In this document: positions 1 through 64,000 of the stretch, piece by piece | Numbering within the stretch: position 1 is the first letter of the stretch | How the letters are laid out: the number at the start of each line of letters is the position of its first letter | NCBI GenBank assembly: GCA_025454955.1 | Contig: JALONL010000003.1 | Span: 271,426 to 335,425, forward strand | Source of the DNA: Bacteroidia bacterium | GTDB taxonomy: Bacteria; Bacteroidota; Bacteroidia; Palsa-965 | Reading direction: 5' to 3' | DNA: 64,000 nucleotides | The notes under the pieces: model-generated | Database searches by the model: none | What the model was told of the DNA's origin: nothing | What the model saw: only the letters and a program-made list of their open reading frames with translations | Position numbers and translations under genes: made by a program

Positions 1-273
1 GTTTATTCCCCCGCCCAATTGCACTTGCAGGCCCCGTTTCGTTTCCGCGCTTAGATACAACTCCGCGGGAATAGATCTTACAGATACTGATTGGAAAGTA
101 TATGGCTTATTAAAATCGCCATCAGTTATCCGATAATAAGTAAATGCGGTTTTTGTATGTGTGCTGTGTATTCCTATTCGAATGTTCTCTTTCAGGAAAT
201 TGTAATCAATAGCATAGGTATTGCTGTTTGCGAGCAGCATAGCTGCAATAAAATAGAAAATGCGTTTTTTCAT
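1..273 (-). CDS. Partial CDS encoding the N-terminal part of a secreted hypothetical protein; the gene runs off the window's left edge
   Basis: Hand translation of the minus strand from an ATG at 273-271 gives MKKRIFYFIAAMLLANSNTYAIDYNFLK..., a signal-peptide-like start, and stays open to position 1 (91 codons, no stop). It is absent from the ORF track, probably because it has no in-window stop. The region is AT-rich. Confidence 0.35.
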   Translation of the reverse strand, partial: MKKRIFYFIAAMLLANSNTYAIDYNFLKENIRIGIHSTHTKTAFTYYRITDGDFNKPYTFQSVSVRSIPAELYLSAETKRGLQVQLGGGIN

Positions 274-513
274 GATGCGTGAGATTTTATAGAATGAGGT
301 CTTCAACAGGTAATGTGTAATTGGTGGTTATTCCATCAATATTGACGATGAAAGTGTGTTTAGGTTGTCTGTTAACCCGAAATTCCTATATCCTTAAAAC
401 TACGATTTGAAGAAATTCAAATACCGGATTTTTAATGGGTTGATTATGTCTGATACGCACCATACTGATTAGAGGTGTAACTTTTTCGTGTGCCGGAGTT
501 ATAAGGTTAAATA

Positions 514-1218
514 TTGATTATGAAAAAAGTTTTACTCCTCTTTTGGGCTGCATTTATACCGTATTTCATTTATGGAAATCCTATGAAGGGAAAATTGCCT
601 ATTCGCTTTGAAATTGGCATAATTCCGGTAAATGTGAATAGTGGTTACCGGCAAAATCTGTATAATAATCCTGTCGAGTATTTCGATGCGGTCTATGTCA
701 AATTACATTATAATAAATTTATTATACGTGCTTCGGCTGCCTATACAAGATCTCTCTGGCATTACCCTTTTCATGATTCCGAAGGGATTATTACAAGAAG
801 TGGTTTTTATAGAATAGGTGCGGGTATTCAAAAACGACTGAAAGTATCTGACGATTACTCCCGCTTTTTTGTTTTTGCGGATATGAATTATAAGCAATGG
901 GCCGGGACTGGATTTTATACTGGTAATCATGTTTTTAATACAACTTCCATCATAATGAACCGTGATTCGAAAGGCGTGGAAGTTTTGCCCGGATGTGGTA
1001 TAAATTTCCGGCTGGGAAACTGGGCACAGCTATGTGTGGAAACAGGCGTAAATATGCTGTTTGTAAGCAATAAATACACTTATCCCTTCGTGGATAACCT
1101 GCTTTTTTATCGCCCCTGCAATCATCATCAGTTTGCTGCCGGTTTTTTTCTCAGGGCTGGTTTTGCGCTGGTTCGGGTTCGCAAAGCAGCCGGGCAGGCG
1201 GTTGGCCGCGATTTCTGA
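514..1218 (+). CDS. Hypothetical secreted or outer-membrane protein
   Basis: 234-aa ORF with an N-terminal hydrophobic segment (MIMKKVLLLFWAAFIPYFIYG). It is rich in Tyr/Gly/Asn and ends in Phe, as outer-membrane beta-barrel proteins often do. No family was recognised. Confidence 0.45.
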   Translation: MIMKKVLLLFWAAFIPYFIYGNPMKGKLPIRFEIGIIPVNVNSGYRQNLYNNPVEYFDAVYVKLHYNKFIIRASAAYTRSLWHYPFHDSEGIITRSGFYRIGAGIQKRLKVSDDYSRFFVFADMNYKQWAGTGFYTGNHVFNTTSIIMNRDSKGVEVLPGCGINFRLGNWAQLCVETGVNMLFVSNKYTYPFVDNLLFYRPCNHHQFAAGFFLRAGFALVRVRKAAGQAVGRDF

Positions 1219-1354
1219 CGGAGGGTGTTTTGGGGGCAGGGCGGAAATCTGATTTAAGGCATAATTAGCAGCAAAAACAGGGTTGTGGCAGCGGCCTATT
1301 TTGCTATCTTTGCGCGGCTTTTACGCCTGCACAAAAGCCGCTAAAGCAAATCTC

Positions 1355-2656
1355 ATGAGCACAGTTTCTGCCCACTCGCCCGCACAGCTTCCGGTATCAG
1401 ACATGGCCGAGTCACTGATCGGTTCTGAAATCATTAAACTGGCCGGTGAAATCAACGAAAAAATACGCAACGGTGAAACGGTGTACAACCTCACCATCGG
1501 CGATTTTAACCCGAAGATTTTCCCCATTCCGCAGGAACTCAAACAGGCCATTGTTGATGCATATTCGGCCGACGAAACCAACTACCCCGCTGCCGATGGA
1601 ATGGTTGAACTGCGCAAAGCCGTTTCAAACCTCATCAGCCAGCGCCAGGGACTGAACTACGCGGCCGACGAAATTCTCATTGCCGGTGGTGCCCGCCCGG
1701 TGATCTACGCCATTTTCCGCACCCTCATCAACCCCGGCGATAAAATTCTTTTCCCCGTGCCGTCGTGGAACAACAACCACTACACCCACCTGAGCACCGG
1801 CAGCTACGCCCAGCAGATTTGCATCGAAACCACACCGGCCAACAAGTTTATGCCCACCGCGGCCGAACTTGCCCCGCACATTGGCAATGCGGCCCTTCTG
1901 GCACTCTGCTCGCCACTCAATCCCACGGGTACCACATTTACACAGAAAGACCTTACCGACATCTGCGATCTGGTAATTGCCGAAAACAAAAAACGCGCGG
2001 CCGAAAACCGCAAGCCGTTGTATGTAATGTACGACCAGATTTACTGGGCACTCACATTCGGCACCACCAGGCACTACGACCCCGTTTCGCTGCGCGAAGA
2101 AATGCGCCCCTATACCATTTTTGTCGATGGCATTTCCAAATCGCTGGCGGCCACCGGTGTGCGCGTGGGCTGGGCAATGGGCCCCAAAGCCATAATCGAC
2201 AAAATGAAATCCATCCTCTCGCACGTAGGTGCATGGGCACCCAAAGCCGAGCAGATGGCCACCGCACGCTACCTCGGCAATTTGCCGCAGTACGATGCGT
2301 TCCTCGATAAAATACGCGGCGAAGTGCTCACCCGCCTCAACGGCTTCCACGAAGGCTTTCAGCGTCTCAAAGCCGCCGGCCATCCTGTCGATTCCATCGC
2401 CCCCGAAGCTGCCATCTACCTCACCATTCAACTGCACCTGCACGGCAAAAAAACACCCGAAGGTCAGGTGCTCGCCACCACACGCGAGGTAACCCGCTAC
2501 GTGCTCGACCAGGCCAAAATGGCTGTGGTGCCTTTCAATGCTTTTGGCGCATCGGCCGACTCAAGCTGGTATCGCCTCTCGGTAGGAACCTGCCGCGCCG
2601 AAGATGTAACTGTGATTATCAATAGCCTCGAAGCCGCGCTCAGCCGCCTTTCCTGA
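1355..2656 (+). CDS. PLP-dependent aminotransferase, class I/II (aspartate/aromatic aminotransferase family)
   Basis: Carries an SKS...R motif (GISKSLAATGVRVGWAMGP) and the overall AAT-like fold pattern. The ORF opens at 1283, but the plausible start is the internal Met at 1355 (MSTVSAHSP). Confidence 0.85.
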   Translation: MSTVSAHSPAQLPVSDMAESLIGSEIIKLAGEINEKIRNGETVYNLTIGDFNPKIFPIPQELKQAIVDAYSADETNYPAADGMVELRKAVSNLISQRQGLNYAADEILIAGGARPVIYAIFRTLINPGDKILFPVPSWNNNHYTHLSTGSYAQQICIETTPANKFMPTAAELAPHIGNAALLALCSPLNPTGTTFTQKDLTDICDLVIAENKKRAAENRKPLYVMYDQIYWALTFGTTRHYDPVSLREEMRPYTIFVDGISKSLAATGVRVGWAMGPKAIIDKMKSILSHVGAWAPKAEQMATARYLGNLPQYDAFLDKIRGEVLTRLNGFHEGFQRLKAAGHPVDSIAPEAAIYLTIQLHLHGKKTPEGQVLATTREVTRYVLDQAKMAVVPFNAFGASADSSWYRLSVGTCRAEDVTVIINSLEAALSRLS

Positions 2657-2680
2657 TTGCCCCGTAAAGTATAGTGTAAA

Positions 2681-3769
2681 ATGAAGAATCAGTATTGTGT
2701 TATTATGGCCGGGGGTGTTGGCTCCCGCTTTTGGCCCATGAGCCGGACAGCGCATCCCAAGCAGTTTATCGATGTGCTGGGAACAGGCCGTACCCTGCTT
2801 CAACAAACCTGGGACCGCTCACTCATGATTTGTGCGGCTGAAAATATATTCGTGGTTACCAACGAAAGCTACCGCGCATTGGTGCGCGAGCAGTTGCCAG
2901 GTATTTCCGAAGAAAACATACTCAGCGAACCGGCCCGCAAAAATACCGCTCCCTGCATTGCTTACGCTTCGTGGAAAATCCGCTCAATCAACCCCGATGC
3001 CGTAATGGTGGTGGCCTCTTCCGATCACCTCATTACCAAAGAAAAAACATACGAAAAGGCCATCAAAGCCTGCATGGCAAAAGCCGCCGGTACCGATTGT
3101 CTCATTACCATCGGCATACGCCCCTCGCGTCCTGATACCGGTTACGGATACATACAGTTTATTCAATCTGATGCGCACGAACTCGACAAACGCATCAAAA
3201 AAGTGAAAACATTTACCGAAAAACCCAACCACGAAATGGCCCAGTTCTTTATCGACAGTGGCGACTTTCTCTGGAACTCGGGTATTTTCGTGTGGAGCGT
3301 GAAAAGCGTTATCAACGCGTTTGAAAAACATGATCCCGAAATGGCCGCCATTTTCAACGAAGGCGAAGGAAAATGGAATACACCTGATGAAGCAGCCTTT
3401 TTGCGCGATGCCTACATCCGCTGCAGAAATATTTCCATTGACTATGCCATCATGGAAAAGGCCGACAATGTGTATGTACGTTCTTCCATCATCGGCTGGT
3501 CCGACCTCGGCACCTGGGGTTCGCTTTACACGCATATTAAAAAGGACGAAAACCAAAATGCCGTGGTGGGCAAACAGGTAATGATGTACGACACCAAAAA
3601 CTGCGTGGTACACGTTCCCAAAGACAAACTCGTGGTCATTGAAGGGCTCGACGATTACATTGTGGTGGAGTCCGACAACATTCTGCTGATCTGTAAAAAG
3701 CAGGACGAACAGCAGATACGCACATTTGTAAACGACGTAAAAGTAGCCCGCGGCGACAAATTCGTTTAA
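2681..3769 (+). CDS. Mannose-1-phosphate guanylyltransferase (GDP-mannose pyrophosphorylase)
   Basis: N-terminal nucleotidyltransferase motif MAGGVGSRFWPMSR, and a 362-aa length typical of Bacteroidota ManC-like enzymes. Confidence 0.8.
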   Translation: MKNQYCVIMAGGVGSRFWPMSRTAHPKQFIDVLGTGRTLLQQTWDRSLMICAAENIFVVTNESYRALVREQLPGISEENILSEPARKNTAPCIAYASWKIRSINPDAVMVVASSDHLITKEKTYEKAIKACMAKAAGTDCLITIGIRPSRPDTGYGYIQFIQSDAHELDKRIKKVKTFTEKPNHEMAQFFIDSGDFLWNSGIFVWSVKSVINAFEKHDPEMAAIFNEGEGKWNTPDEAAFLRDAYIRCRNISIDYAIMEKADNVYVRSSIIGWSDLGTWGSLYTHIKKDENQNAVVGKQVMMYDTKNCVVHVPKDKLVVIEGLDDYIVVESDNILLICKKQDEQQIRTFVNDVKVARGDKFV

Positions 3770-3771
3770 CC

Positions 3772-4263
3772 ATGTTAAGAGCTTCCGTTTTTCTGCTTCT
3801 GTTGCTGGCCGTGGCCTGCAAGCCCAAACCGCAACCCCGCGTGGCCATTCCCGTAAAAGATACTACGGCAGTAGTGGTAAAAAAACTCACTTACAAACCT
3901 GTTGAGGTAATCGGCAACTGGCACTCGCACCGGCCCTGGAACAACAGGGAAGTAACGCTTAAAGTGCGCTCCGATTCTACGATGGTGTTTATTGGCAAAG
4001 TCATGGAAAAAGGCGATACGACCTATTTCGTGGCCATTGGCGACTGGGAGGTTATTGCCGATACCATTCTTAACATGAAACTAATTACAGACGGAAGGAA
4101 GTACGAACCTAAGAATCTTTTTCCGGAACTGTATGCCAACGGAGCCACCCCCAAATTGTTCAACGCGCCCATTACCGCCTCATACATAATTGGCGACAAA
4201 CACCTCTACAATATCACTAAAAATGCGCGAGATACCACGCAGTATTTTGACCAGATGAAGTAG
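3772..4263 (+). CDS. Hypothetical lipoprotein
   Basis: Signal peptide with a lipobox-like cysteine (LLLLLAVACKPK). It begins 3 bp after the manC-like stop. Confidence 0.5.
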   Translation: MLRASVFLLLLLAVACKPKPQPRVAIPVKDTTAVVVKKLTYKPVEVIGNWHSHRPWNNREVTLKVRSDSTMVFIGKVMEKGDTTYFVAIGDWEVIADTILNMKLITDGRKYEPKNLFPELYANGATPKLFNAPITASYIIGDKHLYNITKNARDTTQYFDQMK

Positions 4264-4269
4264 TCCCGG

Positions 4270-4899
4270 TTAATTTCGTTTTACCGGTTCTTTGCCGCGC
4301 ACATAGCCGCGGTAAGCGCCAGAGAAAAACACATCCACGCGCACACCTATAATCTGGTTGAGGTCGTTTATGTCGGCAAAAAATGCGGTACCTACTCCGA
4401 AATCGTAATTCAGTTTTCTGATGTATTGATATTCGAGGTACAGACCGGCTTTGCGATAAGGATTTTGCCCGTCGTAATGCCCGGCATAAATAAAACGATA
4501 GCCTGTGCTGTAACTGATGCCGGCCAGATACGAGCGGTTCATTTTTTCGTTTTCACGGCGTTTGAAAATGTAGCCTAAATGGCCGTGATAGTTGTTCCAG
4601 TTGCCAAACCTGTCGCCGCTGAACATGCCGCCCACGCGGAAATAATATTGCTTCAGGTGGAAATTGAAATTGAGTCCGAAAGCCAGTTGCGTGCGCGGAT
4701 TGTCGGAATGCCAGGCGGGGCCGGCACCGGCGCTTATCCAGTTGTTATATACCCGGAAGCGTTTGTCCTTAAACACCACTTCTTTTTTTGCATTGTAAAC
4801 GGTGTCGTTTTGTGCAAACAGGCTGAGGGCCGGTGCAAGAAGCATGGCGGCGGCAAACAACAGGCGTATAACGGGAGAGGCTTTCATCATCATCATCAC
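4270..4899 (-). CDS. Hypothetical secreted or outer-membrane protein
   Basis: N-terminal signal peptide (MKASPVIRLLFAAAMLLAPALSLFAQ) and Gly/Tyr/Asn-rich, beta-barrel-like composition. The start is probably the M at about 4887 rather than the MMMMM run. Confidence 0.5.
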   Translation of the reverse strand: MMMMMKASPVIRLLFAAAMLLAPALSLFAQNDTVYNAKKEVVFKDKRFRVYNNWISAGAGPAWHSDNPRTQLAFGLNFNFHLKQYYFRVGGMFSGDRFGNWNNYHGHLGYIFKRRENEKMNRSYLAGISYSTGYRFIYAGHYDGQNPYRKAGLYLEYQYIRKLNYDFGVGTAFFADINDLNQIIGVRVDVFFSGAYRGYVRGKEPVKRN

Positions 4900-4980
4900 T
4901 TCTGCTTGGTAAATATACGCAGACCGGCCCTGCTTTAGTGTGGCTGAACCGGTCTGCGGTATTAACGGCTTTGTAAGTGG

Positions 4981-6378
4981 TTATTTGAGCGAGCCGGTCA
5001 TGTCTTCGGGGCGCACCCACTCGTCGAATTGTTCGGGAGTGAGGTAGCCTGTTTCCACGGCGGCGGCTTTCAGTGTTTTGCCTTCCTTGTGTGCTTTCTT
5101 GGCAATTTCGGCGGCTTTGTAGTAGCCAATGTGCGGGTTGAGTGCGGTAACCAGCATGAGCGAATTTTCGAGATGCTGTTTAATTACCGGTTCGTTGGCG
5201 GCAATGCCGTCGGCACATTTTTCGGTAAACGATACGCAGGCATCGCCAATGAGGCGGGCACTCTGCAGCACGTTGGCGGCAATGAGCGGCTTAAACACGT
5301 TGAGTTCGAAATGTCCGTTTGAACCGCCAATGCTCACGGCCACGTCGTTGCCCATTACCTGGGCGCAAACCATGGTGAGGGCTTCGGGCTGTGTGGGATT
5401 TACTTTGCCGGGCATAATGGATGAGCCGGGCTCGTTGTCGGGGATAATGATTTCGCCAATGCCGCAGCGCGGGCCGGAGCTTAACATGCGTATGTCGTTG
5501 GCAATTTTCATGAGCGACACGGCTGCGCGTTTAAGTGCGCCCGAGAGTTCCACCATGGCATCGTGTGCAGCCAGTGCTTCGAATTTGTTGGGGGCCGTTA
5601 CAAACGGCAGGCCGGTAAATTCGGCAATTTTTTTGGCCACCAGCACATCGTAGCCCGCGGGTGTGTTAAGGCCTGTGCCTACGGCGGTGCCGCCCAGCGC
5701 AAGTTCGCGCACCATTTCCAGCGCATTGCGCACGGCGCGCATGCTGTTGTCCAGTTGCTGCACGTAGCCGCCAAACTCCTGACCTAATGTAAGCGGCGTG
5801 GCATCCATAAAGTGGGTGCGGCCGGTTTTTACAATAGTGGCAAACTCCGCAGCCTTTTTGGCCAAACTGTCGCGCAGGCGCTGTATGCCCGGCAGCGTAA
5901 CCTCTGTGGTGAGCTTGTAGGCCGCAATGTGCATGGCCGTGGGGTAAGTATCGTTCGACGATTGCGACTTGTTTACATCGTCGTTCGGGTTCAGTGCCTT
6001 TTTCTCGTCGGTAAGCTGCCCGCCGCTTATTACGTGGCCGCGGTAGGCAATTACTTCGTTGGCGTTCATGTTGCTCTGTGTGCCCGAGCCGGTTTGCCAG
6101 ATTACCAGCGGAAATTGCTCGTCGAGTTTGCCCGCCAGAATTTCGTCGCACACCTGCGAAATGAGGTCGCGCTTGGCTGCTTCCAATACGCCGAGGTCGT
6201 GGTTGGCGTGTGCGGCTGCTTTCTTCAGGTAAGCGAAAGCGTAGATGATTTCTTTGGGCATACTGGCCTCAGGGCCAATGCGGAAGTTGTTGCGCGAGCG
6301 TTCGGTTTGTGCGCCCCAGTATTTATCGGCGGGTACCTGTACCTCGCCCATGGTGTCTTTTTCTATGCGGTAGTTCAT
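4981..6378 (-). CDS. fumC: Fumarate hydratase, class II
   Basis: Canonical fumarase/aspartase family signature [13 protein letters not shown], and an N-terminus [28 protein letters not shown] typical of FumC. Confidence 0.95.
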
Positions 6379-6394
6379 TGGTGGATGATTGTTT

Positions 6395-6997
6395 TTATGC
6401 GATGTTTTTTATCCGGTGTTCAAATTGAGCCACAAATTCGGCGAAGAACCGAACCTGCAGGAGTTTCTGGAAGTTGATGGTGGTGAAAAGTCTGGGACAG
6501 TCAATTGGTCTGTATCCACACTCAGAAATGAGTAGTTCTTTTGGCTCTTTTCTGTGCATAGGATCTGTAGGATCGTCGCTTGAATTTGGATAGATGAAAC
6601 TTGTATTGTAAAAGTTGTTTACACAATCTGTATCAGCGAGTAAAAGTGTTTCCATTTCAAAAATACAGATCAGGTAGGTCACATTTTGTCCTATTGCATT
6701 ACCTAGTTTGTATATCCTGTTCAGTCTTTCTTCTAATTCAGGTTCATTTTCCAGTGCATCTGAATCACGGATATATACAACAAAGTCTGGTTGTTCAGAT
6801 ATATATTCTCTCTTTAGTTGGTTTAGTACTACTGTTTCCTTTTCACTTAAATTATGCAAATCAACATTATCTAAATTACCCCCTTTAAAGTTTGTAATGA
6901 GTGATTTATACTCAATGTGGTTAGGGTACTGCCTCTTAAACAAATTAATAAATGCCTGAGTGTCGTTTGGCGACTCTCCAATTAACCCAATTTTCAT
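6395..6997 (-). CDS. Small TOPRIM-like protein (DUF4276-like or OLD-family nuclease-like partner) of the adjacent ATPase
   Basis: 200 aa. It has a conserved acidic pattern of an E in [12 protein letters not shown] followed by a DxD in [11 protein letters not shown], plus a later [11 protein letters not shown] segment, which is compatible with a TOPRIM fold. Its start overlaps the upstream ATPase stop by 4 bp (6994-6997). The module is AT-rich. Confidence 0.55.
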
Positions 6998-8181
6998 TGC
7001 TGTATGCTGTTTAAATCGGAGTGTGTCCAGTAAAGACTTAAATAACCTACATCCTCTAGATAGCCGATAGCTTTTTCCCTTTGCTTTTCAGAAAGGTGGT
7101 TGAATGTGGTACCTTTTTCGTTATTGAAAGAACAGATAATGATGCTGTCTAAGTCGTCTTTTTCTAAAATGTCTAAAGCAACTGGTGAATGGGTGGTAAT
7201 AATTATTTGTTTGTTTCTTGCTTCTTCTTGAAGGAGAAGCATTAATTGATAGAGTTGGTTTGGGTGAATTCCCAATTCAGGTTCTTCAATAATAATTGTG
7301 GTGTCTCGTGTTTTTGATTTATTCGTTTCCGTTCTCTTTCCATCAATTGGCCATAATTCGTCATTGTCAAATAATGAAAAGAAAATTATTACTAGTCTCT
7401 TGGTTCCATCCGAAAGTTGGTTAAAAGAGTTCCATCGGTTGTTTTGGAAGAACTCAAAGTATAAATTAGAGACGGTTAAAGTAAAGTCTTTTAAAGAAAA
7501 TTCGACAGAAAAGTTCTTTGAAATTCGTATGTCTGAAAATGGAGCGTAATTGATTTTACGCTTTATAGCTGATATATATTGTTCAATAGTTTTTGTCCAA
7601 ACAGATGCTAAATTGTCAATATCAAAAAGGTTTTTATGATTTGATGCAATTCCATATTTCAAGAAAAAAGCAAAATATGTCTCATGTGGAGCAATTGATA
7701 ACAGTTGTAAGATGTGTGTATCTGATTGTTCGAGCGGGATCTGAATAGAATTATTTACGGGCGCGTCCAGAAAAAGACTTCCGCTCGGTATACCATGAGG
7801 GATGATTTCATGAAATGGGAATACTTCCTCTTTCCCATAATACGCTGCTCTAAAGTCTCTTAGAATTGTTAACTTGATATTACTCGATAATAATCCGGTT
7901 AAAGAATATTCTGTATATGGTTGCTCTTGAACGTTGTGGTTATTGTTTGAATCAATAATGTTCTCTGCTAACAAATTAAGTCCATTGAAAAAAGAAATTT
8001 GGGCATTGAATTTATCATATCCACCATTTTGAGTTATCGATAATACTTCATTCAATATCTCCACAAAATTCGTCTTCCCACTCCCATTCTCCCCAATAAT
8101 AATATTCAACCCCGGCTTAAACGAAACCGAAGCATCCTTAATGGTCTTGTAATTCTTTACGTTAACTGATGATATAGGCAT
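6994..8181 (-). CDS. ABC-type AAA ATPase (AAA_15/AAA_21-like, the ATPase component found in OLD, PARIS and AbiL-class systems)
   Basis: Walker A IIGENGSGKTNF; Walker B/D-loop TTIIIEEPELGIHP; H-loop-like IITTHSP. The region is AT-rich compared with its flanks. Confidence 0.8.
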   Translation of the reverse strand: MPISSVNVKNYKTIKDASVSFKPGLNIIIGENGSGKTNFVEILNEVLSITQNGGYDKFNAQISFFNGLNLLAENIIDSNNNHNVQEQPYTEYSLTGLLSSNIKLTILRDFRAAYYGKEEVFPFHEIIPHGIPSGSLFLDAPVNNSIQIPLEQSDTHILQLLSIAPHETYFAFFLKYGIASNHKNLFDIDNLASVWTKTIEQYISAIKRKINYAPFSDIRISKNFSVEFSLKDFTLTVSNLYFEFFQNNRWNSFNQLSDGTKRLVIIFFSLFDNDELWPIDGKRTETNKSKTRDTTIIIEEPELGIHPNQLYQLMLLLQEEARNKQIIITTHSPVALDILEKDDLDSIIICSFNNEKGTTFNHLSEKQREKAIGYLEDVGYLSLYWTHSDLNSIQQ

Positions 8182-8193
8182 AGCAAAGTAAAG

Positions 8194-8547
8194 TTAGAAT
8201 AAACTCATTACATTTTCCACCGGCCGCCCAATCACCGCCTTCTTCCCCTTCACCACAATAGGCCGCTCAATCAGCACCGGAAATTTCACCAGCACCTTCA
8301 CCCACTGCTTCTCCGTCATTTTCTTCCCCGCAAACTTCTCCTTAAACAACGGCTCCTTGGTACGCACAAGTTCTGCCGCAGAAATATTCAGTTTCTGCAG
8401 CAGATCATTGAGCATGTCTTCGGTAAGGGTATCGGTGAGGTAATTAATTACCGTCACTTCGGCGTGCTGCTCATCCAGCACGCACATCGCTTCGCGGCTT
8501 TTTGCGCAGCGGTTGTTGTGCCAGATGGTTATTTTAGCTTTGCCCAT
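8194..8547 (-). CDS. ArsC/Spx-family protein (arsenate-reductase-like, YffB type)
   Basis: 117 aa. The N-terminal redox-motif context ITIWHNNRCAKSREAMCVL is typical of the ArsC family. Confidence 0.7.
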   Translation of the reverse strand: MGKAKITIWHNNRCAKSREAMCVLDEQHAEVTVINYLTDTLTEDMLNDLLQKLNISAAELVRTKEPLFKEKFAGKKMTEKQWVKVLVKFPVLIERPIVVKGKKAVIGRPVENVMSLF

Positions 8548-8548
8548 T

Positions 8549-9668
8549 TTACTTCTTGTCGGGAGCCAGTTCGGTGTTCCAGCTTGCGCCGTACTCCATC
8601 AGGTAGGCTTTAATGAAGTCGTTCAGGTTGCCGTCAAGCACGCCCTGCGCGTCAGACGTCTCGTAGTCGGTGCGCAGGTCTTTTACCAGTTTGTACGGGT
8701 GCAGCACGTAGTTGCGTATCTGCGATCCCCATTCAATCTTCTTCATCGTGCCGCGTATGGCCTGGGTCGATTCCATGCGCTTGCGCATCTCTATTTCGTA
8801 AAGCTGCGATTTGAGCAGGCGTATGGCATTGTCGCGGTTGGTGTGCTGCGAACGCGATTCCTGGTTTTTGATAATAATGCCGGTGGGCTTGTGATACAAA
8901 CGTACCGCGGTTTCCACCTTGTTTACGTTCTGTCCGCCCGCACCGCCCGAGCGGAAAGTTTCCCATTCGCAGTCGGCCGGGTTCACTTCTATGTCAATGG
9001 TATCGTCAATAAGCGGATAGCAGTACACCGAAGAAAACGAAGTATGTCGGCGCGCATTCGAGTCAAACGGCGAAATGCGCACAAGGCGGTGTACACCGTT
9101 TTCGCCTTTCAGGTAGCCAAAAGCGTTTTCGCCTTCAAACTCCAGCGTAACCGATTTTACACCGGCCGTTTCGCCTTCCTGCATATCGGCTTCCTTCACC
9201 TTCATGCCGTTCTTCTCGCCCCACATAATGTACATGCGCATGAGCATCGAAGTCCAGTCCTGGCTTTCGGTACCGCCTGCGCCCGAGTTTATGGTGAGCA
9301 CGGCATTCAGGTGATCTTCGCGGCCGCTGAGCATGTTGCGGAATTCAAGGTCTTCAATTTTTGTAACAGTTTCCGCAAACTGCGCGTCCAGATCAGCTTC
9401 GCTCGCATCGCCCGCCTTGAAAAACTCGAACATCACGTTCATGTCTTCCACAGCAGCATCCAACTGTGCGAAGGCTTCCGTCCAATTCTTTTTCTTCTTG
9501 ATTTCTTTCAGCAGCGCCTCGGCCTGCTTGGGATCGTCCCAAAACCCGGCGGCCTGACTTACAGCCTCTTCTTCGGCTATTTTCAACAGTTTCCCGTCGA
9601 TGTCAAAGATGCCTCCTTAACGCATCCCGACGCCCGGCTAATTCCTTTATCTGTTCTATTGTAATCAT
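8549..9668 (-). CDS. prfB: Peptide chain release factor 2, with a programmed +1 ribosomal frameshift
   Basis: GGQ motif ([17 protein letters not shown]) and the RF2 family fold. Frame 0 starts at the ATG at 9668-9666 and reads 21 codons ([21 protein letters not shown]) to a TGA at 9605-9603. That TGA sits in the classic recoding site AGGAGG CAT CTT TGA C, and the +1 frame then continues to 8549. Confidence 0.9.
9602..9620 (-). other. prfB: prfB +1 programmed frameshift site: an internal Shine-Dalgarno-like AGGAGG, then the CUU UGA C slippery/stop context
   Basis: On the minus strand, 9620 to 9601 reads TTA AGG AGG CAT CTT TGA CA, which is the conserved autoregulatory RF2 recoding motif. Confidence 0.85.
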
Positions 9669-9836
9669 GGGCGCAAAGGTAGCAAAAAGCACGGCTGCAA
9701 ATTCAGAAGGCAGATTCTTGTATGCAGTAGCGAGTCGGGGAAGCAATAAAGAACCACCTGTTCCCGCCCTTCTAATACATGGTAAAGCGTGCGGTCGGGG
9801 CTATATATTCATACCGTCCGGTGTTTCAAAAAACCA

Positions 9837-9873
9837 TAAAAAAACGGCAGCCTTTCAAAATCAGGCTGCCGTT
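9837..9873 (-). terminator. Rho-independent terminator for the 9893-11209 gene
   Basis: The minus strand reads aacggcagcct-gattttgaa-aggctgccgtt followed by TTTTTTT: an 11-bp stem followed by a T-run. Confidence 0.6.
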
Positions 9874-9892
9874 TCAGGTAAAAAAGGCTTTA

Positions 9893-11209
9893 TTAGTCGG
9901 CCACCACCATGCGGCGGGTAACACGCTCGCCATTCACGTTAAGTGTGTAGAAATACACACCGGCCTGAAGGTTGTTGGTGTTAAACTCAATCTGGTAAGT
10001 GCCGCGGGCCTGTGTGCCCTGATCGAAGCTCAGAATCTGCTTGCCGGTTACGTCGAAAATGTCGAGCTGTACATCGCCGCCGTTTTCGAGCGAGTAACGG
10101 ATCATGGTTTCGCCGGTGGCCGGGTTGGGTACGTTCTGGGCAAGACCAATGTTGCCCTGCAATTCTTCTTCAATGCCTACGTTGAGCGAGGTCACTTTAT
10201 AAGAAATAAGGTGGTGCTCAAATGCATAGGAGGCATTGGTAAAGGCGTAAGTCGGAATAAAGCGGCCATTCCATGAATTGGGAGGATAAAGGTTGTAGCG
10301 GCCCTGCGTGGTTACTAAGCTCGATACGTTCCAGTCGCACTGCGGGCTCGATGAGTTGGGGCAGTAGTTGTAAATAAGGAATGTACCGGCGCCCTGCTCT
10401 TCGTAGCTGGCAAAGTAAAATGCGTTGAGGTTGGTTACCGTGTCGTTAAGCTGGTAAGTAAAACCAGGCTTGAATGTAATGGACGAACCCACAATTTTAC
10501 CGCCGGGAACCGCAAACTGGTTGGTGCTCCACACTTTTTCGCGGAAGAATGTGGCAGCCGTGTCGGCAGCAGTGAGCGGAATTTTGTAGGTAGCCACGCC
10601 CGAAGCATTAATGGAATTGGTTTGATAATTATAGTTGATGGCTTTGAAATACACCGTATCAAAACCAAAATTGGTAAGCATGGTGGCGCCCGAGAAAAAG
10701 AAAGTGGGCATGTTGGTGTTGTTGGTGTTGTAGAAAAGGTTCACCACCAGTGTGTCCACAATATTCGGGTTCGGGTGGTTGCGCTCGTAGGCATACACCA
10801 GCGCCATGGAGTCAACGGTATAGCTGTTCCAGCTATTCCAGTTAATGCCCGATGTGGATTGGAAAGCATCGGCATTTACATCCAGAACGTTGCCGATGTT
10901 GTTGATCCAGATTGGCTCGTAACTTACCGGGCTGCCAAATTCGCCAAGAATAAGCGAATCCCATCCTAAGTAATTTGAGTTCAGATCAGCTATACCTCCG
11001 TAAACAGAATCCACCGCAAAGCCATAGTTCAGCCAGTAGGTTTCGGTAGTACGGTTGTTGTTTTGCTCAAATTTTTTGGTAAACACTTCGGGTTTATACC
11101 CGGGGCGGTGACTGGGATAGAGCGGTCCGTTTGAATTCTGTAGGGTTTGCGCAGAAATGCTTCCTGCAATACCACATGCAAGTAGAAAGAGGGTAGTTTT
11201 GTTTATCAT
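9893..11209 (-). CDS. Secreted protein with a T9SS type-A C-terminal sorting domain (Por_Secre_tail)
   Basis: Signal peptide MINKTTLFLLACGIAGSISAQ. The C-terminus ...VPNPATGETMIRYSL...DIFDVTGKQI...GVYFYTLNVNGERVTRRMVVAD matches the T9SS CTD pattern. It is a paralog of the 11451-12698 product. Confidence 0.8.
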   Translation of the reverse strand: MINKTTLFLLACGIAGSISAQTLQNSNGPLYPSHRPGYKPEVFTKKFEQNNNRTTETYWLNYGFAVDSVYGGIADLNSNYLGWDSLILGEFGSPVSYEPIWINNIGNVLDVNADAFQSTSGINWNSWNSYTVDSMALVYAYERNHPNPNIVDTLVVNLFYNTNNTNMPTFFFSGATMLTNFGFDTVYFKAINYNYQTNSINASGVATYKIPLTAADTAATFFREKVWSTNQFAVPGGKIVGSSITFKPGFTYQLNDTVTNLNAFYFASYEEQGAGTFLIYNYCPNSSSPQCDWNVSSLVTTQGRYNLYPPNSWNGRFIPTYAFTNASYAFEHHLISYKVTSLNVGIEEELQGNIGLAQNVPNPATGETMIRYSLENGGDVQLDIFDVTGKQILSFDQGTQARGTYQIEFNTNNLQAGVYFYTLNVNGERVTRRMVVAD

Positions 11210-11450
11210 GAGTTCCCGTTTTGATAGGTTGAAGATACAAAGTAGTTTTATTTCCGCACCTCTTTTTTATTCTACTTTAATATCTGGCAGTTTTCAGGCA
11301 TTGGATGGTATGACTGGTTAAATACCCGGTTTTTATCGGAAAAATACCCCGGAATGCCTAAAAAATGGGATTTAAGGTTTGTGGTTTGCCGGAAGAATCA
11401 CTATTTTTGGACTTGCAAACTAAAAGTAACATTAAGTACATCTTCACAAC

Positions 11451-12698
11451 ATGAAAAAAATTTACATGCTTGCTCTGGCAGGCCTCGCCACTGTGACAGT
11501 TAATGCTCAGCGTGCCGGCAACCAGGTTTCCGCACCCCGCACGGTAAACAATCCCCAGCTCCGCACCGAGCAGACAACCCGTTTCCGCGCTCAAATGACC
11601 GAAGACAACCGCGCCTCTTACTGGCTGTGCTACGCCCTCCAGTTGGATGATGCCAATGGCCCTTCTGCCGGTCTGGCCGTAGGCGATTACATGCTCATTT
11701 TCCCCGATTCAAACATTATCATCGGTCAGTTCACCACCGGCGAAACTGCTTACCCGCAGTTCCACAAAGGTGCTACCATGCTCGACCCCAAGAACATGCC
11801 TGTTCAGGGTATCGCCGCTACAACTCCCTATCTGCTCGATTCAGTAGGTATCGTTTACGCTTACCTGCGTAACACCGCTTCTACCGTAACTGATACCCTG
11901 CAGGTTCAGATCATCCGCAACGATGCTTCACTGCTGTGGGATCTTACTAATGCCACCTATCAGGACATTACCTACATCCACACCAACAACACGATCACTG
12001 CTTCGCAGGTACTGGCTACCTACAACATTCCCCTCACCGAAAGCGACAGCTCTAACTTCCCCGCCGAAATCTTCATCAACACTTCAAACGTGCCCCAGCA
12101 GGCTGCCGGCAACCGTATTGGCGTGGTGGTAAGCTACAAGCCCGGTTACACCTACACCGCTACCGACTCAATCCAGCAGAAAAACTCTTTCTATATGTTC
12201 TCTTATGAGAACAATGGTGCTGCTACCGATCCTACATTCTACGGTACCATCAGTGACGGCACTTCAGACATGAACTGCTCGTACTCGCTGCCCGTAACTG
12301 TTCGTTACAACTTCAACCCCAACGGCTGGAATGGTTATTTCATTCCCACCTGGGCTTATACCACCGCTTATACATACGAGAACCACATTATCGAGTTCAA
12401 AGTATCAGAAGTAGTAGGTATTGAAGAAGCCAACCTCGGTCTTTCTGCCAGCACCTGGCCCAACCCGGCTAACAACGAAATCTTCGTGGCCTACACCCTG
12501 AAAAACGATGCCGACGTAACCATCGAAGTTACCGACCTCACCGGCCGCGTGGTAATGAGCCAGCGCGAAGGCGATCGTGGCCAGGGCGAGTACCGTGTTG
12601 CCCTCAACACCGAAAACCTTGCCGAAGGCACCTACCTCGTTAACGTGCGCACCGAAGGTGCTGCCAAAGTATCTTCTAAAATCGTTGTGAAGCACTAA
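11451..12698 (+). CDS. Secreted protein with a T9SS type-A C-terminal sorting domain
   Basis: Signal peptide MKKIYMLALAGLATVTVNAQ and C-terminus WPNPANNEIFVAYTL...VTDLTGRVV...GTYLVNVRTEGAAKVSSKIVVKH. It shares motifs with the divergent neighbour, for example YNIPLTESD against YKIPLTAAD and GWNGYFIPTWAYT against WNGRFIPTYAFT. Confidence 0.8.
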   Translation: MKKIYMLALAGLATVTVNAQRAGNQVSAPRTVNNPQLRTEQTTRFRAQMTEDNRASYWLCYALQLDDANGPSAGLAVGDYMLIFPDSNIIIGQFTTGETAYPQFHKGATMLDPKNMPVQGIAATTPYLLDSVGIVYAYLRNTASTVTDTLQVQIIRNDASLLWDLTNATYQDITYIHTNNTITASQVLATYNIPLTESDSSNFPAEIFINTSNVPQQAAGNRIGVVVSYKPGYTYTATDSIQQKNSFYMFSYENNGAATDPTFYGTISDGTSDMNCSYSLPVTVRYNFNPNGWNGYFIPTWAYTTAYTYENHIIEFKVSEVVGIEEANLGLSASTWPNPANNEIFVAYTLKNDADVTIEVTDLTGRVVMSQREGDRGQGEYRVALNTENLAEGTYLVNVRTEGAAKVSSKIVVKH

Positions 12699-12718
12699 GC
12701 TCACCGATTTCAGATATA

Positions 12719-12754
12719 AAAAGAGAGCCGCATTTTGCGGCTCTCTTTTTTTTG
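12719..12754 (+). terminator. Rho-independent terminator
   Basis: aagagagccgc-atttt-gcggctctctt followed by TTTTTTT, directly after the stop at 12698. Confidence 0.75.
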
Positions 12755-12961
12755 TGATAATTGAAACCGAATCCGGGAAATTTGAATTCCCGGCATCTAA
12801 AACGATGTCAGGTAATTCAAAAAATAAATTTCCTATAGGTTCAGCGGAAGGAAATGACCGAAGTGTGCCGGTAATCACAACCCAAAACGGGAAAAGGTTT
12901 CGGGCAATTTGTTGTGGTTGGGTGAATACCCCCAATTTTTCAAATTCTCATTCGTATAAAA

Positions 12962-13000
12962 TAAAACGCGGCTGCTCCGGTTTGGAACAGCCGCGTTGTT
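12962..13000. terminator. Hairpin terminator for gcvP on the minus strand, possibly bidirectional
   Basis: 10-bp stem aacgcggctg / cagccgcgtt. It has an A-tract on the plus strand upstream and T-rich sequence downstream, and on the minus strand the stem is followed by TTTTATTTTAT. Confidence 0.6.
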
Positions 13001-13014
13001 TGTTTGGTGGCTAT

Positions 13015-15867
13015 TTACACTGCTGCTTCGGCATACGCTTCAATGGGCAGGCAGGAGCATACCAGATTGCGGTCGCCGTAGGCATTGTCCACGCGGCCCA
13101 CGCTGGGCCAGAATTTCATGTCGCGCACCCAGGCAAGCGGGTAGGCGGCTTTTTCGCGGGGGTAGCTGTGGTTCCACTCGCTGCTTATCACGCTGGCGGC
13201 GGTGTGCGGCGCGTTTTTGAGTACGTTGTCGGTGCCGTCGGCATTGCCTTCGGCTATCTCGGCAATTTCGTGGCGAATCATAATCATGGCTTCGCAGAAA
13301 CGGTCGAGCTCGGTTTTGGGTTCGCTTTCGGTGGGTTCTACCATTAAGGTATCGTGTACCGGGAAAGCTACCGTGGGCGCGTGGAAGCCATAATCCATGA
13401 GGCGTTTGGCAATGTCGGCCACCTCTACTTTGGCGGTGCGCTTAAACTCGGCGCAATCCAGAATCATTTCGTGGGCGCAGCGTCCGTTTACGTTGGTGTA
13501 AAGTATGGGATAGTGCTTTTCCAGACGGGCCTTAATGTAGTTGGCATTGAGAATGGCCAGCTTGGTAGATTCAGTCATTCCGTATCCGCCCAGCATTTTG
13601 GCATAGCCGTATGAAATGAGCAGAATAAGCGCACTTCCGTAAGGAGCGGCCGATACTGCGGGAATGGCCTGGTCGCCACCGGTTTTTACCAGCGGGTGGC
13701 CCGGCAGGAAAGGCACAAGGTGTTTGGCCACACCAATGGGGCCCATGCCGGGGCCGCCACCGCCGTGCGGAATAGCAAAGGTTTTATGCAGGTTGAGGTG
13801 GCATACGTCGGCGCCAATGTTTCCGGGGCTGGTAAGGCCAACCTGTGCATTCATGTTGGCACCGTCCATATACACCTGTCCGCCGCGCTCGTGAATGATG
13901 GAGGTAATTTCCATAATGGCCTCTTCAAACACGCCGTGGGTTGACGGATACGTAACCATGAGGCACGAGAGGCGGTCTTTGTGCTGCTCGGCTTTGGCGC
14001 GGAGGTCTTCCACGTCTATGTTGCCGTGGTCGTCGCATTTCACCACCACAATGTCCATACCGGCCATGGCGGCCGATGCGGGGTTTGTGCCGTGGGCCGA
14101 CGAGGGAATGAGTGCCACATTGCGGTGATGATCGCCGCGGCTGATGTGCCAGGCGCGTATTACCATCAGTCCGGCATATTCGCCCTGTGCGCCCGAGTTG
14201 GGCTGAAACGACATGGACGCAAAGCCGGTGGCGTCGCTGAGAATGTCGTTGAGTTCGTTAATGATTTGTGTGTAGCCTTCGGCCTGATTTACGGGCACAA
14301 AGGGGTGGAGGTTGGCAAATTCGGGCCAGGTAATGGGTATGAGTTCGGCGGCGGCATTGAGTTTCATGGTGCACGAGCCGAGCGAAATCATGGAATGCAC
14401 CAGCGAAAGGTCTTTGTTTTCGAGGCGTTTGATGTAACGCATCATTTCGGTTTCGGAGTGGTGCGTGTTGAAAACGGGGTGTGTAAGGTATGCGCTGCTG
14501 CGGGCAATGCTGTCCTTTACCGGGCTCTGGCCTTTGGCCGAAAGTGTGGCGCCAAACAATGCGGCCAGATCGTTCAGGTCGTTTTCGCGCACGGTCTGAT
14601 CGAGGCTGATGCTTACCGTGCCCTGGCCGAAACGCAGGTTAATGGCGGCGGCTTCGGCTTTGGTGCGCAGGCTTTCGGCGGTGGTGCCAGCGGGAAGTTC
14701 AAAGGTAATGGTGTCGAAGAATGCGCTGTTTACGCGTTTTAGTCCGGCTGCTTCGAGTGAGGCGGCGAGGCGCGCGGTGGCTGTGTGTACTTCTTCGGCA
14801 ATGCTGCGTATTCCGTCGGGGCCGTGATATACGGCATACATGGAAGCCATAATGGCCAGCAGCGCCTGCGCGGTGCAGATGTTGGAAGTGGCTTTGTCGC
14901 GTTTAATATGCTGTTCGCGGGTTTGCAGGGCCATGCGCAGAGCGTGGTTGCCGTGGCTGTCAACCGACACGCCGATGATGCGGCCGGGCATGAGTCGTTT
15001 GTAGTCTTCGCGGGCGGTGAAGAAAGCAGCGTGGGGGCCGCCGTAACCCATAGGCACACCAAAGCGCTGCGAGTTGCCGAAAACCACATCGGCTCCCCAC
15101 TCGCCGGGAGGAGTGAGCAGGGCAAGGGCCAGCAGGTCGGTGGCTACGGCTACTCCGGCACCGGCTGCGTGGGCGGCATCGGTAAAGGCTTTGTAGTCGG
15201 CCACTTCGCCGTGCATATCGGGGTATTGGAGCACGGCACCGAAAACCATATCGGTAAAGGTAAACGTGCGGTGATCGCCGATGATGAGTTCAATATTGAG
15301 CGGGGCCGAGCGTGTTTTGAGCAGGTCGATGGTTTGCGGGTTGCACTGTTCAGACACAAAGAACTGATTAGCATTGCGTTTTACGGCATCGCGGCTGCGG
15401 TTTCCGTAAAGCATGGTCATGGCTTCGCCTGCGGCAGTGGCTTCGTCGAGCAGCGAGGCATTGGCCATGGGCATGGCGGTAAGATCCATTACCATAGTCT
15501 GGAAATTGAGCAGTGCTTCGAGGCGGCCCTGCGCAATTTCGGCCTGATAAGGCGTGTAGGCCGTGTACCAGCCCGGATTTTCGAGAATGTTGCGAAGAAT
15601 TACCGGAGGCGTAATGGTGCCGTAGTAACCTAAGCCAAGGTAGCTGCGGAAAATTTTGTTTTTGCCGGCCACCGTCTTGAGGTAGTTCAGGTAATCGAAC
15701 TCGCTCATTCCTTCGGCAAATTTCAGCGGCTGTTTGAGCCTGATGGCTGCCGGAATGGTTTGTTCAATGAGTTCGTCCACCGAACCAATGCCGATGGTGT
15801 TAAGCATTTCCTGCGCCTCTTTTGCCGAGGGGCCGATGTGACGTCGCACAAAGCTGTCCGTAGCCAT
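13015..15867 (-). CDS. gcvP: Glycine dehydrogenase (decarboxylating), the glycine cleavage system P protein
   Basis: 950-aa single-chain P-protein. The N-terminus [14 protein letters not shown] is the canonical GcvP start. The ORF extends to 15906, but the likely start is the M at 15867. Confidence 0.95.
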
Positions 15868-16086
15868 ATTTTTTTGATGGATGTGTGGTGTGAAAAACAG
15901 GCACAAAGATAACCGTTTTTATGCCTCAAACAGTTTACAGGGTTTATCGCCTTTTTGTACTATTTATTATCGAAAATCAAGGGCCAACATTCCACACTTT
16001 TAGATAAAATCAGGCTGGCGGCATTTGTCTCGTCGGTTAGATTGTATAGTTTAGACTTTTACTCACCTACAAATTCCTCATTTCAC

Positions 16087-16431
16087 ATGAATCAATACAC
16101 ACCACCGCCACCCGGTTACAACCAGCCTTACGGAAATCAGCCCGGTTTCCCGCCCATGCAGCAGGATCTGCCCGATGCATCGACTATACAGATATTGGGT
16201 ATTCTTTCGCTGGTGCTTACCGGGCTTATCGGACTCATTCTGGCAATCATTGCTTTGTCTAAGAGCAAACAAGCAATGAGCACTTATCAGCAGAATCCAG
16301 GTGTATATTCTGAGGCATCATTTTCTAAAGTAAAAATAGGAAGAACCTGTGCCATTATAGAACTGTGCCTGTTTGGGCTCCTGCTGCTTATACTCTTTAT
16401 TGTGCTGGGCTTCGTAAGTTTTGCCGGCTAA
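16087..16431 (+). CDS. Small proline-rich membrane protein (DUF4190-like)
   Basis: Pro/Gln-rich N-terminus (MNQYTPPPPGYNQPYGNQPGFPP) followed by two hydrophobic helices. The ORF opens at 15955, but the internal Met at 16087 is more plausible. Confidence 0.45.
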   Translation: MNQYTPPPPGYNQPYGNQPGFPPMQQDLPDASTIQILGILSLVLTGLIGLILAIIALSKSKQAMSTYQQNPGVYSEASFSKVKIGRTCAIIELCLFGLLLLILFIVLGFVSFAG

Positions 16432-16448
16432 TACGTTCTGATAAACAG

Positions 16449-16484
16449 AAAGAGGTTTCCCGTGTGCGGGAAACCTCTTTTTTG
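16449..16484 (+). terminator. Rho-independent terminator
   Basis: agaggtttcccg-tgtg-cgggaaacctct followed by TTTTTT. Confidence 0.75.
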
Positions 16485-16499
16485 CATTGTTGCCGTAAA

Positions 16500-17516
16500 T
16501 TATACCTGTGCAGCCGAGTATCGTTTCATGTAATCGCAGGCGGTGTCCACCATTTCGCTGGAGCCGGCAAAGAACGGGGTGCGTTGGTGCAGTGTTTTGG
16601 GTTCGATTTCGAGAATGCGCTGGAAACCATCAGTGGCTTTGCCTCCGGCCTGTTCGATAATAAAGGCCAGCGGGCTGCACTCATAAAGCAGGCGGAGTTT
16701 GCCTTTGGGCGAGGAGGCGGTGGTGGGATAAATGTAAATGCCGCCGGTAATGAGGTTGCGGTGAATATCGGCCACGGCCGAGCCAATGTAGCGCGAAGAG
16801 TAGGGGCGTTTGGTGGCTTTGTCTTCTTCCTGGCAATACTTGATGTATTTTTTCACGCCATCGGGAAAATGTACGTAGTTGCCTTCGTTTATCGAATAGC
16901 TTTTTCCGTTGGAGGGCGTTTTCATGTTCGGATGCGAAAGGCAGAACTCGCCGATGGACGGATCGAGGGTAAATCCGTTTACGCCTTTGCCGGTGGTATA
17001 AACCAGCATGGTAGATGAGCCGTAAATGATATAACCTGCAGCCACCTGTTCGGTGCCGCGCTGCTGAAAATCTTCGTGTGTGGCAGGGCCGGTGAGCGAC
17101 ACACGGCGGTAAATGGAGAAAATGGTGCCCACCGACACGTTTACATCAATATTGGAAGAACCGTCGAGCGGATCCATTGCCACCACGTATTTCGCATTGC
17201 GCGATTGAGGGGTGTCGATGGGGATAATGTCTTCGTTTTCTTCCGAAGCAATTCCGCAGCATTCGCCACCCACGCTGAGCGCGGCAATAAACTGCTCGTT
17301 GGCAAACACATCGAGCTTTTTTACCGATTCGCCCTGCACATTGGTTTCGCCCACTTCGCCCAAAATATCGGCCAGTCCGGCTTTGTTTACTTCGCGGTGT
17401 ACAATTTTGGCGGCTATGCCAATATCGCGCAGCAGGCGCGAGAGTTCGCCTTTGGCGTAGGGAAAATCGTTTTGTTTCTCAATAATGAATTGTCCGAGGG
17501 TCTTTACTTTGCTCAT
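16500..17516 (-). CDS. fbp: Fructose-1,6-bisphosphatase, class 1
   Basis: 338 aa. N-terminus [29 protein letters not shown] and overall FBPase class I pattern. Confidence 0.9.
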
Positions 17517-17685
17517 GTGGCTTGGATGCTTTGTGCAAAGATCGGAAAAGGCGGGGAAAATCCAGTTTTTTTCATTTTGATGCCATTTGCAAAGTGTATT
17601 CTCTAAATTGACGGTCTGTAGTTGCCTGAATGGTTTTATTGTTACAACTTAGTCCTGCACTTCCCCCCCATAAACTTCTCAAACC

Positions 17686-20340
17686 ATGAATTTTCGATTT
17701 CTCCTCCCGGGAATAATTTGCATTTTCCTGCTTTCATGTACCCCACTTTTTGGCCAGTTCAGTTATGTTACCGGCCCGTCATTACCACAAACTGAAATCA
17801 GCCTGCGGCGCGCAGCCACTGTTGATGCCGCCGGAGGCGTGTGGGTTGGCTTCAGACAAAGTATAGGCTATTACAATGGCTCAAACTGGCGCATTTATAC
17901 CGATACTTCCGGTATTCCGTTTTCACGTTTGAAAAAAGTAGAAGCGGCCACTGGTTCAGTATGGTTTGCCTCTGCCGATTCGGGTGTGGCTGTGCTGAAC
18001 AATACCATCTGGACGGGCTACAACACACAAAACTCGGCGCTGGTAAACGATACCGTGCGCGATATTTCGGTTGACGGAAATACGGTGTGGATTGCCACTG
18101 CAAATGGGTTGTCGTCGTTTAATGGTTCGGTGTGGAATACTTACACCACGTCTAATTCGGCGATGTTGAGTAATGATCTGCTCGATGTATCGGCTGAGAA
18201 TGGAATTGTGTGGATGGTTGCGGCAGGCGGTGTATGCCGGTTTGAAACGGCCACGCAAATATGGACTGCTTTTCCGCTGTCGGTGCTGCCGCCGGTGGGA
18301 AATTTAACGGCCATACTTGTCAGCGGAAACGATGTCTGGCTGGGCGGTTCGGATGGTGCGGCATATTGGAACAACGGCAGCTTTCGTTCTGTCAGCGAAA
18401 TTACCGACGGAATAGATTTTCCGGTATTATCCATTGAAAAAGGTGCGCAGGGAATGCCTCTTTTTCTATCCGGCCCATCGCCCCGTTTTGGCGTTCAGTT
18501 GAGGATGAACGCAGTGCCTCATCGTATTTCTGTCAGTCCGCTGAGCAGTTTTTTGGGTGCCGTATCGCTGACTTACTCCTCACAAACCAACAACTATATT
18601 TATGTGGGTCAGGCCAGCGATATGTCGCCCAACCCCGGCTATCAGGTGTTTGGAACAGGTGATACTGATCCCGGCATAAGTGCATTGAGTAATTATTCCA
18701 GCAGCCGCCACAGCAACCTGAATAATGTGGATGCCGTATTTCACACCCGTGGCGATTTTGGCTGGGATTTACTGAGTTCAGCTTCTTTCGAAGTTCCCAA
18801 AGGCGGCGGAACCAATACTCTCTTTTCTTCGGGCCTATGGGTTGGTGGCTATGATGTGGGCGGGCAGCTTCATCAGGCTGCAATGACGTACAGGCAAACG
18901 GGAATTGATTATTTCCCCGGCCCACTCGATACGGTTAATGCCACCACCGACAGTGCCACGGCATCGCAATACAATTACATCTGGAAAATTAACCGCACTG
19001 ATATTGAAGCCTTCATTTATCATTTTGCGCAGGGCAATGTGCAAAATGGTTCATTCACACCGGCAGGCGATATTTTAAGCTGGCCTGCGCAGGGCACGGG
19101 AAATTTTTCGCGCAGTCTTGCCCCGTTTTTTGATGCCAACAGCAACGGAATTTACGACCCGCTCACTGGTGGTGATTATCCGGTGATTAAAGGCGATCAG
19201 ATGCTGTACTGGATTTTCAACGATAATCTGGCTCCACACACCGAAACCGGCGGCCTGCCTTTGGGGCTGGAAGTACACGCATCGGTTTGGTCATACGCCT
19301 GCCCGGCTTTGCCCGACAGCCAGCAGGTGTTGAACACTACGGTGTTTTACAGTTACGAACTTATTAACCGGAGTGCAACAGCCTACTCCCAAACTCGGGC
19401 AGGTTTGTTTCAGGATTATGACCTGGGCAGCTTCTCGGATGATTTTGTAGGTTCTGCCCCGGCCGATAATGTGTGTTTTGTATATAACGGACTTGCAAAT
19501 GACGGAGCCGGGCCACCGGCCGTTCCGTCAACCTACGGGGCCAATCCTCCGGTATTCGGATTAACCGTGCTTGACGGGCCTCCGGGCGATTTGCTGGATG
19601 GTATTGATAATGATAATGACGGACAAATTGATGAGCCGGGCGAAAAGAATCTGCTTTCGCATTTCCAGTATTACTCCAATGATTTTACGGTGACCGGCAA
19701 TCCTACCACGGCACTGCATTTTTACAATTACCTTAATTCACATTGGACAGATGGCACGCCGGTAACCTTTGGCGGTAATGGTTACGGCGGTGTTACTCCT
19801 GCATCGTTCATGTTTTCGGGCGCACCCTTTGATACTGCCCAATGGAGCGAGCCCACTGCCGGAAATGTTCCTTCCGACCGAAGAGGTGTGGCTTCTACCA
19901 ATATGGAGGACTTTACTCCCGGCGAATCGATTACACTTACCTATGCCCAGGTATGGAGCCGCGATACAACCGCCGTACACGGCACACCGGGCTACATTAA
20001 TTTCTTTCTCAACGATGTGCGCCGTGTGCAAAACTGGTATGCTACAAACAGTTTTCCCTCGTGCGTAAACTGGACAGTGAGCACCAGCAGCGAAAACACG
20101 GCACCGGAGGCAAAACTCTATCCCAATCCGGGCAGCGAACTGGTTACACTCGACTATTTGCCGCAAACCCGCCATGCACAGTTGCAGATTATCGACCTTA
20201 CCGGGCGTGTGGTGCAGGAGGAACAATTAACTGCACAGCCGCTAAATGTATTTAATGCAGCCGCATTGCAGCCGGGCGTATATCTGTTGCGTGTAACCGA
20301 CGGTGCGCAGGTTATTGTTTTCCGCTTTGTGCGCCGGTAA
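17686..20340 (+). CDS. Large secreted protein with N-terminal beta-propeller-like Reg_prop repeats, a calcium-binding-like aspartate-rich segment and a T9SS type-A C-terminal domain
   Basis: Signal peptide, then repeated G.W.G...G....NG..W..YT motifs (VWVGFRQSIGYYNGSNWRIYT, VWIATANGLSSFNGSVWNTYT). It contains IDNDNDGQIDEPGE. C-terminus KLYPNPGSELVTLDYL...IIDLTGRVV...GVYLLRVTDGAQVIVFRFVRR. Confidence 0.8.
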   Translation: MNFRFLLPGIICIFLLSCTPLFGQFSYVTGPSLPQTEISLRRAATVDAAGGVWVGFRQSIGYYNGSNWRIYTDTSGIPFSRLKKVEAATGSVWFASADSGVAVLNNTIWTGYNTQNSALVNDTVRDISVDGNTVWIATANGLSSFNGSVWNTYTTSNSAMLSNDLLDVSAENGIVWMVAAGGVCRFETATQIWTAFPLSVLPPVGNLTAILVSGNDVWLGGSDGAAYWNNGSFRSVSEITDGIDFPVLSIEKGAQGMPLFLSGPSPRFGVQLRMNAVPHRISVSPLSSFLGAVSLTYSSQTNNYIYVGQASDMSPNPGYQVFGTGDTDPGISALSNYSSSRHSNLNNVDAVFHTRGDFGWDLLSSASFEVPKGGGTNTLFSSGLWVGGYDVGGQLHQAAMTYRQTGIDYFPGPLDTVNATTDSATASQYNYIWKINRTDIEAFIYHFAQGNVQNGSFTPAGDILSWPAQGTGNFSRSLAPFFDANSNGIYDPLTGGDYPVIKGDQMLYWIFNDNLAPHTETGGLPLGLEVHASVWSYACPALPDSQQVLNTTVFYSYELINRSATAYSQTRAGLFQDYDLGSFSDDFVGSAPADNVCFVYNGLANDGAGPPAVPSTYGANPPVFGLTVLDGPPGDLLDGIDNDNDGQIDEPGEKNLLSHFQYYSNDFTVTGNPTTALHFYNYLNSHWTDGTPVTFGGNGYGGVTPASFMFSGAPFDTAQWSEPTAGNVPSDRRGVASTNMEDFTPGESITLTYAQVWSRDTTAVHGTPGYINFFLNDVRRVQNWYATNSFPSCVNWTVSTSSENTAPEAKLYPNPGSELVTLDYLPQTRHAQLQIIDLTGRVVQEEQLTAQPLNVFNAAALQPGVYLLRVTDGAQVIVFRFVRR

Positions 20341-20386
20341 CACCAGTTGCGAAAGCCGCACAGCCATTTACCACATTACTGCAAAC

Positions 20387-20425
20387 TGCCCTGAATGAAT
20401 AAACTACATTCAGGGCAGTTTAGTT
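20387..20425 (+). terminator. Rho-independent-like hairpin between the tandem paralogs
   Basis: Perfect 12-bp stem ctgccctgaatg / cattcagggcag with a roughly 9-nt loop, followed by tttagtt. Confidence 0.55.
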
Positions 20426-20446
20426 ACATTTGATCTGACCCTTCTG

Positions 20447-23065
20447 ATGGATACCGGACGTTTATTTTCCTCACTGCTTGCACTGTGTATAGGTGTGTCG
20501 GTGCTTGCCCAAAACGGGTTAAGTACTGTTTCCATGCCTGCACCTTTCAATCCACAGGTATTGCGGAATAAGAATTGTGTGAGTGTGGATCCGGGCGGAC
20601 GTGTGTGGGTGGGATTTCGTGATGTGGGTGCGGGTGTGTGGGACGGTACCAACTGGACGGTTTACGACAATTCTTCTTTTTTTCTCCCCGATAACAACGT
20701 ACAGAGTTTTGGTTTCGACAGCCTGAACGGTGTGTGGGTGGGCACCAACAGCGGCGGTGCGGCTCGTTTCGATGGGGTGAACTGGTTTTTGTTTGATATG
20801 GCCAATTCGGGTCTGCCCGATAATCATGTGAGCAGTATTTTATGCACGGCTTCTGAGATATGGATGGCTACGAATGCCGGTGTGGCCGTGTATAACGGCA
20901 ATACGTGGAGCGTAATGAATATGGCCAACTCGGGACTGGCTTCGGATACGGTAACTGCGCTTACAATTGGTTTGAATGGTGTGGTGTGGGCGGCTACCAA
21001 CGGCGGCTTGTGCAGCTACCAGGGCAACTGGCAAACGCATGTGCCCGGATTGTTTCGCACGGTGGCCTGCGACAGTTCGGGAGTGGTATGGGCTTCGGAT
21101 GCGGCTATGGTTTGGGTGCAAAATGGGTCATCGTTTATTCGCATTAACCAAAAATACTCGTTCGATTACGCCGGTTTTACAGGCACATCGGCAATTACCG
21201 CTGATCGTTCGGGCGTGTGGTTTACGCAGCCCAACGATGTGCTTATGAAAATTGACAGCGGTAATGTAAACGTGTATTACCCGGGCGGTTTATTCGGAAC
21301 TGTACAGTGGGTGGCTGCAACTGATACGGGCGTGTATTTAGTTAATTCGTTTACCACGGCCATCACCAGCAATTCGTTTAAACTCCTGCATTTTAATCCG
21401 CAGCCGTATTTAAGCTACGGGCTTGGCTTTACCGCGAATAATCTGCGTAAGCTGAACATCAACGAAGTAAATGCCAATTTGCTCACCCAGGGCGATATGC
21501 ACTGGACGCTGGCGGCTGCCGGATATGAAGTGCCCAAAGGAAGCGGAAAACATTCGGTGTTTTCTTCGGGTTTGTGGATTGGTGGTTTGGACGACCAGGA
21601 GGAACTTCATCTGGCCGCCATGACTTACCGGCAATCGGGTGTTGATTTTTATCCCGGCTCCATAGATACGGTAACGCTTACCAGCACGGTGGCCAACGCC
21701 TCACAGTACGACCGTGTGTGGCTGGTTACGGCATACGAAATAAGCGAACTGCAATGGCGTTTTGCCAATGGACAGCTTCAGAGCGGCAGCTATACACCTC
21801 CGGCCGATTTGCGTGAATGGCCGGCAAGTGGCAATGGCAATTATTCGCGTGCGCTGGCTCCGTTTGTGGATGCCAATGGCGACGGGCTGTATTCGGTATA
21901 TGATGGCGATTATCCGCGTATTAAAGGCGATCAGTATGCCTGGTGGGTGTTTAACGATGTGATGCTGCCGCACACCGAAGGCGACGAAAAAGCATTGGGC
22001 GTGGAAGTTCATGCCGAGGCATGGGCGTATTCCTGCAATCTTTTGCCCGATTCGCTGCGCGATGTGAATTACACCACGTTTTACCAGTTTGCCTTCATCA
22101 ACAGATCGGATACGAATTATCACCACACATCTATTACTTATTATCAGGACTGCGATATGGGCAACTGGCAGGACGACTGGATTGGCAGCCGTCCGGAACA
22201 GAATTTCATATACGTGACCAATGGCGATAATGATGATTCGGATCCGAATTATCCCAATTACGGTTTATATCCTCCGCAAACGGCCACGGTATTTCTGGGC
22301 GGCCCGCCTGCTGTGGCGGGCGACAGTATCGACAACAACAACAATGGAATTACCGATGAACCCGGCGAAGAAAACAGGTTAACGGGTGTAATGATGTCGG
22401 GCCAGCCGGCTCCTTTTTTTAATGCGGCTGCGGGAACCCATTACTCCTACATGAACATGATATGGCCCGATAGTTCACAGCTTTCGGTGGGCGGAAATTT
22501 TGGGTACGGAGGCACCACGCCCACACGGTTTTTATTTCCCGATCCGCTTTACGACACCACCGGCTGGAATGAAAATACGGCAGGCAATGCACCTTTCGAC
22601 AGGCGTTTTTACTCCACCTGCGGGCCGTTCGATCTGGCTTCGGGCGATACGGCTGTGTTTACCTTTGCCATTATTACGCATTTCGATTCGGTGAATGCGT
22701 GGGGCACTAAACCTTACTACACCGGATTGGATACGGCGGTGATGCGTGTCGAAAACTGGTATCGGCAGAATGAGACTACGGCGTGTTTGCCTTTGTTCAA
22801 CAGTATTACGGAGAATGCAGTGTCGTCGCAGCCGCTGCTTCGTTTGCAGCCCAATCCGGCTCACGAGGTATTGTTTGTGCAGCACGAATTTGGTGAGGAG
22901 CCGGTTACCGTGCAGGTTGTTGACCTTGCCGGGCGCACGCTGCTGCACGCGCGGCATACCGGATCTGTATTTCAGTTGGGTGTGAGCAGTTTGCCTACGG
23001 GTATGTATGTGGTGCGTGTGAGCAATGGTGCTGAAACTGCCGCCGCAAGGTTTGTGAAGGATTAG
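20447..23065 (+). CDS. Paralog of the 17686-20340 product: Reg_prop-like beta-propeller, calcium-binding-like segment and T9SS type-A C-terminal domain
   Basis: Same architecture as the upstream gene. It shares the block EVPKGSGKHSVFSSGLWIGGLDDQEELHLAAMTYRQSGVDFYPGSIDTV. C-terminus LQPNPAHEVLFVQHEF...VVDLAGRTL...GMYVVRVSNGAETAAARFVKD. Confidence 0.8.
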   Translation: MDTGRLFSSLLALCIGVSVLAQNGLSTVSMPAPFNPQVLRNKNCVSVDPGGRVWVGFRDVGAGVWDGTNWTVYDNSSFFLPDNNVQSFGFDSLNGVWVGTNSGGAARFDGVNWFLFDMANSGLPDNHVSSILCTASEIWMATNAGVAVYNGNTWSVMNMANSGLASDTVTALTIGLNGVVWAATNGGLCSYQGNWQTHVPGLFRTVACDSSGVVWASDAAMVWVQNGSSFIRINQKYSFDYAGFTGTSAITADRSGVWFTQPNDVLMKIDSGNVNVYYPGGLFGTVQWVAATDTGVYLVNSFTTAITSNSFKLLHFNPQPYLSYGLGFTANNLRKLNINEVNANLLTQGDMHWTLAAAGYEVPKGSGKHSVFSSGLWIGGLDDQEELHLAAMTYRQSGVDFYPGSIDTVTLTSTVANASQYDRVWLVTAYEISELQWRFANGQLQSGSYTPPADLREWPASGNGNYSRALAPFVDANGDGLYSVYDGDYPRIKGDQYAWWVFNDVMLPHTEGDEKALGVEVHAEAWAYSCNLLPDSLRDVNYTTFYQFAFINRSDTNYHHTSITYYQDCDMGNWQDDWIGSRPEQNFIYVTNGDNDDSDPNYPNYGLYPPQTATVFLGGPPAVAGDSIDNNNNGITDEPGEENRLTGVMMSGQPAPFFNAAAGTHYSYMNMIWPDSSQLSVGGNFGYGGTTPTRFLFPDPLYDTTGWNENTAGNAPFDRRFYSTCGPFDLASGDTAVFTFAIITHFDSVNAWGTKPYYTGLDTAVMRVENWYRQNETTACLPLFNSITENAVSSQPLLRLQPNPAHEVLFVQHEFGEEPVTVQVVDLAGRTLLHARHTGSVFQLGVSSLPTGMYVVRVSNGAETAAARFVKD

Positions 23066-23074
23066 CGTGAGTGC

Positions 23075-23587
23075 GTGGGCGAAATGAGTAATTTCGTGCC
23101 ACGCTTACACACTATGTTTACCATCCGCAAAGCCGTGGCAGAAGATATGCCTGCCGTTTTCGAACTCATCATGGAGCTGGCCGTTTACGAAAAAGCGCCG
23201 CACGAAGTAATTAACTCGCCCCAGCAGCTTGTGGCCGATGGTTTTGGTCCGCAGCCTTTGTTTGGCTGTTTTGTGGCCGAATACGAAGGCCGCATTGTGG
23301 GCATTTCGCTTTACTACTGGCGTTATTCTACCTGGAAAGCCAAACGGCTTTATCTCGAAGACATTATCGTAACCGATGCCATGCGCGGCAAGGGTTTAGG
23401 CAAACTGCTCATGGACCGCACCCTGCAGCACACGCTCGACGAAGGCTGCTCGGGCATACTCTGGCAGGTGCTCGACTGGAACGAACCGGCCATAAATTTT
23501 TACAAAAAGTACAATGCAAATTTCAGCAGCGAGTGGCTCAACGTATCGCTCGAAGCCGATGAAATAAAACAATTGCTCCAAAAATAA
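23075..23587 (+). CDS. GNAT-family N-acetyltransferase
   Basis: Acetyl-CoA binding motif region RGKGLGKLLM. The start may be the internal Met at 23114 (MFTIRKAVAEDMPAVFELI). Confidence 0.7.
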   Translation: MGEMSNFVPRLHTMFTIRKAVAEDMPAVFELIMELAVYEKAPHEVINSPQQLVADGFGPQPLFGCFVAEYEGRIVGISLYYWRYSTWKAKRLYLEDIIVTDAMRGKGLGKLLMDRTLQHTLDEGCSGILWQVLDWNEPAINFYKKYNANFSSEWLNVSLEADEIKQLLQK

Positions 23588-23601
23588 TTCCACCTCACCG
23601 C

Positions 23602-24882
23602 ATGAAAGTGTTCAAGTTTGGCGGCGCTTCTGTAAAGGATGCCGCAGCAGTGAAAAATGTTGCAGGAATACTCAGCACCTATTCCGGAGAACCGCTGGTG
23701 GTGGTGGTTTCGGCAATGGGCAAAACTACCAATGCCCTCGAACGCCTTGCCGATTCGTACTTCAAAGGCGATACAGAAACTGCACAGAAAGTACTTGACG
23801 AAGTGCGCGAATATCACACCGGAATTCTGAACGGACTTTTTGAAGATAAAGCACACGGCGTGTTTAACGATATTCACAACACACTCGTGGAACTGGAGTG
23901 GGTAATTGAAGATCAGCCCACACACGAGTTCGATTGCGAATACGATCAGATTGTTTCGGTGGGCGAATTGCTTTCCACAAAAATTGTAAGCCATTACCTC
24001 ACACACTCCGGCATTGTCAACCGCTGGCAGGATGTGCGCGACTGGATTAAAACCGACAACACTTACCGCGAAGCCAAAGTAGATTGGACACTTACCCAAC
24101 AGTGCATCCGCGAAACGTTGGTGCCTTACATGTCTGGCAGCAATCCGGCTCCGGTAATTACGCAGGGCTTTCTGGGTGTAACTTCCGAAAACTTTACCAC
24201 CACGCTCGGGCGCGAAGGGTCGGACTATACCGCCGCCATTATTGCCTATTGCATGGATGCCGAAAGTGTGACAATATGGAAAGATGTGCCCGGCGTATTA
24301 AACGCCGATCCGAAATGGTTTGACAATACCGAACTCATTCCGCAGTTGTCTTATCAGGATGCCATTGAGCTTACGTATTATGGTGCCACGGTAATTCACC
24401 CCAAAACCATTAAGCCGCTTCAAAACAAAAATATTCCGCTGCAGGTGCGCTCTTTTGTGAAGCCCGAAGCGGCCGGAACGGTAATTCATGGCGGACAGGT
24501 GCCGCTGCCGGTTCCGTGTTTTATTTTTAAAATGGATCAGGTGCTGTTGTCTATTGCGCCAAAAGATTTTTCGTTCATTGTGGAAGAAAACCTGAGCCGG
24601 ATTTTCGGACTTTTCAGCGAACACGGTATTCATCTTAACATGATGCAAAACTCGGCCCTTCGTTTTTCGGTGGTAATTGATAACAACGCGCGGCGGATTT
24701 CGGGATTGATTGAAATCCTGCGCAGGGATTTTCAGGTGCTTAAGAACGAAAATCTTGAATTGGTTACTATCCGCCACTACAATCAGGCTACGCTCGACCG
24801 GGTTACGGTGGGGAAAGATCTTCTGCTGGAGGTAAAAAGCCGTTATACGGCGCAAATTGTAATGAAAAACAGTAATCTGTAA
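23602..24882 (+). CDS. lysC: Aspartate kinase
   Basis: N-terminus MKVFKFGGASVKD and VVVVSAMGKTTNAL, the amino-acid kinase family signature. C-terminal ACT-like region. Confidence 0.9.
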   Translation: MKVFKFGGASVKDAAAVKNVAGILSTYSGEPLVVVVSAMGKTTNALERLADSYFKGDTETAQKVLDEVREYHTGILNGLFEDKAHGVFNDIHNTLVELEWVIEDQPTHEFDCEYDQIVSVGELLSTKIVSHYLTHSGIVNRWQDVRDWIKTDNTYREAKVDWTLTQQCIRETLVPYMSGSNPAPVITQGFLGVTSENFTTTLGREGSDYTAAIIAYCMDAESVTIWKDVPGVLNADPKWFDNTELIPQLSYQDAIELTYYGATVIHPKTIKPLQNKNIPLQVRSFVKPEAAGTVIHGGQVPLPVPCFIFKMDQVLLSIAPKDFSFIVEENLSRIFGLFSEHGIHLNMMQNSALRFSVVIDNNARRISGLIEILRRDFQVLKNENLELVTIRHYNQATLDRVTVGKDLLLEVKSRYTAQIVMKNSNL

Positions 24883-24952
24883 TCTCTTTAAACTGATTTC
24901 ACCCGTCGATATTGAGTTGCTTTATTATCTTTGCACTTAACCTCAATTACCC

Positions 24953-25333
24953 ATGAGCAGATTGTTTATTCCCGGAACAAATAGTACTGCGCAGGTCGAT
25001 TTCGACCGCGATGCGGGTACTATGTCGATTACCGGCGTATCAATCCCCGAAAATGCCGATCAGTTTTTTAAGCCGCTTCACGAATGGGCCGATACACTCA
25101 TTAAGTCTTATTCGGGCAATATAAAACTCACCCTTTGTCTTACCTATTTCAATACCACCACGGTAAGGCATTTGCTTCCTTTTATGCAGCGGCTTATTCA
25201 GCATTTCCGCAATTCTCTGGCAGTGGTGTGGCAATACGAAGAAGACGATGAGGAATTGCTCGAGCGAGGCGAGGAACTGAGCGATGTACTTCAGTTTAAA
25301 TTCGAGTACGAAGCGTTGCCGGTAGAAGATTAA
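24953..25333 (+). CDS. DUF1987-family protein (SiaC-like regulatory phosphoprotein)
   Basis: 126 aa. MSRLFIPGTNSTAQVDFDRDAGTMSITGVSIPENADQFFKPLHEWADTL and LTYFNTTTVRHL resemble the SiaC/DUF1987 pattern (...IPGT.STP.V.FD...G.L.I.G.S.PEN... and the LYLNTSS phosphosite region). This assignment comes from recall and was not searched. Confidence 0.45.
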   Translation: MSRLFIPGTNSTAQVDFDRDAGTMSITGVSIPENADQFFKPLHEWADTLIKSYSGNIKLTLCLTYFNTTTVRHLLPFMQRLIQHFRNSLAVVWQYEEDDEELLERGEELSDVLQFKFEYEALPVED

Positions 25334-26274
25334 CCGGTAAGCGCATTTATTATTTTCTGCGCCAGCACTTTCCCTATTTTTTCGTGGCTTTCAAATGTCC
25401 AGCCTGCAATGTGAGGCGAGAGCAGCACTTTGTCTGACTGTATGAGATATTGCATGGGAGCGGGCAGGGCAGTGGCATCAATGGCTTCGAACGATACTTT
25501 TTCGTATTCGAGCACATCGAGGCAGGCGCCGCGCACGGTGCCCTGCTGCAAATGCTTTACCAGTGCAGCCGTGTCGAGTACTTTGCCGCGGGCGCTGTTG
25601 ATGAGCCACAGCGGTTTGCGAAACGCACTGAGGAAAGCATCGTTTACCATATACTCCGTTTCGGGAGTGAGCGGTATGTGCAGGCTGAGCACATCGGCCT
25701 GGGCAAAAATTTCTTCGGGGCTGCTTTCTTTCACAAACTCATTGCCGAAGCCGGTTTTGTATTTGTCGTAAGCCAGCACATTTACCTCAAACCCGCGAAG
25801 CCGCTGCGCAAATGCCGAGCCCATATTTCCGTAGCCGATAATGCCCACTGTTTTCCCGCCCAGTTCGTAGCCGCGGTTGCCTTCGCGTATCCATTTTCCG
25901 GTGCGCACTTCGCGGTCGGCGCGGGCAAGGTTGTTCATGAGTGCCAGCAACATGCCTAAAGCTTGTTCGCCCACCGCATCGCGGTTACCTTCGGGAGCAT
26001 GTACACAGGCTATGCCGCGCGCCTGGGCGTAAGCCACATCAATGTTTTCCATTCCCGCCCCGGCGCGGGCAATGCACTTCAGATCGGGCGAGGCATTAAT
26101 GAAAGCAGCATCGAGCTTAAAACGGCTGCGTATTACCACGCCATGATAGCCACTCATGCGCTGCTGCACTTCTTCTTTGGAAAGGGAATATTCTTCATCG
26201 CACTCAAACCCTGCGCCACGCAGCATTTCAAGCATTACCGGATGATTGGTGTCGAGAAAGAGAATGCGTTTCAT
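25330..26274 (-). CDS. D-isomer-specific 2-hydroxyacid dehydrogenase family (phosphoglycerate-dehydrogenase-like, NAD-binding)
   Basis: Rossmann GxGxxG motif in GKTVGIIGYGNMGSAF, and a catalytic-domain pattern with a conserved His near the C-terminus (SPHIAGWT). Confidence 0.8.
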   Translation of the reverse strand: MKRILFLDTNHPVMLEMLRGAGFECDEEYSLSKEEVQQRMSGYHGVVIRSRFKLDAAFINASPDLKCIARAGAGMENIDVAYAQARGIACVHAPEGNRDAVGEQALGMLLALMNNLARADREVRTGKWIREGNRGYELGGKTVGIIGYGNMGSAFAQRLRGFEVNVLAYDKYKTGFGNEFVKESSPEEIFAQADVLSLHIPLTPETEYMVNDAFLSAFRKPLWLINSARGKVLDTAALVKHLQQGTVRGACLDVLEYEKVSFEAIDATALPAPMQYLIQSDKVLLSPHIAGWTFESHEKIGKVLAQKIINALTG

Positions 26275-26278
26275 TGCG

Positions 26279-27673
26279 TCAGAGCAAAGTGCCGTCGAGC
26301 AAAGCTACCGAAATGGAGAAATAAATAAGCAATCCGGTAACGTCAACCAACGTGGCCACAAACGGAGCCGAGGAAACCGCCGGATCAAGCCCGAGCCTTT
26401 TAAGAAACAGCGGAAGCAGCGAGCCGGCCAGACAGCCCCACAATACCACAAACGTAAGCGTAATGCCCAGTGTGAGTCCAATCTGCAGCCAGTATGGCCC
26501 GTAATCATCCACGAAATTCGACCAGATGGCTATGCGCAGGAAACCGATAATTCCCAGAATCAATCCAAGCACTAATCCCGACTTGAATTCTTTTTTTACA
26601 ATAGTCACCCAGTCGCGTATGGTAATTTCGCCCAGGGCCAGTGCACGGATGATAAGCGATGTAGCCTGCGAGCCGCTGTTTCCGCCACTCGAAATAATAA
26701 GCGGCATAAACACGGCCAGTATTACGGCCTTCTGAATTTTATCGTCGAAAAAGCTGAGTGCCGTGGCGGTAAGCGTTTCGCCCACAAACAGCACCACCAG
26801 CCAGCCCACACGTTTGCGGATCATTCGCCAGAAAGGCGTGCTCATGTAGGGTTCTTCGAGTGCTTCCACACCACCCATTTTCTGCACGTCTTCGGTGTTT
26901 TCCTCGCGAATAAGATCTACCACATCGTCAAACGTAATGCGGCCCACCAAACGTCCCAGCGAGTCGGTTACGGGAATCACCACGAGGTCGTATTTGTCCA
27001 TGAGTTTGGCCACTTCCTCCACGGGTGTGTGTGTGCGTACGCTTATTACGTTTGGGTTGCATACCTCGCGCACGGGCGAGTTGAGCGGTTTGGTGAGAAG
27101 ACTTTTGAGCGAGAGCAGACCCACCAATTTCTCGTCTTCATCCACCACGTAAATGGTATAAACAATTTCAACCTCCTCAGCCTGCCGGCGAATTTCGCGC
27201 ACGGCTTCGCGCACGGTTTTGTCGATGTGTACGCGCACCGTTTCCTTGCCCATAAGACCACCGGCAGTGTCGGGGTCGAAGTTGAGCAGATCCACAATGT
27301 CGCTGGCCTGGTCAAGGTCTTCTACGTGTTGCAGAATTTCGTCCTGCTGCGCATCGGGAAGTTCGGCCAGTACGTAGGCGGCATCGTCTGAGTCGAGGTT
27401 GTCGATTACCTGCTCGGCAATTTCTTTTGGCGAAAGTCCTTCGAGTACTTCCTCGCGCCGGTCGTCTTCGAGCAGGAGCAGGGCTTCGGCGGCCACCTCG
27501 TCTTCGAGCAGTCCGTAGGCTTTTACCGTTTCGTCGGTATCGAGGCTGTTGAGGATTTCGGCAGCATCGGCCGGGTGCAGCCCGTGGAAATATCCGCGCA
27601 CCGCATCCTCGTTCCCCGCAGCCAGCGCGGTGCGGAGATCGTCGATGAATGTATCGGTAAGCTGGAATGCCAT
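26279..27673 (-). CDS. mgtE: Magnesium transporter MgtE
   Basis: MgtE N-domain, CBS pair, and a C-terminal transmembrane domain with GGNSGSQATSLIIRAL. Confidence 0.9.
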   Translation of the reverse strand: MAFQLTDTFIDDLRTALAAGNEDAVRGYFHGLHPADAAEILNSLDTDETVKAYGLLEDEVAAEALLLLEDDRREEVLEGLSPKEIAEQVIDNLDSDDAAYVLAELPDAQQDEILQHVEDLDQASDIVDLLNFDPDTAGGLMGKETVRVHIDKTVREAVREIRRQAEEVEIVYTIYVVDEDEKLVGLLSLKSLLTKPLNSPVREVCNPNVISVRTHTPVEEVAKLMDKYDLVVIPVTDSLGRLVGRITFDDVVDLIREENTEDVQKMGGVEALEEPYMSTPFWRMIRKRVGWLVVLFVGETLTATALSFFDDKIQKAVILAVFMPLIISSGGNSGSQATSLIIRALALGEITIRDWVTIVKKEFKSGLVLGLILGIIGFLRIAIWSNFVDDYGPYWLQIGLTLGITLTFVVLWGCLAGSLLPLFLKRLGLDPAVSSAPFVATLVDVTGLLIYFSISVALLDGTLL

Positions 27674-27750
27674 CGGGTGCAGTTTTGCCGGAGCGGTGCA
27701 AAGGTAGGCAGAAACGGCTTTCGGGCGATAGCCGGTGGCAGTGGTAAAAC

Positions 27751-28542
27751 TTATTTTACATTGGGCCCTCTTTCCTCAAGCATATTGGTGAGGGCCACAA
27801 AATCGGCCACCGACAGCTTTTCGGCCCGGTTGGCAAAGTAGGCGTGGTTTTCGAAGCCGGGTTTAATGGCAAAGGCTTTCACCGCATTGCGCACCGTTTT
27901 GCGACGCTGGTTGAATGCGGCTTTCACCACGGACGTAAACAGCTTTTCGTCGCAGCCCAATTGCTCCGTTTTATTGCGCGTAAGCCTGATTACCGCCGAC
28001 TTTACTTTTGGCGGCGGCGAAAACACATTTTCATGCACCGTAAAGAGGTACTCAATATCAAACCATGCCTGAAGCAGCACGCTGAGAATACCATAAGTTT
28101 TCGATCCCGGCGGTTCGGCCACACGCTCGGCCACTTCTTTCTGAAACATGCCCACCAGTTCGGGCACCTGATTGCGGTGATCGAGTACTTTAAAAAGTAT
28201 CTGCGAAGAAATGTTGTAGGGGAAATTGCCAATTACGGCAAACGATTCGCTGAAATACTGTTCGGGCTTCATGCGCAGAAAATCGCCGGCAATAATGCGC
28301 GGGGCAAGCTCCGGGTAATGCTCCTGCAAATAGGCCACCGATTCGGTATCAATTTCGGCCACCCAGGTTTCAATGTCGGGTTGCTGCAAAAGGTATTTGG
28401 TGAGCACGCCCATGCCGGGGCCAATTTCGAGCACTTTTTTGTAGCTGCCGTTGCGGCGGAGACTTTCGGCTATTTTCCGGGCAATGTTTTCATCGCGCAG
28501 AAAATGCTGGCCAAGGTGTTTTTTTGCGCGTACTGAATTCAT
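27751..28542 (-). CDS. rsmA: 16S rRNA (adenine1518/1519-N6)-dimethyltransferase
   Basis: N-terminus MNSVRAKKHLGQHFLRDENIARKI plus a SAM-binding VLEIGPGMGVLT motif. Confidence 0.9.
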   Translation of the reverse strand: MNSVRAKKHLGQHFLRDENIARKIAESLRRNGSYKKVLEIGPGMGVLTKYLLQQPDIETWVAEIDTESVAYLQEHYPELAPRIIAGDFLRMKPEQYFSESFAVIGNFPYNISSQILFKVLDHRNQVPELVGMFQKEVAERVAEPPGSKTYGILSVLLQAWFDIEYLFTVHENVFSPPPKVKSAVIRLTRNKTEQLGCDEKLFTSVVKAAFNQRRKTVRNAVKAFAIKPGFENHAYFANRAEKLSVADFVALTNMLEERGPNVK

Positions 28543-28562
28543 GCGGCGGTGGTGTGTGGCAA

Positions 28563-28865
28563 TTATTCTACTTCTTCCAGCAATGTGCGGAATGCCACAA
28601 ACTTACCGGCATATTTATTTATTACGTCTTTCTGCAACGCAGGTGCATGGTTGTTTTTATACCGCTCGTAATCGTTCATGCTGGCCGCACGATACTGAAA
28701 CGAATAACTTTTTCCCTGCTGTTCTTCCACATTGATGCGGAAAATGCGGCCCTCGGTAAAACAGCCGGTGGCCAGCACATCGGGTACGTGTACGGTTTTC
28801 ATCCAGTGCAGCCATTCGTCGTGTACATCGTCGTCCACGTTTACGGTTACGTTGTATAAAATCAT
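28563..28865 (-). CDS. DUF4286-family protein
   Basis: 100 aa. The MILYNVTVNVDDDVHDEWLHWM pattern is typical of DUF4286. Confidence 0.55.
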   Translation of the reverse strand: MILYNVTVNVDDDVHDEWLHWMKTVHVPDVLATGCFTEGRIFRINVEEQQGKSYSFQYRAASMNDYERYKNNHAPALQKDVINKYAGKFVAFRTLLEEVE

Positions 28866-30724
28866 TAGTCGGCTACTTTATCACCGCGCAGTTCGCGGTA
28901 GCGTTTTCTTGCATCCACCACAAATAAACTTCCGGGAAACTGCGTAAGCAGTTTCTGATAGCATTCCATGGCTTTTGCTTTATCGTCGAGATGAAATTCG
29001 TAGAGTTCGGCCAAACGGAAAAGGGCATCGTCGCCCAGCACATCGTCGCTGTACATGCTCAGCAGTTTGTCGAGTTGTTTGCCGGCCTCTGTCCAGTTCT
29101 GCTGCTTCATGGCAATGCGGTAGCGCAGAAAAAGCACATCATCGGCAATGGAATGCGTAGAGTACATGCGGTCGATGGAGTCGAGATAAGTGCCTGCCAG
29201 GTCGAAGCGGTTTTGAAAAAGCATGAGGTCGGCCTGCGCAAACCAGTTGAGCGGTTCGGGATTGCTGTCGAGCGCGAAGTTGTCAGTAATGAGTATCGAC
29301 AAATACATCGCGTCGTTGGAGATGAGTTTTGAGGTAGAACCTTTGAGCACGTTCAGCTGCACCTGCGACCATTTGAAATCGCCAATGTAAAAGGCCACTT
29401 TGGCGTTTCGGTATTTGGCTTCCTGGCCCACAGTTTCGCGCTTGAATGCTTTTTCTACCTGCGAGTAGCGCAGCGAGGCTTCCCACACCTGCCCGTCAAG
29501 CAAAAGCACATCGCCGAGTTCGAGTTTGCTTTCGGCCTGTTTTTCTGGATTTACGCCGGGCAGGGCAATGGCTTTTTCGAGCAGTTGCACCGCTTCGCCG
29601 GTTTTGAAAAGGTAAAATGCCTGCAGGTGCGCCAGGCTTCGCATGAGGTCTATGGTGGTTCCGTCTTCGCCCAGTTCGGTGAGTGTGGTTTTCATCTCGG
29701 TTTCGAGCTGAAGGAGTTCGGTGCGGGTGTAGTTGCTGCGTGCGGTAATTTGTTCGCTGCGCGTGGTTACCCTGTCGGTGCGGGCTTTGCGGTAGTTTCC
29801 GCCGCCGGGGCCGAGGCCGATCACATAATCATAGCCTGAAATGGCTGCGTCGTATTCTTCGTTGAAACGTGCCACGGCGGCCAGTTCCATTACGTTGGTG
29901 CCGTCGGTTTTTCGGCGTTTGTCGATGGCTTTGGCCTGCACCATTGCGGCGCGGAAATCTTTCTGCTGCATAAACAGCCACATCAGCATTTCCGACCAGA
30001 TCAGGTTATCGGGCTCTTTTTGCGAACGTCGCAAAAGTTCGGTGCGCAGCGCGGGTTCTACTTTTTCCTCGCGGTCTTCGTCCATCCAGGCCTGCAGGCG
30101 GTTTTGTACCTGTTGCCTTTCGCCCGAGGGATTTTGAGCGGCCATGTCGAGGCATTCGTTTACCATGAGCGCATATTCTTTGCGCAGGTAATACACTTCG
30201 GCCAGTTCGTTGCCAAAGTTGTAGCGTTCGCCCATTTCGCGGCGGCCGCGTTTGAGCGCGTCCACTGCAAACTGCGTTTCGTTGAGTCCGAGAAAAGCAT
30301 TGGCCAGATCAATTACCGCCGTGGCCGAAGTGGTTTGCGTAATGGCATTGATGGCGGCGTTGAATTCTTTCTTCGCCTTGTCTTCATCGCCCTGTGCGCG
30401 ATACACGCGGGCCATGTCCACACGGAAACGCAAATCGAGCGGATAACGCTTGCTCTGGCGCGTGACTACTTTTTCGGCCTTGCGGAAGTTTTTGGTCTGA
30501 ATAAGGCAGTTGAGGTAGTAATTGTAATAGATCGCAATCGGATTGCGGTCGTACAATTTCTCGTAATACACCAATGCCTTGTCATACTCTCCGGCCGAGT
30601 AGTACTGACCCGCAAGCTGCTCGTCGGGCGAAACAGTCTGCGGCGGCACAGGCTGACAAAACGCTGCCTGTGGTGCGGTTGTGAGCACCAGAGTAAGCAG
30701 CAATATCAGCCTGAATATTTTCAT
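28865..30724 (-). CDS. Tetratricopeptide-repeat protein, secreted
   Basis: Signal peptide MKIFRLILLLTLVLTTAPQAAFC, followed by multiple TPR-like A/Y/L repeats. Confidence 0.7.
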   Translation of the reverse strand: MKIFRLILLLTLVLTTAPQAAFCQPVPPQTVSPDEQLAGQYYSAGEYDKALVYYEKLYDRNPIAIYYNYYLNCLIQTKNFRKAEKVVTRQSKRYPLDLRFRVDMARVYRAQGDEDKAKKEFNAAINAITQTTSATAVIDLANAFLGLNETQFAVDALKRGRREMGERYNFGNELAEVYYLRKEYALMVNECLDMAAQNPSGERQQVQNRLQAWMDEDREEKVEPALRTELLRRSQKEPDNLIWSEMLMWLFMQQKDFRAAMVQAKAIDKRRKTDGTNVMELAAVARFNEEYDAAISGYDYVIGLGPGGGNYRKARTDRVTTRSEQITARSNYTRTELLQLETEMKTTLTELGEDGTTIDLMRSLAHLQAFYLFKTGEAVQLLEKAIALPGVNPEKQAESKLELGDVLLLDGQVWEASLRYSQVEKAFKRETVGQEAKYRNAKVAFYIGDFKWSQVQLNVLKGSTSKLISNDAMYLSILITDNFALDSNPEPLNWFAQADLMLFQNRFDLAGTYLDSIDRMYSTHSIADDVLFLRYRIAMKQQNWTEAGKQLDKLLSMYSDDVLGDDALFRLAELYEFHLDDKAKAMECYQKLLTQFPGSLFVVDARKRYRELRGDKVAD

Positions 30725-30726
30725 CG

Positions 30727-31365
30727 TTAATATCTTTCGATTTCGTTTTTACCTTCCTTTTCGCCCTTGGGCGGCAGCGGCATGGGCACGTTTCCTGTGC
30801 GGGTTTTAATCAGTTCCAGATATTGATTAACGCGCGGAACGAGTGTATCGTATTGCGAACTGGCCTGAATATATCTTTTTTGGATATCGCCCGCAAAAGC
30901 GTACAACTGGCTGGCCTGTCTTGCTTCATACGCCACGGCCGAATCGGGTGTGATTCCGGCATTAAGCGAGTTGGAACGAAGATCATTTACCAGATTGCCC
31001 AAATTGATGCGTGTGGAATCGATGGCGCGGCGCAGCAGGCCGTGGTTTTTTTCCACCACTTCAAAATTTTTGTACAGCGAACGGTAATCGGTGAGGAACA
31101 ATGCCGTGTTAAAGTCAAGCGTATCGCCCATTTTGGGAATGCTTGACTGTATAAACTGCGAATTGTTTTTTATTTGCCGGGCAATATCTTCGGCTTTTTC
31201 GGCATCTACTTTATTGAGAATCGAATCGGCACTGCCGAGTACGGCGGCGAGTTTTTCGGCTTCCACGGCGGCTTTTTCGTTGGCTGCGGGTGTTCCGCAA
31301 CCGGCCAGCAGTAAAAGGCCCAGAGCCGATGCAAGAATGTTGTTTGTGTTCATACGCCTGTTCAT
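30727..31365 (-). CDS. Hypothetical lipoprotein
   Basis: Signal peptide with a lipobox (LLLLAGCGTP). Its start overlaps the serS stop. Confidence 0.5.
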   Translation of the reverse strand: MNRRMNTNNILASALGLLLLAGCGTPAANEKAAVEAEKLAAVLGSADSILNKVDAEKAEDIARQIKNNSQFIQSSIPKMGDTLDFNTALFLTDYRSLYKNFEVVEKNHGLLRRAIDSTRINLGNLVNDLRSNSLNAGITPDSAVAYEARQASQLYAFAGDIQKRYIQASSQYDTLVPRVNQYLELIKTRTGNVPMPLPPKGEKEGKNEIERY

Positions 31366-32639
31366 CAGTTAATCCATTCAAAGCCGGTGTACCTGTGCAG
31401 CACATCGGGCAGGCGAATGCCTTCGGGTGTCTGGTTGTTTTCGAGCAATGCGGCCACAATTCGGGGCAGGGCCAGTGCGCTGCCGTTGAGTGTGTGCGCA
31501 AGCTGTGTTTTGCCGGTGCCTTCGCGGAAACGGAGTTTCAGTCGGTTGCTCTGGAAACTTTCGAAGTTTGACACCGAACTTACTTCAAGCCAACGCTGCT
31601 GTGCGGCAGAAAACACTTCCATGTCGTAAGTTTTGGCCGATGCAAAACTCATATCGCCTCCGCACAGCAGCAGGGTGCGGAAGGGGAGATCGAGGTCTTT
31701 GAGCAAACCGGCTACAAAGTGGCGCATTTCTTCGAGCACTTCGTAGGAATTGGCTGGATTGGCCACCTGTACAATTTCTACTTTATCAAACTGGTGCAAA
31801 CGGTTAAGGCCGCGCACGTCTTTGCCATACGAACCGGCTTCGCGACGGAAGCAGGGTGTGTATCCGCAGTTTTTTACCGGAAGTTCTTCGGCCTGAAGAA
31901 TTACATCGCGGTAAATATTGGTAATGGGTACTTCGGCAGTGGGAATGAGATAGAGTTCATCTTCATTCACATAATACATCTGTCCTTCCTTATCAGGAAG
32001 CTGGCCGGTGCCAAACCCTGAATCTTTATTTACCAGAATGGGCGGCTGCACTTCGAGATAACCGGCGGCGGTGGCGCGGTCGAGGAAGAAGTTGATGAGT
32101 GCGCGCTGCAGCCTTGCGCCTTTGCCTTTGTACACGGGGAAACCGGCACCGGTAAGTTTTACACCCAGTTCAAAATCGATAAGGTCGTATTTTGAAGCGA
32201 GATCCCAGTGCGGCACGGCACCTTCGTAGAGTGCGGGCACGGTGCCGTGTTCAAATACCACGGCATTGTCTTCGGGTGTGCGTCCGGGAGGCACTTCGTG
32301 ATGCGGCAGGTTGGGCAGTTGCACGAGCATTTCGTGCAGCTCGGTTTCAAAGCCCGCAAGCGTGGCTTCGAGATTTTTGATGGTTTCTTTGAGCGCCGTG
32401 CTTTTGTTTTTAAAGTCTTCGGCCTCGTCTTTTTTTCCGGCTTTCATCAGATTGCCAATTTGCCCGGCAATCTGGTTGGCATCGGCTTTCAGGCTGTCCG
32501 ATTCCACCTGGGCGCGCCTGCGGTCGGCATCTTTGGCAAGGATAGCGTCAACAAGCACATCCGCATTCTTCACATTTTTTTTGGTGAGGCGTTGGATGGT
32601 TTCTTCCCTGTTGTCGCGGATAAAATTGAGTTGCAGCAT
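31365..32639 (-). CDS. serS: Serine--tRNA ligase
   Basis: N-terminal coiled-coil MLQLNFIRDNREE, and class II aaRS motifs including FRREAGSYGKDVRGLNRLHQFDKVE. Confidence 0.95.
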   Translation of the reverse strand: MLQLNFIRDNREETIQRLTKKNVKNADVLVDAILAKDADRRRAQVESDSLKADANQIAGQIGNLMKAGKKDEAEDFKNKSTALKETIKNLEATLAGFETELHEMLVQLPNLPHHEVPPGRTPEDNAVVFEHGTVPALYEGAVPHWDLASKYDLIDFELGVKLTGAGFPVYKGKGARLQRALINFFLDRATAAGYLEVQPPILVNKDSGFGTGQLPDKEGQMYYVNEDELYLIPTAEVPITNIYRDVILQAEELPVKNCGYTPCFRREAGSYGKDVRGLNRLHQFDKVEIVQVANPANSYEVLEEMRHFVAGLLKDLDLPFRTLLLCGGDMSFASAKTYDMEVFSAAQQRWLEVSSVSNFESFQSNRLKLRFREGTGKTQLAHTLNGSALALPRIVAALLENNQTPEGIRLPDVLHRYTGFEWIN

Positions 32640-32683
32640 ATATGTTTGAAAATACAGTGTTCAAAGTTAGCACGTTTGCGTGT

Positions 32684-33433
32684 TCAGTGGGCGGCGGTTT
32701 GTGGTAAATAGTGACTAATTACCAGCCATATTCCCACCAGCAGCAGCAAAACGAGCAGAAGTTTACGCCAGAAAGTTTCTTCGAGGCGCATCACTAATTT
32801 TTTGCCCATCCACGAACCCACCCAGGCCACCACCAGCAGCACGGGCACCCAAATCAGCCCCGAATCGGGCAGGTAGTCGAATTGCAGGTACACCACGGCC
32901 CGCAGCAAATCAACACCCATGTCTATGGCCGCCGAAGTGGCAATAAACGCTTCCTTCCCCAGCCCGAAAGCCGCCAGTCCCAATCCGCGAATGGCTCCGC
33001 CGGTGCCCACCAGTCCGGCAAAGAAACCGGCCGTGCCTCCGGTTACAATGGCAGTTCCGGCTACCGGTTTGAGCTTCAGTTTGGGCATTATCAGCAGCAG
33101 CGTGCTCAGCAAAATAATGGAAATACCCAGCAGCAGGGTGGCCGTTTCGGAACTGATGTGCGCCGTAAGCTGTGCGCCCACCCACACCAATGCCACACTC
33201 GGAATGCCAAACAGCAGCAGCAAGCGCCGGTTTATATTTCCGCGAAACAGCCAGAGTTTCGAAATATTGCTGAACACATGCAGCAAAGCCGTAAGCGCCA
33301 GCACCGTATGCAGGTCGAAAAAAAGCCCCGCCACCGGCACAAAAAACACCGACGAGCCAAACCCGCCCACCGTGCCGATAATTTCGGACAGTAAGGCAAG
33401 CAGCGAGAAAAGTATGCCGGCAATAACGCTCAC
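32684..33433 (-). CDS. Sulfite exporter TauE/SafE-family membrane protein
   Basis: 249 aa. Internally duplicated 4-TM halves, with the GGxGG pattern of TauE. Confidence 0.7.
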   Translation of the reverse strand: MSVIAGILFSLLALLSEIIGTVGGFGSSVFFVPVAGLFFDLHTVLALTALLHVFSNISKLWLFRGNINRRLLLLFGIPSVALVWVGAQLTAHISSETATLLLGISIILLSTLLLIMPKLKLKPVAGTAIVTGGTAGFFAGLVGTGGAIRGLGLAAFGLGKEAFIATSAAIDMGVDLLRAVVYLQFDYLPDSGLIWVPVLLVVAWVGSWMGKKLVMRLEETFWRKLLLVLLLLVGIWLVISHYLPQTAAH

Positions 33434-33457
33434 CTGAGATCAGGGTTTGTGAATTGG

Positions 33458-33501
33458 TAAAAATAGAAAAACCGTTTCGGGGATTGATGCCGAAACGGTT
33501 T
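33458..33501 (-). terminator. Rho-independent terminator for the rplU-rpmA operon
   Basis: 12-bp stem aaaccgtttcgg / ccgaaacggttt. On the minus strand the stem is followed by TTTTCTATTTTT. Confidence 0.7.
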
Positions 33502-33525
33502 CTGAAAGAGCTGAAGTACGATCAG

Positions 33526-33789
33526 TTAGTCGGCCTGGATAGGGTCAACTGATACATACGACTTGTTGTCGCGTTTTTTGCGGAAAGCAACAATACCGTC
33601 CACGAGGGCATACAAAGTATGGTCTTTGCCAATACCTACGTTCGGGCCGGGATTGTGACGTGTACCACGCTGGCGAACGATGATGTTGCCTGCAATGGCG
33701 AGCTGACCGCCGTATATTTTCACGCCGAGGCGTTTACTTTCGGATTCGCGGCCGTTCTTTACTTTACCTTCGCCTTTCTTGTGAGCCAT
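33526..33789 (-). CDS. rpmA: 50S ribosomal protein L27
   Basis: [29 protein letters not shown], canonical L27. Confidence 0.95.
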
Positions 33790-33817
33790 GGTGTAAAGTT
33801 GTTATTGGTTGGTAAAA

Positions 33818-34351
33818 TTAATCGTCGTTTTTCTTTTTAGCGGCTTTCTTGGCAGCGGGCTTTTTGGCGGCTGCTTTTTTAGCGGCTTTTTTGGGCTTTT
33901 CTTCGGCCACCTCTTCGGCTGCTTCGGGAGCGTCTTCGTTGTTCCAAACCTTTTTAGAGGGCTTCACGCGTGAACGCTCTTTGAGGGTAAGGATAGAAGC
34001 TACTTCGAGTTTGGCGTCGGCCTCGCTGAGTTTTTCACCTTTGCCGAGAACGGCCTGGATGAGAAGCTCGGTGAGTTGCTGACGGTGACCGTTCATTTTC
34101 TGATAGCCTTTGCGGCGTTTCTTTTTGAAAACGATCACTTTGTCGCCTTTCAGGTGTGAAAGAACTTTTGCGGCCACGCGGGCTCCGTCGATAACGGGTG
34201 AGCCTACGGTGATTTTGCCGCTGTTGTCAATGAGAAGGACCTTGTCGAGTTCGATGCTGGCACCTTCGTTAGCCTCGAGGCGGTGCACAAAAACCCGCTG
34301 GTTTTTGGCCACTTTGTACTGGAGCCCGGCTACTTCTACGATAGCGTACAT
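33818..34351 (-). CDS. rplU: 50S ribosomal protein L21, with a lysine/alanine-rich C-terminal extension
   Basis: MYAIVEVAGLQYKV..., a canonical L21 core of about 105 aa, then about 70 aa of a KKAAKKAAAKKPAAKKAAKKK tail. Confidence 0.9.
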   Translation of the reverse strand: MYAIVEVAGLQYKVAKNQRVFVHRLEANEGASIELDKVLLIDNSGKITVGSPVIDGARVAAKVLSHLKGDKVIVFKKKRRKGYQKMNGHRQQLTELLIQAVLGKGEKLSEADAKLEVASILTLKERSRVKPSKKVWNNEDAPEAAEEVAEEKPKKAAKKAAAKKPAAKKAAKKKNDD

Positions 34352-34389
34352 ATTGAGTTGTGTTTAGTTTTTTCCCGATTCGGGACGGC

Positions 34390-34397
34390 AAAGGTAA
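34390..34397 (-). promoter_or_regulatory. Candidate Bacteroidota -7 promoter element (TAnnTTTG) upstream of rplU
   Basis: On the minus strand the sequence reads TACCTTTG, about 40 nt upstream of the rplU ATG. This rests on motif matching only. Confidence 0.25.
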
Positions 34398-34510
34398 ATA
34401 AATTATCGAATCGCCCACTGCTTTTCCGCCTTTTTTCGGCAGAAAATCAGGGTGATGAAAGTTCTTTTTGTGCGCTCTATTTTGTTATCTCATTGAAAAA
34501 CAGTGGAATA

Positions 34511-35863
34511 CTAAATTTTTGCCAAAATGGCCTGTTCCACCTCGTCGGAGTCCCAGCGTTGTTCCAGATCGGGGAACCGGGACATTACTTCCTGCATAAT
34601 GGCTTCCTGCCGCTGGCCTTCGCGCAGGGCGGTGGAGTAGCGTATGTGCGGGCTGTAGGTGACCATGGAATACAGCGGAATCCATTTATCGGGGTATTTG
34701 GCACTGAAACGGGCTTCGATTTTCTTTTGGAGCAGGAATTTGGGGTCGGCGGTTTTGTCGCGCATTTCTATGAAATTGGCTAAGGCCAGGTCGGCCACGG
34801 CATCGCCATCGGGTTTGCGCAGGTGCTGGTATTCGGCCAGTATGTCGGGCCAGTTTTCGGCGTGTTTGTCGATGAGTTCGTTTAATACCACGCAGTCTTC
34901 GAAGCCGCAGTTCATGCCTTGTCCGTAAAACGGCACTATGGCGTGGGCAGCATCGCCAATGAGTGCGAGGCGGTCGGCAAAAGTCCAGGGATAGCATTTC
35001 ACCGTAACCAGCGACGAAGTGGGATTGGCGAAATAATCGTCGAGCAGGGTAGGCATTAGCGGCACGGCATCGGGGAAAACGCGGTCGAAAAATGCCTTTA
35101 CATCGTCGCGTGTTTTCAGTGCGGCAAACGACTCCTCGCCTTCAAACGGGAAAAACAGCGTGCAGGTAAAACTGCCGTCGGGATTGGGCAGCGCAATCAT
35201 CATATAATTTTTGCGCGGCCAGATGTGCAGGGCATTTTTCTCGAGTAAAAATTCGCCGTTTGGCCCGGCCGGAATGTTCAGCTCTTTGTAGCCGTGCTCA
35301 ATGTAAAACTGCCGGTATTCGAAACGGTCGTTGTGCAGCATCATGCTCAGCCGCGCCGCCGAAAAAGCACCGTCTGAGCCGAAAATAAGGTCGGAGGTAT
35401 GATGCGTTTCGGCCTGTGTATCGCCGTGGCGGAAAATGCTTTCGCCGTTTTTCAAATCAACTTTTTCGCAGGCCTGCTCGAAGTGCATGGTTACATTGGG
35501 CTGTGCCTCGGCCAGATCCATGAGCCGCATATTAATGCCGCCGCGCGATACCGACCAGATGGCCTGCCCGTCTTTGCCATACTGCTGAAACACCTGCGAG
35601 CCGTCAACGTGGTGAATCTGCCGCCCGTACATCGGTATCCCGATTTTACGTATTTCATCGGCAATGCCCACGCCTTCGAGTCCGCGCCAGCCGCGGTCGC
35701 TGAGGGCAAGGTTAATGGAGCGGCCGGCGTAAGCACCGCCTTTGCGCATATCGGCGCGGCGTTCGAATACATCAACTTTGTAGCCGCGCTTGGCGAGGTA
35801 AATGGATAGGAGTGAGCCTACAAGGCCCGCTCCGATAACGGTGGCTGATTTAGAAGTACTCAT
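34511..35863 (-). CDS. kmo: FAD-dependent aromatic monooxygenase, likely kynurenine 3-monooxygenase
   Basis: N-terminal FAD-binding motif VIGAGLVGSLLSIYLAKRG, DG and GD(A)AH motifs, and a length of about 450 aa. The call is supported by the nearby kynureninase gene. Confidence 0.7.
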   Translation of the reverse strand: MSTSKSATVIGAGLVGSLLSIYLAKRGYKVDVFERRADMRKGGAYAGRSINLALSDRGWRGLEGVGIADEIRKIGIPMYGRQIHHVDGSQVFQQYGKDGQAIWSVSRGGINMRLMDLAEAQPNVTMHFEQACEKVDLKNGESIFRHGDTQAETHHTSDLIFGSDGAFSAARLSMMLHNDRFEYRQFYIEHGYKELNIPAGPNGEFLLEKNALHIWPRKNYMMIALPNPDGSFTCTLFFPFEGEESFAALKTRDDVKAFFDRVFPDAVPLMPTLLDDYFANPTSSLVTVKCYPWTFADRLALIGDAAHAIVPFYGQGMNCGFEDCVVLNELIDKHAENWPDILAEYQHLRKPDGDAVADLALANFIEMRDKTADPKFLLQKKIEARFSAKYPDKWIPLYSMVTYSPHIRYSTALREGQRQEAIMQEVMSRFPDLEQRWDSDEVEQAILAKI

Positions 35864-36462
35864 TTAAGCAAAGATTCATTTAACACCTCCACCAGTTTAT
35901 GTACAGTGGTGTAAGGGCATTTTAGTGGATTTATGGGTTTATTGCGAAGTTCAAGTTGTTTGGCGTGCCGTATCGCTGCTCGTTGGCGTAGAAGCAAAGA
36001 GCGGTACATATCTTCCGATGATTTTGAATATTTGTAGCCAAGTAAATGGTTTAATTTGCTGATGTAATCTTTACGCCCCAAACCTGTTTCGAGCAAATGA
36101 AAGTGAAGATAATACCAAAGCTCAAACGATTCATTGGAATAGGCCAGATTAATGCCATGCTGCTCAGCCATTTTGTGTGCCAACGCCACAGCCGGGGCTG
36201 GAAATGAGTCGCGGTCAAGTACACACCAAACTTCATTGAAATGTATCTGCGCGCTTCTGTATTTTTCTCGCTGGGCAATGGTGTATTGAATCAATGAAAC
36301 CGTATTCATTCCGGTTCCCTCAATAATTGTCCGCGGCACCCTGAATCCTTTAAAGTAATTCGGTTCCGTTTTTCCACCCTCACAAACAATCAAAAAAGAA
36401 TTTCGGATTTCTTTTTTCGAAATTGAACGTTCAAAACGATTCTCTTTTGATCCCATTGGCAT
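35860..36462 (-). CDS. RloB-like protein (AbiLii-like TOPRIM-type partner)
   Basis: Hallmark RloB-family motifs: LIVCEGGKTEPNYF, WCVLDRDSF (DxD) and AYSNESFELW. It overlaps the upstream ATPase region end-to-start (stop at 36466, start at 36462). The pair is AT-rich. Confidence 0.7.
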   Translation of the reverse strand: MPMGSKENRFERSISKKEIRNSFLIVCEGGKTEPNYFKGFRVPRTIIEGTGMNTVSLIQYTIAQREKYRSAQIHFNEVWCVLDRDSFPAPAVALAHKMAEQHGINLAYSNESFELWYYLHFHLLETGLGRKDYISKLNHLLGYKYSKSSEDMYRSLLLRQRAAIRHAKQLELRNKPINPLKCPYTTVHKLVEVLNESLLK

Positions 36463-36465
36463 CCG

Positions 36466-37803
36466 TTAGTTCATTATGGTGGATGAAAATGCAGAACTAA
36501 AGGGAACACCACCTAAAAGACCGTCAAGATAGGCTTTGCGAATATCCTTGTCGTGCTTTAGTTTGAAATCAGCCACAGAAAAAAGCCTGCTTTCGCCAAA
36601 TTCGGTTTTTTCGGTTAACCATATTTCATCTCGTCTGAACAGGTGTGTGCTCATTTGCATCACATCATGTGTGGTGGCAATAAGTTGCCCCTGGGCAAAA
36701 TCAGAATGGTTAAGAAAGTATTCAAAAAATTGACGCACAAGTTTCGGATGGAGGCTACGGTCAATTTCATCAATCACACACACACCGCCTTTCATAAGAC
36801 TGAAAAGCAACGGAATAAGATCCATCATGCGTTGTGTGCCATCCGACTCTTCCGAAATCTCAAAGAAAATATCTTTGTTTTCCCTTGTTTTATGTATGGT
36901 GGTTAATTTATAGGCTTTGATTTTGCCTTTTTCCATCTCAAAAATATAGCGCAAACCACTTGATGAAGGAACGATGGATATCTGATTTTCTTCAAAGGAA
37001 TGAACTATATCTTCAATTACAATTGACGGCAAATCGGGTATTTTCTCAATATCTGTTTCTGTGCATTCAATGCCTGATATGCCGGTGTCAAAGCCACGTA
37101 AAAAAGCAGAGAACCGTTCTTTAAAATCAATATTATTCTTAATATGAAATTCCAGCAACCCGAATTTTGATTCAGGAAAAACAAGTGTAAGCTGGTCGTC
37201 GAACCAGTTATAGACAGATTGAAAAAACTCGTCGTTGTTTTCGGCAAGCTTGCGGAGCAACAGTTGTTCGGGACGTGTGGCATCCTGCGCAAACTGATAA
37301 AATGCGGCCGTTTTACTGCCAATTTTCGTAATTCCCGGATTGTAGGTTACATCAACATCGCCCTTAACTGATGTGGTGCGTAAATAAATATTTTTCTCTG
37401 TTGTTTTTTTCTGTTCGGTAAGCCATTCTTTACGAATTCTGTAGCGCGTAAACTCAAATCCGTATGTGAAAATCCGGTCACCAATTTTGATATCAAATTC
37501 AAAACGGGTAGGCTTCTTCAGCATTTCGGCATCCAGCCTGAAAGGTGTGTATGGCAGGGGTTTTCCCGGAGCAAAGGACCCGGTAAGCATTAACTTTGCC
37601 ACCTGCATGGCTTTAATCAGATTCGATTTTCCCGAAGCATTTGCCCCGTAAATTACCGCTGTCCGCAATACATCAATGGAAAAGCGGGAATCGTTTCCCT
37701 TAACCACATGTTTGTTATGGATTGCCTCTCGCGAAGCAACCATATTTAAAACCTGTTCCTTTTTAAAGGAAAGGAAATTCGACACAGCGAAACGAATCAA
37801 CAT
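36466..37803 (-). CDS. AAA-family ATPase (AAA_21-like; RloA or AbiLi-like)
   Basis: Walker A IYGANASGKSNLIKAM; Walker B VCVIDEIDRSLHP; H-loop-like IATTHD. Confidence 0.8.
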   Translation of the reverse strand: MLIRFAVSNFLSFKKEQVLNMVASREAIHNKHVVKGNDSRFSIDVLRTAVIYGANASGKSNLIKAMQVAKLMLTGSFAPGKPLPYTPFRLDAEMLKKPTRFEFDIKIGDRIFTYGFEFTRYRIRKEWLTEQKKTTEKNIYLRTTSVKGDVDVTYNPGITKIGSKTAAFYQFAQDATRPEQLLLRKLAENNDEFFQSVYNWFDDQLTLVFPESKFGLLEFHIKNNIDFKERFSAFLRGFDTGISGIECTETDIEKIPDLPSIVIEDIVHSFEENQISIVPSSSGLRYIFEMEKGKIKAYKLTTIHKTRENKDIFFEISEESDGTQRMMDLIPLLFSLMKGGVCVIDEIDRSLHPKLVRQFFEYFLNHSDFAQGQLIATTHDVMQMSTHLFRRDEIWLTEKTEFGESRLFSVADFKLKHDKDIRKAYLDGLLGGVPFSSAFSSTIMN

Positions 37804-37852
37804 TCCTTCAATTTTCTACAAATCTAACGATTTTTTCACCGAAACTGCAAAT

Positions 37853-39163
37853 TTATCTCTCCAAAGCCCCATTTAATACACTTCCAAACCGCCACACATC
37901 CTCAAACGAGTTATACAGCGGCACCGGCGCAGTACGTATTACATTGGGCTCGCGCCAGTCGGCAATTACGCCTTTGGCGGTGAGTGCGTCAAAGAGTTTT
38001 CGTCCGTAGCCGTGTGCTACAATGCTTAGCTGGCATCCGCGTTCGGCTTTGTTTCGCGGGGTGATTATTTCGAGGCAGTTGCCGTGTGCGGCGCTCACCG
38101 TGTCGATGATAAATTCGAGGTAGCCGGTGAGTTTTTCGCTTTTGGCGCAGAGTGCGGGCATTCCGGCGCGGGCAAAAATTTCGAGCGAGGCTTTGTGTGC
38201 GGCCATCGAAAGCACGGGGGCATTGCTCAGTTGCCAGCCTTCGGCACCGGGAATGGGCACAAAGCCTTTTTCCATTTTAAACCGTACGGTTTTGTCGTGG
38301 CCCCACCAGCCCGCCAGCCTGGGCAGGTTGCTGTGGGCGTGGCGTTCGTGTACAAATGCACCGGCCACGCTGCCGGGGCCGCTGTTGAGGTATTTGTAGC
38401 TGCACCAGGCGGCAAAGTCCACATTCCATTCGTGCAGTTTAAGCTGTACGTTGCCTGCGGCGTGCGCAAGATCCCAGCCGGCAAAAGCACCCACGCGGTG
38501 TGCGGCGGCGGTAATGGCAGCCATGTCGAAAAGCTGACCGCTGTAATAGTTTACACCGCCTATCATTACCAGCGCCAGCGAGTCACCGGCATTTTCGATG
38601 GCGGCAATTACGTCTTCGGTACGTATGGTATGTTCGCCCGCCCGCGGGGCAACTTCAATTATGGCTTCTTCGGGCTCGTATCCGTGCCATTTTACCTGTG
38701 TTTCGAGGGCGTATTGGTCTGACGGAAAAGCCTTTTGCTCGCACACAATTTTGTAGCGCAGTCCGCGCGGGCGGTAAAACGAGGCCATCAGGAAGTGCAG
38801 GTTCGAAGTGAGCTGGTTCATCACCACCACCTCAATGGGTTTTGCGCCCACCAAAGCAGCTGCATTTTCGGTAAGCAATTCGTGGTACGAAAACCAGGGA
38901 TTGCGGGCCTCAAAATGGCCTTCCACACCAAATTTTGCCCAGTCGTCGAGTTCCTGCAAAATGGCATCGCGCGTAGTACGCGGCTGCAGCCCGAGCGAAT
39001 TGCCGGTAAAATAAACCGTATCGCGTCCGTCGTGCTGCGGAATGAGAAATTGCTGACGGAACTCTTTCAGCGGATCGGCCGCATCCAATTGCTGCGCAAA
39101 GGCAAGCGTGTTTTCGTAATTCATAGCTAAAGTAAGAGGCGTAAAAATACGCATGTCTGGCAC
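37853..39163 (-). CDS. kynU: Kynureninase
   Basis: The PLP-lysine region [11 protein letters not shown] and the N-terminus ...[23 protein letters not shown] are characteristic of KynU. Confidence 0.9.
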
Positions 39164-39195
39164 TTACACGCTGACCTTTGTCATGTACCCTCACT

Positions 39196-39232
39196 AAAAA
39201 AAAACAGCGGCCCCGCCGGGAGCCGCTGTTTT
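39196..39232 (-). terminator. Rho-independent terminator for the 39255-39923 gene
   Basis: The minus strand reads aacagcggc-tcccggcggg-gccgctgtt followed by TTTTTTTTT. Confidence 0.75.
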
Positions 39233-39254
39233 CCACAACAACAAGGTATTTGAA

Positions 39255-39923
39255 TTAATTCACTACCTGGAAATTCTTGTTCACTGCGCGGTATTTTATT
39301 GTCATTACCCCGCCCGCATCGGGTTTTTGCACAGGTGTGGTAATGGTGAATCTGTCCATTAATCCCACATAAGCACCCAGCGCAGTATTTTGCAGCGAAC
39401 TGGCTTGTACTTTAATGGAATCTTCGCCGGGAGTGGTTTCGGTGTAGGAATTAAAAGCCACGCCTAGGTAAATGGTTTCGCCCGCGCTCACCGTAGTGCC
39501 CACCCAGGGGAAACGTGTATCCTGCGATTTTGAAATGTCAATCACCGAAGGAGTGGCAGGAAAATCAACCGCTTCGAGCGTGTCTGTGGTGTTGGTATAA
39601 AGAGTACCGTCGCCGTTTTTATATACGAATGTTCCTGCAGGTACAAGGCCGGTGTAAATTTTTTCATACACTCCGGTAGTGGCATTGTGCAGGAGAAGAT
39701 CGCCGTTGAATTTCACTTCCGATGGCGCCGAAAGTTCGAGCGAAGTGCCGGTGGCATTTCCAAAAGTGAAATAGGCCTTGGCATAAGTTTTATTCTCATT
39801 CTTATCGTAAAACAATTCGTAATGAGTATAAATGCGGGTTTGATCCACACTGCTCGATTCTTCCTGCTGGCAGGAACCCATCAGCATCATTACGGCTAAA
39901 ATGCCGGGCAATAACTTTTTCAT
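39255..39923 (-). CDS. Hypothetical lipoprotein
   Basis: Signal peptide with lipobox MKKLLPGILAVMMLMGSCQQ. No family was recognised. Confidence 0.5.
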   Translation of the reverse strand: MKKLLPGILAVMMLMGSCQQEESSSVDQTRIYTHYELFYDKNENKTYAKAYFTFGNATGTSLELSAPSEVKFNGDLLLHNATTGVYEKIYTGLVPAGTFVYKNGDGTLYTNTTDTLEAVDFPATPSVIDISKSQDTRFPWVGTTVSAGETIYLGVAFNSYTETTPGEDSIKVQASSLQNTALGAYVGLMDRFTITTPVQKPDAGGVMTIKYRAVNKNFQVVN

Positions 39924-40147
39924 GATTTAAGGTTTTGGTGATAACTGCTGTATGCCGAAACTATGCCAGTTTAGATACAAATACAAAACAAATGCACAAA
40001 CAGCATTTTGCTTGAACGAACGACAGGCTGAATACCCATGCGAATTTGTTTAAACCGTGGCAGGGGCAGAGAGTGAAGGTTAAACAATACCTTGCCCGTT
40101 GGTTTGCCAGACGCTTTTTTTCGAAGATGTACTTACCTTTGCTGCCT

Positions 40148-41446
40148 ATGAATACAACGCGCTCACAGGAACTTTTCGAAACTGCAAAAAAATATTTCCC
40201 GGGCGGAGTAAATTCTCCCGTTCGTGCTTTTCGTTCGGTTGGCGGTACTCCGCTTTTTATCCGTAAAGGAAAAGGATCGCGCATCTGGGATGCCGACGGG
40301 AATGAGTTTATTGATTACTGCTGTTCGTGGGGGCCGCTTATTTTGGGTCATGCCAATGATGGCGTGGTAAAAGCCGTTCAGGAAACCGTGGCCGAAGGAA
40401 GTTCTTTTGGTGCTCCCACCGAACTCGAAAACCAACTGGCCGATCTTATTCTCTCTTTCAATTCCTACATTGAAAAAATCCGTTTTGTAAGTTCCGGTAC
40501 CGAAGCCGTAATGAGCGCCATTCGCCTTGCGCGTGGCTACACGGGCCGCACCAAAATACTCAAGTTCGAAGGCTGCTATCATGGTCACAGCGATTCGCTG
40601 CTGGTAAAAGCCGGCTCGGGGCTGGTTACGTTTGGCAATACTTCATCGGCCGGTGTGCCCGAGGCGTTTGTGAATGAAACCATTGTGGTGCCGCTAAACA
40701 ATACAAATGCCGTGCGCGAGGCTTTTGCGCAGTTCGGAAACGAAATTGCGGCAGTAATTATTGAACCTGTTCCGGCCAATAACGGATTGCTGCTTCAGGA
40801 AAAAAGCTACCTCGAATTTCTGCGCGTGATTACCAAAGAACATGGCAGCCTTCTCATTTTCGACGAAGTAATTTCGGGCTTTCGCGTATGTTTTTGCGGT
40901 GCCGCCGGTTACTACTCCATACAGCCCGATATTATTACTTACGGTAAAATTATCGGTGGTGGTCTGCCTGTGGGAGCCTACGGTGCAAGCCGCGAAATTA
41001 TGAGCCGCATTTCGCCCGAAGGCGATGTGTATCAGGCCGGCACGCTCTCCGGCAATCCGGTGGCCATGAGTGCCGGACTGGCACAGCTTTCGGCCTGTCT
41101 GGCTCCGGGGTTTTATCAGGAGCAGGAAGCAAAAACACAGCGGCTTGTAAACGGTATCCGTGCGCACATTGCCGCCAAAGGTTATACCGCAAAGCTCTGG
41201 CACATTGGTTCCATTTTCTGGATTGCGTTTACTAATCTGGAGTATATCCGCACTGCCGAAGAAATAGACCCGCAAAGCATGACCATTTTCCGCAAAATGT
41301 ACCATGCGCTGCTTGAACGCGGTATTTACCTCGGGCCGTCGGGCTATGAGGTAGGCTTTGTATCAGCCGCCCACAGCAACGAAGATATTGACCGCACCAT
41401 TACCGCCTTTGCCCAGGCATTGGATGAGGCTTTTGTCACCACATAA
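40148..41446 (+). CDS. hemL: Glutamate-1-semialdehyde 2,1-aminomutase
   Basis: YFPGGVNSPVRAF near the N-terminus and the class III aminotransferase motif FDEVISGFR. The ORF opens at 40046, but the canonical start is MNTTRSQELFETAKKYFPGG at 40148. Confidence 0.95.
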   Translation: MNTTRSQELFETAKKYFPGGVNSPVRAFRSVGGTPLFIRKGKGSRIWDADGNEFIDYCCSWGPLILGHANDGVVKAVQETVAEGSSFGAPTELENQLADLILSFNSYIEKIRFVSSGTEAVMSAIRLARGYTGRTKILKFEGCYHGHSDSLLVKAGSGLVTFGNTSSAGVPEAFVNETIVVPLNNTNAVREAFAQFGNEIAAVIIEPVPANNGLLLQEKSYLEFLRVITKEHGSLLIFDEVISGFRVCFCGAAGYYSIQPDIITYGKIIGGGLPVGAYGASREIMSRISPEGDVYQAGTLSGNPVAMSAGLAQLSACLAPGFYQEQEAKTQRLVNGIRAHIAAKGYTAKLWHIGSIFWIAFTNLEYIRTAEEIDPQSMTIFRKMYHALLERGIYLGPSGYEVGFVSAAHSNEDIDRTITAFAQALDEAFVTT

Positions 41447-42407
41447 ATTTGTAAGTCAGATACACGGCTGCCCACACCAGCAGCAAAGTGCCATCGGTTA
41501 AGAGCGAGAAATAATACTCGTGTCTCCGCGGTGTGGCTTTGCTTACCACAATGGCGGTGGGAATACATGCTGCACCAAAAGCAAGCAGGCCCCAGGTAAA
41601 TTGGTTTTGCGGAAATGCAAAATACACGCAGGCCGCCGCAATGAGCAAAAGCACAATTACCGCCACCCTCAGCGAACGTTTAATGCCCAGCAACACCGGC
41701 AGCGATTTTACGGTAGCACCGTCAATCAGGAAATCGCGTACATCAAACGGTACGGTAATGGCAAAGGCAAAAGCCGTATAAATAGAAAAAATAAGTGCCG
41801 AATAGTTTTTCAACGGCATATAATCAAGTTGTTCAGGCCATCCTGTAAAACACTCTAAGTCCTGTAAACCGCACAGCGGCCACATGCCGCACACTACGGC
41901 CCACACCAGCGCAATGAGAAAGATTTTTACACCCGGCAAATCGCGCAAACGTTTCCACCGCCCGCGGCCGGGAATCAATGGCAACGCATAAGCCACCGCA
42001 ATAAAACTGGCCGAAATGCACCAGCCGTAAAATTCCCTCGTGGCATCAGTAATTTCAAAGCGATAGCCGCCCGCCCCGGCATCGTGTACAAAAGCCCGCG
42101 AAATAAAAATTATACCGCCTGCAATCAATGCAGCCAGCATGAGCACAGTCATGAGCAGGCGGTTTTGCTTTATCCATTCATGCCGCACGGTATGCTGCCG
42201 TTCTATTTTGCTGAGTTTCCACGAGGCATATACGCGCTGCACATTGTAGAGGCAGAATGTGGCACAAAAACTAAACAGGGCCAGCCAGCTTTCTACACGA
42301 AATCCCATTATCATACACGTCACATCGCTCCATGCCGCAGCACAGAGCGACACATGAAAATTGCCGTACACATAGAAAGCTAATGCGGCTTTCAGTAAAC
42401 GGCCCAT
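41436..42407 (-). CDS. Hypothetical polytopic membrane protein
   Basis: Eight or more hydrophobic segments. The ORF extends to 42461, but a start at the M at 42407 (MGRLLKAALAFYVYG) avoids overlap with the upstream gene. Its 3' end overlaps the 3' end of hemL by 11 bp (convergent). Confidence 0.45.
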   Translation of the reverse strand: MGRLLKAALAFYVYGNFHVSLCAAAWSDVTCMIMGFRVESWLALFSFCATFCLYNVQRVYASWKLSKIERQHTVRHEWIKQNRLLMTVLMLAALIAGGIIFISRAFVHDAGAGGYRFEITDATREFYGWCISASFIAVAYALPLIPGRGRWKRLRDLPGVKIFLIALVWAVVCGMWPLCGLQDLECFTGWPEQLDYMPLKNYSALIFSIYTAFAFAITVPFDVRDFLIDGATVKSLPVLLGIKRSLRVAVIVLLLIAAACVYFAFPQNQFTWGLLAFGAACIPTAIVVSKATPRRHEYYFSLLTDGTLLLVWAAVYLTYKFMW

Positions 42408-42417
42408 GCGTATGCTT

Positions 42418-43044
42418 TTAGTTATTGTTGATAATGGAAGAGGCAATGAATCCCGCCGCAAAGCCTATGCCTCCGGCCGTGAGCGTACGCAATGCCCTGC
42501 GCTGCCGGGCGTACTTTTCGTAACCAAGCAGGTAGGTGTCGTATTTCAGATTCTGAGGATGTGAAACAGTGCCGGGACGAATTGGAATACGGAATACCAC
42601 CGAAAACCCGCTGTACAAAAACGGAGGCCCGAGTGCCCACATTTGTCGCGAATACCCGCAGGCTGCGCCAAGCACAAATGCCCCGGCTGTCCAGCCCGGG
42701 CAACGATAATAACGCCGCGCATCACGTTCGCCCTGAAGAAAATAACGGACTTCCTGAGGTGTATAATAATTCCCAAACAACGTATCCTGCTTATAAAAAA
42801 TTACTTCCTGCCCGCTTTGTCCGTATTTCACTGAAAACACAAGCTCCTGATCGATAAAGTCGGCTTTGAAATTGCCCTTTTTCGGCACAAGCATTCTCAC
42901 CTGTTGCGATGCAGTGTCTTTCACATAACCCGTTACAATTTTACCACTCATCAGGTAAACCGTATCCATAGGTTGGGCAGCTTGCTGCGCATAAGCAACA
43001 GCACCAGCCAGTAGTGCAAAGAGAAAACAGCAGAAATAACGCAT
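42418..43044 (-). CDS. Hypothetical secreted protein
   Basis: The likely start is MRYFCCFLFALLAGAVAYAQQ (a signal peptide) at 43044. The ORF track extends it to 43119. Confidence 0.4.
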   Translation of the reverse strand: MRYFCCFLFALLAGAVAYAQQAAQPMDTVYLMSGKIVTGYVKDTASQQVRMLVPKKGNFKADFIDQELVFSVKYGQSGQEVIFYKQDTLFGNYYTPQEVRYFLQGERDARRYYRCPGWTAGAFVLGAACGYSRQMWALGPPFLYSGFSVVFRIPIRPGTVSHPQNLKYDTYLLGYEKYARQRRALRTLTAGGIGFAAGFIASSIINNN

Positions 43045-43789
43045 GTGGTTTTTTGAATTGTCTTCCCAAAGATAATTGAAATAGCTTGTAACAGACTTTC
43101 CTTCTGATCCAAGTTCCATTCATTGGTATTTCAGGGGCTGTCTGTCAATTTTGTGCTTAGCGTCTTGAAAACAGGGCGATAAGTGCAGAAAGCATAGAAA
43201 TAGTTTTGTGATCCGATAATCAACTGAATGGCCCGGGAAGTGCCAGTCTTTTCAAAAAAATGAAACAAACACGTAGAGAGAAGCAGAAATGTAAACGTTA
43301 ATGATTCTGTTCTGGTTTACCGGCTTCATTTGTTTATTTTCTCAAATCAGTCGCCTGAAAAATATTTTAAACAATAAAAATAATTCTATTTAATATATTT
43401 TGAAATATCAAAAAAACAATGGTCTTGTCAAGAAAACAAGGCGGAGATGTTAAGGGAAAGAAAAATGCATTTAAGCATGGTGGAAAACACTGATATTTAT
43501 ATGCAAATGATGCTTTTTCAAAGACAGATTAATGAAAAATACCGATGAATGATATGTGGATCAAGTGTTTTACCATTTATTCAATAATAATCACTTTTTC
43601 TTCAACTATCAGATATTCAGTTATTTAACGCGATTTAGCAGCTAATCCATTGCTTTGAAACTCAATATCTCCTTTCTTTGCAGCTAACAAACCGCCTTTA
43701 TAAATCCCTACATGCCTCTCCCGAACAATTACAAAGAGGATTAGTTGTTATCAAATATTTGATGACTGCTTATCTCATTTGGGTATTCA

Positions 43790-46700
43790 GTGGTGGTAAA
43801 AGAAACATCAAATTTTTACGATATGCTCCACTTTACGAAGCAAATGTTGACTGCGTCATTGCTTTTGCTGGGTAATGTTTTGTTTGCCCAGAATTTCAGC
43901 AGTGAGCCCCAGGCCAGATTTGAAGAAAACAAAGGCCAGTGGGATCAGGCAGTACTTTACCGGACAGAGTTGAATAATGGTTTTATCTACCACGAACGTG
44001 GCGGATATACCGTGCATTTCAGCAACCTGTCTGATGCTTACGAGCAATTTCACCATAGTGGTGATGATGCGGCTGATGTACAGATCAAAAACGACGTAAT
44101 GAAAGTGTCGTTTGTAGGCGCGTCATCGCTCACACAAACCCGTGCAGCTGGCCGTAACCCTGTGTCGCGCTCTTACTTTACCAACAACAAGCTGATTAAT
44201 CAGACTTCAGATGTGGGTACGTTTAACGAGCTCAGCTACGAGCAGTTGTATCCGGGCATATCGCTTACCTATCGCTCGTACCGCGATATTATTAAGTACG
44301 ATTATCTTATTGCACCCGGTGCCGATGCTTCGTTAATACGGCTTGAGTACAAAGGAGCCACTAAGCAGGAAATAGACAGCGAAGGAAACCTCATTACTTA
44401 CAACTCGCTGGGCACAATTAAGGAATATGCACCTGTGGCATATCAGGAAATGCCCACAGGCCGTGTTGATGTGGCTGTGCAGTTCGTGATTCAGAACGGG
44501 CAGGTTTCGTATTATTTCCCCAATGGGTATGATACCAATTACCCGCTGGTTATCGACCCCTTTCTTGCTGCTTCTACCTATTCGGGCTCGGTGGCCGATA
44601 ACTGGGGCTTTACTGCCTGTCCCGGACCTAATGGTGTGATGTGTATGGCCGGTGTGGCTTTCGCAGCTGGCTATCCCACCACAGTGGGAGCTTTCCAAAC
44701 CACATTTGCCGGTGCCACCGATGTAAGCATCAGTATTTTCAGTGCCAACGGTCAGAACCTTCTCGCTTCAACCTACCTCGGAGGTACTGGTAATGAATAT
44801 CCTCACTCCATCATTGCAGCAGCCAACGGCGATCTTTATGTACTTGGCCGCACCGAATCAAACAACTTCCCTACCACAGTAGGTTGTTTCGACAACTCAT
44901 TCAACGGTGGTACCACCGATATTTTCGTTGCCCGTTTAAACAGTTCACTTACCACACTTATTGCTTCTACTTATGTGGGTGGTAATGGTCTCGATGGTAC
45001 CAACGTGGTAAACAGTTTCACTGGTACCACACAAACCCGCTTCTCTTATGCCGATAACGGCCGCGGCCAGATCCGTCTCGATGGTTCGGGCAATGTGTGC
45101 GTGGCTTCCTGTACACAGTCTTCAGACTTTCCCACCACAGCAGGCGCGTTTGATATTACGCTGAGCGGCACGCAGGATGGGGTGGTGTTTAAAATGAATA
45201 ACACACTCACTACACAGGTGTACAGCACACTTGTAGGTGGAGCAGCCTTCGATGCCTGTTTCAGTTTACAGATAGGTACAGGTAATACATTATTCGTAGC
45301 CGGTCTTACAAACAGTGCCGACTTTCCGACTACGGCCGGAACCCTGCATACCACGGCCAGAGGCGGTGTGGATGGTTTCGTGTTTCAGATTAACTCCACC
45401 GGTACTGCGTTAACTGCTTCTACCTATCTCGGCACCACAAACAAAGACGGTGTATTTAACGTGGATGTAAATACTTCGGGTGTGTATGTGTATGGATTAA
45501 GTACCGGCGGTACATATCCTGTAACTCCCGGAACGTACTCCAATGCCAACAGCAGCCAGTTCATTCACGGTCTTGATCTTACGCTTACCACCACACTGTT
45601 TTCTACGGTTTTTGGAAACGGCGTTACTCCCAACCTTTCGCCCACCGCTTTTGAAGTTGATACCTGTCTTAAAATTTATGCGGCAGGCTGGGGGCGTTGT
45701 TTCGATGGTGGTACAAACATTGGCATGCCCACCACAGTAGGAGCATTTCAGACCACCACCGATAATTGCGACTTTTATTTTATAGTGCTTGAGCCTAATG
45801 CGGCATCGCTCCGCTATGGTACTTATTTTGGCCAGAATGGCGGAACTGCCGACCACGTAGATGGTGGCACCAGTTTGTTCAGTAACAACAGTACTGAATC
45901 AGGCGTGGTGTATCAGGCTGTTTGCGCCTCGTGCGGTGCAGCTACCAATGGCTTCCCGGTAACGCCAAGTGCATATTCGCCGGTTGACGGAAGCACGAAC
46001 TGTAACAATGCCGTTTTCAAATTCGATCTTGAAACATACTCGCCCGGTGCTGCGGCCATTGCATCCTCAGGCAATGGTTGTGTAGGTGCGCCCATTGCAT
46101 TTACCAACAACAGTACCAACGCCAACACTTACCTCTGGGACTTTGGCGATGCCAGCACCAGCACACTTACCAATCCTTCGCATACCTACGCTGCGGCGGG
46201 TACCTATACGGTAACGCTGGTTGCCTACAACAGCACAACCTGTATTCTTTCCGATACGGCCACCACTGTGGTAACCATTACACAGCCTTCGGTAAGCGTA
46301 TCGGTTACTTCGGGTACAAACCCTACCTGTAACGGAAGTTCGGTAACACTTACCGCTGCCGGTGCAGATACCTATACCTGGAATCCGGGGGCGCTTACCG
46401 GCACATCTGTAGTTGTATCGCCTGCCACGACCACTACCTATACGGTTATTGGCACCACCACTGCAACCGGTTGTACCGATACGGCTACCATAACAATTAC
46501 AGTAAACCCGATTCCGGCCACACCCACACCCGGCAGCAACAGCCCGGTTTGTACAGGAAATACCCTGAACCTCACCACAGCCGCAGTGGCAGGTGCCACG
46601 TATAGCTGGACCGGTCCGGGCGGCTTCACCTCGTCGCTCCAAAACCCCACGCGCCCCACAGCCACACTGGCTATGGCAGGCACATACAGTGTAACGGTTA

Positions 46701-49700
46701 CAGTGGCAGGATGTACCTCGGCTGCAGGAACTACGGCAGTAACCATAAACAGTACTCCCGCCACACCCACGGCCGGCAGTAACAGTCCGGTTTGTACAGG
46801 TAATACTATTAACCTGAGTACACCAACTGTAGCCGGAGCTACTTATTCATGGACAGGCCCCTCGGCTTTCTCGTCTTCATTACAGAACCCCACCCGTCCT
46901 TCGGCCACAGTGGCTATGGCCGGTACGTACAGTGTAACTGTTACGGTGGGCGGATGTACTTCAGCAGCAGGAACCACAGCAGTAGTGGTAAACGCTACAC
47001 CCGCTGCACCTACAGCCAGCAGCAACAGCCCGGTTTGCACAGGCAACACCATTAACCTGAGCACACCCACCGTGGCCGGTGCCACTTATGCCTGGACAGG
47101 CCCCTCGGCCTTCTCCTCTTCATTGCAGAATCCTACCCGTCCGTCGGCCACGGTGGCCATGGCAGGCACATACAGCGTTACTGTAACCTTTGGCGGATGT
47201 ACTTCGGCCGCCGGAACCACTGCGGTAACCATAAACACCACCCCCGCCACACCCACCGCCGGCAGCAACAGCCCGGTTTGTACGGGTAATACACTTAACC
47301 TTACCACTCCGCTTGTAGCCGGTGCCACATACTCCTGGACCGGCCCCAACAGCTTCATCTCCTCAGTACAAAACCCGAGCATTACCGGTGTAACTGCCGC
47401 TGCGGCGGGTACTTACAGCGTAACGGTAACAGTGGGCGGCTGTACTTCGGCAGCAGGCACTGTGGCAGTGGTGGTAAACACTACTCCCGCCACACCCACC
47501 GCCAGCAGCAACAGCCCGGTTTGTACAGGCAACACCATTAACCTGAGTACACCCACTGTAGCTGGTGCTACTTATGCCTGGACAGGCCCCGCGGCTTTCT
47601 CGTCTTCATTGCAGAATCCCACACGTCCTACAGCCACACTGGCTATGGCCGGCACATACAGCGTAACAGTTACCGTAAGCGGCTGTACCTCTGCCGCCGG
47701 AACTACAGCCGTAGTGGTAAATTCTACACCCGCCACACCCACCGCATCCAGCAACTCGCCGGTGTGTTCGGGCAATACGCTTAACCTTTCCACTCCGCTT
47801 GTGGCTGGCGCCACCTATTCCTGGACAGGTCCCAACAGTTTCACGTCATCATTACAAAACCCCACCATTACCGGTGTAACCACCGCCGCTACCGGAACTT
47901 ACAGTGTAACCATCACAGTAGGCGGTTGTACCTCGGCTGCCGGAACTACCGCAGTAACTATTAATCCCACTCCGGCCACACCCGCACCCACCAGCAACTC
48001 GCCCGTGTGCGTTGGCAACACCATTAACCTTAGCACTGCCACAGTAGCCGGTGCCTCTTATAGCTGGACAGGCCCCGCCGCATTCACCTCGGCTTTGCAA
48101 AATCCCACCCGTGCTTCGGCCACACTGGCCATGGCAGGGACTTACAGCGTAACAGTAACCGTAGGTGGTTGTACTTCGGCCGCCGGAACCACGGTGGTAA
48201 ACGTAGTATCGCTCCCGGCCACACCAACCGCATCCAGCAACTCGCCGGTATGTACAGGCAATACACTTAACCTGAGCACACCCACAGTGGCAGGCGCTAC
48301 TTACGCCTGGACGGGCCCCAACAGTTTCACTTCCTCTGTACAAAACCCAAGCATCACCGGCATAACAACCGCTGCCGCCGGTACCTACAGTGTGACAGTA
48401 ACAGTAGGCGGATGTACTTCGGCCGCCGGAACCACAGTGGTAACCGTAAACACCACACCTGCTGCGCCCACCGCATCCAGCAATTCGCCGGTATGCTCAG
48501 GTAATACGCTTAACCTAAGTACACCTGCTGTGGCCAGCGCCACCTACTCCTGGACAGGTCCCAACAGCTTCACGTCCTCATTACAAAACCCGACAATTAC
48601 CGGTGTAACCACCGCCGCTACCGGCACATACAGTGTAACGGTAACTGTAAGCGGTTGTACCTCGGCTGCCGGAACCACAGCAGTAACCATCAATCCCACC
48701 CCGGCCACACCCGCACCCACCAGCAACTCGCCCGTGTGCCTTGGCAACACCATTAACCTGAGCACAGCCACAGTAGCCGGTGCCACTTATAGCTGGACTG
48801 GCCCTGCTTCGTTTACCTCCACACTGCAAAACCCGACCCGTCCTTCGGCCACACTGGCTATGGCGGGAACTTACAGTGTAACTGTAACCGTAGGTGGTTG
48901 TACTTCGGCCGCCGGAACCACGGTGGTAAACGTAGTATCGCCCCCGGCCACACCCACTGCTTCAAGCAACTCGCCGGTATGTACAGGCAACACACTTAAC
49001 CTGAGCACACCCACAGTGGCAGGCGCTACTTACGCCTGGACAGGCCCCAACAGCTTTACCTCAGCTCTGCAAAACCCAAGCATCACCGGTATAACTGCCG
49101 CTGCTGCCGGTACTTATAGTGTAACGGTAACCGTAGGCGGATGTACTTCGGCCGCCGGAACCACTGTGGTAACCGTAAACAACACACCCGCCACGCCCAC
49201 GGCATCCAGCAACTCGCCGGTATGTTCGGGCAATACACTTAACCTTTCTACTCCCGCAGTGGTAGGTGCCACCTATTCATGGACAGGCCCCAACAGCTTT
49301 ACCTCCACACTGCAGAACCCCACTATTACCGGTGTAACCACCGCCGCTACCGGCACATACAGTGTAACGGTAACCGTAAATGGTTGTACCTCGGCTGCCG
49401 GAACTACCGCGGTAATTATCAATGCAACTCCGGCTGCGCCTACCGCATCCAGCAACACACCGGTATGTTCGGGCAACACCATTAACCTGAGCACACCTAC
49501 AGTTGCAGGCGCTACCTATAGCTGGACGGGTCCCGCTTCGTTCACATCATCACTGCAAAACCCAACCCGTCCTTCGGCTACCGTGGCTATGGCCGGTACT
49601 TACAGTGTAACAGTAACTGTGGCAGGTTGTACATCGGGCATTGGAACCACTGCGGTTGTGGTAAATCCCACACCAGCCACACCCACTGCATCCAGCAACT

Positions 49701-52700
49701 CGCCTGTATGTACGGGCAATACGCTCAACCTTACCACTCCGGCAGTAGTTGGTGCCACCTATTCATGGACAGGCCCCAACAGTTTCTCTTCTTCATTACA
49801 AAATCCAAGTGTAACCAACGTAACTACAGCCGATGCCGGAACATACAGTGTAACGGTAACCGTAAACGGCTGTACTTCGGTTGCCGGAACCACTGCGGTA
49901 ATCATCAATACCACACCGCTTGCTCCGGCTATTTCGAGCAATACACCTGTGTGTGCCACCACGCCGCTTAACCTTACTGCGGCTACTGTAGCCGGTGCAA
50001 CTTATGCCTGGTCTGGCCCCAACAGTTTCACCTCCACACTGCAAAACCCCACCATTGCCAGTGCTCCGCTTGCCGCAAACGGTACCTATTCGCTGGTAAT
50101 TACGGTGAATGGATGTCCCTCTACTCAAACCACCACCGTGGTATCTGTTGTTACCTGTCCCGATACGGATGGTGATGGTATTTTCGATCCGTATGATCCG
50201 GATGATGATAACGACGGTATCCTCGATGTGACAGAAGGAACCGGTGATGTTGACGGAGACGGAATTCCCAACTCGCTTGATCTTGATTCGGATAACGACG
50301 GTATTACCGACGTGGCCGAAAACGGCGGTGCCGATTCTGACGGAAACGGTATCATTGACAACTGCACCGACGTGGACAGTGATGGTCTCTGCGGTGTAGT
50401 CGATCCATCAACCGGCGGTACCCCGCTTGCCACATTGAACAATGACGGCGACGGTTTACCCAACTTCCTCGATCTCGATGCGGATAACGATGGTATTGTA
50501 GATATTATCGAAGTTGGCGGCACCGATGCAAACGGCGATGGCCAGGTGGACGGAATTGCCGACAGCGACAGCGATGGTTTACGCGACGCAGTGGATCCGA
50601 ACCAGAGTGGCATACCAATATTTACCACCGGAGCCGATGCCAACACCGATGGCCGTCCCGACAGCTATCCGACCGACAATGCCGACAACAACGGCCTGCC
50701 CAACTTCCTCGATATTGATGCCGATAACGACGGTATAGTGGATAATATCGAAGGCCAGTCATCGGCCGGATATACACCGCCTACCGGCACCGACAGCGAT
50801 GGCGATGGAATTGATAATGCCTACGATAACTTTGCCGGATTTGGCGGCGCGGGTGTAACACCGGTAAATACCGATGCAGCCACCGACGGTGCCGACTACA
50901 TTGATACCGATGCCGACAACGACGGCGACCTTGATGCGCTCGAAGGCTGGGATACCGATAACAACGGTGTGGCCAACACATTGCCTGCCGGTACCGATGC
51001 CGATGGCGACGGTCTCGACGATAACTACGACACCAACGACGCGCTTTGGAATCCAGGCAACGGACAAACACCCACCTCATTCCCGAACCTTGATAACACC
51101 GCCACACCCCAGCTCGACTGGCGCGAAGCGCTTGACAATGATGGCGATGGTGTAACCGACATCAACGATCCGGATGATGACAACGACGGTGTAACCGACA
51201 TTGCAGAAGGAACCGGTGATGCCGACGGCGACGGAATTCCGAACAACCTTGATCTCGACAGTGATAACGACGGAATTACCGACGTAATTGAAAACGGTCT
51301 CCTTGATGCCAACGGCGATGGCATTGTGGATGGTTTCACCGACGTGGACAACGACGGTTTGAACGATGCACAGGATCCAAGCCAGAGCGGAACACCGGTA
51401 ACACCCGGCGACAGAGACAACGACGGTGTACCCAACTTCCTTGATCTCGACAGCGATAACGACGGTATTACCGACGTAGCCGAAAACGGCGGTGCTGATG
51501 CCGACGGCGACGGACGCATTGACGGATTTACAGACACCAACGGCAATGGCCTTGCCGATAACGTGGATCCCACCGCAGGCGGCACACCGCTGCCCACACT
51601 GAACAGCGATGGTGACTCAGCCCCCAATTACCTTGACCTCGACAGCGATAATGATGGCATAGTGGACATCATTGAAGTAGGCGGCACCGATGCCAATGGC
51701 GATGGCCAGGTGGACGGTACTGCCGATGCTGACGGCGATGGTTTGCGCGATACGGTTGACCCCACACAAAGCGGCACACCAATATTTACCACCGGTGCCG
51801 ATACCAACAACGACGGCCGCCCGAACAGCTACCCGAACGATAACGCAGACAGCAACGGCCTGCCCAACTTCCTCGATATTGATGCCGACAACGATGGTAT
51901 TGCAGATAACATCGAAGGCCAGTCAACAGCAGGCTACACACCGCCCACCGGCAACGATACCGATGGCGATGGCATTGACGATGCCTATGATACCACTGCA
52001 GGCTTTGGCGGCGCAGGTGTAACACCGGTAAATACCGACTCTGCCTCTGACGGTGCCGACTACATTGATACCGATGCCGACAACGACGCCATAAGCGATG
52101 CCATTGAAGGCTGGGACACCAACGGCGACAACGTAGCCGACACCACCCCTTCGGGCAACGATGCCGACGGCGATGGTCTTGACGACAACTACGACAACAA
52201 CGACGCACTCTGGAACCCGACCAACGGCCAGACACCCACATCGTTCCCGAACCTCGACAATCCTTCAACCACGCAGCTCGACTGGCGTGAAATTGAAGAC
52301 TTCGACAACGACGGCGTGGCCAACGCATTCGATCCGGATGATGACAACGACGGCATTCTCGACGTAACCGAAGGAACTGCTGACACCGACGGCGATGGCA
52401 ACCCTGATGCCACCGACCTCGACTCTGACAACGACGGTATTACCGATGTGGCTGAAAACGGCGGTGCTGATGCTGACGGCGACGGATTCATCGACAACTT
52501 TACCGATGCTGACAACGACGGTCTGGCCGATGCAGTTGACCCCTCGCAGGGCGGCACTCCGCTGGCTACACTCGATAACGATGGCGACGGTCGCCCGAAT
52601 TACATTGACCTCGACAGCGACAACGACGGCATTGTAGATATTATCGAAGCCGGCGGAACAGATGCCGACGGTAACGGTATAGTGGATAATGCCACCGACG

Positions 52701-55700
52701 CAGACAACGACGGTCTGTACGACGTGGTTGATCCCACACAAAGCGGCACACCGATATTTACCACCGGAGCCGACACCAACAACGACGGCCGCCCGGACAG
52801 CTATCCGAACGACAATACCGACAACAACGGCCTGCCCAACTTCCTCGATATCGACAGCGATAACGATGGTATTGTGGACAACATCGAAGGCCAGTCGACA
52901 CCGGGCTATACACCGCCCACTGGTCTCGACAGCGACAACGACGGTATTGACAATGCTTACGACAACTTCGCCGGCTTTGGCGGTGGTGGTGTAACGCCTG
53001 TAAACACAGACGGTACGCCCGACGGTCCCGATTACACGGACACCGACACCGACAACGACGGCATGAACGATGCCCTCGAAGGCTGGGACACCAACAACGA
53101 CGGAAACGCCGACACCACACCTTCGGGCAACGATGCCGACGGCGATGGTCTCGACGACAACTATGACAGCAACGATGCCCTCTGGAATCCGACCAACGGC
53201 CAGACACCCACATCGTTCCCGAACCTCGACAATGCTTCCACCCCACAGCTCGACTGGCGCGAAACCGACGACTCGGATAACGACGGCGTACTGAACAACG
53301 TGGATCCTGACGACGACAACGACGGCATCCTTGACATTGTGGAAGGCACCGCCGATACCGACGGCGACGGAATTCCGAACTACCTCGATCTCGACAGCGA
53401 CAACGATGGTATTCCTGATGTAACCGAAGCTGGTGGCTCTGATCCTGACGGCGACGGCATTATCGGCAACGGTCCGTTTACCGATACCGATAACGATGGT
53501 CTTGGCGATCTTGTGGATCCCAGCACCGGCGGCACTCCGCTGCCTTACCCCGACAGCGACGGCGACGGCATTCCGAACACACAAGACCTCGACAGCGATA
53601 ACGACGGCATTACTGATGTAACCGAAGCAGGCGGCACCGATGCCAACGGCGACGGCATCATTGACGGCTTTACTGATACCGACAACGATGGTCTGGCCGA
53701 TGTGGTGGATCCGAACAACGGCGGAACCCCGCTGCCCACGCCCGACAGCGACGGAGACGGCAACGACGATTACGTAGATCTCGACAGCGACAACGACGGC
53801 ATAACCGATGTAACCGAAGCAGGCGGCACCGATGCCAACGGCGACGGTATCATTGACGGCTTTGCCGACACCGACAACGATGGTCTGAGCGACAACGTGG
53901 ACACCAACAACGGTGGCACTGCATTGCCCACACCCGACAGCGATGGCGACGGCAACGACGATTACGTGGATCTCGACAGCGACAACGACGGCATTCCTGA
54001 TGTGGTAGAAGCAGGCGGCACCGATGCCAACGGCGATGGCGTAATTGACGGCTTTGCCGATACCGACAACGATGGTTTGAGCGATAACGTGGACACCAAC
54101 AACGGTGGCACCGCACTGCCAAACCCCGACAGCGATGGCGATGGACTTAACGATGTAATCGACCTCGACAGCGACAACGACGGTATTACCGATGTAACCG
54201 AAGCTGGCGGCACCGATGCCAACGGTGACGGCATCATTGATGGCTTTGCCGATACCGACAACGACGGTCTGAGCGATAACGTGGACACCAACAACGGTGG
54301 CACCGCATTGCCCACACCCGACAGCGATGGCGACGGCAACGACGATTACGTGGATCTCGACAGCGATAACGACGGTATTGCCGATGTAGTGGAAGCAGGC
54401 GGCACCGACGCCAACGGCGATGGTATAATTGACGGCTTTGCCGATACCGACAACGATGGTTTGAGCGATAACGTGGACACCAACAATGGCGGCACCGCAT
54501 TGCTCAACCCCGATACCGACGGCGACGGATTGAACAACGTAGTTGATCTCGACAGCGACAACGACGGCATTACCGATGTAGCCGAAGCAGGTGGCACCGA
54601 CGCCAACGGCGACGGCATCATTGACGGCTTTGCCGATACCGACAACGATGGTCTGAGCGATAACGTAGACACCAACAACGGCGGAACAGCACTGCCTGTG
54701 CCTGACACCGACGGCGATGGTGTGGACAATTACCTCGACCTCGACAGCGACAACGATGGCATTACCGATGTAATTGAGAACGGCGGTGCCGACAGCAACG
54801 GCGATGGTATCATTGACGGATTTGCCGACACCAACAACAACGGTCTTGCCGATGATGCCGATCCGGCAAACGGAGGAACTCCGTTTGGCGAAGCCGATCA
54901 GGATGGTGATAACATTCCGAATTACCTTGATCTCGACAGCGATAATGATGGAATAGTGGACATTGTGGAAACCGGCGGAACCGACGCCAACGGCGACGGT
55001 CAGGTGGATGCATTTGCCGATACCAACGGAAACGGTTTGGCCGACAGCGTGGATCCTGCCACCTCCGGCACACCCAATACCACTACCGGCAACGATACCA
55101 ACAGCGATGGCCGTCCGGACAGCTACCCGAACGACAATGCAGATAACAGTGGTCGTCCCGACTTCCTGGATATTGATGCCGATAACGATGGTATTGTAGA
55201 TAACATCGAAGCGCAGTCAACCACCGGTTATGTGGCGCCCACGGGCAACGATACCGACGGCGACGGCATTGATGATGCGTATGACACTACACCGGGCTTT
55301 GGTGGCGCAGGCGTAACACCTGTGAACACCGACGGTGCCGATACACCCGACTACATTGATACCGACACCGACAACGACGGCTTCTCGGATCTGGTAGAAG
55401 GCAACGACTTCAACAACAACAACCAGCCCGATGTACTGCCCAGCGGTAACGATACGGATGGCGACGGACTGGATGATTCCTACGACAACGTAAACACCAC
55501 CGGCACCGCCAACGTAACCAACAACGATGCTCCCGCCACCGGAACCACATTCCCCGACGTGGATGTAGTGGGCGGTGAACTCGACTGGCGCGATCCGGTG
55601 GATACCGATGGTGATGGTATTTCCAACAACATTGACATTGACGATGACAACGATGGAATTACCGACGTAACCGAAGCAGCCACCGCCTCAAACAACGGCG

Positions 55701-57973
55701 ATACCGACGGAGACGGAATTCCCGATCAGCTTGATCTCGACAGCGACAACGACGGCATTGCCGACGTAATTGAAGCCAATGGTTCTGACCCCGACAACGA
55801 CGGCGTAACCGGCACCGGTCCCATTACCGACCTCAACGGCGACGGTCTGGCTGACAACCTCGGCCCGAACGGTTTGCCCGGCGTGGATACCGATGGCGAT
55901 GGTCGTCCTGACTTCCAGGATCTCGACAGCGACAACGACGGCATCAACGACCTCACCGAAAGCGGCGGCAACCAGACCGATGCCAACAGCGACGGCCAAG
56001 TAGATGGCCCCGACACCGACGGCGATGGTTTGCCCGACAGCTCTGACAGCAGCAACGGCGGCTCGCTTACCGGCAACCCAACCGACTTTGACGGCGACGG
56101 CGTGGACGACTACCGCGACCTTGATTCGGACAACGACGGTATTAACGACGTGGTAGAATCGGGCAACGGTGCGCTGGATGCCAACAACGACGGTATTGTG
56201 GACGGCGGCGATGCCGACAACGACGGTATCCGCGATGCGGCCGATGCCAACGACACCACTTTCGGCGATCCGGATACGACTGATGCTCCGGGCGATTTCG
56301 ATGGCGATGGTAACCCTGATTACAACGACCTCGACAGCGACAACGACGGCATCAACGACATCACCGAAGCCAACCTCGACAACCTCGATACCAACAGCGA
56401 CGGTGTAGTGGATGGCCCCGATACCGACGGCGACGGCATTAACGATCCGGCCGACGGAGCCAACGGAACCTTTGGCGATGCCAACAGCCCGGCACTGCCC
56501 GATACCGACGGCGACGGCACACCCGATTACACCGATCTCGACAGCGATAACGACGGCATCAACGACATTACCGAAGCCGGTCTCGACAACCTCGATGCCA
56601 ACAGCGACGGCGTAGTGGATGGCCCTGATACCGACGGCGATGGAATAAACGACCCGGCCGATGCCAACGATGGCCTGTATGGCGATCCTGACACGACCGA
56701 TATTCCGACCGACTTTGACGGCGACGGAGTTCCGGATTACCGCGATCTCGACAGCGACAACGACGGTACAAACGATGTAGTGGAATCGGGCAATGCCAGT
56801 GCCGACCTGAACGGCGACGGATTAGTGGACGGCACCGATACTGACGGCGATGGTATTGTAGATGTGGTAGATGCCAGCAACGGCACCTACGGCGATGCGG
56901 ATGTAAACGACACACCCGTGGACACCGACGGCGACGGCCAGCCCGACTACAACGACCTCGACAGCGACAACGACGGCATCAATGATGTGATTGAAGCCGG
57001 CAACGGTGCTCTCGATACCAACAACGACGGCATAGTGGATGGCCCCGATACCGACGGCGACGGCATAAACGACCCGGCCGACGGCAACACCGGAGTATTT
57101 GGCGACACGCCGGGCAATCCGCTGCCTGACACCGACGGCGACGGAGTTCCCGACTACCTCGATCTTGATTCCGACAATGACGGCATCAACGATGTGGATG
57201 AAGGCGGCAACGGCGACCTCGATGCCAACAACGATGGCATAATTGACGGTGTGGACACCGACGGTGACGGCATCCTTGATCCGGTTGACGGAAGCACCGG
57301 TTACGGCGACAACCCCGGCAACCCGCTGCCGCCAGATACAGATGGTGACGGAATTCCCGACTATCAGGATCTCGACAGCGATAACGACGGAATCTTCGAT
57401 GTGGATGAAAACGGCAACGGAGATCTTGATACCGATAACGACGGAACCATTGACGGCAACGATACCGATGGAGATGGTATTCTCGATCCGGTTGACGGAG
57501 CAAACGGAACCTGGGGCGATGCCGGAAACAATCCAGTGGACACCGACGGCGACGGAACACCGAACTATCAGGATCTCGACAGCGACGGTGATGGAATTCC
57601 CGACGGCACCAGCGACGAAGTAATTGCCGAAGACTGCGACGGCGATGGAATCTCGAACTACCTCGATCCCGATCCGTGCGATCTGTTAGTTCCGGAAGGC
57701 TTCTCACCGAACGGTGACGGTACCAACGATTTCTTCGAAATCAAAGGCATCACGGCATTCCCGAACAACAACATTCAGATCTTCAACCGCTGGGGTAATC
57801 TGGTGTACGAAGGCAATGGCTACGACAATGCCGCAGTACGCTGGGATGGCACCAACAAGGCCGACGGTATAAGCACCGGCAGCGGTCTGGTTCCGGAAGC
57901 CACTTACTTCTACGTGATTGATCTGGGCGACGGAAGCCCGGTAATGAAAGGTTACATCTACGTGAAATACTGA
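43790..57973 (+). CDS. Giant (about 4.7 k aa) cell-surface adhesin-like protein with a T9SS type-B C-terminal domain (gliding-motility-associated CTD)
   Basis: Signal peptide (the start may be the M at 43823, [23 protein letters not shown]). N-terminal beta-propeller/SBBP-like repeats. A PKD-like domain ([10 protein letters not shown]). 15 tandem Ig-like repeats of 80 aa. About 2,500 aa of thrombospondin type-3-like D-rich calcium-binding repeats (DxDxDGxxDxxD). C-terminal ...[25 protein letters not shown]...[12 protein letters not shown]...[22 protein letters not shown] matches the type-B CTD. Confidence 0.9.
   Translation: [4727 protein letters not shown]
46500..50100 (+). repeat. 15 in-frame tandem 240-bp (80-aa) Ig-like repeats inside the giant gene, with a roughly 0.72 kb three-repeat super-unit duplicated
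   Basis: A recurring ...[16 protein letters not shown](L/I)[18 protein letters not shown].S.LQNP....AT.[21 protein letters not shown]... unit, with high nucleotide identity between copies. Repeats 7-8-9 (about 47970-48700) are nearly identical to repeats 10-11-12 (about 48700-49430). Confidence 0.85.
50150..57650 (+). repeat. Coding calcium-binding aspartate-rich (thrombospondin type-3-like) repeat region with nested periodicities
   Basis: Four ~1.1 kb super-repeats, each starting ...[17 protein letters not shown].DGDG and ending ...[17 protein letters not shown], at about 50160, 51130, 52300 and 53270. About six near-identical 186-bp units ([64 protein letters not shown]) at about 53560-54700. 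About eight ~190-bp units (TDGDG.[43 protein letters not shown]) at about 55700-57600. Confidence 0.85.
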
Positions 57974-57989
57974 TAGGAGGGAAGAAGCT

Positions 57990-58955
57990 ATGAACAGATC
58001 TCAAAAAATGATCGTCATGAAAACGAAAGTATGGTTAACCACAGCAGTGCTTGCACTGCTGTGGGCTGCCGATGTACATGCACAGCAGGATCCGCAGTTT
58101 ACCCATTACATGTACAACACACTCAGTGTAAATCCCGCCTACGCAGGCAGCCGCGGATCGCTGAATGTGAGTGCGCTTCACCGCCAGCAGTGGATAGGTT
58201 TTGAAGGTGCGCCAATGACACAAACCGTTTACGCTCACATGCCGCTGCCCAACGAAAAAATGGGCGTGGGGCTTTCGGTGGTAAACGATAAAATCGGGCC
58301 GCTCAATCAAACTTTTATCTACGGCGATTATTCATACACTGTACGTTTGACGAGTGCCGTGAAACTGGCATTCGGTATCAAGGCAGGTTTGAATATGTTT
58401 CAGCCCAAGATTGCCGGGTTGAGCACCATTGATGCGTCTGATCCTTCGTTTGTAAACAGCACGCTTGAGCGTTCCATCAAACCCAACCTCGGAGCCGGTT
58501 TATACCTGCACCACGAGCGTTGGTACATTGGTGCCAGTTCGCCACGCTTGCTGGAAAACAAGTTTAACCTTAACGGTGTTTCTGCCAACGATACGAATAC
58601 GGTGAAAGAAATCCGCCACCTGTTTCTAATTGGCGGATTGGTATTTCCGATTAACAGCGAACTCAAACTGAAACCCACCGTTCAAACCAAGCTGGTTAAA
58701 AACGCGCCGCTTTCGCTCGATGCCACGGTAGAGGCGTTAATCCGCGACCAGTTTAACCTTGGTGTGGGTATGCGTTTGGGCGATAGTTTCTACGGACTGG
58801 TAGGCTATCAGTTCAACGATCAGTTCAAGGCCGGTATGTCTTACGATTATACGATAGGCCCGTTGCGCAACGTGAATGGAAATACAGTAGAGATTTTCCT
58901 CAGTTACGATTTCTTTTTCCGCAACGATAAAATCCGCTCACCGCGTTATTTCTGA
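57990..58955 (+). CDS. T9SS membrane protein, PorP/SprF family
   Basis: The hallmark N-terminus ...AQQDPQFTHYMYNTLSVNPAYAGS and its position immediately downstream of a type-B CTD protein. Its stop overlaps the start of the next gene. Confidence 0.85.
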   Translation: MNRSQKMIVMKTKVWLTTAVLALLWAADVHAQQDPQFTHYMYNTLSVNPAYAGSRGSLNVSALHRQQWIGFEGAPMTQTVYAHMPLPNEKMGVGLSVVNDKIGPLNQTFIYGDYSYTVRLTSAVKLAFGIKAGLNMFQPKIAGLSTIDASDPSFVNSTLERSIKPNLGAGLYLHHERWYIGASSPRLLENKFNLNGVSANDTNTVKEIRHLFLIGGLVFPINSELKLKPTVQTKLVKNAPLSLDATVEALIRDQFNLGVGMRLGDSFYGLVGYQFNDQFKAGMSYDYTIGPLRNVNGNTVEIFLSYDFFFRNDKIRSPRYF

Positions 58956-61207
58956 TGAAATTTCAAACGACCAAACGCTCTGTTATGAAATACTTAGTGA
59001 TGCTCCTGCTGTGTGTAACAGCATTTGCCGCACAGGCTCAAACGCCCACGCAACGCCGTGCCGATCGTTACTACGACCGTCTGGCGTATGCACGAGCCAT
59101 TCCGCTGTATGAAAAACTGGCGGCTTCAAACGCTGCCGACGACCGCACGCTTATGCGTCTGGGCGATTGCTACCGCAACCTGGGCCGCTGGGGCAAGGCC
59201 GAAGAAACCTACGGCAAAGTGGCCAAAGGCGCCAGTCCTACAGCCGAGAGTTTCTACAACTACGCCCAGGCTTTGCGTGCCAATGGCAAGTACGATGAAA
59301 GCCTGCTGTGGATGGATAAATTTCACGGCATACAGCTTGCCGACCGGCGCGGAACGGAACACGTAACCCGCCGCGATTTCATCCAGAAAATAAACGGCCA
59401 GCCTGCTTATTTCGATTTGCAGTCGCTCGACATCAACACCGCCCAGGCCGATTTCGGCACCGGGTTTTACAAAGACAAAGTGGTGTTTACCTCTTCGCGT
59501 CGCAAGCGTGCGGGCGTGGTAACCATTCACGCATGGAACAACAATCCGTTTCTCGATCTCTTTGTGGCCGGCCGCGATTCATCTACCGGTAAGTTGAGCA
59601 ATGCCACTTTGCTTAGTCGCAAAACCAACACCCGCTATCACGAAGGCCCTGCCTGTTTTACCTCAAACGGCATGACCATGTACTTTACGCGAAACAATTA
59701 TTTCAATAAAGAGTATCGCAAAGACAGCAAGGGTGTAAACAACCTGAAAATTTTCCGCGCTGTGTGGAACGGTACTGCCTGGGTGGAAGAAAATCTGCCC
59801 ATAAACAGCGATGAATTTTCGGTAGGTCACCCCGCACTCAGCCCCGACGGAAACTGGCTTTATTTTGTGAGCGATATGCCCGGCGGCATTGGCGGAACGG
59901 ATGTATATCGTGTGGCGATTTCGGAAGCCGGAAAATTAGGTGTGCCCCAGAATCTGGGCAACGTAATCAATACCGAAGGCAACGAAATGTTTCCATTTGT
60001 GGATAAAGACGGTAATCTTTTCTTTGCATCCAACGGGCACGTAGGTTTGGGCGGATTAGATGTAAACTATGCAGCTCCCAAAGGCGATGGTTTTGCCAAG
60101 CCCGAAAACCTGGGCGCACCCGTGAACACACCCGACGATGATTTTGCGCTCGTGCTGGATGCTTCGGGCAAAGGCTATTTGTCGAGCAACCGTGCCGGCG
60201 GGAAAGGCGATGATGATATTTACGCCGTTCGTCTGGTTCGTCCGCTCAAACAAACCTACCTCGTAAAAGGTGTGGCCAAAGACAAGCGTGCCGATGTACT
60301 GCTTGCCGGTGCCGAAATTTCGCTGCGCGATGCTGCCGGAAATGTGATTCAAACCGTGACAACCGGTGTGGATGGAAATTATCAGTTTGAAGTTGATCCT
60401 GCCAAAGAGTATTCCATTACCGGCACAAAGGAAAAGTATTTCGATGGCGTGAATAAATTCAACACCAACGAACTTGGCGAGAAAACAGAACTTGTAAAGG
60501 ATGTGGAGCTTGAAAAAGACCCCGGCCTTTCGCTGTATGCGCTGGTTACCGACAAAACAAACGGCAAGCCGCTGGATGGCGTGAAAATGGTAATTACCGA
60601 CAACATCACCGGCCAGCCGGTTACCGATATGCTTACACCCGTGTCGGGCGATTTCCGCAAGCCGTTGCCCGAGAAAAAAATCGGCGACCGCATCAGCTAC
60701 AACATCAAGCTTGACAAGGAAGGTTACTTAGGCAAGGTGGTTACGTTTAATGCGTCGATTGAAAAAGCCGGCGAAATTAAAGTACACGAGGCAATGGATC
60801 TTTCGCTCGACAAGATTCAGGTGGGAGCCGACCTTGCCAAGATTATCGACATCAAGCCCATTTATTTCGATCTGGGCAAGTCAAACATCCGTCCCGATGC
60901 GGCTGCCGAGCTCGACAAGATTGTGAAGGTAATGAAGGAAAATCCCACAATGGTAATCGAACTCGGTTCGCATACCGACTGCCGTTCGAGCGCCGCTTCC
61001 AACATGGCACTGAGCGATCGTCGCGCCAAATCGTCGGCAGCGTACATTATTTCCAAAGGCATTGATGCCAGTCGCATTTACGGCAAAGGCTACGGCGAAA
61101 CCAAACTAATAAACGGCTGCGCCTGCGAAGGTGCCGTAAAGTCAACCTGCTCGGAGCAGGAGCACCAGCAGAACCGCCGTACTGAGTTTATTATTGTGAA
61201 GATGTAA
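58955..61207 (+). CDS. OmpA-family protein (TPR and TolB-like beta-propeller with a C-terminal OmpA peptidoglycan-binding domain)
   Basis: C-terminal OmpA-like block IKPIYFDLGKSNIRPDAAAELDKIVKVM...ELGSHTDCRSSAASNMALSDRRAKS. TPR-like N-terminus. A WD40/TolB-like segment (LSPDGNWLYFVSD...GGTDVYRV). The likely start is MKYLVMLLL at about 58985. Confidence 0.85.
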   Translation: MKFQTTKRSVMKYLVMLLLCVTAFAAQAQTPTQRRADRYYDRLAYARAIPLYEKLAASNAADDRTLMRLGDCYRNLGRWGKAEETYGKVAKGASPTAESFYNYAQALRANGKYDESLLWMDKFHGIQLADRRGTEHVTRRDFIQKINGQPAYFDLQSLDINTAQADFGTGFYKDKVVFTSSRRKRAGVVTIHAWNNNPFLDLFVAGRDSSTGKLSNATLLSRKTNTRYHEGPACFTSNGMTMYFTRNNYFNKEYRKDSKGVNNLKIFRAVWNGTAWVEENLPINSDEFSVGHPALSPDGNWLYFVSDMPGGIGGTDVYRVAISEAGKLGVPQNLGNVINTEGNEMFPFVDKDGNLFFASNGHVGLGGLDVNYAAPKGDGFAKPENLGAPVNTPDDDFALVLDASGKGYLSSNRAGGKGDDDIYAVRLVRPLKQTYLVKGVAKDKRADVLLAGAEISLRDAAGNVIQTVTTGVDGNYQFEVDPAKEYSITGTKEKYFDGVNKFNTNELGEKTELVKDVELEKDPGLSLYALVTDKTNGKPLDGVKMVITDNITGQPVTDMLTPVSGDFRKPLPEKKIGDRISYNIKLDKEGYLGKVVTFNASIEKAGEIKVHEAMDLSLDKIQVGADLAKIIDIKPIYFDLGKSNIRPDAAAELDKIVKVMKENPTMVIELGSHTDCRSSAASNMALSDRRAKSSAAYIISKGIDASRIYGKGYGETKLINGCACEGAVKSTCSEQEHQQNRRTEFIIVKM

Positions 61208-61229
61208 ATCAATTTTTTAGCTGAATCTG

Positions 61230-61268
61230 AAGCCGCCTGTGTAAGAATTTATGCAGGCGGCTTTTTTG
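61230..61268 (+). terminator. Rho-independent terminator
   Basis: aagccgcctg-(14-nt loop)-caggcggctt followed by TTTTTT, 23 bp after the stop. Confidence 0.75.
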
Positions 61269-61340
61269 TGATTTTGATGCTGCAGGCGTGATGATTCTCC
61301 AGCCCCCGACAAAAAATGTCAGGGCAGGCTGAGATTGCAG

Positions 61341-61440
61341 CGGAAACACCGCAACAGCAAAAACAGTTGTGTGCCCAACTCTCCGAGGTTTTCGGAAACC
61401 TCGGAGAGTTGAGTGGTTTTTTGTTTTTGCTGTTGCGGTG
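61341..61440. repeat. A ~100-bp nested imperfect palindrome that is not part of any gene
   Basis: Outer arms caccgcaacagcaaaaaca and tgtttttgctgttgcggtg (19 bp, perfectly complementary). Inner stem caactctccgaggtt-ttcgga-aacctcggagagttg (15 bp, 5-nt loop). The inner stem is flanked by non-complementary bulges. Confidence 0.6.
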
Positions 61441-61500
61441 TTGGAGCGTAAAGCCCAAGCCAAGCGGTTCTAAATTGCTTCCCCGGTTCGCTCCAAAAAA

Positions 61501-61839
61501 TTAAAAATACCCCTGCACCGAATCCCACTCCACAATTACAAACACCAGCGCCACACACACCGCCAGCGCCGAAACGCAGCAACCCACAATGGCCAGCGTG
61601 CGGGCCGTGCGTATGCGCTGCACCGAAACACGGCTCCAGCGCGAAGGCCGTTTCTCGTACTCGCCAAGCCTGCGGCCCGTGAGTAAAAGCACAGCCACCC
61701 CAATGCCCACACCTATAATTCCCGCAAAAACAATGGAAGCCACGCCCAGCACAATAAGTAAACGGCTGCCCGACAAATCGGGCGGCGGCGGCGGTGGAGA
61801 GGCTTGCTGCTTGCTGTCGGGGTAATATGGATACGGCAT
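61501..61839 (-). CDS. Small proline-rich membrane protein (DUF4190-like)
   Basis: MPYPYYPDSKQQASPPPPPPDLSG followed by two hydrophobic helices. Same architecture as the 16087-16431 product. Confidence 0.45.
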   Translation of the reverse strand: MPYPYYPDSKQQASPPPPPPDLSGSRLLIVLGVASIVFAGIIGVGIGVAVLLLTGRRLGEYEKRPSRWSRVSVQRIRTARTLAIVGCCVSALAVCVALVFVIVEWDSVQGYF

Positions 61840-61994
61840 ATCCCTGCAAAGTTAGCCGAACAGATTATTTGACCAACAGCACGAACCGCGCTGCCAGTTA
61901 TGCCCGGCTAAAAATTTTAGCCACCCCTGTAACAAGCAGTCGTGCAGCCCCGTCATATTCACAAACAACGACAAAACGTACAAAAACATATACC

Positions 61995-62342
61995 ATGAAA
62001 ACCATCGTCCTTTTCCTCGCCCTTCTCGTTGCCGGTTCGGCCACAGCCATGCCTGTAAACAACACACCTGCCGCCGCCACATCGGCTGCCCAGCAGGAGT
62101 ATATTGTAAACACCATCCGCCAGGCCATTCATCTGCCCGAAGTACTTAAAACACAGGTGGGTCAGCAACGTATGCTGGTGGTATTTACCATTGATGCCGA
62201 AGGCCGTGTAAAAGTGCAGGAAGTAGGCAGCGGCAACCAGTTGGTGAAAACCTCCATTACCCGCCAGTTCGAAAACCTTCAGTTTGCGGCCACCGGTAAA
62301 ACAGAAATGTATTCTATCTGGTTAAATTTCAATGTATTGTAA
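61995..62342 (+). CDS. Hypothetical small secreted protein
   Basis: MKTIVLFLALLVAGSATA signal peptide. The ORF track starts at 61794, but the internal Met with the signal peptide is more plausible. Confidence 0.45.
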   Translation: MKTIVLFLALLVAGSATAMPVNNTPAAATSAAQQEYIVNTIRQAIHLPEVLKTQVGQQRMLVVFTIDAEGRVKVQEVGSGNQLVKTSITRQFENLQFAATGKTEMYSIWLNFNVL

Positions 62343-62427
62343 TAAATTTACAGCCGGGTTGTAACAATAAGTCCGGTATATCGTCCCACAAATACAAAGT
62401 ATAAGCATATTTATCCCCCCGAATAAA

Positions 62428-63891
62428 ATGAAAACGATGAATCACATATTGATGAGTGTGGCCGCCGCAGTGGTTTTTGCCGGCACACTCGGCGCACAGA
62501 GTAAGGATGTGCGCAGTGTTGGCGATTTTCGCGGCATCCGCACCGAGGGAGCCGTGGTAGTGGTACTCAAGCAAAGTGCCGATTCAAACTCGGTAGTGGT
62601 GGAAGCCGCCACACCCAAAGCCGCGCAGCTTGTAAGCACCACTATTTCCGACGGAATTCTCATCATTAACACCGATAAAGCCGAACGTGCCGACGGAAAC
62701 CAGATTACAGTACGTGTGGCCGCCCGCAAACTCAACTCAATTGAAGCTACCGGCGGCTCGGTGGTGAAATGCAAGGACACGCTTCAAACCGACTCCATGA
62801 AGCTGCAGTTTTCGGGTGCCACCGAAGGCAAGGTGCTGGTTAAGGCTCAAAAAGTGGATGCGCAAACCTCGGGTGCCGCCGAACTCAAGATCTATGGCGA
62901 AACCGATAAGTTTACTGCCGTGGCCAGTGGTGCTTCCGAACTCAAAGCCTTCCAGCTTCGTGCGCAAACAGCCGAAATCACGGCCTCGGGTGCTTCTACC
63001 CTGCATACGTCGGTGTATAAGTCAGTTTCGGGCACGGCAAGCGGTGCATCTACGGTGCGCTACTACGGGCCGCAGTCGCAAAACATCTTCAAATCGGGCG
63101 GTGCCGAAATCGAACACCGCGAAGGCGAAGCTGCAAGAGCCGGTACCAGCCCCTCAGACACCATCAGCATTAAAGTAGGTAAACGTACCGTGAATGTAGT
63201 GGATGGCGAATGGGTGAACGAAGACGAGTTTTCCGACCGCGAGAAAAAAGCACGCGACGACGACTTTAAATTCTGGCGCGGCTTCGACATCGGTGTAAAC
63301 GGTTACCTCAGTGCCGACAACAAAATTGAACTGCCCAATGGCTTCGAACCATTCGAACTCAACTACGCCAGGTCGTATGTGTTTGGCTGGAACATGTTTC
63401 AGAAAAACCTGCACATTTACCGCAACAACGTGAACCTCGGCACCGGACTCGGACTTACCTGGTATCACTACAATTTCCGCGGCAATTACACACTTGCATC
63501 CAACGTACCGTTTCAAAGCTCAGACTTCGATTCCACACGCAACTTCAGCCGCAACCGTTTAAACATGTGCTATGTAAATGTGCCGCTGTTCCTTGAGTTC
63601 AACACCAACAACGACGACGCAGACCGTTCGTTCCACGTAGCAGCCGGTATGCAGTTTGGCTACAACATTTTCAGAAACAAACTCAAGCAGCGTTTCGAAA
63701 TGGACGGCCAAACCCAGAAGCGCACCATCAGAGATAACTACAATGTAAATCCGTTCCGGTTCGATGCCATTGCCCGCATCGGTTACGGCGACTTCACACT
63801 CTTTGGTTCCTATTCACTCACCACATTGTTTGAGCGCGAAAAAGGGCCGGTGTTTTATCCCTGGTCGGCCGGTTTGAGTTTGAATTTCTAA
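62428..63891 (+). CDS. Secreted protein with an N-terminal DUF2807/GIN-like beta-helical adhesin-head domain and a C-terminal outer-membrane beta-barrel-like domain
   Basis: Signal peptide. VRSVGDFRGIRTEGAVVVVLKQSADSNSVVVEA...ISDGILIINT and repeated SGA(S/A)ELK beta-solenoid units. The C-terminal half is Tyr/Asn/Phe-rich and ends ...SAGLSLNF, a terminal Phe typical of outer-membrane beta-barrel proteins. Confidence 0.5.
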   Translation: MKTMNHILMSVAAAVVFAGTLGAQSKDVRSVGDFRGIRTEGAVVVVLKQSADSNSVVVEAATPKAAQLVSTTISDGILIINTDKAERADGNQITVRVAARKLNSIEATGGSVVKCKDTLQTDSMKLQFSGATEGKVLVKAQKVDAQTSGAAELKIYGETDKFTAVASGASELKAFQLRAQTAEITASGASTLHTSVYKSVSGTASGASTVRYYGPQSQNIFKSGGAEIEHREGEAARAGTSPSDTISIKVGKRTVNVVDGEWVNEDEFSDREKKARDDDFKFWRGFDIGVNGYLSADNKIELPNGFEPFELNYARSYVFGWNMFQKNLHIYRNNVNLGTGLGLTWYHYNFRGNYTLASNVPFQSSDFDSTRNFSRNRLNMCYVNVPLFLEFNTNNDDADRSFHVAAGMQFGYNIFRNKLKQRFEMDGQTQKRTIRDNYNVNPFRFDAIARIGYGDFTLFGSYSLTTLFEREKGPVFYPWSAGLSLNF

Positions 63892-63932
63892 GCCGGTTAT
63901 CGCGAAACGATTTTCTGTTGCAGCAGATTTTT

Positions 63933-63978
63933 AACCGCCCGCCCCGCTTTGCTTCCGCAGGGGCGGGCGGTTTTTTTG
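63933..63978 (+). terminator. Rho-independent terminator
   Basis: ccgcccgcccc-(loop)-ggggcgggcgg followed by TTTTTTT. Confidence 0.75.
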
Positions 63979-64000
63979 GGCGGGGTTATTCTTTATCGTC

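Follow-up and report, generated by a model that had tools for sequence, protein, structure and literature searches.

The gene pair studied here appears to belong to a candidate antiphage type that has already been catalogued, as HEC-01 and as Mad3/Mad4. HEC-01 has been described as an ABC ATPase accompanied by a Toprim protein whose metal site resembles that of OLD (Payne et al., bioRxiv 10.1101/2024.01.29.577857), and was defined from genes embedded in Hma systems. Its phage assays have given mixed results; one published test found no defence and another found protection, in which a HEC-01 representative shielded E. coli from one or more of the phages T4, T5 and T7. The DUF4276 family has been placed in Toprim and identified with Mad4 (PMC12065111). 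MADS itself comprises eight genes, among them the methyltransferase Mad5, and the published model treats Mad6, Mad7 and Mad8 as mandatory. In Pseudomonas aeruginosa knockouts of mad3 and of mad4 lose defence, while only strains that also lack mad2 or mad3 tolerate deletion of the methylase gene mad5. For PARIS the mechanism has been described as an ATPase scaffold releasing a Toprim nuclease that cuts tRNA.

We analysed a stretch of 64,000 nucleotides from a Bacteroidia bacterium (contig JALONL010000003.1, positions 271,426 to 335,425), hereafter the window, in which two genes are placed between fumC and an arsC-like gene. The initial annotation regarded them as an uncharacterised, possibly undescribed variant of an ATPase-plus-nuclease system. 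This we cannot uphold, as an ABC ATPase next to a DUF4276/Toprim protein is the PADLOC candidate HEC-01, which has been tested twice, and DUF4276 is the Mad4 family. The pair is a new member of the catalogued ATPase-Toprim type, and as a discovery the pair itself therefore counts for little; its locus history is unusual and moderately interesting. The layout was described correctly from the start: the ORF list places both genes on the minus strand with an overlap of 4 bp (6994-6997), and leaves 16 bp from ORF B to fumC and 12 bp from ORF A to the arsC-like gene.

The ATPase gene

ORF A (6994..8181, minus strand) is an ABC ATPase of the SMC/Rad50/PtuA-like kind with every nucleotide-binding motif intact. 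The 395 aa product has an ABC/SMC head, is HEC-01A-like and falls in the AAA_15/AAA_21 group, with scores above the Pfam gathering cut-offs for both AAA_15 (E 1.5e-26, 94.3 bits, cut-off 32.1) and AAA_21 (E 6.8e-23, 82.6 bits, cut-off 27), along with a match to SMC_N (E 1.8e-10). Among the PADLOC models the best match was AriA (1.5e-26), followed by PDC-M07A (5.7e-26) and HEC-01A (3.3e-25), the HEC-01A models ranging from 3e-25 to 1e-16; the AbiLi model matched at 7e-21. It should be noted that the PADLOC evidence in this study consists of searches with its individual models.

The ABC/SMC-like character had initially been read from a few motifs, and these proved invariant in an alignment of 67 homologues. 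The Walker A motif GENGSGKTN (residues 30-38, 8068..8094, minus strand) has G30, N32, G35 and K36 invariant, and the Walker B and catalytic acid region EEPE (residues 299-302, 7276..7287, minus strand) has E299, E300, P301 and E302 invariant. The signature L256-S257-x-G259 and H331 are invariant too. The first acid of Walker B is Glu instead of the usual Asp.

The AlphaFold model of ORF A has a pLDDT of 87.5, and a Foldseek search of it against the PDB gave PtuA, Rad50 and SMC heads as top matches (E 1e-14 to 1e-12, probability 1.00). PtuA is the nearest solved fold (E ~1e-14), at TM-scores of ~0.5 and 13-18% identity, while the best PDB match by sequence is the OLD ATPase.

One segment of the gene is hypervariable. 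Relative to L003, the allele closest to the window's pair, nucleotide identity dips to 0.63-0.74 over approximately residues 42-132 (7786..8058, minus strand) and is 0.8-0.99 in the remaining gene. The segment is a beta-rich insert after the Walker A helix, and lies in the model between helix 36-47 and strand 122-127.

The small partner

ORF B (6395..6997, minus strand) encodes 200 aa and is a divergent, HEC-01B-like DUF4276 protein of the Mad4 family, with a Toprim-like E...DxD...E pattern that is predicted to bind metal and suggests a nuclease. DUF4276 had been offered as a best guess by the initial annotation, and the guess turned out well. The Pfam model (PF14103) by itself reaches 19.3 bits with ORF B (E 0.0014), which is under its cut-off of 30.2 bits. 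It is matched by eight of ten close ORF B homologues (best E 6e-6), and a profile built from these ten retrieves, at E 1e-40 to 1e-21 and over ~97% of the length, proteins that have a precomputed PF14103 assignment or bear the name 'DUF4276 family protein'. The HEC-01B model of PADLOC matches ORF B weakly (E ~2e-5, residues 10-131 of 200, ~60% coverage), and HEC-01B models are matched by all ten close homologues. ORF B gave no match to DUF4435 (at E <= 1), RloB (PF13707) or Toprim_OLD in Pfam, nor to AriB or AbiLii among the PADLOC models.

The AlphaFold model of ORF B is confident (pLDDT 93) and places strands at residues 2-7, 72-78 and 106-111. Glu8 (6974..6976, minus strand) follows directly after strand 1, which is the position of the catalytic Glu in Toprim domains. 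A DxD motif, D78-S-D80, ends strand 3 and is preceded by R77 (6758..6766, minus strand), and Glu116 (6650..6652, minus strand) comes after strand 4 within a stretch of ten residues. Glu8, R77, D78, D80 and Glu116 are all invariant among 37 homologues. A Toprim protein is recognised by a Glu after strand 1 and a DxD after strand 3, and E8 and D78-x-D80 occupy these places in the 37 sequences. Of the three acidic motifs first picked out by eye, the Glu of GES (E8) and RDSD are confirmed as invariant; in the third, ADTD, D122 is nearly invariant and the second Asp is not, the invariant acid in this part being E116.

The initial annotation had also suggested looking for a Toprim fold in a predicted structure. 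The outcome for this fold, which in Toprim proteins is a three-layer alpha/beta one with strand order 2-1-3-4, is divided: the model is confident, E8, the DxD and E116 stand at Toprim catalytic positions, and the best extended structural match is the C-terminal Toprim region of the OLD nuclease, but Foldseek against the PDB returned generic alpha/beta folds alone, none of them at E <= 0.001. Searching the PDB with the ORF B sequence profile gave nothing meaningful.

ORF B has a hypervariable segment as well, at approximately residues 22-67 (6797..6934, minus strand), where nucleotide identity to L003 is ~0.5. In the alignment it holds a 6-residue insertion unique to the window. Residues 41-60, which are within this segment, form the least confident part of the model (pLDDT 70-80).

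Comparison with described systems

With HEC-01 the pair shares the two-gene layout, in which the ATPase gene leads and that of a ~190-220 aa partner follows, and the predicted OLD-like metal site of ORF B fits the published description. The likeness is limited by the scores, since ORF B matches HEC-01B only weakly and partially (E ~1e-5) and ORF A scores AriA and PDC-M07A as well as or better than HEC-01A, and by the context; HEC-01 was drawn from Hma systems, whereas the subfamily of the window is locked in a housekeeping operon.

MADS has an AAA_15/21-type ATPase adjoining a DUF4276 protein (Mad3/Mad4), both of which are needed for defence, and its ATPase arm is toxic without the methylase. 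By contrast the gene tables hold no Mad5, Mad6, Mad7 or Mad8 within 10 kb of the pair, and the NCBIfam MAD3 model gives ORF A 56 bits against a cut-off of 420.

[quoted passage not shown] However, AriB is a DUF4435 protein, a domain to which ORF B gave no match, and ORF A with its 395 aa matches the solved AriA (chain of 464 aa) around the Walker B region only. In AbiL, too, an ATPase is paired with a small Toprim-like protein and ORF A matches AbiLi, but AbiLii is RloB-type and ORF B matches neither RloB nor AbiLii. OLD and Gabija GajA contain the same two catalytic modules, ATPase and Toprim, in one fused chain instead of two separate genes; ORF B has no Pfam Toprim_OLD match, and there is no GajB-like helicase as neighbour. 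Septu and the PtuAB of retron type I-A resemble the pair in that PtuA is an ABC ATPase with a small nuclease as its partner, which it controls. This nuclease, PtuB, is of the HNH type and not Toprim, though, and the NCBIfam PtuA model gives ORF A 54 bits against a cut-off of 500.

Membership in PARIS, AbiL, OLD or MADS was rejected, as the pair is without the partner domains or accessory genes by which these systems are defined. The initial placement of the pair in the OLD/PARIS/AbiL class therefore stands in one respect, namely that the closest analogues are antiphage systems built of an ATPase and a nuclease, and falls as regards membership, there being no DUF4435, RloB or Toprim_OLD match.

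Operon context

The pair sits in a same-strand run prfB-arsC-ATPase-ORF B-fumC. The run begins with prfB, encoding RF2 (8549..9668, minus strand; assigned from ORF and context), for which we read from the sequence an ATG at 9668-9666 and a programmed +1 frameshift site, AGGAGG...CTTTGAC at 9608-9602. The arsC-family gene follows (8194..8547, minus strand; Pfam ArsC 8.6e-13) and forms the conserved upstream flank, adjoining the pair in all related loci. The conserved downstream flank is fumC, a class II fumarase (4981..6378, minus strand; Lyase_1 1.4e-111, FumaraseC_C 1.7e-27), and a terminator scan found a terminator-like hairpin 3' of it at 4919-4933. As the gaps in the window are -4 to 16 bp and the sole terminator-like site comes after fumC, the pair is probably co-transcribed with the housekeeping genes of the prfB/arsC/fumC run, judging from the sequence. 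Across the related loci the gaps are -4 to 19 bp, with all genes on one strand and no terminator before the end of fumC.

Scans for sigma-70 promoters and terminators gave counts at or below those of shuffled sequence, and the hairpin after fumC was the only useful site. On the gene strand, 6300-9800 contains three copies of the Bacteroidetes -7 motif TAnnTTTG, one of them within ORF B (6665-6658), and so small a number does not allow an interpretation. No RNA family of Rfam was found within the window. At the cassette ends, the search for direct and inverted repeats (att sites, target duplications) gave short chance matches only, and there are no flanking repeats, integrase or tRNA at the cassette. 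The pair is not surrounded by a defence island; in every related locus where it lies between arsC and fumC it has prfB, arsC, fumC and genes of biosynthesis around it, and neither Hma nor other defence systems adjoin.

Family distribution and base composition

Across the family the ATPase and the ORF B homologue always adjoin, in the same order and on the same strand, and the ATPase is directly upstream in all 14 distant loci that have upstream DNA. The arsC|fumC site holds all nine checked homologues with at least 36% identity; we call these the locked loci. Outside the lineage the nearest relatives have either HicAB and a PIF1 helicase as neighbours, or an integrase on one side and a resolvase on the other. 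No copies of ORF B were detected by tblastn against phage and plasmid records or by a scan of IMG/VR.

Relatives with fumC next to arsC-prfB and no pair in between, for which the initial annotation had proposed a check, do exist in other Bacteroidota. Since arsC directly adjoins fumC in them, this gene order is the older one and the pair was inserted into it. A FumC scan of species-representative genomes gave, among the matches listed, none closer than 87% identity, and yielded empty-site outgroups and no further lineage members; exact look-up of identical FumC found contigs of the same organism only.

The pair had been called clearly more AT-rich than its neighbours, which windowed GC bears out (0.32-0.35 within the pair, 0.51-0.58 on either side). 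GC and GC3 are 0.34 and 0.33 for the ATPase and 0.36 and 0.35 for ORF B, compared with 0.56 and 0.67 for fumC, 0.50 and 0.66 for arsC, and 0.53 and 0.67 for prfB. This foreign-looking composition (0.34-0.36 in the pair against 0.50-0.56 in the flanks), together with the empty arsC|fumC junction of other Bacteroidota, is what a recent horizontal insertion would look like. We nevertheless hold a recent acquisition to be very improbable. The pair is at the same site in genomes where divergence has brought FumC identity down to 87-92% and ArsC identity to 36-67%, the locked alleles are monophyletic, and flanking repeats, an integrase and a tRNA are missing. Further, in each of the 23 loci (23 of 23) the pair is 0.06-0.22 below host GC, irrespective of how GC-rich the host is; as low GC is common to the whole ATPase-ORF B family in every context, composition does not date the insertion. 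The insertion postulated at the outset is hence retained, given the empty relatives, and a recent date for it given up. For genome scans this calls for caution, as in the ATPase-DUF4276 family neither an AT-rich composition nor a close fit among housekeeping genes is a sign of recent transfer.

Allele classes and proposed cassette exchange

The locked alleles form one clade (94% bootstrap), hence a single old insertion is probable; on this sequence evidence the pair was probably inserted once, at arsC|fumC, in an ancestor of the Bacteroidia lineage. Within the clade there are two deep allele classes, ~40% identical and each with 99-100% support, which are incongruent with the flank tree twice. 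Genomes with pairs only 39-43% identical can have FumC that is 98-100% identical, and their PrfB likewise.

Sliding nucleotide identity locates where the similarity breaks. The upstream breakpoint zone covers the last ~40-80 nt of arsC (8195..8240, minus strand); between the window and the locus L011 identity falls there from 0.94-0.99 to 0.46-0.32, and L007 compared with L116 breaks at the same position. The downstream breakpoint coincides with the stop of ORF B and the 16 bp that separate it from fumC (6379..6400, minus strand), where the window and L011 go from 0.54-0.66 to 0.92-0.96, and L007 and L116 return to 0.96-0.98. We suggest that whole cassettes have been swapped between related genomes, with the conserved flanks serving for homologous recombination.

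That the two classes came from separate, repeated insertions at this one site was considered and rejected, because the locked alleles are monophyletic and there is no site-specific machinery.

A domesticated housekeeping pair, co-opted for DNA repair in the manner of the RecF ABC ATPase and the RecR Toprim protein, or for RNA processing like RNase M5, would account for the constant position in nine of nine genomes, the tight single-strand run up to the terminator, and the strong purifying selection on the pair, with dN/dS within classes of 0.02-0.09 in both. RecF, Rad50 and SMC models do match the N-terminus of ORF A, but the RecF and Rad50 matches are confined to the P-loop region. Moreover, ~40% identical classes with sharp breakpoints, in genomes whose FumC and PrfB are nearly identical, are unlike housekeeping genes; GC3 of the pair stays persistently 0.2-0.35 under the flanks, and the closest relatives outside the lineage are in mobile or defence-type contexts. 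We find such a domesticated role unlikely. The initial annotation had named as refuting its reading a conserved context with native GC and a partner that is not Toprim-like; we find about half of this, the context being conserved, the GC not native and the partner Toprim-like.

Proposed function

We favour, as probable though by no means certain, that the two genes form a conflict module of the HEC-01 or Mad3-Mad4 kind. By analogy with PARIS, Septu, Gabija and OLD, an oligomer of the ATPase would act as sensor and regulator and hold the Toprim nuclease inactive. A phage-derived signal or nucleic-acid structure might be the trigger, upon which the released nuclease would cut DNA or RNA and halt the infection, perhaps by sacrificing the cell. 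Gained once by the Bacteroidia-lineage ancestor, where it came to lie between arsC and fumC in a prfB-arsC-fumC run that existed before it, the module would since have been kept under purifying selection and have split into at least two deep allele classes. What counts against defence is the fixation in a housekeeping operon of every sampled genome, which is unusual, as defence systems normally are patchy. The lack of a surrounding defence island, the failure to find copies in the phage, plasmid and viral collections searched, the disagreement between the published HEC-01 tests and the weak DUF4276 and HEC-01B scores of ORF B also speak against the conflict-module reading.

The same persistence in every sampled genome would be expected of a selfish addiction module, similar to a toxin-antitoxin pair, with a Toprim toxin restrained by the ATPase; loss would kill the cell, and a swap within the family would be the only easy change. 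Several labels and observations point that way: Pfam names AAA_21 'putative AbiEii toxin, type IV TA system', the PDB depositors of AriA name it 'antitoxin', the ATPase arm of MADS is toxic when the methylase is missing, and one of the nearest relatives adjoins a HicAB pair. Addiction does not, however, normally prevent the simultaneous chromosomal loss of both genes over such long times, and by itself it explains neither the two deep classes nor the localised hypervariable segments. A defence role is in any case still compatible with it, as many abortive-infection systems are built in this way. We judge addiction rather unlikely, and we keep to the conflict module.

For the conflict module, the most variable parts, that is the ATPase insert after Walker A and the strand 2/3 region of the nuclease, are likely specificity or contact surfaces. 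Further, we speculate, with considerable doubt, that the cassette between arsC and fumC acts as an immune locus fixed in the chromosome under long-term balancing selection, with both classes kept across speciation and traded between relatives by recombination in the flanks, and the variable segments as specificity determinants. If true, it would parallel, in bacteria, trans-species polymorphism at an immunity gene. The useful part of the locus is its history, which supplies a natural series of functional variants, the two deep classes along with mosaic alleles, in identical genomic surroundings and all under purifying selection. This makes the variable insert of the ATPase and the variable segment of the Toprim protein obvious candidates for specificity swaps, which could help to show what DUF4276/ABC-ATPase pairs sense and cut.

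The gene pair and its base composition

ORF A (6994..8181, minus, 395 aa), an ABC-type ATPase, and its small partner ORF B (6395..6997, minus, 200 aa) share 4 bp in the ORF list. The start of fumC (4981..6378) is 16 bp from the end of ORF B, and ORF A begins 12 bp after an arsC-family gene (8194..8547) ends; prfB precedes this gene with a spacing of 1 bp. Sliding windows gave a GC of 0.32-0.35 within the pair versus 0.51-0.58 on both sides. Per gene, GC/GC3 was 0.34/0.33 for the ATPase gene and 0.36/0.35 for ORF B, against 0.56/0.67 for fumC, 0.50/0.66 for arsC and 0.53/0.67 for prfB, and the AT-rich two-gene module reported in the initial annotation was thereby confirmed. In all 23 loci measured (nine with the pair locked between arsC and fumC, 14 elsewhere; host GC 0.34 to 0.68) the GC of the pair lay 0.06-0.22 below that of its surroundings in the locus. 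The ATPase-DUF4276 pair family is thus characteristically low in GC, and as this is found whatever the host GC, composition does not date the insertion.

A second AT-rich stretch, at 1-1000 (GC 0.34-0.38, versus about 0.5-0.59 nearby), takes in the start of an ORF (514..1218, plus). Its hypothetical 234-aa product begins with a signal-peptide-like stretch and has no recorded Pfam family, and the corresponding region varies among related genomes.

The prfB gene carries an RF2 programmed +1 frameshift site of the classical kind (9602-9668, minus), with the ATG at 9668-9666 and AGGAGG followed by CTTTGAC at 9608-9602. Because of this site the ORF list puts the prfB start at a TTG (9586), and gene callers give products of 294 to 373 aa in related loci. 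Two divergently oriented paralogous genes (9893-11209, minus; 11451-12698, plus) encode proteins with C-terminal sorting domains for type IX secretion (Por_Secre_tail). L003 and L011, the closest relatives, have kept them upstream of prfB; more distant relatives have not.

The ATPase and its Toprim-like partner

ORF A passes the Pfam thresholds of AAA_15 (94 bits) and AAA_21 (83 bits) and also matches SMC_N. The Walker A residues (G30, N32, G35, K36), the ABC signature (L256-S257-x-G259), the Walker B with the catalytic acid (E299-E300-P301-E302) and the H-loop histidine (H331) were invariant in an alignment of 67 homologues. The AlphaFold model made from this alignment (pLDDT 87.5) found PtuA (Septu, type I-A retrons) as best PDB match, followed by Rad50 and SMC heads (E about 1e-14, TM about 0.5); solved structures align with ORF A by sequence around the motifs only. 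ORF A is an intact ABC ATPase. The invariant Walker B acid of its clade is Glu (EEPE, 7276-7287, residues 299-302), while Asp (DEPE) is usual in related defence ATPases, e.g. OLD, AriA and GajA.

ORF B scored 19.3 bits for DUF4276, below the Pfam threshold of 30.2 bits. As eight of its ten closest homologues match DUF4276, all ten match the PADLOC HEC-01B models, and a profile built from them finds PF14103-bearing or 'DUF4276 family protein' entries (E 1e-40 to 1e-21), we class ORF B by sequence homology as a divergent DUF4276 protein. The invariant polar residues among 37 homologues are E8, R77, D78, D80 and E116. In the ORF B model (pLDDT 93.1) E8 directly follows strand 1 (2-7), R77, D78 and D80 lie where strand 3 (72-78) ends, and E116 comes after strand 4 (106-111), which agrees with the Toprim arrangement described for DUF4276 (PMC12065111). 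The acidic site is intact and Toprim-like, and ORF B is a predicted nuclease. The homologue matches, the profile search and the invariant acids all support the earlier guess of a DUF4276/Toprim partner. The PADLOC model PDLC04143, labelled HEC-01A (ATPase), matches the small Toprim-like protein in 4/10 family members (best E 0.001); it may be mislabelled, or derived from a fused or mis-split gene.

Relation to known systems

The pairing was thought to be a possibly undescribed variant, but it is an already catalogued candidate type, since the HEC-01, MADS and PARIS literature covers such pairs. HEC-01 names an 'ABC ATPase + Toprim protein' system; its HEC-01B was noted to have a metal site resembling that of OLD, and no protection was seen in E. 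coli (Payne et al., bioRxiv 10.1101/2024.01.29.577857). A cold-seep study reported protection by one HEC-01 representative against one or more of T4, T5 and T7. DUF4276 is also the Mad4 family (PMC12065111) of the methylation-associated system MADS, where defence is lost in mad3 (ATPase) and mad4 knockouts and the methylase gene mad5 can be deleted only together with mad2 or mad3. The AAA15/21 defence ATPase tree of the PARIS paper includes DUF4276-associated ATPases.

Membership of PARIS, AbiL, OLD, Gabija and MADS was rejected. The pair lacks the DUF4435 partner of PARIS and the RloB partner of AbiL. It differs from OLD and Gabija in having its modules in separate genes with no Toprim_OLD match, and from MADS in having no Mad5-8 nearby and a MAD3 score of 56 against a 420-bit cut-off. 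The pair adds a divergent member to a known candidate defence type. The ATPase would, by analogy with PARIS, Septu, Gabija and MADS, assemble with the nuclease and restrain or license it, and detection of a phage-derived signal would free or activate the nuclease against DNA or RNA.

An old insertion fixed in one lineage

We examined nine contigs, the window's own and those with ORF B homologues at 69, 57, 54, 51, 42, 38, 36 and 36% identity. Each of the nine carries prfB-arsC-ATPase-ORF B-fumC in that order and on a single strand; the gaps around the pair measure -4 to 43 bp, and the genes beyond vary. As the gaps are short and the sole terminator-like site is 3' of fumC, the pair is probably co-transcribed with prfB, arsC and fumC. 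The next-out homologues (34% identity, full DUF4276 matches) have other contexts, set out below. In 15 more distant metagenomic loci arsC, prfB and fumC were not found near the pair, and a homologous ATPase was directly upstream in all 14 that include upstream DNA; the adjacency of the two genes is obligate.

A FumC-based scan of species-representative genomes showed the pair to be absent from at least 80 Bacteroidota loci among the matches listed, several with an empty prfB-arsC-fumC junction (17 bp in L028; 229-308 bp in L020, L077 and L059). The empty junctions, together with the shared site in 9/9 contigs, show that the pair is an old insertion into a pre-existing gene order, fixed in one lineage. 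The recent acquisition proposed initially is contradicted by this history, and we consider it highly improbable. The borders of the pair are marked neither by repeats nor by an integrase, a tRNA or an Rfam element.

Of the nearest pairs outside the lineage, one (L110, 6259-6682) adjoins a HicA/HicB-like pair and a PIF1-family helicase, and the other (L112, Hymenobacter seoulensis; 5290-6543 and 8598-9179) has a tyrosine integrase on one side and a resolvase on the other, beside mutS. These contexts suggest a mobile pool as source of the locked cassette. Three contigs encode FumC 72-87% identical to the Bacteroidia protein of the window although their MAGs are placed in Verrucomicrobiota or Actinomycetota, and are probably mis-binned: L012 (JAYRXZ010000009.1), which bears the label Lacunisphaera sp., and L029 and L089, which bear the labels Bifidobacteriaceae and Bifidobacterium.

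Allele classes and probable cassette exchange

The window and L003, L011 and L107 have closely similar flanks (FumC 97-99%, PrfB 94-98% identical), whereas the pair is only 38-43% identical between window/L003 and L011/L107. Likewise, L007 and L116 have almost identical flanks (FumC 100%, PrfB 99%) and pairs of 41-43% identity. The cassette distance between these allele sets is as great as that of either to the mobile outgroups. In neighbour-joining trees (200 bootstraps) the locked alleles are monophyletic (94%) and divide into Class I (window, L003, L006, L007, L008, L109; 100%) and Class II (L011, L107, L116; 99%), while the flank tree groups the window with L003, L011 and L107 (100%) and L007 with L116 (100%).

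Sliding nucleotide identity revealed sharp cassette edges in both genome pairs compared: 0.92-0.99 along prfB and arsC, a fall to 0.3-0.6 across the pair starting in the last ~40-80 nt of arsC, and a return to 0.92-0.98 at the ORF B stop. In the comparison of the window with L011, dS was 0.16 for arsC, and the adjacent ATPase had a dN of 0.63 with saturated synonymous sites. Purifying selection is strong inside the classes (dN/dS 0.07 for the ATPase and 0.02 for ORF B, L011 versus L107; 0.09 for the ATPase, window versus L003).

The most economical account is a single ancestral insertion that diverged into two or more functional allele classes, with whole or partial cassettes exchanged through homologous recombination within the conserved flanks. 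A domesticated housekeeping role would account for the fixation, but it is at odds with the allele swapping and the composition, and seems unlikely. A selfish toxin-antitoxin-like module, which fits much of the data and still allows a defence role, is slightly less doubtful. Under the insertion-and-exchange account, the unexpected feature is long residence in a core operon combined with trans-lineage swapping of two deep allele classes; the alleles offer a ready series of natural variants for work on specificity. L003, the allele nearest to that of the window, is itself mosaic: divergence is far greater in ATPase residues ~42-132 and in ORF B residues ~22-67 than elsewhere in the pair, and these hypervariable segments are candidate surfaces for recognition or for the interface.

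Follow-up and report, generated by a model that had tools for sequence, protein, structure and literature searches.

Between kynU and kmo, two NAD-pathway (kynurenine) genes, the window (the whole 64-kb stretch of DNA analyzed) carries an AT-rich pair of genes resembling the abortive infection system AbiL. How long has the pair resided at this site, and what function has kept it there? The initial annotation proposed that an AbiL-like module had been recently inserted in a normally contiguous unit; the identity of the module and the interruption are both sustained by the data reported here, the recent date is not.

The two genes and their products

The features of the region are listed in Table 1. 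ORF coordinates and spacing were exact in the initial annotation, and the motifs it quoted, Walker A and Walker B of the larger protein, CEGGKTEPNYF, LDRD and SNESFELW of the smaller, are all present.

Table 1. Features of the kynU-kmo region, in window positions
Feature	Positions	Strand	Description
kynU	37853..39163	(-)	kynureninase; upstream flank; TIGR01814 E 2.2e-144, Pfam KYNU_C
kynU-abiLi spacer	37804..37852	(-)	49 nt; putative cassette promoter
Bacteroidetes-type promoter-like motif TTTG-N21-TAGATTTG	37819-37851; -7 box 37819-37826	(-)	consensus match
abiLi	36466..37803	(-)	445 aa ABC-type ATPase, AAA_21/AAA_15, Rad50/SMC-like
abiLi Walker A GANASGKSN	37621-37647	(-)	residues 53-61
abiLi signature-like ESDGTQR	36829-36849	(-)	
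abiLi Walker B and D-loop VCVIDEIDRSLHP	36745-36783	(-)	residues 341-353
abiLi H-loop IATTHD	36664-36681	(-)	
abiLii	35860..36462	(-)	200 aa RloB-family protein, Toprim-like putative nuclease
abiLii CEGGKTEPNYF	36352-36384	(-)	residues 27-37; holds Glu28
abiLii LDRD	36208-36219	(-)	residues 82-85; holds D83-x-D85
abiLii SNESFELW	36115-36138	(-)	residues 109-116; holds E114
ATGA overlap	35860..35863	(-)	abiLii stop TGA / kmo start ATG, read from the sequence
kmo	34511..35863	(-)	kynurenine 3-monooxygenase; downstream flank; Pfam FAD_binding_3

AbiLi is an ABC ATPase of the AAA_21/AAA_15 (OLD-like/Rad50-like) clade, featuring the full motif set and an ABC/SMC-head fold. The protein matches Pfam AAA_21 (E 3.7e-37, 129.5 bits, cut-off 27) and has 80 PADLOC hits, the best being the AbiLi model PDLC02335 (E 3.9e-83, 277 bits); AriA models also match (E 4.9e-36), but score far lower. 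Across 6 orthologues and 51 homologues, the GANASGKSN, ESDGTQR, IDEIDRSLHP and ATTHD motifs show little or no variation. The solved folds nearest to the AF2 model (pLDDT 88.4) in a Foldseek comparison are those of the defence ATPase PtuA and of Rad50 and SMC heads (E 3e-10 to 1e-8).

AbiLii matches Pfam RloB (PF13707) along the entire profile (positions 1-195 of 195; E 1.9e-41, 142.8 bits, cut-off 31.5), and AbiLii PDLC02337 is its sole PADLOC match (E 5.4e-29). The assignment of the pair to RloB/AbiLii and AbiLi-type AAA_21 proteins, made at first from the motifs, is thus confirmed by profiles from both collections. RloB proteins belong to the Toprim superfamily, and carry E and DxD residues (PMC12065111). 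The Toprim-type E...DxD...E set is kept in AbiLii; E28, D83 and D85 do not vary among 54 homologues, and the catalytic residues are conserved across six lineages. In the confident structural model, strand 23-27 is followed by E28, and strand 77-83 ends in D83-R-D85, so that Glu and DxD follow strands 1 and 3, respectively, as described for Toprim proteins (PMC12065111). No relative was found in the PDB by sequence search with the RloB profile, nor any significant match to the AbiLii model by Foldseek. The third codon (36456) may be the start of abiLii, as an alternative to 36462, because orthologues align from this codon on.

The identity of kmo is supported by phmmer matches to solved KMO structures (6lkd, E 1.7e-108; 5fn0, E 2.2e-88). 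Along with kynU and kmo, the neighbours at the locus are rplU, rpmA and hemL; no hsd restriction-modification genes adjoin the pair.

Composition and expression signals

The abiLi and abiLii genes are co-oriented, ATPase first, 3 bp (cgg) apart, and this layout is identical in five orthologous loci. The initial annotation described an AT-rich pair between GC-rich neighbours, and base composition agrees: GC content ranges from 0.36 to 0.44 in the pair and from 0.51 to 0.59 in the flanks (0.41 vs. 0.55), GC3 from 0.40 to 0.41 and from 0.61 to 0.66, respectively.

The full Bacteroidetes-type promoter pattern occurs three times in the window, one occurrence being in the kynU-abiLi spacer. TAnnTTTG is found in this spacer in 6/6 carriers of the pair, and in only 1/36 kynU-kmo spacers of AbiL-free relatives; the latter figure led us to reject the hypothesis that the putative cassette promoter is an ancestral kmo promoter inherited at the site. 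A scan for sigma-70 promoters and terminators gave counts not above those in shuffled sequence, and the organism probably uses a promoter type other than the sigma-70 consensus scanned.

At the other end of the pair, the ATGA overlap of abiLii and kmo is read from the sequence in the window, and from gene coordinates and junction sequences in lineages L163, L164, L166 and L167; L165 is an exception, its two called genes lying apart (abiLii end 9920, kmo start 9937). Nothing resembling a terminator was detected between abiLii and kmo. As judged from the junction sequence, the overlap suggests that kmo may be co-transcribed with the cassette and translationally coupled to it.

Distribution and age of the insertion

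In 94 of 160 AbiL-free relatives, sampled among the listed matches to a kmo probe, kynU lies directly upstream of kmo, the gap not exceeding 169 nt in 75 of the 94. The abiLi-abiLii pair is therefore an insertion into a normally contiguous kynU-kmo unit, as initially surmised. Genome and metagenome scans with the kmo probe gave, among the matches listed, none above 78% identity, and the carriers were not among them; carrier lineages were found by using the cassette proteins as probes. The order kynU-abiLi-abiLii-kmo recurs in five other lineages (L163 to L167), the nearest found, in which kmo is 74-93% and AbiLi 55-90% identical to the window proteins. The six carriers fall in a single clade whether the tree is built from kmo+kynU, from AbiLi or from AbiLii, and outside this clade the pair is absent (160 relatives, among the kmo matches listed).

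A recent foreign island, that is an AT-rich pair lately acquired by horizontal transfer, would account for the difference in GC content between pair and flanks, for the absence of the pair from the 160 relatives, and for the occurrence of family members on plasmids (ATPase+RloB pairs reside on many plasmids, 3.9-kb ones included). Yet this origin is extremely unlikely. The cassette occupies an identical site in five lineages whose kmo genes have diverged, carriers are monophyletic in host-gene and cassette trees alike, and dS between orthologous cassettes ranges from 0.8 to >1.5, at or near saturation. Neither target-site duplications or terminal inverted repeats bracketing the pair, nor tRNA or integrase genes at the insertion were found, and an Rfam scan of the whole window returned no match. 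Because the same four-gene order is found in five diverged, monophyletic lineages, the pair was not inserted recently, contrary to the initial annotation, but long ago in the ancestor of the carrier clade, and has been inherited since. Low GC is kept in every one of these diverged carriers; the cassette thus retains its deviant composition over the long term, and this composition is no sign of recent arrival. The locus provides a clean natural example of genes that are AT-rich and interrupt a unit without being a recent transfer: the cassette has kept its foreign composition over a time in which the proteins of its host genes came to differ by about 25%.

In sister lineages either kynU adjoins kmo, or unrelated cargo is found in the same spot. 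The pair residing there in L001 was considered as a diverged AbiL, and rejected: BLASTP detects no similarity between its ATPase and AbiLi, profile comparison does not place its partner with RloB, and the two genes are therefore independent cargo. Small cargo seems to have landed repeatedly at the kynU-kmo junction in this bacterial group.

Relation to known systems

AbiL of Lactococcus is described as a system of abortive phage resistance (Deng 1999, as cited in PMC13064643), and has been grouped with PARIS and other systems made up by an AAA15/21 ATPase and a Toprim protein (PMC11464382). The window pair has the arrangement by which PADLOC defines AbiL (AbiLi and AbiLii adjacent, co-oriented, ATPase first). 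Compared through the PADLOC models, it shares with AbiL of Lactococcus lactis plasmid pND861 both gene order, ATPase then RloB-type gene, and almost abutting genes; the domain pair, an ABC/Rad50-like ATPase with a Toprim-like nuclease, is also the same (PMC13064643). The L. lactis system is plasmid-borne, whereas the window pair is chromosomal, vertically inherited in a Bacteroidia clade, and lies within a metabolic operon, where its stop codon overlaps the start codon of the next gene. As an AbiL system it is ordinary, in a location that is stable and slightly unusual, and with it the AbiL family (ABC ATPase plus RloB/Toprim) gains a Bacteroidia clade of chromosomal members.

PARIS (AriA ABC ATPase plus AriB) has a similar architecture, an AAA_15/21 ATPase acting with a separate Toprim-type effector. 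PARIS is the best-studied model for the possible working of pairs of this kind: the nuclease is caged by the ATPase until a phage protein sets it free, and then cleaves tRNA (PMC11464382). The PARIS effector is a DUF4435 protein, whereas the effector in the window matches only RloB in Pfam and AbiLii in PADLOC. The analogy is architectural only, because no detectable sequence similarity between AbiLii and AriB is reported (PMC13064643). RloA/RloB, the ATPase-paired namesakes of the Pfam family, lie in Campylobacter type I restriction-modification loci (PMC10440598, PMC13064643), the window pair between kynU and kmo. OLD-family nucleases, Gabija GajA and Septu/retron PtuA resemble the pair in fold and motifs alone: in OLD and GajA both domains are fused in one protein, and the partner of PtuA is an HNH nuclease.

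Function of the pair

The observations are probably accounted for, jointly, by an AbiL-family module, a single ancestral insertion, vertical inheritance, and defence by an ATPase-restrained nuclease. The module would have been inserted once, own promoter included, between the kynU stop codon and the kmo start codon in the ancestor of a small Bacteroidia clade, then passed on vertically with its function kept. By analogy with PARIS/OLD-type systems, and with a validated toxin-antitoxin pair in which an RloB-like Toprim toxin is neutralized by an AAA ATPase (PMC10440598, Fig. 6B), the ATPase most likely restrains its partner and senses infection, the Toprim nuclease being the toxic effector. AbiLi would bind AbiLii and keep it inactive, in a toxin-antitoxin-like manner, until a phage-derived cue, sensed by the ATPase, led to release or activation of the nuclease. 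AbiLii, as a putative metal-dependent nuclease, would then cut tRNA or other RNA most likely, possibly DNA, and the ensuing arrest of growth or translation would abort the infection. Defence role, trigger and substrate in the carrier clade are those we infer by homology. Long vertical retention at a fixed site in a metabolic operon is atypical of defence genes, and counts against the defence account.

Alternatively, the window pair could be a selfish addiction module of no defensive benefit, maintained because the nuclease would turn toxic once its ATPase was lost, and because any deletion must spare kmo expression; the validated RloB-like Toprim toxin with its AAA antitoxin (PMC10440598) is a precedent. 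Long retention at one site, the stop/start overlap and a putative promoter of its own feeding kmo are in line with this hypothesis, as is the occurrence of the pair on very small plasmids. Addiction, however, gives the toxin gene no protection from inactivating point mutations, and abiLii has dN/dS values of 0.09-0.17 among orthologous cassettes, with all catalytic residues kept in six lineages; such constraint points to a host benefit. Toxin-antitoxin behaviour and defence are moreover not exclusive, PARIS being both (PMC13064643), and addiction as the whole explanation is unlikely. Still less probable is a domesticated housekeeping pair, serving RNA processing or repair, or a regulation tied to kynurenine/NAD metabolism, and not immunity. 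Vertical inheritance, the position between two genes of one pathway with apparent translational coupling to kmo, and purifying selection on both cassette genes as strong as that on flanking genes (dN/dS 0.02-0.17; 0.02-0.05 for abiLi) would all fit such a role. Against it, the pair occurs in a single small clade, whose sister lineages do without it at this site, the cassette proteins diverge about two times faster than those of the flanks (55% vs. 75% identity), codon composition is still foreign, and the nearest families are all conflict systems. Mutagenesis of the pair could be guided by comparison of the six orthologous cassettes, on which purifying selection acts.

Transcripts starting at the cassette promoter, and probably others starting upstream of kynU, would extend into kmo. 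Expression of kmo might in this way have come to depend on the cassette, now fixed in the kynurenine (de novo NAD) operon, promoter and stop/start overlap locking the defence pair in; such an operon capture, which we hold to be unlikely, would explain both the unusually long vertical retention of the cassette and its lasting foreign composition. A functional coupling of immune-pair expression to NAD precursor synthesis is a further possibility; a link to NAD-depleting defence systems was considered, and no supporting evidence was found. With its conserved predicted promoter and its kmo overlap, the locus lends itself to tests of how a defence module can be integrated in a metabolic operon.

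Identity of the two genes

The cassette between kynU and kmo is an AbiL pair of known type, a further member of the AbiL and RloB families, and agrees with both in every testable respect. The initial annotation had read it as an RloB/AbiLii protein with an AbiLi-type ATPase; the Pfam and PADLOC models listed in the table match accordingly, and the motifs quoted for both proteins are each found at their place. AbiLi hits AAA_21 with E 3.7e-37, and AAA_15 as well; among defence-system models PADLOC AbiLi is best (E 3.9e-83), with AriA the runner-up (4.9e-36). AbiLii covers the whole RloB profile (E 1.9e-41; 142.8 bits vs. a cut-off of 31.5), and its sole PADLOC match is AbiLii (E 5.4e-29). No specific model for either protein was found in NCBIfam; the NCBI names are already 'ATP-binding protein' and 'RloB family protein'. 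The flanks were rightly called, the kynU product matching TIGR01814 (E 2.2e-144), the kmo product solved kynurenine 3-monooxygenases (E 1.7e-108). Two related systems differ from the cassette and are ruled out as its identity: PARIS, the effector here not being DUF4435, and R-M-linked RloAB, hsd genes being absent nearby.

Features of the cassette and its surroundings (window positions)
Feature	Position	Strand	Description
kmo	34511-35863	-	kynurenine 3-monooxygenase gene, downstream flank
abiLii stop / kmo start overlap	35860-35863	-	ATGA
abiLii	35860-36462	-	200 aa; Pfam RloB, PADLOC AbiLii
abiLi	36466-37803	-	445 aa; Pfam AAA_21 + AAA_15, PADLOC AbiLi
promoter-like motif	37819-37851		TTTG-N21-TAGATTTG, in the 49-nt kynU-abiLi spacer
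kynU	37853-39163	-	kynureninase gene, upstream flank
222-aa ORF	39255-39923	-	no Pfam match
341-aa ORF	41436-42461	-	no Pfam match
233-aa ORF	42418-43119	-	no Pfam match
4727-aa ORF	43790-61207		DUF7948, PKD, Ig-like, CHU_C (type IX secretion signal) domains

The genes of the pair are 3 bp apart. Start calls vary by source (AbiLi 413 aa and AbiLii 198 aa at NCBI, AbiLi 445 aa at JGI). The long form of AbiLi is favoured, because its residues 1-20 (37744-37803) are conserved in all six orthologues, i.e. in the window and loci L163-L167. AbiLii may start instead at the third codon (36456 rather than 36462), from which the orthologues align.

Conserved residues and predicted structure

Domain identities and conserved residues are matters of direct observation. 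Walker A, the signature-like ESDGTQR, Walker B plus D-loop and the H-loop of AbiLi, like E28, D83-x-D85, E114 and H120 of AbiLii, differ little or not at all among the six orthologues, and are invariant or near-invariant in wider alignments as well. Values of dN/dS (Nei-Gojobori) are 0.02-0.05 for abiLi, 0.09-0.17 for abiLii, and 0.04-0.07 for kynU and kmo. The AlphaFold2 model of AbiLii, built on an alignment of 54 homologues, is confident (pLDDT 92.1); in it a three-layer alpha/beta domain leads into a helical C-terminal part. E28 immediately follows strand 1 (residues 23-27), and strand 3 (residues 77-83) ends in D83-R-D85, a placement matching the Toprim layout described for RloB (PMC12065111). 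The structures nearest to the AbiLi model (pLDDT 88.4) in Foldseek are PtuA of Septu/retron systems and the Rad50 and SMC heads (E 3e-10 to 1e-8).

Insertion between kynU and kmo

The kynU-kmo junction was monitored in 160 loci gathered from genomes and metagenomes with kmo as probe; no relatives of AbiLi or AbiLii were found among these listed matches. In 94 of the 160, kynU is the immediate upstream neighbour of kmo, in the same orientation, as the initial annotation had supposed in taking the pair to interrupt normally adjacent genes. The gap is at most 169 nt in 75 of the 94 loci, the genes abutting or overlapping in 27 of these, and measures 340-2691 nt in the remaining 19, where unrelated cargo resides (GNAT acetyltransferase, DUF1905-OmdA, DUF1801-OmdA, PDDEXK_3 protein, DEAD-box helicase). 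Since adjacency prevails in AbiL-free loci, contiguity is the ancestral state and the AbiL pair an insertion. The junction appears to be a repeated landing spot for small cargo. Neither bracketing repeats nor a nearby tRNA or integrase gene were found for the pair.

Membrane proteins and large ORFs are also found as cargo; loaded gaps include those of L004, L006, L009, L010, L024, L025, L083, L125, L141 and L158. In L001, a sister lineage whose kmo is 78% identical to that of the window, the gap (4310-6000) houses a different AT-rich two-gene cargo (GC 0.35 vs. 0.57). One gene encodes a 388-aa AAA_15/AAA_21 (ABC-type) ATPase, weakly matching the PADLOC AbiLi type (E 5e-20) and showing no BLASTP similarity to the AbiLi of the window. 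Its 162-aa partner, the stop codon of which abuts the kmo ATG, matches no family and is unlike RloB by profile. ATPase and partner may constitute a defence pair not yet described.

Age and inheritance

The cassette proteins served as queries to find carriers, and the contigs of their closest homologues were retrieved. The order kynU-abiLi-abiLii-kmo is common to five further lineages, in which AbiLi, AbiLii and kmo are, respectively, 89%, 80% and 93% (L163), 90%, 77% and 91% (L166), 55%, 51% and 75% (L164), and 57%, 52% and 74% (L165) identical to the window; AbiLii of L167 is 54% identical. The next-closest RloB homologue among the contexts examined (P0129, contig L168) has an unrelated genomic setting. 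Carriers form one clade in the kmo+kynU neighbour-joining tree, with L004, L001, L003, L007 and L002 as sister lineages lacking the pair, and their proteins form exclusive clades in the AbiLi (56 sequences) and AbiLii (59 sequences) trees. The simplest history is one acquisition in the ancestor of the carrier clade, then vertical descent. Cassette alleles may have been occasionally exchanged between related lineages of the clade, as hinted by AbiLi and kmo identities being out of step (97% and 91% between L165 and L167, 80% and 94% between L164 and L165).

The recent insertion that the initial annotation had envisaged is contradicted by this shared order at the same site in L163-L167, kmo being there only 74-93% identical to its window counterpart. 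The AT-richness it had pointed to is real: in the window, GC is 0.36-0.44 over the pair vs. 0.51-0.59 in the flanks, GC3 0.40-0.41 vs. 0.61-0.66. The pair is, however, AT-rich in each carrier (GC3 0.25-0.41 vs. 0.41-0.66), 10-15 GC points under its flanks, even though synonymous divergence of the orthologous cassettes is close to saturation (dS 0.8 to >1.5; between window and L163, cassette dS is about twice flank dS). Because AT-richness persists despite such divergence, the deviant composition is a stable cassette property, and no mark of recent arrival. Low expression with weak codon selection, or exchange with a pool of AT-rich alleles, could be the cause.

Expression signals

The spacer motif conforms to the Bacteroidetes-type promoter consensus. 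The full pattern occurs 3 times in the 64-kb window vs. 2.05 expected by chance, so its presence alone is not significant. Its position is more telling: all six carriers have the -7 box TAnnTTTG in the corresponding short spacer, 4-15 nt ahead of the abiLi ATG, as against only one of 36 kynU-kmo spacers (20-200 nt) of AbiL-free relatives; for this reason the motif appears to be part of the cassette and no ancestral kmo promoter. In the window and in L163, L164, L166 and L167, the stop codon of abiLii overlaps the ATG of kmo; 16 nt separate the called genes in L165. The overlap, and the finding of no terminator-like site between abiLii and kmo, suggest that kmo is transcribed and translated jointly with the cassette.

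What is mildly unusual is where and how the cassette sits: it was inserted once, long ago, into a metabolic unit of two genes and has since been kept by vertical descent, still foreign in composition, with a conserved promoter motif of its own and a stop codon overlapping the start of the next gene. Such wiring might hold the cassette in position, or link it to the synthesis of NAD precursors, but this seems improbable.

Proposed mode of action

Lactococcus AbiL is entered in a table of PMC13064643 as conferring abortive resistance, acting after phage transcription (Deng 1999). AbiL has been grouped with PARIS and other AAA15/21 ATPase plus Toprim systems; the PARIS ATPase keeps its nuclease caged until a phage protein brings about release, upon which the nuclease cleaves tRNA (PMC11464382). 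A Toprim toxin of RloB-like type and the AAA ATPase that neutralises it have been validated as a toxin-antitoxin pair (PMC10440598, Fig. 6B). In the best-supported model, drawn from these precedents, AbiLi would be sensor and antitoxin, AbiLii a metal-dependent nuclease effector; interaction, trigger and substrate are inferred. Many plasmids, among them 3.9-kb ones of E. coli, also carry the ATPase+RloB pair; this fits a mobile, self-stabilising module.

Neighbouring genes

The three ORFs lacking Pfam matches adjoin the kynurenine genes, and those of 222 and 341 aa have counterparts in related loci. The 4727-aa ORF is preceded by a very AT-rich region (43000-43800, GC about 0.30) and followed by a PorP/SprF gene, then an OmpA/TPR gene. 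In L166, the DUF4286 gene is followed by a large SMC_N/AAA_23/AAA_21 ATPase gene (15586-16597; 650 aa, truncated where the locus ends), which may encode another conflict-system ATPase; the window has an rRNA adenine dimethylase gene at that position. L167 is the only carrier with a Fic-domain protein gene (4357-5496, minus strand) between kmo and rplU.

Follow-up and report, generated by a model that had tools for sequence, protein, structure and literature searches.

A likely three-gene operon in a 64-kb window of Bacteroidia DNA (the whole stretch analysed, 64,000 nucleotides) probably builds a very long, adhesin-like fibre that would be fixed on the surface of the cell, with a tether to the cell wall, a reading to which we give a probability of about 0.6. 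The three abutting open reading frames encode a giant type-B T9SS cargo, a carrier of the PorP/SprF family and a PorE-like protein (gene 3), and all three, on the + strand, lie exactly where the first-pass annotation of the sequence put them. The operon and its borders are as follows.

43120..43789, + strand: upstream intergenic region, ~670 bp, AT-rich (GC 0.425 over 42001-44000)
43790..57973, + strand: cargo gene, giant type-B T9SS; ORF of 4,727 aa from GTG 43790, without internal stop
57990..58955, + strand: PorP/SprF-family carrier gene, 321 aa
58955..61207, + strand: PorE-like gene (gene 3), 750 aa, or 740 aa from ATG 58985
61229..61264, + strand: predicted intrinsic terminator closing the operon; 16-bp stem, 7 GC pairs, 4-nt loop, tail TTTGTGATTT

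The cargo and carrier genes are separated by 16 nt, the carrier's stop codon shares one base with the first ATG of gene 3, and a single strong terminator follows gene 3, so that co-transcription as one operon, already proposed on first pass, is likely. The terminator hairpin, which has a T-run, lies 22 nt past the end of gene 3 and is among the two best hairpins in a scan of 43000-62500. The promoter and 5′ leader of the cargo gene presumably lie in the upstream region; no promoter was identified across 43120-43789, where the sole exact Bacteroidota -7 motif (TAnnTTTG) occurs at 43201; scanning for sigma-70 promoters is uninformative in this phylum. GTG 43790 is merely the first possible start of the cargo gene, and ATG 43823 is likely the true one, since it gives a normal signal peptide followed by NF. 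Gene 3 may likewise begin at its second Met (58985), the start as called in a 92%-identical relative (L001).

The cargo itself can be divided, from N- to C-terminus, into a secretion signal, a head, a rod, a stalk and a sorting domain.

43823..43891, + strand: Sec-type signal peptide MLHFTKQMLTASLLLLGNVLFAQ, ORF aa 12-34; predicted, read from the translation
43919..46276, + strand: distal head; DUF7948 beta-sandwich (aa 44-257), SBBP-type beta-propeller (aa ~258-750), PKD (aa 757-829)
46292..50149, + strand: Ig-like rod, aa ~835-2120; one divergent and 15 regular 81-aa repeats (Ig_7, 'CHU_C-associated'), two Cys each
50150..57679, + strand: Asp-rich stalk, aa ~2121-4630; thrombospondin-type-3-like DxDxDGxxDxxD/E motifs
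53413..55886, + strand: ~2.47-kb stalk block without counterpart in L001, aa ~3208-4032, including the 64-aa tandem array
57689..57970, + strand: type-B T9SS C-terminal sorting domain (CTD), aa 4634-4727

The type-B CTD claimed on first pass is borne out by matches to TIGR04131 (48.6 bits, cutoff 35; model positions 3-83 of 85) and PF13585 (95.7 bits; positions 3-86 of 86), both within aa 4634-4725, and the C-terminal peptide quoted for it (...FSPNGDGTNDFFEI...YFYVIDLGDGSPVMKGYIYVKY) is present in the cargo translation. At the other end, homologue alignments start just past the signal peptide, and the head matches PF25778 (181.7 bits), PKD (89.5 bits) and SBBP (23.2 bits). Its AF2 model has a mean pLDDT of 84.8, with the propeller above 90, and the PDB folds that it matches best are those of the CylK propeller (E 3e-17) and of an archaeal S-layer YVTN propeller plus PKD, 1L0Q. 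The head has more than 7,000 homologues, mostly of ~1,150-1,400 aa and of the architecture DUF7948-SBBP-PKD-CHU_C, in Chitinophagales, Sphingobacteriales and related groups (Taibaiella chishuiensis P0218 is a named example). These proteins are 40-59% identical to the head (aa 1-830) and also end in a type-B CTD, but they differ in three respects: the cargo has an insertion of ~3,800 aa, rod and stalk, separating head from CTD; their CTDs match that of the cargo only partly (37-46% identity); and both of the examples that were inspected are orphans, lacking a PorP or PorE gene alongside. The cargo is a mosaic, in which a common propeller head is joined to a stalk and a sorting domain whose ancestry differs from that of the head.

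The rod is highly regular. Fifteen SPVC anchors recur at an exact spacing of 81 aa, TRF reports periods of 243 nt (13.6 copies) and 486 nt (7.0 copies) with 71-74% matches, and PF19081 matches at 114.9 bits; identity to the rods of the cargos of relatives L003 and L004 is 64-69%. The Pfam search of the cargo gave no match to the SprB repeat (PF13573).

The stalk is composed of ~25% Asp (residues 2120-4630; 638 Asp) and contains 96 motifs of the form D.D.D[GN]..[DN]..[DE], against 1.1 +/- 1.0 expected from 500 composition-preserving shuffles, together with 30 copies of DLDSDNDGI. Three sub-blocks can be told apart: aa 2120-3250 consist of ~388/324-aa super-repeats, aa ~3255-3780 of 64-aa repeats and aa ~3975-4630 of ~69-aa repeats. 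TRF reports arrays of 192 nt (7.8 copies, 82% matches) and 207-210 nt. Pfam TSP_3 and TSP3_bac and a PDB sequence search gave no match to the stalk, its scores against NCBIfam throspo3_MtsC (56.4 bits, E 2e-15; cutoff 350) and CglD (13.7 bits; cutoff 400) are far under the cutoffs, and AF2 modelling of the repeats gave no usable structure (pLDDT 45). Myxococcus MtsC and CglD, surface proteins with thrombospondin-type-3-like repeats, share the DxDxDG-type Asp motif with the stalk and nothing beyond it, as phylum, sorting signals and secretion route all differ. Judging by the motif, the stalk is probably loaded with Ca2+. The Asp-rich half had been called unusual for a SprB-like protein, which holds against SprB itself but not against related type-B cargos: 19 of 77 cargos adjoining related PorP-like genes have at least five such motifs, as do 43 among the 150 nearest CTD relatives (28 of 63 among those of at least 1,000 aa). 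With such motifs in 25-29% of related cargos, only the extent of the stalk (~2,500 aa) is exceptional, and with 96 motifs in 4,727 aa the cargo tops every sampled relative.

Could so large and repetitive a gene be an artefact, either an array of mis-assembled repeats or a gene in decay that is not expressed? The short-read assemblies of close relatives do break within the cargo gene, one relative (L084) carries a frameshift at ~aa 280, and L001 lacks the 2.47-kb block, blastn aligning 49241-53413 with L001 260-4432 and 55886-61235 with L001 4373-9735 at 83-86% identity. That block may represent either real repeat-number variation or collapse in L001's short-read assembly. In the window, though, the frame is open for 14,184 nt, its domains follow one another coherently from the signal peptide through to the CTD, and the other genes of the operon are intact. 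The repeat units have diverged to 71-82% nucleotide matches, which makes gross collapse in the assembly, and expansion as well, unlikely. An artefact is very improbable, and copy numbers are to be taken as assembled rather than as exact.

The gene downstream of the cargo had been assigned to the PorP/SprF family, and TIGR03519 (255.4 bits, cutoff 90.55) and PF11751 (278 bits) confirm this. The carrier has a predicted signal peptide (...ADVHA, then QQDPQF) and terminates at ...SPRYF, the barrel terminus. It contains no Cys in its 321 aa, and so lacks the C-tail Cys-x-Cys of SprF, which forms a disulfide to GldK on the gliding track, is required for sustained helical movement though not for export, and is invariant among close SprF homologues (PMC12635249). 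Its relatives agree: the last 45 residues hold no CxC in any of the 120 closest homologues, 119 of which end in xPRxF, and no Cys in any of 80 related loci.

These features bear directly on the analogy with sprB-sprF of Flavobacterium johnsoniae drawn in the first-pass annotation, which predicted a mobile or anchored adhesin; on the mobile reading, the carrier would move the fibre along the GldJ/K/N track and drive gliding. There is a real resemblance, since SprB is also a giant, repetitive type-B CTD cargo with a PorP/SprF-family carrier encoded immediately downstream, and the filament-like architecture seen here would suit such a role. JGI also labels many head homologues 'gliding motility-associated-like protein', a label that reflects the CTD only. 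In addition, some type-B cargos, according to the F. johnsoniae study, contact the gliding machinery weakly and independently of disulfides, which counts against a fixed fibre. Nevertheless, the carrier is without the Cys-x-Cys tail that sustained track movement requires (PMC12635249), the cargo is without PF13573 repeats, and the PorE-like gene attached here has no counterpart at sprB-sprF or beside any other mobile cargo of F. johnsoniae (PMC9143113, PMC12618676). A giant surface adhesin is thus a reasonable part of the analogy, while SprB is the wrong sub-type, and a mobile gliding adhesin appears quite unlikely. A static, anchored adhesin is favoured because the carrier lacks Cys-x-Cys and the cargo lacks SprB repeats.

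Gene 3 had been described as an OmpA-family TPR/beta-propeller protein, and Pfam does find TPR (aa ~35-118), a PD40 beta-propeller and OmpA_C (aa 637-725), as well as a CarboxypepD_reg beta-sandwich (aa 437-500) and an extra segment of ~100 aa. Most PorE-like neighbours measure 642-676 aa, which makes this protein ~90-100 aa longer. Its best PDB match is 6TOP, the OmpA_C domain of PorE with a peptidoglycan fragment (E 1e-18), and D675/N683/R690 are spaced identically to D576/N584/R591 of PorE (PMC7192894). This peptidoglycan-binding triad is intact in gene 3 and in 67/67 PorE-like neighbours. By its domain composition gene 3 is more than a generic OmpA protein; it is a PorE paralogue with the four-domain PorE architecture, and would be a periplasmic, peptidoglycan-binding tether. 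Counting against this reading, it falls short of the curated cutoffs of two models, PorE (NF052230, 355 against 600 bits) and CHU_0125 (NF053607, 492.7 against 620). Its predicted signal peptide is of SPI type (AQA, then Q), the h-region Cys being Phe in L001, and it does not look like that of a lipoprotein, unlike P. gingivalis PorE; the PorE homologues of F. johnsoniae similarly have signal peptides, with none predicted to be a lipoprotein (PMC7192894).

A tether in the operon makes little sense for a product that is released, which weighs against the idea that the cargo is a shed, polyanionic Ca2+-binding protein (of a biofilm matrix, an S-layer-like coat or a cation reservoir) and that the PorP-like protein only extracts it from the translocon. 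What recommends that idea is the extreme charge (~ -699 net; Asp 14.6% of all residues, 638 of them in the stalk), the likeness of the head to S-layer propeller plus PKD modules, and the precedent of RemA-type T9SS cargos, which may first be anchored and later released (PMC12618676). As the type-B cargos studied to date stay carrier-bound (PMC9143113, PMC12635249), and as a head, rod, stalk and anchor in series make up the plan of a tethered fibre, shedding is unlikely.

The three-gene arrangement recurs in relatives. For related PorP-like genes, 80 species-representative loci were compared: a type-B CTD ORF abuts upstream in 77 of the 78 that could be evaluated, a PorE-like gene abuts downstream in 64 of 77, and both neighbours are present in 62 of the 80. 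The module is also found in L001 and L002 (carrier 92% identical) and in L003 (65%). Across relatives, the identity of the CTD and that of the carrier go together (89/92% in L001, 69/65% in L003 and 67/64% in L004), which points to a cognate cargo-carrier pairing. That the carrier and gene 3 are instead the general PorP and PorE of the T9SS, beside the cargo by chance, has a precedent in P. gingivalis, where a single PorP and PorE serve the whole system and bind the sole type-B protein (PMC9143113). It is, however, hardly probable given the recurrent triplet and its co-divergence, the score of gene 3 below the PorE cutoff (355 against 600 bits), the absence of adjoining gldK/L/M/N, unlike the porP-porKLMN arrangement, and the many such paralogues in genomes such as that of F. 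johnsoniae (PMC7192894, PMC12618676). No core T9SS or gliding genes occur within the 64-kb window; four further cargo genes with type-A CTDs do, and these are counted in favour of a T9SS in the organism. The organism belongs to an uncultured Bacteroidia lineage, its best GcvP match (92%) being to a MAG.

By published description, the closest counterpart is Fjoh_3952-Fjoh_3951-Fjoh_3950 of F. johnsoniae, with a type-B cargo, cognate PorP/SprF-like carrier and PorE-like gene in the same order; it is described as one of five operons of type-B substrate, SprF-like shuttle and PorE homologue in that species and forms static foci (PMC12618676; Kulkarni et al. 2019 cited there). The cargo here is far larger and its passenger differs, with the DUF7948-propeller-PKD head, 16 Ig-like domains and ~2,500 aa of DxDxDG motifs. 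PG1035-PorP-PorE of P. gingivalis comprises the same three protein families, including the four domains and triad spacing of PorE (PMC9143113, PMC7192894), and a PorE-PorP-PG1035 complex forms; a static versus mobile hypothesis has been put forward (PMC9143113). It is unlike the present module in that it is not described as a single cargo-carrier-tether operon, porP (PGN_1677) and porE (PGN_1296) having distant tags (PMC11611037), that PorE there is a lipoprotein essential for the entire T9SS, and that PG1035 is small (~50 kDa). Operons of the present kind have been proposed to be cell-wall anchored, with the Fjoh_3952 cargo observed to be static (PMC9143113, PMC12618676); by analogy, static anchoring through a PorE-like protein would draw on that one experimental F. 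johnsoniae case and a hypothesis.

For the fixed fibre, we infer the following route. The cargo would leave to the periplasm via Sec by means of its N-terminal signal peptide, and its type-B CTD would be recognised at the T9SS translocon. The cognate PorP/SprF-like beta-barrel would then collect the cargo, the bound CTD anchoring it in the outer membrane. In the periplasm, the PorE-like protein may bind the barrel through its TPR/propeller part and peptidoglycan through OmpA_C, a link that would pin the complex in place so that it does not ride on the gliding track. Going by domain order, the fibre would comprise a membrane-proximal, probably Ca2+-loaded Asp-rich stalk of ~2,500 residues, then a rod of 16 Ig-like domains with disulfides, and at its tip a beta-sandwich, a seven-bladed-type propeller and PKD head that is presumably ligand-binding. 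The secretion module is of a known kind, though unusually large and rich in Ca motifs, and its product is more likely to be fixed in place than to take part in SprB-like gliding.

The operon consists of three consecutive ORFs on the forward strand:

43790-57973, + strand, giant cargo gene (4,727 aa)
57990-58955, + strand, PorP-like carrier gene (321 aa)
58955-61207, + strand, PorE-like gene (750 aa)

All three had been proposed in the first-pass annotation, and the peptides quoted there agree with the translations. The GTG at 43790 is merely the first possible start codon of the cargo ORF, and the ATG at 43823 yields a conventional signal peptide (MLHFTKQMLTASLLLLGNVLFAQ, followed by NF). A gap of 16 nt separates the cargo stop from the carrier ATG, and the carrier stop codon overlaps the first ATG of the third gene, whose second Met, 30 nt later, is the start used by gene callers in a 92%-identical relative. 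A 16-bp hairpin with a T-run lies at 61229-61264, 3′ of the third gene, and no comparable hairpin occurs between the three genes. The simplest reading is one transcription unit running from ~43.8 kb to 61.2 kb, and the short gap, the gene overlap and the position of the hairpin uphold the earlier suggestion of co-transcription. The cargo is preceded by an AT-rich spacer of 670 bp, where an exact search for TAnnTTTG found one site only, ~600 nt upstream, and no promoter could be assigned; σ70 promoter scans are uninformative for Bacteroidota. Long reverse-strand ORFs within the giant gene (window 44000-58000), such as 52265-53584 (439 aa), are a by-product of its GAC/GGC-rich repeats and not genes.

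The host is an uncultured Bacteroidia lineage; a search with its GcvP gave matches to Bacteroidia/Bacteroidota MAGs only, the best of them at 92%. The operon is flanked by housekeeping genes, and neither Rfam nor a tRNA scan revealed any RNA gene in the window. Several other loci in the window were noted in passing:

6395-8181, - strand, AAA ATPase with AriA/HEC-01A/GajA-like matches of up to 92 bits, in a second low-GC patch (0.387); adjoined by a 200-aa partner with weak HEC-01B matches (22 bits), the two may form a defence pair, its type being uncertain
35860-37803, - strand, AbiL-type defence pair, with Pfam AAA_21 in AbiLi (277 bits, E 4e-83) and Pfam RloB in AbiLii (100 bits), in a low-GC patch (0.41 vs ~0.51) amid housekeeping genes; at this position L084, a syntenic relative, carries an AAA_15/AAA_21 gene of 392 aa beside a gene of 177 aa
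41436-42461 and 42418-43119, - strand, gene pair divergent from the cargo with no Pfam, NCBIfam or PADLOC match, encoding one polytopic membrane protein and one small protein that carries a signal peptide and, towards its C-terminus, hydrophobic segments; kept at the same position in L084
62428-63891, + strand, 487-aa protein with a DUF2807 'GIN' putative adhesin head fused to an OMP_b-brl_2 barrel; kept downstream of the operon in the loci of close relatives (L001/L002), not in the more distant L003

Profile searches place the first two genes of the operon within type IX secretion (T9SS). The type-B sorting domain (CTD) previously read by eye at the extreme C-terminus of the cargo was recovered by TIGR04131 at 48.6 bits (cutoff 35) and by PF13585 (CHU_C) at 95.7 bits (cutoff 27), both over aa 4634-4725 of the 4,727-aa protein and across nearly the entire model. 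The gene directly 3′ of it, likewise assigned to the PorP/SprF family beforehand, scored 255.4 bits against TIGR03519 (cutoff 90.55; profile positions 5-292 of 292) and 278.3 bits against PF11751. No T9SS core genes (SprA, GldK/L/M/N) or gliding genes lie within the 64-kb window. Four further ORFs carry type-A CTDs (TIGR04183, 41-46 bits, cutoff 23), bringing the T9SS cargo genes in the window to five, and these four argue for a working T9SS:

9893-11209, - strand, type-A CTD ORF
11451-12698, + strand, type-A CTD ORF
17686-20340, + strand, type-A CTD ORF (884 aa)
20447-23065, + strand, type-A CTD ORF (872 aa)

The two large ones are tandem neighbours, and their N-terminal parts weakly resemble PorZ.

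The locus had been likened to sprB-sprF, which encodes the Flavobacterium johnsoniae gliding adhesin and its carrier. Work on SprF has shown that a Cys-x-Cys in its C-terminal tail, disulfide-bonded to GldK, couples the carrier to the moving track, and that this motif is invariant in close homologues and required for sustained movement, not for export (PMC12635249). The carrier encoded here has no cysteines at all, and thus no SprF-type Cys-x-Cys, and it ends at ...SPRYF without a C-terminal tail. Among its 120 closest database homologues, none has Cys-x-Cys in the last 45 aa and 119 end in xPRxF; a comparison of the carrier with PDB sequences gave no match at E ≤ 1. SprB repeats (PF13573) are absent from the Pfam matches of the full cargo protein at E ≤ 0.01 and present in some homologues of its head.

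Gene order tells a similar story. A complex of PorE with PorP and PG1035, a type-B protein, has been described in Porphyromonas gingivalis; six porP-like genes of F. johnsoniae adjoin porE-like genes whereas sprB-sprF does not, and it was proposed that PorE-linked cargos are wall-fixed and SprB-type cargos mobile (PMC9143113). Other work described five F. johnsoniae operons in which a type-B substrate is encoded with an SprF-like shuttle and a homologue of PorE; Fjoh_3952 formed static foci only, as did SprB bearing the Fjoh_3952 CTD, and the mobile substrates have no PorE-like gene encoded alongside (PMC12618676). On these accounts an SprF-type carrier would be expected to have no porE-like neighbour (PMC9143113, PMC12618676), whereas here a PorE-like gene overlaps the carrier stop.

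Of the features that define the SprF/SprB sub-type, two were looked for and are missing from this locus, and all testable features of PorE-linked operons are present. With a carrier devoid of cysteine and tail, an attached PorE-like gene and a cargo lacking PF13573, the SprB-SprF analogy had to be given up; the best comparators are Fjoh_3952-3951-3950 and PG1035-PorP-PorE. For these same reasons the cargo is probably static and not mobile in the manner of SprB, a reading extended from one experimental system and to which we assign a probability of roughly 0.6.

The third gene, previously annotated as an OmpA-family TPR/propeller protein, does possess those domains but is no generic OmpA protein. 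Its Pfam domains (TPR, 35-118; PD40 propeller; CarboxypepD_reg sandwich, 437-500; OmpA_C, 637-725) reproduce the four-domain architecture of PorE. The T9SS_PorE model NF052230 scored 355.1 bits, below its cutoff of 600, with profile positions 3-502 aligning to residues 14-516 and the OmpA portion aligning separately, and NF053607 (CHU_0125_OmpA) aligned end to end at 492.7 bits, below its cutoff of 620. Because end-to-end alignments to both models score below the cutoffs, the gene is a PorE paralogue and an orthologue of neither PorE nor CHU_0125. CHU_0125 itself, judged from its flanking genes, apparently has no adjoining giant cargo gene (PMC5891637).

The top PDB match of this protein (E 1e-18) was 6TOP, a crystal structure of PorE OmpA_C together with a fragment of peptidoglycan, in which D576, N584 and R591 contact the peptidoglycan (DAP) (PMC7192894). 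The corresponding residues here are D675/N683/R690, with identical +8/+15 spacing, and the Asp/Asn/Arg triad is kept in 67/67 collected PorE-like neighbours. By inspection, the signal peptide is of the SPI type (...FAAQA followed by QTP). A lipoprotein was considered and rejected, because the only Cys in the vicinity falls within the h-region, ahead of the SPI site, and is replaced by Phe in the 92%-identical relative; inspection likewise found no conserved N-terminal Cys among the PorE-like proteins of related loci. The protein apparently differs in this respect from P. gingivalis PorE, which is a lipoprotein, and agrees with the PorE homologues of F. johnsoniae, none of which is predicted to be one (PMC7192894). 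The C722-A-C724 sequence in its OmpA_C domain was also considered, as a track-coupling motif, and dismissed for its position inside the folded domain. OmpA-like domains commonly bear disulfides. Members of this PorE-like clade are long (715-775 aa vs 642-676 aa for most others surveyed), and the extra ~100 residues (aa ~506-620) sit between CarboxypepD_reg and OmpA_C. This segment has a weak second beta-sandwich match (PF22902, 21 bits, below cutoff) and may confer a longer periplasmic reach.

The same arrangement recurs widely among relatives of the carrier, which number 4,855 at E ≤ 1e-20. In a phmmer-based survey of 80 species-representative loci, covering the carrier's own subfamily and not all PorP/SprF proteins, an abutting upstream ORF ending in a type-B CTD was found at 77 of 78 evaluable loci, an abutting downstream PorE-like gene at 64 of 77, and both neighbours at 62. 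The xPRxF ending was present in 77/80 of these carriers, and cysteine in the last 45 residues in none of the 80. A close relative (92% carrier identity; the L001/L002 contig) has the same cargo, PorP-like, PorE-like and downstream genes. In L003 (65% carrier identity, on a 4.96-Mb contig) a 2,968-aa CHU_C cargo with Ig_7 and weak TSP3_bac matches precedes the same two genes, and the carrier of the closest species-representative genome is 64% identical. Across relatives CTD and carrier identities co-vary (89/92, 69/65 and 67/64%), which is what cognate pairs should show. An adjacent PorE-like gene together with an xPRxF carrier end free of C-tail cysteines may offer a candidate rule for telling probable static from probable mobile type-B adhesins; it held in ~200 relatives, all of them relatives of this carrier, with the mobile class lying outside that sample.

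The cargo itself is divided into five regions:

aa 12-34 (ORF numbering), Sec-type signal peptide, MLHFTKQMLTASLLLLGNVLFAQ followed by NF, by inspection of the translation
aa ~40-830, head: DUF7948 sandwich, beta-propeller and PKD
aa ~835-2120, Ig-like rod: one divergent and fifteen regular 81-aa repeats
aa ~2120-4630, Asp-rich stalk with DxDxDG-type motifs
aa 4634-4727, type-B CTD

Further Pfam matches were to DUF7948 (aa 44-257), PKD (aa 757-829) and the Ig_7 'CHU_C-associated' Ig repeats. An AF2 model of the head built from 35 homologues had a mean pLDDT of 84.8, exceeding 90 in the propeller. Foldseek related it to generic propellers only, including CylK (E 3e-17) and an archaeal S-layer YVTN propeller with PKD (E 4e-15), and therefore no ligand can be inferred. 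The rod has two Cys per repeat at exact spacing, with a DNA period of 243/486 nt (71-74% matches), and the whole cargo carries a net charge of about -699. Since the CTD is the carrier-binding part of the cargo in the systems studied (PMC9143113), the stalk should lie closest to the membrane, with the propeller head at the far end.

Sequence comparison indicates that this cargo is a mosaic, its head, rod, stalk and CTD having different nearest relatives. The head shares 40-59% identity with a family of >7,000 matches, ~1,150-1,400 aa in length and of DUF7948-SBBP-PKD-CHU_C architecture; both members inspected (n=2) lack a PorP or PorE neighbour. Identity to the cargos of the more distant L003 and L004 is 64-69% in the Ig rod, 52% in the stalk and 67-69% in the CTD, and the heads of those two cargos are unrelated to this one and have no Pfam match. 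The head may have been grafted from a family without a dedicated carrier, to go by the two members inspected, onto a carrier-linked stalk and CTD; such a graft would amount to an adhesin head retargeted by CTD swap. The stalk also holds an extra 2.47 kb (53413-55886) relative to the 83-86%-identical L001, which is either real repeat-number variation or a collapse in the L001 assembly. In L084 (87-91% identical) the cargo head has a frameshift at ~aa 280 (L084 ~7980-8001) and is called as 271-aa and 1,216-aa genes, reflecting either an error of sequencing or assembly or genuine decay of the gene in that strain.

The stalk is ~25% Asp (638 Asp) and contains 96 D.D.D[GN]..[DN]..[DE] motifs, against 1.1 ± 1.0 in 500 shuffles. 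Tandem DxDxDGxxDxxD/E motifs are spaced predominantly by 13 and 28-29 residues and form super-repeats of ~388/324 aa, one array of 64-aa units and another of ~69-aa units. Pfam searches with the whole cargo and with four stalk segments gave no TSP_3 (PF02412) or TSP3_bac (PF18884) match even at E ≤ 1, which may be due to HMMER composition-bias filters; the sole family-level match was to throspo3_MtsC (NCBIfam; 56.4 bits, below cutoff). A phmmer search of a stalk segment against PDB returned no thrombospondin, only a spurious de-novo protein (E 0.87), and an AF2 model of three stalk units, built on ten aligned copies of the internal repeats, was unusable (mean pLDDT 45). The label thrombospondin-type-3-like is therefore drawn from the motif counts together with the weak match to MtsC, and applies at the motif level only. 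We found no paper tying thrombospondin-like repeats to T9SS.

How uncommon such a stalk is depends on the comparison. The Asp-rich half had been singled out as unusual for SprB-like proteins, and against SprB it is. Against related type-B cargos it is not, given that at least five motifs occur in 19/77 cargos of the neighbourhood survey and in 43 of the best 150 of 47,212 CTD relatives (28/63 of those of at least 1,000 aa). These relatives were collected at E ≤ 0.001 with the last 110 cargo residues against 1.84 billion cluster representatives. Twelve of the best 150 have at least 20 motifs, the maximum being 52 motifs and the longest protein 4,089 aa. The present cargo, with 96 motifs and 4,727 aa, lies beyond all of these best 150, a comparison that serves as a lower bound as many database entries are fragmentary.

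One could conceive of the stalk as a Ca2+-operated element of export and folding and, thereafter, a spacer, with the head retargeted by CTD swap. While in the periplasm, where Ca2+ is low, the stalk would remain unfolded or compact; it would fold only after leaving the cell, and this extracellular folding would help to ratchet the 4,727-residue substrate through the T9SS. After export it would be a Ca2+-tunable rigid spacer keeping the propeller head far from the base pinned at the cell wall. We regard this combined reading as unlikely. The proposed role resembles that of RTX repeats in type-1-secreted giant adhesins, and to our knowledge no RTX-like Ca2+ folding role has been described for T9SS.

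The operon type, in which a type-B cargo is followed by a PorP/SprF-like carrier and a PorE-like tether, is already known from F. johnsoniae and P. gingivalis, where it was described between 2019 and 2025, and the locus represents no new system. The operon is a well-formed example of that type, made noteworthy by the size of its cargo, by the acidic stalk rich in motifs and by the mosaic construction of the protein. As both the length and the DxDxDG count exceed those of every sampled relative, it provides a test case for how the T9SS deals with very long, highly acidic substrates. The differing nearest relatives of head, rod, stalk and CTD, along with a 2.5-kb repeat block that varies between close relatives, speak to modular evolution of these fibres. 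The new possibility that remains is a role for the stalk in T9SS export, through Ca2+-dependent folding or ratcheting.
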